The notes under the pieces are model-generated. The model searched no databases, was not told the origin of the DNA, and saw nothing but the letters and a program-made list of their open reading frames with translations. Shown here piece by piece: positions 1 through 40,000 of a stretch of DNA of 40,000 nucleotides. Within the stretch, counting starts at the first letter, position 1. The number at the start of each line of letters is the position of its first letter. Where the stretch lies: NCBI RefSeq assembly GCF_044789845.1, contig NZ_CP085252.1:2795932-2835931 (forward strand), written 5' to 3'. Source of the DNA: Jeotgalibacillus malaysiensis (GTDB taxonomy: Bacteria > Bacillota > Bacilli > Bacillales > Jeotgalibacillaceae). The position numbers were made by a program, and so were the translations under genes.

Positions 1-410
1 GTCAATTGAGCAGCTTCTTTAAAAGCACCATGATGCTTCCATAGTTTCACCCAGCTGTGCGGGTTAGATTTCCACATCGGGTTCTCACAGAGCGGTTCAT
101 TGTTCTGATCAACTGCGATCACTGTGCAGGAAGTAAAATCAATACCAATTGCGATCACATCTTCAACGGAAACCTGTCCCTTACTGATCGCATCCGGGAC
201 AGCCTGTTTTAATACTTCCAGATAATCTCCCGGGTACTGGAGTGCCCAGTTTTTCGGAAGTTTAGTTCCGTCCGGCATGACTTCATCGAGTACACCGTGT
301 TTGTATGTAACTGTACTGGTGCTTATCACCCGACCATTTTGAATATCAACCAGTACTGCTCTGCCTGATGCAGTGCCAAAATCAATGCCCAGTGCATAAC
401 CGGCCATCAT
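1..410 (-). CDS. araB: L-ribulokinase, N-terminal part (gene runs off the left edge of the window)
   Basis: My own translation of the minus strand from the ATG at 410 (alternative 407) reads MMAGYALGIDFGTASGRAVLVDIQNGRVIS...IGIDFTSCTVIAVD...HSWVKLWKHHGAFKEAAQL and stays open to position 1. The GIDFGT-SGRA motif and the KLWKHH segment match the AraB-type FGGY kinase N-terminus as I remember it. An AAAGGGTG SD-like sequence lies just upstream. It is absent from the ORF track because it is truncated. Confidence 0.8.
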   Translation of the reverse strand, partial: MMAGYALGIDFGTASGRAVLVDIQNGRVISTSTVTYKHGVLDEVMPDGTKLPKNWALQYPGDYLEVLKQAVPDAISKGQVSVEDVIAIGIDFTSCTVIAVDQNNEPLCENPMWKSNPHSWVKLWKHHGAFKEAAQL

Positions 411-437
411 GAAACACCCTTTCTTTATCAATGTTAT

Positions 438-487
438 GTAATAAAACAGGCTGTCCTGGAGATAGATCTTTTTCTCCAGTCAGCCTG
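438..487 (-). terminator. Rho-independent terminator after the ABC-transporter operon
   Basis: On the minus strand, CAGGCTGACTGGAGA-loop-TCTCCAGGACAGCCTG (447..487) forms a long stem followed by TTTTATT. It lies 15 nt after the stop of the binding-protein gene. Confidence 0.6.
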
Positions 488-501
488 ATGATACGTATTA
501 A

Positions 502-1542
502 TTAAAAATCAAAGTCTCCTGCATTTTCACTTGTGAAATCAGATGGAGGTCCCATGATAACCGTTTTCCCATCTTCCCATAGCTCGATTTCTCCAACGCC
601 TTCAACGTTCTGTCCATTCTCAGGTTTTTTACCTTCTGCAAGATCTTTCGCAAGCGACACAGTCAGATAGCCCAGCTTATCCGGCTCCCAAAGAATTGCC
701 ATATCCAGTGATCCATCATCAAGAAATGGTGCTGAATCCGTTGGTAGTGCTGTTCCGACAACCGCTACTTCATCCTGAAGCCCTTTTTCCTGAATCGCCT
801 GTGCTACACCAAGTGGAGCAGGTGTTGAGAATGCCATAATCCCTTTCAGATCAGGATACGATTTTAAAATATCCAGGGTTTTCTGATAAGCAACCTGTTG
901 TTTTTCGTCAGTGGCAATTTTATCTGTTACGAGTGTAATACCTGGATAGTTCTCTTCAAGCTCACTCTTAGCTGCATCAATCCAAGCATTCAGGTTAGCT
1001 GCTGAAAGTCCTCCTGTGAAAATCGCAATCTCACCTTCTTCAGCACCCATTTCTTCTACTAAAGTCTGTGCAATATGACGTCCATACTGCTCGTCATCAA
1101 TCTGGTGGACAGAAAGTTCTACAAGTGATTGATCTGCCGGCGTATCCCAGTCAATTACCTGAACGCCTTCATCACGCGCTTTTTGAAGAACGGGTGATAG
1201 TGATTCAGCATCATTTGGTGCGACTGCTAGTACATCAATGTCCTGACTGAGCAGATCCTCAATTACCTTTACCTGCTGAGCAGCATCTGCTTCTGTCGGC
1301 CCAGTGTAAATAACTTCAACGCCAAGATCTTCCCCTGCCTGAATCGCTCCTTTTTCTGAAGCATTAAAGTAAGGAATTCCAATCAACTTAGGTACAACTG
1401 CGATTTTAATACTGTCATCACTGCTTCCACCCGACGCTTCAGCTCCTTCTGTTTTTGTACCTGAGCCTTCTTCAGACACACACCCTGCGAATAAAGCACT
1501 TGCTAGTAATGCTGATGCAAAAAGTCCTGTTTTCTTTTTCAT
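502..1542 (-). CDS. Sugar ABC transporter substrate-binding lipoprotein (PBP type 1, ribose/AI-2/rhamnose-like)
   Basis: 346-aa ORF with a signal peptide and lipobox (LFAGC). The segment IAVVPKLIGIPYFNASEKGA is typical of type-1 sugar-binding proteins. It is the last gene of the transporter operon. Confidence 0.9.
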   Translation of the reverse strand: MKKKTGLFASALLASALFAGCVSEEGSGTKTEGAEASGGSSDDSIKIAVVPKLIGIPYFNASEKGAIQAGEDLGVEVIYTGPTEADAAQQVKVIEDLLSQDIDVLAVAPNDAESLSPVLQKARDEGVQVIDWDTPADQSLVELSVHQIDDEQYGRHIAQTLVEEMGAEEGEIAIFTGGLSAANLNAWIDAAKSELEENYPGITLVTDKIATDEKQQVAYQKTLDILKSYPDLKGIMAFSTPAPLGVAQAIQEKGLQDEVAVVGTALPTDSAPFLDDGSLDMAILWEPDKLGYLTVSLAKDLAEGKKPENGQNVEGVGEIELWEDGKTVIMGPPSDFTSENAGDFDF

Positions 1543-1596
1543 TTTATGACACTCCCTTTGTTAAAATTATTTAAATCCGGTTGTACCGAATTGAAA

Positions 1597-2565
1597 TTAT
1601 TGTGCTGCAACTAGATCCTTCTCTTTCTTTTCATCCCATTTAACCTTAAGGAAATTAATAACTAAGACAGTAATTAAAATGACACCCATCATGATTGTCA
1701 CAGTTGATCTTGGGAATCCCATCAAATTCATGCCGCTTGATAACATTTGGAAGATGATCACTGCAAATACAGTTCCCATTACTTTCCCGTAACCACCCTG
1801 AATTTCTGTTCCGCCAAGCACAGCTGCTGCAACACTCTGTAGAAGATAAGACGAGCCCAGGTCAACTTTTGCTGTATTATAGCGTGATGTCATTATGATC
1901 GAAGCTACAACTGCTAACAGCGCTGAGTACAAATAAACATTTAATAAAACTTTACTTGTATTAATTCCTGAAAACAGTGATGCAATTGGATTGCTGCCTA
2001 CCATGTAGACCGATCTTCCCCATTTTGATTTATTCAATAAAATGGCTGTGATAACCGCAAATATGATAAAGATAAGCGTTGATAAAGGAATGATGCCCAT
2101 GTAATAACCGTTGCCGATTAATGAATAGCCTGAACTGAATCCCGAAATTGAACTGCCTTTTGTGATGCTAAGGATCACGCCTTCAAACAGAACCATCGTG
2201 CCCAATGTCACCAGAATTGGTGATACACCGATTTTTGAAATAATCGTTCCATTTAAAAGCCCGCATAACAGTCCTACTGCAAGACCCGCGAGAATGGCCG
2301 GAACAAGACCATAACCTGCTGTAAACATCAGTGCGATAATGACACCCGCCAACGCTGCAATATAAGTAATTGAAAGATCAATACCACCTGTCACAATGAC
2401 AACCATCATAGCCAGAGCTAAAAGACCAAATTCAGGAATCTGAAACATCATATTTGTTAAGTTACTTGATGAGATGAATCCCGGGACAAAAAAGCTCATA
2501 GCAAGGAACAATAATACTGCGATCAATCCCAAAATCATCTCTTTCGTAAATGTGAACCCTTTCAT
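1597..2565 (-). CDS. Sugar ABC transporter permease (RbsC/branched-chain type)
   Basis: 322-aa polytopic hydrophobic ORF adjacent to a second permease and the ATPase gene. Confidence 0.9.
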   Translation of the reverse strand: MKGFTFTKEMILGLIAVLLFLAMSFFVPGFISSSNLTNMMFQIPEFGLLALAMMVVIVTGGIDLSITYIAALAGVIIALMFTAGYGLVPAILAGLAVGLLCGLLNGTIISKIGVSPILVTLGTMVLFEGVILSITKGSSISGFSSGYSLIGNGYYMGIIPLSTLIFIIFAVITAILLNKSKWGRSVYMVGSNPIASLFSGINTSKVLLNVYLYSALLAVVASIIMTSRYNTAKVDLGSSYLLQSVAAAVLGGTEIQGGYGKVMGTVFAVIIFQMLSSGMNLMGFPRSTVTIMMGVILITVLVINFLKVKWDEKKEKDLVAAQ

Positions 2566-2578
2566 TTTTTCACTCCTT

Positions 2579-3562
2579 TCAAGCCTCTACTTCGATTTTC
2601 GAAAGCTTGGCCTGTGAACGTCTATATTGAATCTGGTCATAGGAGACAGCGACCAAAATGATCAAACCTGTAAAAACTTTCTGCCAGAAAGTATCAATTC
2701 TTGCCAGAATTAATCCGTTTTGTACAATGCCCAGTAACAGCACACCAAGTACTGTTCCAAATATCGTTCCTCTACCACCCATGATGTTCGCACCGCCAAG
2801 TACGACTGCTGCGATAACCATCAGTTCGAGACCAAGCATACCGTTTGGATCGACCGCTCTTGTATAAGCAGTCTGTGCAATCGCTGCAATTCCTGCCAGG
2901 AAGCCCATATAGGCAAAAACGAAGATTTGTACTTTCCCATAGTTAATTCCAACTCTGACAGCTGATTCCTGATTCCCTCCAATTGCCAATACTTCCCGAC
3001 CAATCAACGTGTATTTGAGGATATACCATGTAATGAAAGCCACTGCGATAAAGAGCATGGTAACCACTGATACACCTGCTATTTCGAAAGAAGAAAATGT
3101 CATAAATACCTGTGGAAAGCTTGTGCTGTTCATGTACTGACCGTTTGTAAAGTAAAGGACAAGCCCATTAATAATGCTAAGCATTCCCAATGTAACAACA
3201 ATTGCAGGAATCTTAATTTTGGCTACCAGGACCCCATTCAGGCTTCCGAGCGCAATTCCGATGATTGGACCTACTAGAAAAAGGACCAATACAGATAAAA
3301 TACTATCCGGTAATATCACCATTAAGTGCCCAAGCAGTACGCATACTGCACCTGTTATCGCTGCTACCGATACATCAATTCCGCCTGTTATAATGATCAG
3401 CGTCATTCCAACTGCCAAAATACCAAGTACCGCATTCCCTTTGACAATATCGAGAAGGTTATCTGATGAAAGAAATACCGGATTCATGATCGTGATCATC
3501 ACACTGAGTAAAAGGATAATCACCACAATACTGATTTCTTTTGATTTTAAAACTCCACTCAT
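2579..3562 (-). CDS. Sugar ABC transporter permease (RbsC/branched-chain type)
   Basis: 327-aa polytopic ORF, paralogous in pattern to 1597..2565. It overlaps the upstream ATPase gene by 4 nt. Confidence 0.9.
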   Translation of the reverse strand: MSGVLKSKEISIVVIILLLSVMITIMNPVFLSSDNLLDIVKGNAVLGILAVGMTLIIITGGIDVSVAAITGAVCVLLGHLMVILPDSILSVLVLFLVGPIIGIALGSLNGVLVAKIKIPAIVVTLGMLSIINGLVLYFTNGQYMNSTSFPQVFMTFSSFEIAGVSVVTMLFIAVAFITWYILKYTLIGREVLAIGGNQESAVRVGINYGKVQIFVFAYMGFLAGIAAIAQTAYTRAVDPNGMLGLELMVIAAVVLGGANIMGGRGTIFGTVLGVLLLGIVQNGLILARIDTFWQKVFTGLIILVAVSYDQIQYRRSQAKLSKIEVEA

Positions 3563-5094
3563 GCATGGACCTCCTTTCTTTCCGGTTCAGTATTTTTTTC
3601 ACCAAACAGCGCGTAATTAAGGATGTTCTCCTGAGTTGCTTCTTCAATATTCATTTCTCCCGCGACTCTGCCGTGACGCATAATCAAAATCCGGTCACTA
3701 ACTGCCAATACTTCAGGAAGCTCTGAAGAAATGACGATGACACCCATTCCTTCTTGTGCCAAATTTCTCAGCAGTTTATGAATCTCTGATTTCGCCCCGA
3801 TATCAATACCATTTGTAGGCTCATCAATGATTAAAAGTTCAGGGTCTGTTGCGAGCCACTTGCCGATGACAACCTTTTGCTGGTTGCCTCCTGACAGGTC
3901 ACCTGCTGCTCTTTCCGGTAACGCCGGCCTCACATCAAGTGATTTCACATATTGATCAGCCAGTTTTCTTTCTGCTTTTCTATTAATTAATTTCATTTTC
4001 GATAACATATTTTTTAAGGATGAAAGAGATATATTGTTAATAATCGACTGGTTTAATACAAGTCCCTGCGTTTTTCTGCTTTCAGGAATGTAAGCAATAC
4101 CATGATTTACTGCATGTTCCGGAGATTTCACAGTCAATTTTTTACCATTCAGTTCCATCTGACCTTCATCCGGCCTATGTACGCCGAAGATTGCCTGAGC
4201 AAGCTCAGTCCGTCCTGATCCAACCAGTCCAGTAATCCCTAATACTTCACCCTTTTTAAGTTCGAACGATATATCTTTAAAATTGCCCTGTTTGCTCAAA
4301 CCCTCAACTTTAAAAATGGTTTTACCGGCAATGACTTTATCCTGGTTTTTTTCGTAAAGTACCTGTCTGCCGACCATCAAGTTAATCAGTTTATCCTCAT
4401 TAAGGTCTTCCTTGTCATAAGTACCAATGAACTTGCCGTCTCTTAGTACTGTAAATCGATCTGACACCTTGAATAGTTCTTTTAATTTATGACTGACGAA
4501 AATAATCGATATCCCTCTGGATTTTAACTTTTCTATAACGGAGTACAGTTTTTCTACCTCTCCTGCTGATAGAGAGGAGGTCGGCTCATCCATCACAATC
4601 AGTCTGGCATCAAATGCAAGAGCTCGGGCAATCTCGATCATTTGTTGTTGAGCAATACTCAGCTTTTCAACAGCTATATGAAGATCCACCTCAAAATCAA
4701 GCTCTTTTAACGCCTCACTTGCTACCTGATCCATCTTCCGCCAATTGATTTTTGTCCATGGCTTTCGACCACTGTCCTGACCGAAGTAAATGTTTTCAGC
4801 TACTGTCAGGTTCGGAAACAAACTAAGATCCTGATAAATAATTGAAATGCCTTTTTGAGTAGCATCGATCGGCTTTACAATACTTGCTTCTTCTCCCTCA
4901 AAATAAAATTCAGCTCCGGGATCAGGCTTATAGATGCCGGCAAGGATTTTAATTAATGTTGATTTACCAGCCCCATTCTCGCCAATTAAAGCGTGGACTT
5001 CACCTTTTTCTACTGTCAGGCTGACATCATCTAATGCCTTTACACCAGGGAATGTCTTGCTGATATGGTTCATTCTTAGTCTTTCAGATGTCAT
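3559..5094 (-). CDS. Sugar ABC transporter ATP-binding protein with duplicated ABC domains (RbsA/MglA type)
   Basis: 511 aa. It has Walker A GENGAGKST, signature LSIAQQQ and Walker B LIVMDEPTS in the first domain. The second domain is degenerate (GLVGSGRTE, LSGGNQQK, LLIIDEPT). Confidence 0.93.
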   Translation of the reverse strand: MTSERLRMNHISKTFPGVKALDDVSLTVEKGEVHALIGENGAGKSTLIKILAGIYKPDPGAEFYFEGEEASIVKPIDATQKGISIIYQDLSLFPNLTVAENIYFGQDSGRKPWTKINWRKMDQVASEALKELDFEVDLHIAVEKLSIAQQQMIEIARALAFDARLIVMDEPTSSLSAGEVEKLYSVIEKLKSRGISIIFVSHKLKELFKVSDRFTVLRDGKFIGTYDKEDLNEDKLINLMVGRQVLYEKNQDKVIAGKTIFKVEGLSKQGNFKDISFELKKGEVLGITGLVGSGRTELAQAIFGVHRPDEGQMELNGKKLTVKSPEHAVNHGIAYIPESRKTQGLVLNQSIINNISLSSLKNMLSKMKLINRKAERKLADQYVKSLDVRPALPERAAGDLSGGNQQKVVIGKWLATDPELLIIDEPTNGIDIGAKSEIHKLLRNLAQEGMGVIVISSELPEVLAVSDRILIMRHGRVAGEMNIEEATQENILNYALFGEKNTEPERKEVHA

Positions 5095-6030
5095 CTAATC
5101 ACCCTTTCCAATAAACGAATGTTGAAATTGTGCAACTTCTGCTTCTGTCGGAAGACCCGTTTGTGCACCTTTTTTTGTGACCTTTAATGCCGCAACAATC
5201 GATGCATACCTCGCAGCATCTATCAGCGTTTCCCCATCTGCGATTGCACATGCAAGTGCACCGGCAAAAGAGTCACCTGCTCCGACTGTATCTACCGCTT
5301 TCACACGGATAGGATGAATGAATGTTGTGTGACCGTCCTCATATACGACTGCCCCTCTGCTTCCAAGCTTGATAATACTGTTCTTGATTTGATGATACTG
5401 ATGAAACCACTTAGCTGCTTCTACAGCTGATTTTTGATCAGTTACTTTAATTCCTGTAATTTCGTATGCTTCCTGTTCATTTGGTGTAATGAGGTCTGCG
5501 TATTGAAATACCTCATCAACTACCCCGTCTGACGGTGCAGGATCAAGCAGAACAAACATATTTTGTTTACGGGCCGATTTCATCGCTTCAATCACAGTCT
5601 CAGAAGCGATTTCCATCTGCACAAGACAAACCTTAGTGTTTGTTAGCGTTTTCATTTTTTCCTGTACTTCTTCCGGCTGCAGATCTTCGTTTGCACCCTT
5701 AATGACCAGCATTGTATTTTCAGCTTCAGAATCAAGTGTGACAATGACACAGCCTGTTGGATAAAGATTTGACTGTTTGACAGTTGTCACATCTACGCCA
5801 GTTTCTTTTAGAGAACCGAGCAGCTGTTCAGCAAACAGGTCTTTTCCGACAGCTCCAATCAGCTTCACGCTTTTTCCAAGCTTTGCACAGGCAGCTGCCT
5901 GGTTAGCACCTTTCCCACCTGATGAGAGAATGAGATCATTTCCAAAAGCAGTTTCTCCCTGCTTTGGATATCGGTCAGAAGTCGTTACAATATCCATATT
6001 GATACTTCCTACGACTACAATCTCTGTCAT
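5095..6030 (-). CDS. rbsK: Ribokinase-family (PfkB) sugar kinase
   Basis: 311 aa. The N-terminus VVGSINMDIV...SSGGKGANQA and the C-terminal DTVGAGDSFAGAL motif are the two PfkB/ribokinase signatures. Its stop directly abuts the ATPase start. Confidence 0.85.
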   Translation of the reverse strand: MTEIVVVGSINMDIVTTSDRYPKQGETAFGNDLILSSGGKGANQAAACAKLGKSVKLIGAVGKDLFAEQLLGSLKETGVDVTTVKQSNLYPTGCVIVTLDSEAENTMLVIKGANEDLQPEEVQEKMKTLTNTKVCLVQMEIASETVIEAMKSARKQNMFVLLDPAPSDGVVDEVFQYADLITPNEQEAYEITGIKVTDQKSAVEAAKWFHQYHQIKNSIIKLGSRGAVVYEDGHTTFIHPIRVKAVDTVGAGDSFAGALACAIADGETLIDAARYASIVAALKVTKKGAQTGLPTEAEVAQFQHSFIGKGD

Positions 6031-6707
6031 GCTGATCCCTCTTTCAAGCCATCAATGAAAACGGATAGCTGCTGCATTGCTTCTTCCCTGCTGATATTGC
6101 TTTTAAATAAACTACTTGTTCCACAGACGAGCATATCTGCCCCATTTTCTAAAACCCCTGGAATGGTGTCATAGCCAATGTTCCCATCTACCTGAATTTG
6201 AATTTGATAACCTTCCTTTTGGACCAGTTCTGCAATCTGTTTAATCTTTCTATACATCATTGGAATAAACTTTTGTCCTGCAAATCCCGGATTAACAGTC
6301 ATAATTGTGATGTAATCTACTACGTCAAGCACATATTCAATCTGATCAATTGGTGTAGATGGATTAAGAGCGACACCTGCTTTTAAACCGCTCGATCTGA
6401 TCAGTTGAAGTGTTTTTTGTAAGTGCGGATCAGCTTCAGCATGAATGGAGATCATGTCAGCCCCGGCGCTTTTAAATAATTCAATATACCTTCCAGGGTC
6501 TTGAACCATTAGATGAATATCGAACGGTTTATCAGTAAGTTTTCGTATTTGGTGAATCACATCTGGTCCAAGCGTAAAGTTCGGAACAAAATGCCCATCC
6601 ATAATATCCAGGTGAAAATAGTCTACCCCTGCCTTATCCAGTGAGATGACCTCTTCTTTTAACCTGGACATATCTGCACACATAAGTGAAGGACCGATCG
6701 CTGTCAT
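6027..6707 (-). CDS. Ribulose-phosphate 3-epimerase family protein (Rpe/AlsE-like)
   Basis: 226 aa. PSLMCAD...DYFHLDIMDGHFVPN...DIHLMV...VNPGFAGQKF are the Rpe-family metal and catalytic motifs. It is the first gene of the operon and overlaps the kinase gene by 4 nt. Confidence 0.85.
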   Translation of the reverse strand: MTAIGPSLMCADMSRLKEEVISLDKAGVDYFHLDIMDGHFVPNFTLGPDVIHQIRKLTDKPFDIHLMVQDPGRYIELFKSAGADMISIHAEADPHLQKTLQLIRSSGLKAGVALNPSTPIDQIEYVLDVVDYITIMTVNPGFAGQKFIPMMYRKIKQIAELVQKEGYQIQIQVDGNIGYDTIPGVLENGADMLVCGTSSLFKSNISREEAMQQLSVFIDGLKEGSA

Positions 6708-6810
6708 AGCTTTACCTCCTGTTGTCTTCTTTGTAGGTCTTATTGTAATGTAAGCGGTTTCTAAATTGGAGTAGACAACTTTCGTATGTAGGGGGATGGT
6801 TGTCGGAAAA

Positions 6811-6846
6811 TAAAAAAAATAAAAAAACGGCTATAAATAAGCCGTT
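6811..6846 (-). terminator. Rho-independent terminator after the response-regulator gene (readable on both strands)
   Basis: Stem AACGGCT / AGCCGTT (6826..6846) with a 7-nt loop. It is followed on the minus strand by a long T run (the complement of the A run 6811..6827) and begins 3 nt after the stop at 6849. Confidence 0.6.
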
Positions 6847-6848
6847 TT

Positions 6849-8402
6849 TCAGGAGCTTCTGTAGGCAGAAGGAAGTTTTCCAATATGCTGTTTAAACAGT
6901 CTGCTAAAATACTTTGTATCGGTGTAACCTGCCTCTTCTGCTACTTCATATATCTTTAGATCTGTTGTTTTTAATAATTCTTTTGCCAGCTGCATTCTCT
7001 CTTTTGTTATATAGTCTAGAACTGTAACACCTGTTTCACTTTTGAATAACTCACAAAAATAAGTAGGGTTCATATGAATATAAGCGGCAATCTGTTTAAT
7101 TGTTATACTTTCTGCGAGATTTGACTGAATCCATTCTTTTGCGAGTATTATAGGATCCGTTTCCTGCTTAAAACGTTCTTTACGGTCTTTGGATAGCTGC
7201 GTAATCCACCTTTCCAACTCAGTCTTCAGTTCATCAAAAGAGAATACGTCATCAGACATACCAACCACTGCATCAATTCCTGAAATAGATGACACGCCTT
7301 CTTCAACCATAACTTCATTGATCAGACGAATAGACAAATATTGAACTGCTTCTTTTATCAATTGAGGTGATTTGGTTTTCTTCAACTCTTCAAGGTAGCG
7401 CTCAAGTGGTGACCTGACTTCTGTTATATCTATTTTAAAACCGCGAACGATCTCATCAGATAATTGATAAATACGATTTGATACACTTTGTCCCTCTTTC
7501 TCCATCATTTCCTTCCATACTTCAGGATAAATGATGTAATTCCCTTCATTGAACATTCTCAGCTGAAGAGCAGCTAGAAGCTCTTCTTTCTCAAAAGGGA
7601 TGACAGATAAGTCACTGAAAGACAGACTGATAGCGGCTGATATTGTATATCCTTCAGTCTCACGAACTCTATGCTGCAGCTTTCTAAGAAAACTGATTAC
7701 ATGGTTTTTTTCCTCACTTTTTACAAGTAACCAGGTATAATAATCCTGATAGCGCCATATCCAATATGAATGCTCAGGCAGCTGTTCTTTAGCCCCATTT
7801 AAAATCCGCTCAAATAGTTTGTTCAAATGATCTTTAGGAAGCTTCAGATCCGGACTAATGCTGATCAGTTGATACACAGCCTCTTCAAACTCATCATTGA
7901 TATTAGCACTCTCATCATATTCTTTAAGATAAAATAGATCTTTTAAAAGATTAAGACGCTTCTGATGAAGAGAATCCATTTGAAGACTTTTCCGATTTTT
8001 CTCTTCTGACCGAAGTATGATAATTTGCTCTTCAAGTTTTGTCAGCTGCTCTTTAAATGCAGCCCTGTCAATCGGCTTTAAAATATAATCAACTGCCCCT
8101 GATCGAATAGCATTTTGCACATAAGAAAATTCATCAAATCCTGATATAATTACCGGCATGAATTCTCTTTGATCTTCTTTCAATTTTGATACAAGTGTGA
8201 GTCCATTCATCACCGGCATTTGAACATCAGTAAAGAGCACATCAAATGATACCCCGTTATTTGTAATGTCATCATAAGCAGCCTGACCATCATCATATAC
8301 TGATACAATTTCCCAGTTATCTGTATTCTTCAGAATCAGCCTTTCAATACCCCTTCTGATTCTTATTTCATCATCGACTACAATTGCTTTTATTGTCTTC
8401 AT
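6849..8402 (-). CDS. Response regulator with C-terminal AraC-type HTH (YesN-like)
   Basis: 517 aa. The receiver domain is visible (VDDE...DVLFTDVQMPVMNG...KP). The C-terminal AraC/XylS helix-turn-helix is visible (IAAYIHMNPTYFCELFK...AGYTDTKYFSRLFK). Confidence 0.9.
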   Translation of the reverse strand: MKTIKAIVVDDEIRIRRGIERLILKNTDNWEIVSVYDDGQAAYDDITNNGVSFDVLFTDVQMPVMNGLTLVSKLKEDQREFMPVIISGFDEFSYVQNAIRSGAVDYILKPIDRAAFKEQLTKLEEQIIILRSEEKNRKSLQMDSLHQKRLNLLKDLFYLKEYDESANINDEFEEAVYQLISISPDLKLPKDHLNKLFERILNGAKEQLPEHSYWIWRYQDYYTWLLVKSEEKNHVISFLRKLQHRVRETEGYTISAAISLSFSDLSVIPFEKEELLAALQLRMFNEGNYIIYPEVWKEMMEKEGQSVSNRIYQLSDEIVRGFKIDITEVRSPLERYLEELKKTKSPQLIKEAVQYLSIRLINEVMVEEGVSSISGIDAVVGMSDDVFSFDELKTELERWITQLSKDRKERFKQETDPIILAKEWIQSNLAESITIKQIAAYIHMNPTYFCELFKSETGVTVLDYITKERMQLAKELLKTTDLKIYEVAEEAGYTDTKYFSRLFKQHIGKLPSAYRSS

Positions 8403-8434
8403 GAATCATCCAGCCCCTTCTCAGCTCATACAGA

Positions 8435-10213
8435 TTACTCCACTTTCGGAAAACGGATTTCTATTTCTGTTCCTTTTCCTTTTGTACTATTAAAGATGAG
8501 AGAATACCCCTCCCCAAAAATCATAGCAAGTCGTGCATTTACATTCACAATGCCAAAACCTGAATCTCTTCCGGCAAGCGGATTGTCTTTTAGTTCTTCT
8601 TCAATTTTCAACTTCACCTCATCATCCATTCCCGGACCATTATCCCGTATGGTAAAAACTACTTCCCGCTTTTTCAACACTTCTTCTCTTACTTCTATAT
8701 CAATTAATAGAGATTTACTTTTTTCGAGTCCATGTTTAATCGCGTTTTCCACGATTGGCTGCAAAATAAATTTCGGAACTAGATAGTCTTCAATGTGAGA
8801 GCTTTTTGTAATATTAAACGTTAGTCTGTCTATAAATCTGAAGTGCTGAAGTGTTAAGTAATCTTCAATATGCTGAAGTTCCTCCTGTAACTTGACCAGG
8901 GAACTTTTATTACTGAGTGAAAATCTCAGCATTCTTCCGAGCAGGGTAAGCATTGTAACAACTTCTTCTGTCTCTTCTTCTTCAACAGCCATGCTGATTG
9001 TTTCAAGGGTGTTATACATAAAATGAGGATTAATCTGTGACTGCAGTGCATAAAGCTCTGCGGTTTTTTGCTTCAGTTCTATATCGTATTTTTCGTTGAT
9101 CAGTTCTCTCAGTTCAACCAGCATCTGTTGAAAGCTTGCAGATAATACAGCAAGCTCTTTTGTCTGATACTCTGGCACTTCTACATTTAGGTCTTTACGT
9201 TTTACACTGCCCATAATCTTCCCGAGCTCATTGATCGGTTTTGTAAATGAAATAGACGAAGCGATTGTAATCATAGTCGTGGCCACAGCAAATATAACAA
9301 AAATCAGGATCGTCACGTTTTTAATTCCCTCAGCTGATGCTGTTAAAGATCTCACAGGCAAATAATGGATCAGATCCATAGAGAATAACTCTGAACGGTC
9401 TATACTTACAAGATTTGAATCGCTTCCTTCAAAGGTTCTGAAGCTCCCATTTGTAATTGGGTAATCATTTATTTCAAGGTCTGTTTGACCGATCTGACTG
9501 TGATCAGAGTGATAGACAATCTGGCCTGACTCATTTACAATTTTTACGGTTGCGCCTTGCTCTTCCATTAACTGCCCAATGTACTTTTCAAAAAACAAAC
9601 TATTGACTGCAATATAAATAACCCCTAAATCCCGTCTATTATCAAAATCCTTAATGCTTTTCATGATCAAGAAATATTGAGGGTCACCTTCAAAAGAGAG
9701 TGGTAATTGATCAGATAATAACAGCTGAGCATCTCCAATCTGGTTAGCCTGACTTCTATAAGGTAGGCTTCCATCCTGAAATCCAAAATTCTGAAAAGGG
9801 AGGTTGGTTTTTGAAAACACACGATTTTTTGAAACGATAAATGTTCCGAGTATATCCGGTTGGGACAGATAAGTCCGCTCGAGATAATTCTCAACTATAT
9901 ATTGATCCTGCCGCTGCTCTGACTGAAGTGTTGGACTGGATGAGCGAAGTACACTCATAACATCACCTGAATTGTAGATTAACTCAGGAAGATCAGTAAG
10001 CGTCTGTATTTCACTCTCAATATTATCGTTCACCTGACTAACAACCTGCGGAACATACTTTCCCACTTCAAGCTGAATAGACTGGCTATATTGATAATAA
10101 GCAAGTAATCCAAGGCCAGCCATAGGTAATATCGTTAAAATCGTATAAGTAATAATGAGCTTTTTAACGAGAGAGAGACTTCTGAAAGCCTCAATCAGCT
10201 TTTTAAAAATCAT
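8435..10213 (-). CDS. Sensor histidine kinase (YesM/LytS-like, HAMP plus His_kinase plus HATPase)
   Basis: Features seen: two TM segments around an extracytoplasmic domain, a HAMP-like linker, QINPHFMYNTL (the H-box of the YesM/LytS class), and ATPase N and G boxes (ENAIKHG, DNGPGM, GFGIVN). I trimmed the start to the ATG at 10213 (MIFKKLIEAF...). The longer track ORF (to 10312) would overlap the upstream gene by 110 nt. Confidence 0.88.
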   Translation of the reverse strand: MIFKKLIEAFRSLSLVKKLIITYTILTILPMAGLGLLAYYQYSQSIQLEVGKYVPQVVSQVNDNIESEIQTLTDLPELIYNSGDVMSVLRSSSPTLQSEQRQDQYIVENYLERTYLSQPDILGTFIVSKNRVFSKTNLPFQNFGFQDGSLPYRSQANQIGDAQLLLSDQLPLSFEGDPQYFLIMKSIKDFDNRRDLGVIYIAVNSLFFEKYIGQLMEEQGATVKIVNESGQIVYHSDHSQIGQTDLEINDYPITNGSFRTFEGSDSNLVSIDRSELFSMDLIHYLPVRSLTASAEGIKNVTILIFVIFAVATTMITIASSISFTKPINELGKIMGSVKRKDLNVEVPEYQTKELAVLSASFQQMLVELRELINEKYDIELKQKTAELYALQSQINPHFMYNTLETISMAVEEEETEEVVTMLTLLGRMLRFSLSNKSSLVKLQEELQHIEDYLTLQHFRFIDRLTFNITKSSHIEDYLVPKFILQPIVENAIKHGLEKSKSLLIDIEVREEVLKKREVVFTIRDNGPGMDDEVKLKIEEELKDNPLAGRDSGFGIVNVNARLAMIFGEGYSLIFNSTKGKGTEIEIRFPKVE

Positions 10214-11237
10214 ATTGATCCACGTTTTCCTTTGTAAAATCAATCGGCTGTCCCATAATAACAATCCGATCTTTAAATTCAATTCTGCCGATATCCGGAA
10301 TGCTTTGACCATCAGATGGCATTTCGCCCCGGATTAATTGTTCAGCAAGTACAACTGTTAAGTAACCAAGCTTTTGAGGACTCCACAAAGTCATTGTATG
10401 TGCGATATCCTTTTTTAGGTATTCACGCATCAAATTTGGAGTCGACGTACCAACTACAGCAATTTCCCCTTCTTTACCATAATCAAGTAACGCTTCACTA
10501 ATGGCCGGTGGATTAACGGTTGAGATGCCAATGATGCCTTCCACGTCGCGATAATCCTGTAAAATATCAACTGTTTTCTGATAGGCAGTCTGAAAATCTT
10601 CATTGGCATATTTAAATGTCCGCAGACTCATATTCGGGTAGAACTCCTCCTGATGAATCGTGAACCACTTGATCCACTCATTCAGGTTGGCAGCATCCTG
10701 AGAACCACTGATAATCGCATAGTCACCTTTTTCTTCCATCTGTTCAGCTAAAAGATCCATAATATGACGCCCCATCCACTCAGGGTCTACCATATTAACA
10801 AAAAAACTTCTATATTGCGGATCAGTATCTGAGTCCCATGTAATTACCTGAATCCCATTATTTATCGCCTCAAGCATCACCTGACCAAGACGGCCGGGGT
10901 CGTTTGCTGCAATCGCGATTGCATCGACATCCATCTCAATCATTTCTCTGAATATCTCAATCTGCTTTTCTGCACTTGCAACTGAGGGTCCTTCGTAAAT
11001 CAAATTCACACCAAGTGCTTCAGCCGCTTCAATCGCACCTTTTTCCGCTGCATCAAAATATGGGATGCCTTCAAGCTTAGGAATCACTGCAATCGTATAA
11101 TCATTATTCTGAGGCTGATTAACTGACTGCACTGTCGTTTCCTCCTGATAAATCACCTGATAAGAAGGACGGCTGCATGCAGTCACCAAACATAGGATCA
11201 TTGCTACAAGTAAGATCACAAACCATTGACGCTGCAT
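10203..11237 (-). CDS. Sugar-binding-protein paralogue, probable extracytoplasmic co-sensor of the adjacent two-component system
   Basis: Lipobox LVTAC. IAVIPKLEGIPYFDAAEKGA and the C-terminus IMGQPIDFTKENVDQYDF parallel the transporter SBP (IMGPPSDFTSENAGDFDF). I chose the start at ATG 11237 (MQRQWFVILL) because GAGGGAGG lies 6 nt upstream. The gene overlaps the kinase gene start by 11 nt. Confidence 0.85.
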   Translation of the reverse strand: MQRQWFVILLVAMILCLVTACSRPSYQVIYQEETTVQSVNQPQNNDYTIAVIPKLEGIPYFDAAEKGAIEAAEALGVNLIYEGPSVASAEKQIEIFREMIEMDVDAIAIAANDPGRLGQVMLEAINNGIQVITWDSDTDPQYRSFFVNMVDPEWMGRHIMDLLAEQMEEKGDYAIISGSQDAANLNEWIKWFTIHQEEFYPNMSLRTFKYANEDFQTAYQKTVDILQDYRDVEGIIGISTVNPPAISEALLDYGKEGEIAVVGTSTPNLMREYLKKDIAHTMTLWSPQKLGYLTVVLAEQLIRGEMPSDGQSIPDIGRIEFKDRIVIMGQPIDFTKENVDQYDF

Positions 11238-11243
11238 AACTTG

Positions 11244-13019
11244 CCTCCCTCTTAAAATGTTGTTATACAAACGGTTTGAGCCGTTTATGGGGTGTCAAAA
11301 AAATTTTTTTGACACGATGATTAACAGTAATTTAAAATGCTGTTTTGATTTTACAGACATGAGATACGCTTCGCGGCTACTACTGTTATGAAATGGTAGT
11401 AGTGGGGGTAAATATGCGATGCACAATGGATCTCCGCAATACTTATGATGACGTACCCTCCCATGTCTCCGGGCATCTGTGTGCCAACATTCCTTCGTTC
11501 GGTCTAATCATAAGGCGGAGGCCGGCTATGCTCCTTTAGGGACTCATAGTCGAATGGAATGAATGATGCCAGCTTCTCCGTGTCATCCTTTGTTAGGCTG
11601 AGTCAGAATGGTTCATTACTCTACAGAAACCTTCAAGACTGGGATATCCTTCATCATAATCGCCTCATCGAACACTCTTTGTTTTGTCGCAATCCCATGT
11701 AAAACTCTTAAGAGTTTCCCGCAAGGTACAACGATTGATTGCTTTTTACGCAATGGATTCTCAGGTCGTGTTGTGTAGTAGTCATGTAACGTTTTAAATG
11801 CTTGATTGTGCCTAATCATGGGCATCATGACGCGGAATAAAAGGGCACGAAGCTTGCTTCTTCCACGTTTTGAAATCCGTTTTTGACCTTTATGCTGACC
11901 GGAAGAATTCTCTTTCAGTGTTAACCCCGCAAGTTTTATTAGTTGGCGTGGGTCCTGGTAGTGAGAAAAGCTGCCGATCTCAGCCATTAATTCAGCGATC
12001 GTGGCATCACCTAAACCATCTACACTCGCAAGCCACTCATACTCAACTGAGGACTGTGCCAGCTCTGTCAGAGAGGCAGTGACAGCTTCTATTTCAATCT
12101 GAAGCTGCCGGAAACGGCGAACCAGCGTGGCAATTTCCATACGGGCCATCGCTAAGCCTTCCGTCATCCCAATTGAGTCATTAGCTACCTCTATCAAACG
12201 AGCTCCTTTTGGCTTTTGAGGAGAAGATAATCCGTCTACCTTTCGGTAAAGGGTTAGTAGTTCCTCGAGACCTTTGCCCTGAACATCTTGTGGCAAAGGG
12301 GTCTGTTCAAGCGCTGCGAGCGCCATCTTCCCGAACGACGGGAAAACCGTTCTGAATTCAGGGAAATAACGATCAAGCCAGCGAATCATCATGTTCTTGA
12401 CTGACCCAAGTTCTTCAGTCAGACGTCCTTTTAGTGTGGCACCAGTGCGAAGCTCTGCCTCGGCATCCCTCAGAATCCGCGGATAACTGAAACGTCCATC
12501 TTTCAATAGCCTCGCAATCACCAATGCATCCTTGCGATCGTGTTTGGTTGGCAGATTGTCATCAAGCTCTTTAGAGCGCTTGACGTGCATCGGATTTGTC
12601 ATCGCGAGGTTAATCCCTCTGTCAGCGAGAAAGTAAGCGAGATTCAGCCAATAATGACCTGTAGGTTCAATACCAGCCAGCACCTCCGTTTTATCAAACT
12701 CTCTCATCGCTTCTAGAACGTTGTGATAAAACCCTTCAAAGCCCTCACGTGACTGGGAGATGGCGAATGGCTTCTTCAACATTCGACCACGATCATCAAC
12801 AAAGCAGGCATAGTGCGTGCGTTTTGCGATGTCCATTCCAATAACGAGTGTATTTTCGGTGACTTGATTAATTTTGTGATTTTGTATAAAATCCATGGTG
12901 GAGTCCTCCTTGGTAACAAATTAGGGGTCAATTCTTAGTGCATTGACACCCCATATCCTACCAAGAGGGCTCTTTTTTGTTCAAGACCCCGAAAACTCTC
13001 CTAACAGGAATGCTCCTTT
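11244..13019 (-). mobile_element. IS110-family (IS1111-like) insertion sequence, copy 1
   Basis: 1776-bp block shared with 24830..26605 in inverted orientation. In the regions I compared by eye I found 8 substitutions and otherwise identical sequence. It contains a DEDD/Tnp20-type transposase gene, a 123-nt leader and a 372-nt non-coding tail. A 13-bp subterminal inverted repeat TATGGGGTGTCAA is present and there are no terminal IRs. Confidence 0.85.
11616..12896 (-). CDS. IS110-family transposase/recombinase (N-terminal RuvC-like DEDD domain, C-terminal Tnp domain)
   Basis: 426 aa. It shows VIGMDIAKRTHYA (first Asp), GIEPTGHYW and KHDRKDA in the N-terminal domain, and SVDGLGDATIAELMAEIG...ISKRGRSKLR in the C-terminal domain. 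This is the typical IS110 architecture. Confidence 0.92.
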   Translation of the reverse strand: MDFIQNHKINQVTENTLVIGMDIAKRTHYACFVDDRGRMLKKPFAISQSREGFEGFYHNVLEAMREFDKTEVLAGIEPTGHYWLNLAYFLADRGINLAMTNPMHVKRSKELDDNLPTKHDRKDALVIARLLKDGRFSYPRILRDAEAELRTGATLKGRLTEELGSVKNMMIRWLDRYFPEFRTVFPSFGKMALAALEQTPLPQDVQGKGLEELLTLYRKVDGLSSPQKPKGARLIEVANDSIGMTEGLAMARMEIATLVRRFRQLQIEIEAVTASLTELAQSSVEYEWLASVDGLGDATIAELMAEIGSFSHYQDPRQLIKLAGLTLKENSSGQHKGQKRISKRGRSKLRALLFRVMMPMIRHNQAFKTLHDYYTTRPENPLRKKQSIVVPCGKLLRVLHGIATKQRVFDEAIMMKDIPVLKVSVE

Positions 13020-13025
13020 TTAAAG

Positions 13026-13637
13026 TTACAGTTGACTCAGGTGCATCATGCTATTCCATTGAATGACTTCAGTCTTTTCATTAATTTCCAGGATCGAAAT
13101 ACCTGCATTATGCATCTTAATTGATCGGTATGAGGAGCGGGGGAGGCCCAGCCATTCAGTTGCCAGCAAACGGTTGAACGTATTATGTGCTACAACCAGT
13201 ATGACATGATCTTCATGATGCTTTTTAAGATCTTCAAAAAAATGAAGACCTCTTTTCACAACATCAAACCCCTTCTCCCCGGATTCTCCTGCATGTACTG
13301 TGTCAGGGTCAACTAGCCACTCATCCCATCTTAACTTATCTGTATGTTCAATTTCAGATCGAGTAAGTCCTTCCCACCCTCCAAAATTAATCTCAGAAAG
13401 CCGCTCATCTGTGACTATGTTCTTCACATTTCCTGAAATAACCTCTGCCGTTTTAACTGCTCTTTGAAGCGGAGAAGCATATACTTTATCAAATGAAACA
13501 ACTGATAATATCTCCCTGGCAGCTTCAGTCTGTTTCAATCCTGTATCGGATAGTTCAATATCAGTCAGTCCGCAATATTTGTTACCTTCAGCATTCCATA
13601 CAGTTTCCCCATGCCTTAATAGATAGACAAGTGTCAT
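13026..13637 (-). CDS. Histidine phosphatase family protein (phosphoglycerate-mutase-like sugar phosphatase)
   Basis: 203 aa. It has the LLRHGETVWN catalytic RHG motif, a later VVAHNTF histidine motif, and SPLQRA. It overlaps the upstream kinase gene by 4 nt. Confidence 0.85.
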   Translation of the reverse strand: MTLVYLLRHGETVWNAEGNKYCGLTDIELSDTGLKQTEAAREILSVVSFDKVYASPLQRAVKTAEVISGNVKNIVTDERLSEINFGGWEGLTRSEIEHTDKLRWDEWLVDPDTVHAGESGEKGFDVVKRGLHFFEDLKKHHEDHVILVVAHNTFNRLLATEWLGLPRSSYRSIKMHNAGISILEINEKTEVIQWNSMMHLSQL

Positions 13638-15073
13638 AGCTTGTACCCTCTCTCACCCATAATTTCAACAAAATTCTGATAATATTCTTCAAATTTCCTA
13701 CCTGTTGCTATGTCAGGCTCAATGATCGTTTCTTTTAGAAGCATATATTTACCAGCCTCCTGTAGCGAATTAAATCGTGTACGGGAAGCGGCGATAATAG
13801 CTACTCCAACTGCTCCGTCAGTATATTTCATTTTAATAACTGGTTTATTCAGTATATTGCTCCTGATCTTGAGCCAGGCAAAACTATTACTACCACCGCC
13901 GGCTGTATATACCTCATTGATCTGTTCCCCACTCAGATCAGCAATCAATTCAAATGACATTCTTTCTAAATAACCCACACCTTCAAGTCTCGACGTGTAA
14001 AGAGCTTCTCTAGATAGATCTGGATGATCAAACCCTGTTGCTTCAGCATGTTGAAAAGGAAATCTTTCTCCTTTGCCGTTAAGTGGATAAGAATAGGTTC
14101 CTGTCGGGAATAATGCTTCTGCTGACTGGTTCAAATCATTCATGTCTTCGATATACTGTCTAATCCAGATCGCACCCGTGTTACTGGCCCCTCCCGGCAT
14201 CCAAAAACCATCAGGATGCTTGTGGCTGTACACCCGTCCTTCAGGATCAGCAGGCGGTTTGTTAGTAACACCTTTGATTACCATAGTAGTGCCAATCGTT
14301 GTATTCCACATCCCCGGAGAAATCGCACCAGCAGCAAATTGAGAAGCGCACCCATCCGTAAGCCCGGCTGTTACCTTTAACTGTTCAGGCAGACCGGTTT
14401 TTTCAGCAACACTTCTAGAAACTCGGCCAATGATATCCCCGGGAAACGTTACATCTGGTAATAATGAAAAGTCTATATCTAACTCACTGATATACACCGG
14501 CCATTGAACCGATTCCAGGTCATAACCGGTTTTTAATGCATTTGTATAATCGGTGACGCCCCATCTTCCTGTAAGACACCCAATTACATAATCAGCAGCA
14601 TGAGCCCAATATTTTATCCGTCCTGCTTTATCAGGAAACTGATCATGAAACCATTTAATTTTTGGCAAACCATAAGAGGCGTTGAATTTAGTAGAATGTC
14701 CAGACCTTTTGGAAGCTTCATTACACATGACTGCTGCCGACTCAGCTCTTCGGTCATGATACATAATTGCAGGATGTAACGGAATTCCTGATCCATCTAA
14801 AGGAATCACTGTGCCAGATGTAGAGGAAACAGATAATGCCACAAGATTATTTAATTTTCCTTTAAACTTTAACTCATCAGTAAGCCGCTTCAAAAGGCTA
14901 AAAGTATTAAGTATCCAAAGGTCAGGATGCTGTTCCTTCTTAGGCCCCTCATCCAGATCCAGGGTAAAAGCATGTTTTTCAACAGCAATAACATTACCTG
15001 TTTCATCGACCGCTACACACCTGATACCTTGAGTGCCAATATCAACCCCTATAAAAAGAGCATGATTATTCAT
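13634..15073 (-). CDS. FGGY-family carbohydrate kinase
   Basis: FIGVDIGTQGIR N-terminal motif and the C-terminal GGGSNSFAWLKIRSNIL motif. I set the start to ATG 15073 (MNNHALF) because AGGAG lies 8 nt upstream. The track start at 15091 would overlap the aldolase gene. Confidence 0.85.
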   Translation of the reverse strand: MNNHALFIGVDIGTQGIRCVAVDETGNVIAVEKHAFTLDLDEGPKKEQHPDLWILNTFSLLKRLTDELKFKGKLNNLVALSVSSTSGTVIPLDGSGIPLHPAIMYHDRRAESAAVMCNEASKRSGHSTKFNASYGLPKIKWFHDQFPDKAGRIKYWAHAADYVIGCLTGRWGVTDYTNALKTGYDLESVQWPVYISELDIDFSLLPDVTFPGDIIGRVSRSVAEKTGLPEQLKVTAGLTDGCASQFAAGAISPGMWNTTIGTTMVIKGVTNKPPADPEGRVYSHKHPDGFWMPGGASNTGAIWIRQYIEDMNDLNQSAEALFPTGTYSYPLNGKGERFPFQHAEATGFDHPDLSREALYTSRLEGVGYLERMSFELIADLSGEQINEVYTAGGGSNSFAWLKIRSNILNKPVIKMKYTDGAVGVAIIAASRTRFNSLQEAGKYMLLKETIIEPDIATGRKFEEYYQNFVEIMGERGYKL

Positions 15074-15077
15074 CTCA

Positions 15078-15749
15078 TTAACTCCTATCAAGCAGCTTTT
15101 GACGATATTTTTCTGCCTCCAAATTTAAAATCGCCTGCTTTTCATCATAAGTTAGCACTCTTGGCTGACCAAAAGCAGAGCTGATCCAATAAACCCGCGC
15201 ACCATCTTCAATAATTTCAGTACGATAATAAGCCTGCTTCATATTAGTCCCAACAGTAATTAGTCCGTGATTACGTAAACATAAAGCCTGATAAGACGGA
15301 TCTTTTAACACACCAATGACCGCAAATGCCAATTCATCCGAACACGGAATCACATAATCAATCAATGGCACAGTATCACCTACAATCGCCACATAATCCG
15401 GAAACATCATTGGCACTTCTTCAAGACCGGAGGAAATCATCCCAATCGTAACAGGTGGGTGTGTATGAACAATTGCCTCAACATCCTCACGCTGACGATA
15501 AATTTCTAAATGCATCCTCACCTCAGAAGACGGCTGAAGCATCTCATGCAAATTTTCTCCTGATTCAATGTTTACAGGGACCCACGATTCATCTGACACA
15601 TCATCAAGAGCAAATCCACTAGGCGAAATCCACATCACATCCCCATCCCGCATACTCGTATTCCCACCAGGACCAACCGCCAGCTTATTCTCTACCACCT
15701 TACGACTATACTCACTCAACGGAACCCTTATCTCGTCACGAATCTTCAA
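15078..15749 (-). CDS. Class II aldolase/adducin-family protein (L-ribulose-5-P 4-epimerase or L-fuculose-P aldolase-like)
   Basis: 223 aa. GPGGNTS, PSSEVRMHLEIY and IVHTHPP are the class II aldolase/epimerase metal-binding motifs. Confidence 0.85.
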   Translation of the reverse strand: MKIRDEIRVPLSEYSRKVVENKLAVGPGGNTSMRDGDVMWISPSGFALDDVSDESWVPVNIESGENLHEMLQPSSEVRMHLEIYRQREDVEAIVHTHPPVTIGMISSGLEEVPMMFPDYVAIVGDTVPLIDYVIPCSDELAFAVIGVLKDPSYQALCLRNHGLITVGTNMKQAYYRTEIIEDGARVYWISSAFGQPRVLTYDEKQAILNLEAEKYRQKLLDRS

Positions 15750-15866
15750 AATTCCTCACTCCATTCTATTATGTAAGCGCATACAATAATTTTAGGTGAA
15801 ATTCAAGCAATCTAATAGGTGACGATGTTTGGGTGTAGGGGGAGGATTTTCGGGAGAGTGGGGGGT

Positions 15867-15930
15867 GAAGCCCGGGGTCAGACCCCCGCCTTCGGAAAAA
15901 CGAAGGGCAGGGTCAGACCCCGCCCTTCGC
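15867..15930. repeat. REP doublet (two tandem units, core GGTCAGACC), 10 nt downstream of the RAYT gene
   Basis: GAAGCCCGGGGTCAGACCCCCGCCTTC (15867..15893) and CGAAGGGCAGGGTCAGACCCCGCCCTTCGC (15901..15930). Each is an imperfect palindrome. Confidence 0.9.
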
Positions 15931-15940
15931 TCTATCTCTA

Positions 15941-16714
15941 TCACACCTTCCAAATAATCGTCTTAGGTATTCCCAATACTCTCGCCAGCTGGGTACTGGA
16001 AAATTTCCTGGTGTTTTTCAGTTGTTTAATGATTGGGTTTCGTTTAACGGGCGGGAGTTTTTTGATGTGGGTAAGGTCTGTGTTTGTGCAGATGGATTGG
16101 ATGATTTCGACTGCTTGGGCATCTGTATATTTGGGGATTTTGGAAGGAGGTTTTTCGGGAAGGTCATAAGCAACTTCTGTATATTCGATGAACCGACGCG
16201 TGGACTGGCTTGGGTCGTCTGAGTAATATTTCAGCACGCCTGCAGTATCTGTAAGCCCCGGACAATGACTCGCTAATCCGTAAAAACACCTGCAGCTGCT
16301 CCATTGGTAATCAGAAGGATTTTCAACAAGTGAGCTTCTGACAGGATTTTGATGTGTGTAGCGTATGACAGTATGCAGGTACGAAATATTTTCAACCGGA
16401 CTGCTGTAAAAGCGCCCTTCGTAAATTGTCCCGCTCCCCTCATATTTCTGATTCATATACATCGAATAAGTGCCGTTGATCCGCTGCATCACCTTCGAAA
16501 TACTCAGTTCTATTGTTCTGATCACCAAATGAATATGATTATCCATCAGGCACCAGGAAAACACTTGAAAGCCTGATTCATCTTTAAGCTTCTTTAAACG
16601 GTTCAAAAAAAATCGCCTGTCCGCATCCTCATAAAAAATCAACTGCTTGTTAATACCTTTAATTGTAATGTGATAGATTCCTGATTTGCTTACTTCGCGG
16701 GGTTTTCTTGGCAC
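15941..16714 (-). CDS. REP-associated tyrosine transposase (RAYT; IS200/IS605-like Y1 HUH enzyme) with C-terminal HTH-like extension
   Basis: 257 aa. It has the HUH motif in MDNHIHLVIRT, the catalytic-Tyr region VIRYTHQNPV, no tnpB partner, and REP units on both sides. Confidence 0.8.
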   Translation of the reverse strand: MPRKPREVSKSGIYHITIKGINKQLIFYEDADRRFFLNRLKKLKDESGFQVFSWCLMDNHIHLVIRTIELSISKVMQRINGTYSMYMNQKYEGSGTIYEGRFYSSPVENISYLHTVIRYTHQNPVRSSLVENPSDYQWSSCRCFYGLASHCPGLTDTAGVLKYYSDDPSQSTRRFIEYTEVAYDLPEKPPSKIPKYTDAQAVEIIQSICTNTDLTHIKKLPPVKRNPIIKQLKNTRKFSSTQLARVLGIPKTIIWKV

Positions 16715-16740
16715 GGGGTGTGCTCCTTTCGGGGGTGGGT

Positions 16741-16832
16741 TTTAGCGAAGGGTGGGGTGGTTTAGCGAAGGATGGGGTCAGACCCCCGCCTTCGCTCCGA
16801 AGGCAAGGGTCTGACCCCATCCATCCTTCGCT
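16741..16832. repeat. REP half-copy plus inverted REP doublet upstream of the RAYT gene
   Basis: Three elements: TTTAGCGAAGGGTGGGG half-unit (16741..16758); GCGAAGGATGGGGTCAGACCCCCGCCTTCGC (16765..16795); CGAAGGCAAGGGTCTGACCCCATCCATCCTTCGC (16798..16832). The two full units are mutually inverted. Confidence 0.9.
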
Positions 16833-17692
16833 TACTTTGCAATTTTGTTGATTGAATCGATGACGGGTATGTTGAGGCTGCGGGCCATGATTCGTGCGCC
16901 TTTGTCGTGTGATACGAAGACGAGTGGTGTGCCGAGTTGGATTTCGTGCAGGACGCCTGCGACGATTCTTTCGTCTGGTGTGTTGTAGCTGTTGTGATTT
17001 TTAGGGCGACGCGTCCACTGCAGTCGGTTGCTTTTCTGGTAGTATTCGAGGACGTCGAATCCCATTTGTGCGTTTCTTCTGACGGCTGGTGATTCATTTT
17101 TCTTCAGGCCTTCAAGTTCTCCGAAAACTGTTGGGTGCAGGAAGATATGAGCCTTGGTTTCCTGTAACACATTTAGCAGAATCGGTTGAAAATGCATGAT
17201 AAAGTTTGTATCGAGGGCAAGGTGATATCCCTGATTTATGTACGTCTGAATATTTTCCGTGTAGATCGAATTCGTTTCAAGTGTACGCTTTTCGTAAAAG
17301 CTGGTTCTGGCTTTCTTTTCAAACCTTTTAGCTGCCGTACTGCTCTGATTCGCCTGCACAAAAAATAAGACAATAAATCCGATAATGGCAATGCCACCAA
17401 TACCTGTGTTGTCATTCATTGATGCATATACAATCAAATACGGTGCACCTGCCCCAAGTAAAATGAGATACATCCATGACCATACGTAGGTCCCCGCAAA
17501 CGCCAGTCCGCTTCCCGGAAACAATAGTGATAATACATAAGCCAGTGCAGAAGATCTCTTGAATGTTTTTAACTTCCGATTCATAAATGTAAACCCAATG
17601 ATCAGTACCATTGTAAACAATGCGATAGTTCCGCAAAGCAGCATAAACATCTCCAGCCGCTCCTTTTGCTCAAGCATTCTAATCAAAAACAA
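16832..17692 (-). CDS. Membrane-anchored PIN-domain protein (putative ribonuclease)
   Basis: 286 aa. About four N-terminal hydrophobic helices are followed by a PIN-like pattern of acidic residues (ALDTNFIMH, VFGELEGLK, TPDERIV, VSHDKGARIMARSLNIPV). The start may instead be at the internal MFMLLCG. Confidence 0.65.
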   Translation of the reverse strand: MFLIRMLEQKERLEMFMLLCGTIALFTMVLIIGFTFMNRKLKTFKRSSALAYVLSLLFPGSGLAFAGTYVWSWMYLILLGAGAPYLIVYASMNDNTGIGGIAIIGFIVLFFVQANQSSTAAKRFEKKARTSFYEKRTLETNSIYTENIQTYINQGYHLALDTNFIMHFQPILLNVLQETKAHIFLHPTVFGELEGLKKNESPAVRRNAQMGFDVLEYYQKSNRLQWTRRPKNHNSYNTPDERIVAGVLHEIQLGTPLVFVSHDKGARIMARSLNIPVIDSINKIAK

Positions 17693-17815
17693 TGTTGAAG
17701 CCTAACTCAATACACTCATCCCCCATCAATAACAATATGGACTAATTTTACAACAAATGAGTCTATAGTTGTAGATAGGAGAACGATATTTTTGATTCTT
17801 TTTATTCATGTGATA

Positions 17816-17891
17816 GCGAAGAGCGGGGTCAGACCCTGCACTTCGTTGTTGAAAGCTAGAGCGAAGGCAAGGGTCTGACCCCCCACACTTC
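17816..17891. repeat. REP doublet (inverted units)
   Basis: GCGAAGAGCGGGGTCAGACCCTGCACTTCG (17816..17845) and GCGAAGGCAAGGGTCTGACCCCCCACACTTC (17861..17891). Confidence 0.9.
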
Positions 17892-17895
17892 ACAA

Positions 17896-18786
17896 TTACT
17901 TATAGTTAAAAAACCATTTATGATAAAGCTTCAACAAATGATACGCGTCATGATCTTCTTCAACTTCGAGCTGTGCGAGTGGCATTTTTTTAGGTTCATC
18001 TTCGTGAATACAATCCATAATGATGCCATACACGGGATCAACTTTAATCTTCTGATCGAACGCCGTACAAGTCAAATCATCAAACATATATATCTGAGGC
18101 CCAATCTGACTGCTGTGATAGCCTTCTATTGGAAACGAAAAACGTTCATCTAAATAATGATAAAACTTCAACAAATTCTGCTTATCAACATAAAACATAT
18201 CACCAATTTTTTGATCCGGATATTTTACTCCTGTTTTTAACTCATTAAATCCTAATACTTTTCCTATCTCTTCTTCGTAATCTTCTAGAATGGACCAATC
18301 CTCATTTGAAAAATCATGATTTGTTGAGTCACTAATTGGTCTCTCACTGCCTTGTTCCATATCATTTTTATAATCTGGGTTCAGATTGAACAAAACATTA
18401 ATACCTATATTGTTAAATGAAGAGTTCTGTCTTGTAGCCTTCGTTTCAAACTCACTACCAAGTACATTCATATTAAATCGTTCCCTAAGCTTCCTTGATT
18501 TTTGCATCGGAGTTGCCGCTTTAACACCAAAGTATTCAAAAAGCTCTTCAGTTGGCACGTAAGGATCACGCTTTGAACTCGATAACCGATTCACAAAACC
18601 AACCGCATGAACCACCGCTGCAGCCCAAATATTGAGCTGTCCTTTCATAAAAAGAACTTTCTCCTCTTTGCTCATTAACTCAATTAAATGACCAGTCAAT
18701 TCCTCATACTCCTCATTCAAATGCCGGTCACAAAAATCCTTAGTCAACTTAAGCAACTCTGCTTTTCTCTCTTCCATGCGATCCAT
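17896..18786 (-). CDS. Hypothetical protein (N-terminal region resembling DUF6398; C-terminal region resembling the small 'calcium-binding protein' family of Firmicutes)
   Basis: 296-aa ORF with GGAGGGGA upstream of the ATG. N-terminal pattern: FCDRHLNEEYEELTGHLIELM...IWAAAVVHAVGFVN. C-terminal pattern: YHYLDERFSFPIEG...PLAQLEVEE...YHKWFFNY. The domain assignment is from memory only. Confidence 0.6.
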   Translation of the reverse strand: MDRMEERKAELLKLTKDFCDRHLNEEYEELTGHLIELMSKEEKVLFMKGQLNIWAAAVVHAVGFVNRLSSSKRDPYVPTEELFEYFGVKAATPMQKSRKLRERFNMNVLGSEFETKATRQNSSFNNIGINVLFNLNPDYKNDMEQGSERPISDSTNHDFSNEDWSILEDYEEEIGKVLGFNELKTGVKYPDQKIGDMFYVDKQNLLKFYHYLDERFSFPIEGYHSSQIGPQIYMFDDLTCTAFDQKIKVDPVYGIIMDCIHEDEPKKMPLAQLEVEEDHDAYHLLKLYHKWFFNYK

Positions 18787-18818
18787 CTAATCCCCTCCTA
18801 AAAGCAAGATTGAGATAA

Positions 18819-18920
18819 CGAAGTACAGGGTCTGACCCCGCCCTTCGCTGATTCATTCCTACTCTCAACCACAATAAATGACAGCAGGAGCGAAGGCAAG
18901 GGTCTGACCCCAGCCTTCAC
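18819..18920. repeat. REP doublet (tandem units separated by 41 nt)
   Basis: CGAAGTACAGGGTCTGACCCCGCCCTTCGC (18819..18848) and GCGAAGGCAAGGGTCTGACCCCAGCCTTCAC (18890..18920). Confidence 0.9.
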
Positions 18921-18974
18921 TCACCAGTAACTTTTCTTTACTCACAACGTCTAACTGTTAAGGGAGGAATTGGA

Positions 18975-40000: not shown

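Follow-up and report, generated by a model that had tools for sequence, protein, structure and literature searches.

A TIRYT-type tyrosine transposase gene flanked by dispersed palindromic repeats in Jeotgalibacillus malaysiensis

Described systems and the lineage of the window transposase

REP/RAYT systems have been characterized almost only in Proteobacteria, with REPs that are GTAG-tagged. The TIRYTs and the 'TIRtron' were described by Di Nocera et al. in 2013 (PMC3733652), and TIRYT was equated with TnpA-Y1 subclass 2.1 by Quentin, Siguier, Chandler and Fichant in 2018 (PMC6006769). In the published view, subclass 2.1 is large, is present in about 15% of strains and has ends without secondary structure; PMC6006769 reports no REP-like sequences near the gene and proposes non-transposition roles for the subclass. 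Self-complementary TIR families whose members are repeated and clustered had already been noted, for example at S. maltophilia ORF1152 (PMC3733652). Bacilli are not mentioned in the text of either paper.

The window that we analysed, a 40,000-nucleotide stretch of Jeotgalibacillus malaysiensis DNA, contains an intact open reading frame of 257 amino acids (15941..16714, minus strand) that starts with GTG, with the ribosome-binding site AAAGGAG 8 nt 5' of the start codon (16723..16729, minus strand). The original prediction for this stretch gave the gene the hallmarks of a Y1/HUH enzyme (HIH and a tyrosine) in a Bacillales-type genome; both motifs are present, the match to the Pfam profile Y1_Tnp is significant (55.6 bits) and the host is indeed a member of the Bacillales. 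The HUH motif, H60-I61-H62 (16529..16537, minus strand), lies opposite HMH of E. coli TnpA-REP in a profile alignment to 4ER8, and the catalytic tyrosine, Y119 in RYTHQNPV (16358..16360, minus strand), lies opposite Y115 of 4ER8, in YIYINPVK. H60, H62, Y119, Q122 and N123 are invariant in an alignment of 59 family members. An AF2 model of the protein has a pLDDT of 92.3, and its top fold match in the PDB is 4ER8, E. coli TnpA-REP in complex with a REP hairpin (target-normalised TM 0.77), which outranks all IS200, IS608 and ISDra2 TnpAs.

The protein is 100% identical to J. malaysiensis protein P0001, which the NCBI pipeline already names "REP-associated tyrosine transposase"; the gene call is thus not new. 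In a protein-cluster look-up, the exact protein was the one member of its cluster and came from a single contig. The gene had been regarded as the single HUH gene of its system; we saw no identical second copy, but a paralogue that is 57% identical (P0003) lies on the same chromosome and is the sole relative seen in the genome.

BLASTP against the reference proteins of Di Nocera Additional file 5 gave 80–114 bits to eight published TIRYTs versus 27–49 bits to five RAYTs. By its sequence, the window protein belongs to the HTH-bearing TIRYT / TnpA-Y1 subclass 2.1 lineage and not to the canonical GTAG-type RAYTs. The RAYT reading of the original prediction is supported in the broad sense: the protein passes the NCBIfam model NF047646 (REP_Tyr_transpos) by a margin of 2.8 bits (82.8 bits, cut-off 80) and has REPs on both sides of its gene. 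None of the findings named beforehand as counting against that reading turned up, the repeats being counted within the window. The refinement is that the protein is closer to the TIRYTs. As in TIRYTs, it is a long Y1 protein with MPRxxR, CLMxNHxHL, GxLWEGRF-S and WSS signatures and a C-terminal HTH extension; extensions in subclass 2.1 are of the Bac_DnaA_C, HTH_23 and HTH_28 types, and that of the window family is of the HTH_23 type. The flanking inverted repeats of TIRYTs fit GGGG[AT][CG]A[CG], and at the window gene GGGGTCAG/GGGGTCTG occurs about 70 nt upstream, with the complement about 25 nt downstream. Unlike the TIRYT loci as described, the window gene lies in a member of the Bacilli, and its flanking repeat is a palindromic hairpin that is dispersed densely in the vicinity, both singly and in REPIN-like doublets.

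We compared the locus with the canonical REPtrons (E. coli TnpA-REP, RAYT, YafM; 4ER8), taking the GTAG-tagged REP/BIME of TnpA-REP and RAYT Groups 2 and 3 of Bertels et al. 2017 as the comparison set. The shared arrangement is an HUH/Tyr gene, apparently in single copy, that lies between doublets of an extragenic palindrome proper to its genome, and the window protein shares with E. coli TnpA-REP both the fold and the catalytic motif YIxxNPV. However, it is only 22% identical to that protein (32 bits), is about 90 residues longer and carries the HTH domain. None of the five GTAG-contact residues of TnpA-REP (W94, Q95, E100, H101 and R104; PMC6006769) is kept, their places being taken by Y, E, S, S and E; across this region, NIWQPRFWEHAIRN of 4ER8 aligns with TIYEGRFYSSPVEN of the window protein. 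The foot of the window REP differs, reading GCGA and not the GT[AG]G of the GTAG-type REPtrons (subclasses 2.2, 2.4, 2.5, 2.7 and 2.8).

With the IS200/IS605 TnpAs (IS608, ISDra2), the window protein shares the HUH/Y1 fold and, presumably, the recognition of single-stranded hairpins and phosphotyrosine chemistry. In other respects it departs from them. The gene was not seen in multiple copies, and the protein fails the NCBIfam IS200 model NF033573 (22.7 bits versus a cut-off of 55). The absence of a tnpB partner and of IS200/IS605-style ends, both anticipated in the original prediction, is borne out: the neighbours of the gene encode a PIN_4 protein and a class II aldolase, with no tnpB among them, and its ends are inverted copies of one hairpin, whereas in IS200/IS605 elements the two subterminal hairpins differ from each other and lie on one strand.

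The C-terminal extension (residues ~198–257; 15944..16123, minus strand) forms a helical, HTH-like domain in the AF2 model, with helices at 198–208, 214–217, 222–234, 240–247 and 251–256, all with pLDDT >90. It is real and conserved family-wide, with Q242, R245 and G248 invariant in the 59-member alignment, but it is a defining feature of a subclass that was already described rather than the new addition it was first taken for. HTH_23 matches 23 of the 59 family members; the window protein itself matches only HTH_11 (E = 0.061). A profile of the domain finds 2,581 cluster representatives and is always located at the protein C terminus. Foldseek returned no significant PDB neighbours of the isolated domain (nothing with E < 1), and a profile search of PDB sequences returned spurious matches to protein A repeats only. 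An identity as DnaA domain IV is unsupported for the window protein, which has no Bac_DnaA_C match; that profile is above cut-off in two distant relatives, L014 and L037.

A palindromic repeat family in the window

The repeat is a palindrome of about 31 nt (consensus nGnnnnAGCGAAGGnCAGGGTCTGACCCCnGCCTTCGCTC) with an invariant apex, GGGTCNGACCC; the apex GGGTC(A/T)GACCC is fixed and the lower stem differs among units and lineages. With up to one mismatch, GGGGTCWGACCCC has 17 matches in the window, compared with 0.00 expected from 100 shuffles, and all 18 matches to the core GGTC[AT]GACC are intergenic. The fourteen further units that were expected elsewhere in the window do correspond to 14 cores, but two of these (19498 and 21077) represent one unit split by an insertion sequence, so that the original units number 18, spread over 10 intergenic sites in 24 kb of the window. 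All of them are found within 15.8–39.8 kb, a stretch that also holds two IS elements and may be a local hot spot. They mostly adjoin the 3' ends of genes.

Both sides of the transposase gene are occupied, as originally predicted (REP coordinates are given without strand). Just 3' of the stop codon is a doublet (15865..15930) made of units 15865–15895 and 15900–15930, which ends 10 nt from the stop codon and folds as single-stranded DNA with −21.9 kcal/mol (z = −3.5). Upstream of the start codon (16745..16831), a half-unit (16745–16760) precedes an inverted doublet (16765–16795 and 16797–16831) in which GGATGGGGTCAGACCC is the exact complement of GGGTCTGACCCCATCC; this region folds as one long hairpin (−33.7 kcal/mol, z = −7.5).

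The other sites are an inverted doublet between the PIN_4 and DUF6398 genes (17816..17891; centres 17831 A and 17876 T), two units in a divergent intergenic region (18818..18920; centres 18833 and 18905), a unit next to the left half of the IS-split unit (19445..19504; centre 19460 and apex 19492–19504, respectively), the right half of the split unit (21071..21092), a variant unit with a G centre, TGAAGGCGGGGGTCGGACCCTCGCCTTCA (24790..24818), a doublet between the convergent genes for Mrr_cat and ComK (27966..28031; −32.7 kcal/mol, z = −7.6), an inverted doublet between convergent genes (34280..34340; centres 34295 A and 34325 T), a single unit (35812..35842; −16 kcal/mol, z = −6.2) and two units near the end of the window (39745..39814; centres 39760 and 39799).

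Singlets and doublets thus occupy intergenic regions near the transposase gene, and several inverted doublets fold as one long hairpin. Units and doublets are strong hairpins in single-stranded DNA (z = −5 to −7.6). A single unit is an imperfect palindrome in which an internal stretch is left unpaired; because of this stretch, and because the units are too alike, covariation among the 18 units in the window does not rise above that in shuffles. Inverted pairs with centres 30–45 nt apart that form one long hairpin, at 16765–16831, 17816–17891 and 34280–34340, resemble REPINs (Bertels & Rainey 2011, PMC3116915). However, only 3 of 8 doublets are clearly inverted; the others, in which the two centres are identical (T or A), are direct or ambiguous, as near-perfect palindromes leave orientation weakly defined, and we rejected a REPIN classification for every doublet. 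No known RNA families were found within the window and no REP copies in a plasmid collection, and a literature search with the repeat sequence itself returned unrelated papers only.

Given how densely the palindromes populate this region, the adjacency of gene and repeats might be coincidental, the palindromes being host structural elements such as terminators, mRNA stabilizers or protein-binding sites. About one-third of the window's intergenic regions hold a unit, so both flanks of a gene would be occupied by chance about 1 time in 10, and a terminator scan picks up four units. The same scan, however, finds terminator-like sites that are not clearly enriched (23 versus 16.3 ± 4.1), and a T tract is missing from most units; we therefore rejected intrinsic terminators as an explanation of the units.

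Flanking hairpins across the family

The relatives of the window gene also weigh against coincidence. Each of the orthologues in four other Jeotgalibacillus species (44–58% identical) has a palindrome of its own on either side, different in each case. The palindrome at the J. salarius orthologue (type GTAGACCCGGGTCTGTCCC), in which GTAG...CTAC is present, had no copy within 20 kb other than those at the gene. For the terminal hairpins of the J. aurantiacus, Schinkia and J. terrae loci, we counted 12–19 copies per 20 kb. A scan of genome contigs for relatives of the window REP (query GAAGNNNNGGGTCWGACCCYNNNCTTC) was also informative: two Clostridia MAGs and one Solirubrobacteraceae MAG have RAYTs between or adjoining REPs with the GGGGTCWGACCCC apex, and J. 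salarius has about 9 units of the window REP type, with no RAYT in the sampled 8-kb stretches. The relatives with a DnaA_C-type domain, L014 and L037, are likewise flanked by REPs of a dispersed family. The bracketing of four orthologues by their own palindromes, together with the presence of GGGGTCWGACCCC-apex REPs beside other RAYTs, indicates that the association of REP and gene is not due to chance. We also considered whether the type of REP apex tracks RAYT phylogeny and rejected this for the GGGGTCWGACCCC class, as its other carriers are about 35–45% identical to the window protein.

Across 87 family loci, the motif GGGGACGG occurs 108 times in the flanks compared with 6.2 times expected, in the forward orientation 50–100 nt upstream of the gene and reversed 0–50 nt downstream. 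On either side of these genes lie hairpins in inverted orientation, whose stems covary and whose loop, GGGGACRG, is conserved. In the stem alignment, 82% of cells are paired versus 65% in shuffles, with 70 double changes versus 22, and none of 500 shuffles scored as high; an unselected test of stem pairing gave 5.4 versus 3.4 bp. The 'TIRs' of the family are thus hairpins, unlike those of TIRYTs as described. The window REPs conform to this geometry, with their apices as far from the gene ends as the conserved-loop hairpins of other family members are: about 70 nt 5' of the start codon for the upstream doublet, and 0–50 nt beyond the stop codon for the downstream doublet. With a family-wide motif whose position and orientation follow the gene ends, the coincidental reading is strongly disfavoured, and we regard it as very improbable.

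The flanking, dispersed REPs at the window gene contradict a published generalisation about subclass 2.1, not its defining feature. We conclude, with a probability of roughly 70%, that the locus is a REPtron-like unit, in which a chromosomal HUH/Y1 gene of the HTH-bearing TIRYT / subclass 2.1 lineage is flanked by its cognate hairpin repeats and the repeats have spread to neighbouring intergenic DNA.

Proposed mode of action, alternatives and an insertion in a REP apex

By analogy with the TnpAs of IS608 and ISDra2 and with E. coli TnpA-REP, the enzyme would bind the REP hairpin in single-stranded DNA, for example in the lagging-strand template. H60 and H62 would hold a metal ion, and Y119 would cut the strand to form a 5'-phosphotyrosine link before the strands are rejoined. 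REP units might be moved or copied in trans in this way, the gene itself staying in place. Judging by conservation, specificity would reside in the apex or loop and not in a GTAG foot, and the C-terminal HTH domain may provide a second DNA contact.

A broader proposal, to which we give somewhat less than even odds, is that HTH-bearing subclass 2.1 Y1 enzymes read a conserved 13–15-nt loop (GGGG-W-C-N-G...) carried on an arbitrary stem, instead of a GTAG foot. This module would have turned self-complementary (GGGGTCWGACCCC) and been amplified into a REP/REPIN family in J. malaysiensis and, as an independent development, in some Clostridia and Solirubrobacteraceae. Were this so, subclass 2.1 would constitute a second, mechanistically distinct REP-generating system, and the published view of the subclass as REP-less and with ends that lack secondary structure would be overturned.

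The gene and its flanking hairpins could also together form a mobile element that is active and autonomous (a 'TIRtron' that behaves as an IS); the scattered REPs would then be non-autonomous, MITE-like derivatives, and the enzyme would not be a domesticated resident of the genome. Family genes are bracketed by inverted terminal repeats at fixed distances, which is an IS-like layout, and two copies, divergent from each other, are present in J. malaysiensis. The genomic context of the J. salarius gene (P0002) differs from that of the window gene, and metagenomes contain many truncated fragments of the family. However, the exact protein was seen on one contig, and the sole relative seen in the genome is 57% identical; the flanks are REP doublets and not one pair of distinct ends; and the IS200 family model was failed. 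Moreover, the window gene, its relatives P0004, P0006 and P0008, and the Schinkia gene share a neighbourhood of genes for ComK, a sigma factor, an NTP-transferase and SLH proteins, which suggests long vertical residence. We consider the mobile-element explanation improbable.

The single-copy behaviour of the gene and its conserved neighbourhood would fit an enzyme that has been domesticated as a single-stranded DNA-processing or regulatory protein. The REPs would then be its binding or cutting sites in a host function, such as replication-fork processing or HTH-mediated gene regulation, and their spread would be historical or due to other processes. The invariant residues of the family-specific HTH domain, the position of most REPs at gene 3' ends and the roles other than transposition that PMC6006769 proposes for the subclass are all compatible with this explanation. 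It is nevertheless unlikely, given that the catalytic HUH motif and tyrosine are strictly conserved and that each orthologue has a species-specific REP family, which implies that the co-evolution of enzyme and repeat is continuing.

We return to the REPtron-like unit as the preferred reading. The interest of the locus is moderate and arises because subclass 2.1 was reported to be REP-less. The window locus and its relatives provide candidate substrates of a subclass 2.1 enzyme that are natural and occur at high density, and the host is a member of the Bacillales that can be cultured and whose genome is complete. To our knowledge, no substrate or role is established for the subclass. Recognition of the conserved apex or loop is a concrete hypothesis that is open to oligonucleotide tests, in which GGGGACGGTTCTC would be substituted for the apex GGGGTCTGACCCC.

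One REP apex in the window is interrupted by an IS4-family insertion sequence of 1,566 bp with terminal inverted repeats of about 19 bp (19505..21070, plus strand; Pfam DDE_Tnp_1; NCBIfam transpos_IS4_1, 243.7 bits). The element is bounded by a 13-bp direct repeat, GGGGTCTGACCCC, and the empty site was reconstructed; the insertion duplicated the apex of one unit, which is why its two cores had been seen as separate units. The element is not part of the REP/transposase system. The locus offers an example, in a Gram-positive genome, of an IS4-family element that uses REPs as target sites.

An intact transposase among REP units

The gene at 15941..16714 (minus strand) encodes an intact, conserved HUH/tyrosine enzyme of the TnpA-REP fold, 257 amino acids long, with a GTG start that is preceded, at a distance of 8 nt, by the ribosome-binding site AAAGGAG. 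The original prediction of an HUH/Y1 gene proved correct: in the profile search that it had proposed, the protein passes Pfam Y1_Tnp (55.6 bits), and the HUH histidines H60 and H62 are invariant in a 59-member alignment, as are Y119, Q122 and N123 and, further downstream, S140, Q242, R245 and G248. The NCBIfam model REP_Tyr_transpos is narrowly passed (82.8 bits, cut-off 80), whereas the NCBIfam IS200 model is failed (22.7 bits versus 55). The protein is 100% identical to a J. malaysiensis protein that NCBI names 'REP-associated tyrosine transposase' (RAYT), and the same 3.59-Mb chromosome also encodes a paralogue with 57% identity (P0003). The family profile matches Escherichia coli TnpA-REP (structure 4ER8; E = 5e-7) with HUH and YIxxNPVK in register, and 4ER8 is also the closest solved structure to the confident AlphaFold model (pLDDT 92.3, pTM 0.87; E 1.4e-7, TM 0.77 on target), above every IS200/IS608/ISDra2 transposase. 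As predicted, the neighbours of the gene include no tnpB; they encode a PIN_4 protein and a class II aldolase.

The cognate repeat stands at fixed positions on both sides of the gene and is also dispersed nearby. With up to one mismatch, GGGGTCWGACCCC has 17 copies in the 40-kb window (0.00 expected from shuffles); the core GGTC[AT]GACC has 18, all of them intergenic (18/18). The aligned consensus is AGCGAAGGnCAGGGTCTGACCCCnGCCTTCGCTC, in which GGGTC-N-GACCC is invariant. The layout claimed around the gene was borne out, with a pair of units 10 nt beyond the stop codon and a half-unit plus a doublet 31–117 nt upstream of the start. Because the cores at 19498 and 21077 are halves of one unit separated by an insertion sequence, the original units in the window number 18, spread over 10 intergenic sites that all fall within 15.8–39.8 kb. 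Positions 1–15800 form a tightly packed minus-strand gene block with no REP units despite several intergenic gaps of 130–350 nt (11270–11616, 12896–13026 and 6707–6849), so REPs are unevenly spread over the window.

The splitting element is a 1,566-bp IS4-family element within 19492–21083 (transposase open reading frame 19593–20744) that sits exactly in the REP apex. It has terminal inverted repeats ATACCCGTCAA(G/C)TTAA(G/T)AAT and is bordered on both sides by the 13-bp direct repeat GGGGTCTGACCCC; its removal leaves an ordinary unit, CTGAAGTAC-GGGGTCTGACCCC-AGCCTTCAC. REPs are reportedly targets of insertion sequences in Proteobacteria. At 24790–24818, a G-centred variant unit is followed after ~135 nt by the start of an IS110-family transposase gene (24953–26233; DEDD_Tnp_IS110 and Transposase_20). 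IS110-family elements target REPs in other bacteria.

Units and doublets fold as strong single-strand hairpins (−12.7 to −33.7 kcal/mol, z −3.5 to −7.6). Single units are imperfect, with columns 14–17 and 29–32 paired in only 3–9 of the 18, and covariation among the 18 is not above shuffles. In three doublets (16780/16812, 17831/17876 and 34295/34325) the two units are inverted relative to each other, with A at the first centre and T at the second, and partner–partner pairing exceeds the self-pairing of each unit, as in REPINs, in which two inverted REP units fold together; the remaining doublets are direct or ambiguous in orientation. We rejected the units as typical terminators: of the 23 terminator-like sites just 4 overlap a unit, and the overall number of such sites does not clearly exceed that in shuffles. 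No Rfam family matched anywhere in the window. REP units also create spurious open reading frames on the minus strand (15792–15953, 16659–16820 and 17726–17893) with GSDP, GLTP or RVRP peptides (GGGTCTGACCC translated), which could end up annotated as small hypothetical proteins.

Lineage and C-terminal domain of the enzyme

The TnpA-Y1 superfamily has been split into subclasses (Quentin et al. 2018, PMC6006769). The proteins of subclass 2.1 are the longest: they are extended at the C-terminus by a Bac_DnaA_C, HTH_23 or HTH_28 domain, and a Ser that follows the catalytic Tyr is conserved in them. The subclass takes in 20 of the 26 'TIRYTs' (Y1 genes with terminal inverted repeats, TIRs) of Di Nocera et al. 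2013, the flanking inverted repeats of which fit GGGG[AT][CG]A[CG] (PMC6006769). Using the reference sequences of Di Nocera Additional file 5, the window protein scores 80–114 bits against eight TIRYTs; for five canonical RAYTs the range is 27–49 bits, with that of E. coli at 32. None of the five residues through which E. coli TnpA-REP contacts GTAG (W94, Q95, E100, H101 and R104) is kept, the window protein having Y, E, S, S and E; consistent with this, the foot of the window REP is GCGA rather than the canonical GT[AG]G. From these scores, missing contacts and foot, we infer that the enzyme is a TIRYT/subclass 2.1-type protein in a REPtron-like arrangement (a RAYT with its own REPs). The RAYT identity originally proposed thus stands for the arrangement and the narrow REP_Tyr_transpos match, but not for the lineage. 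NCBI already gives the gene the RAYT name, and REPtron and TIRtron arrangements have both been described; our literature search found no paper on REPs in Jeotgalibacillus or on the window repeat sequence. A subclass 2.1 enzyme with a clear REP family goes against the published generalization, as automatic and manual searches found no REP-like sequences near subclass 2.1 genes, according to the authors (PMC6006769).

The HTH-like C-terminal extension noted originally was confirmed as a separate helical domain in the AlphaFold model (residues ~198–256), with weak HTH_23 matches in 23 of 59 family members; the window protein itself matches only HTH_11 (E 0.061). The 120 homologues among the matches listed, mostly from Bacillota, all span 96–100% of the query, so the domain is present in them too. 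Modelled in isolation (pLDDT 87), it matches no solved structure significantly; the weak matches are to small HTH regulators. A domain profile retrieved 2,581 cluster representatives, with the domain C-terminal in every one; short matches contain the family's own linker motifs and are therefore fragments of the same family. We conclude from the models and profiles that the extension is a family-specific HTH-like module. A likeness to DnaA domain IV could not be shown for the window protein. One 367-amino-acid family member (P0216) carries the HTH-like domain as a tandem duplicate.

Gene–repeat association across species

About a third of the intergenic regions in the window contain a REP unit, and the window alone is therefore weak evidence for an association. 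The comparative evidence is strong: enzyme and repeat change together from species to species, and in the four Jeotgalibacillus species examined each orthologue has its own palindrome on both sides. Within 20-kb loci, the J. salarius palindrome GTAGACCCGGGTCTGTCCCGGGTCTAC (P0002) occurs at the gene only, and that of J. haloalkalitolerans, GCGAAGGCAGGGACAGACCCTGCCTTCGC (P0004), has five more copies; J. terrae (P0006) and J. aurantiacus (P0008) have a longer GGGGACGGAG...CTCCGTCCCC hairpin, with 12 and 19 more copies of the GGGGACRG motif, respectively. The paralogue P0003 shares 78% identity with P0002 of J. salarius, so two RAYT lineages are present in J. malaysiensis. A common set of neighbours (ComK, a sigma factor, an NTP-transferase and SLH proteins) accompanies the window gene, P0004, P0006, P0008 and a Schinkia homologue, suggesting a chromosomal position long held. 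ComK and an adjacent small sigma-70 (ECF-like) gene lie 5–12 kb from the Y1 gene in J. malaysiensis (28042–29355), J. aurantiacus (L058, 18988–20507) and Schinkia (L059, 15981–17357), divergent in the first and last and co-directional in L058; this recurrence suggests a conserved neighbourhood for the RAYT lineage of the window gene.

Among species-representative genomes, which do not include J. malaysiensis, the window-type unit also occurs in J. salarius (~9 units), two Clostridia metagenome-assembled genomes (MAGs) and one Solirubrobacteraceae MAG, and in three of the scanned stretches a RAYT homologue lies between or beside the repeats. The 13-nt apex GGGGTC(A/T)GACCCC is constant and the lower stem varies: ATTGAAGATC, CCGAACAGAT and GTGTTAACTTA in Clostridia, and CTGAAGCAA, in 34-nt tandem arrays, in the actinobacterial MAG. 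Bac_DnaA_C is above cut-off in both Clostridia homologues.

The Clostridia stretches (L014, L015, L027, L030 and L037) hold at least three REP sub-families with the common GGGGTCWGACCCC apex and different lower stems; their two DnaA_C-bearing Y1 genes (78% identical) are flanked by the GAAGATC type (L014) and the GAACAG type (L037). The Solirubrobacteraceae MAG DASVQH01 (75% GC; L003, L016, L028, L043 and L054) has BIME-like head-to-tail clusters in which 3–4 units recur every 34 nt exactly; in L043 such clusters flank a Y1 gene (6464–7033) on either side. The J. salarius units (L008, L012, L029, L050, L052 and L001:527) have more degenerate arms, with no Y1 gene near them in the sampled 8-kb stretches, and the palindrome flanking the species' own RAYT is GTAG-headed; they may be what remains of a RAYT lineage since lost. 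J. salarius L001 also carries an unrelated ~126-nt intergenic repeat, with 3–5 copies at 62–82% identity within 20 kb (2673–2802, 8770–8895, 14404–14529 and 14594–14719).

Hairpins at the gene ends

When the 200-nt gene flanks of 87 family loci (80 from metagenomes and seven from genomes) are compared with the remainder of each locus in an unbiased 8-mer analysis, AAGGGGACGGTTCT stands out; GGGGACGG occurs 108 times in 51 loci, against 6.2 expected. Upstream matches are forward and 50–100 nt before the start in 46 of 73 cases, downstream matches are reverse-complemented and 0–50 nt past the stop in 42 of 63, and wrong-orientation matches are rare. The window shares this geometry, with GGGGTCTG ~70 nt upstream and its complement ~25 nt downstream. 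Both gene ends are hairpins in which a loop of 13 or 15 nt (GGGGACGGTTCTC, GGGGACGGGGTTG or GGGGACAGGTACC) is conserved and the stem varies between loci while remaining complementary; the window REP likewise combines a variable stem with a conserved 13-nt centre, but its centre is itself palindromic. Stems formed by an end's own arms average 5.4 bp over all 100 distinct ends, compared with 3.4 bp when arms are swapped between loci (maximum 3.8, 200 permutations), and the 50 ends with stems of at least 6 bp have 38 distinct stems. In the ungapped 13-nt-loop subset, 82% of cells are paired versus 65% in shuffles (0/500 reach the observed value; slid registers, 35–46%), with 70 double-sided changes versus 22; this subset was selected by best stem, so the unselected 100-end test is safer. 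That the 'TIRs' of the family are structured hairpins is, together with the REP family of a subclass 2.1 enzyme, the added value here; Di Nocera (2013) had already reported TIR families in S. maltophilia that are self-complementary and clustered.

If it acts as IS608/ISDra2 transposases and E. coli TnpA-REP do, the enzyme would bind the hairpin in single-stranded DNA, cut it through a 5′-phosphotyrosine intermediate and rejoin the strands, which could mobilize REP singlets or doublets in trans. Conservation suggests that the apex or loop may be the specificity element and that the HTH domain may add a DNA contact.

Protein similarity follows loop class in the large classes (0/500 permutations), for which shared ancestry could be the cause. 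The window protein is only about 35–45% identical to other GGGGTCWGACCCC carriers, which makes more than one origin of this apex probable; the closest relatives of the protein have GGGTCTGTCCC, a difference of a single base.
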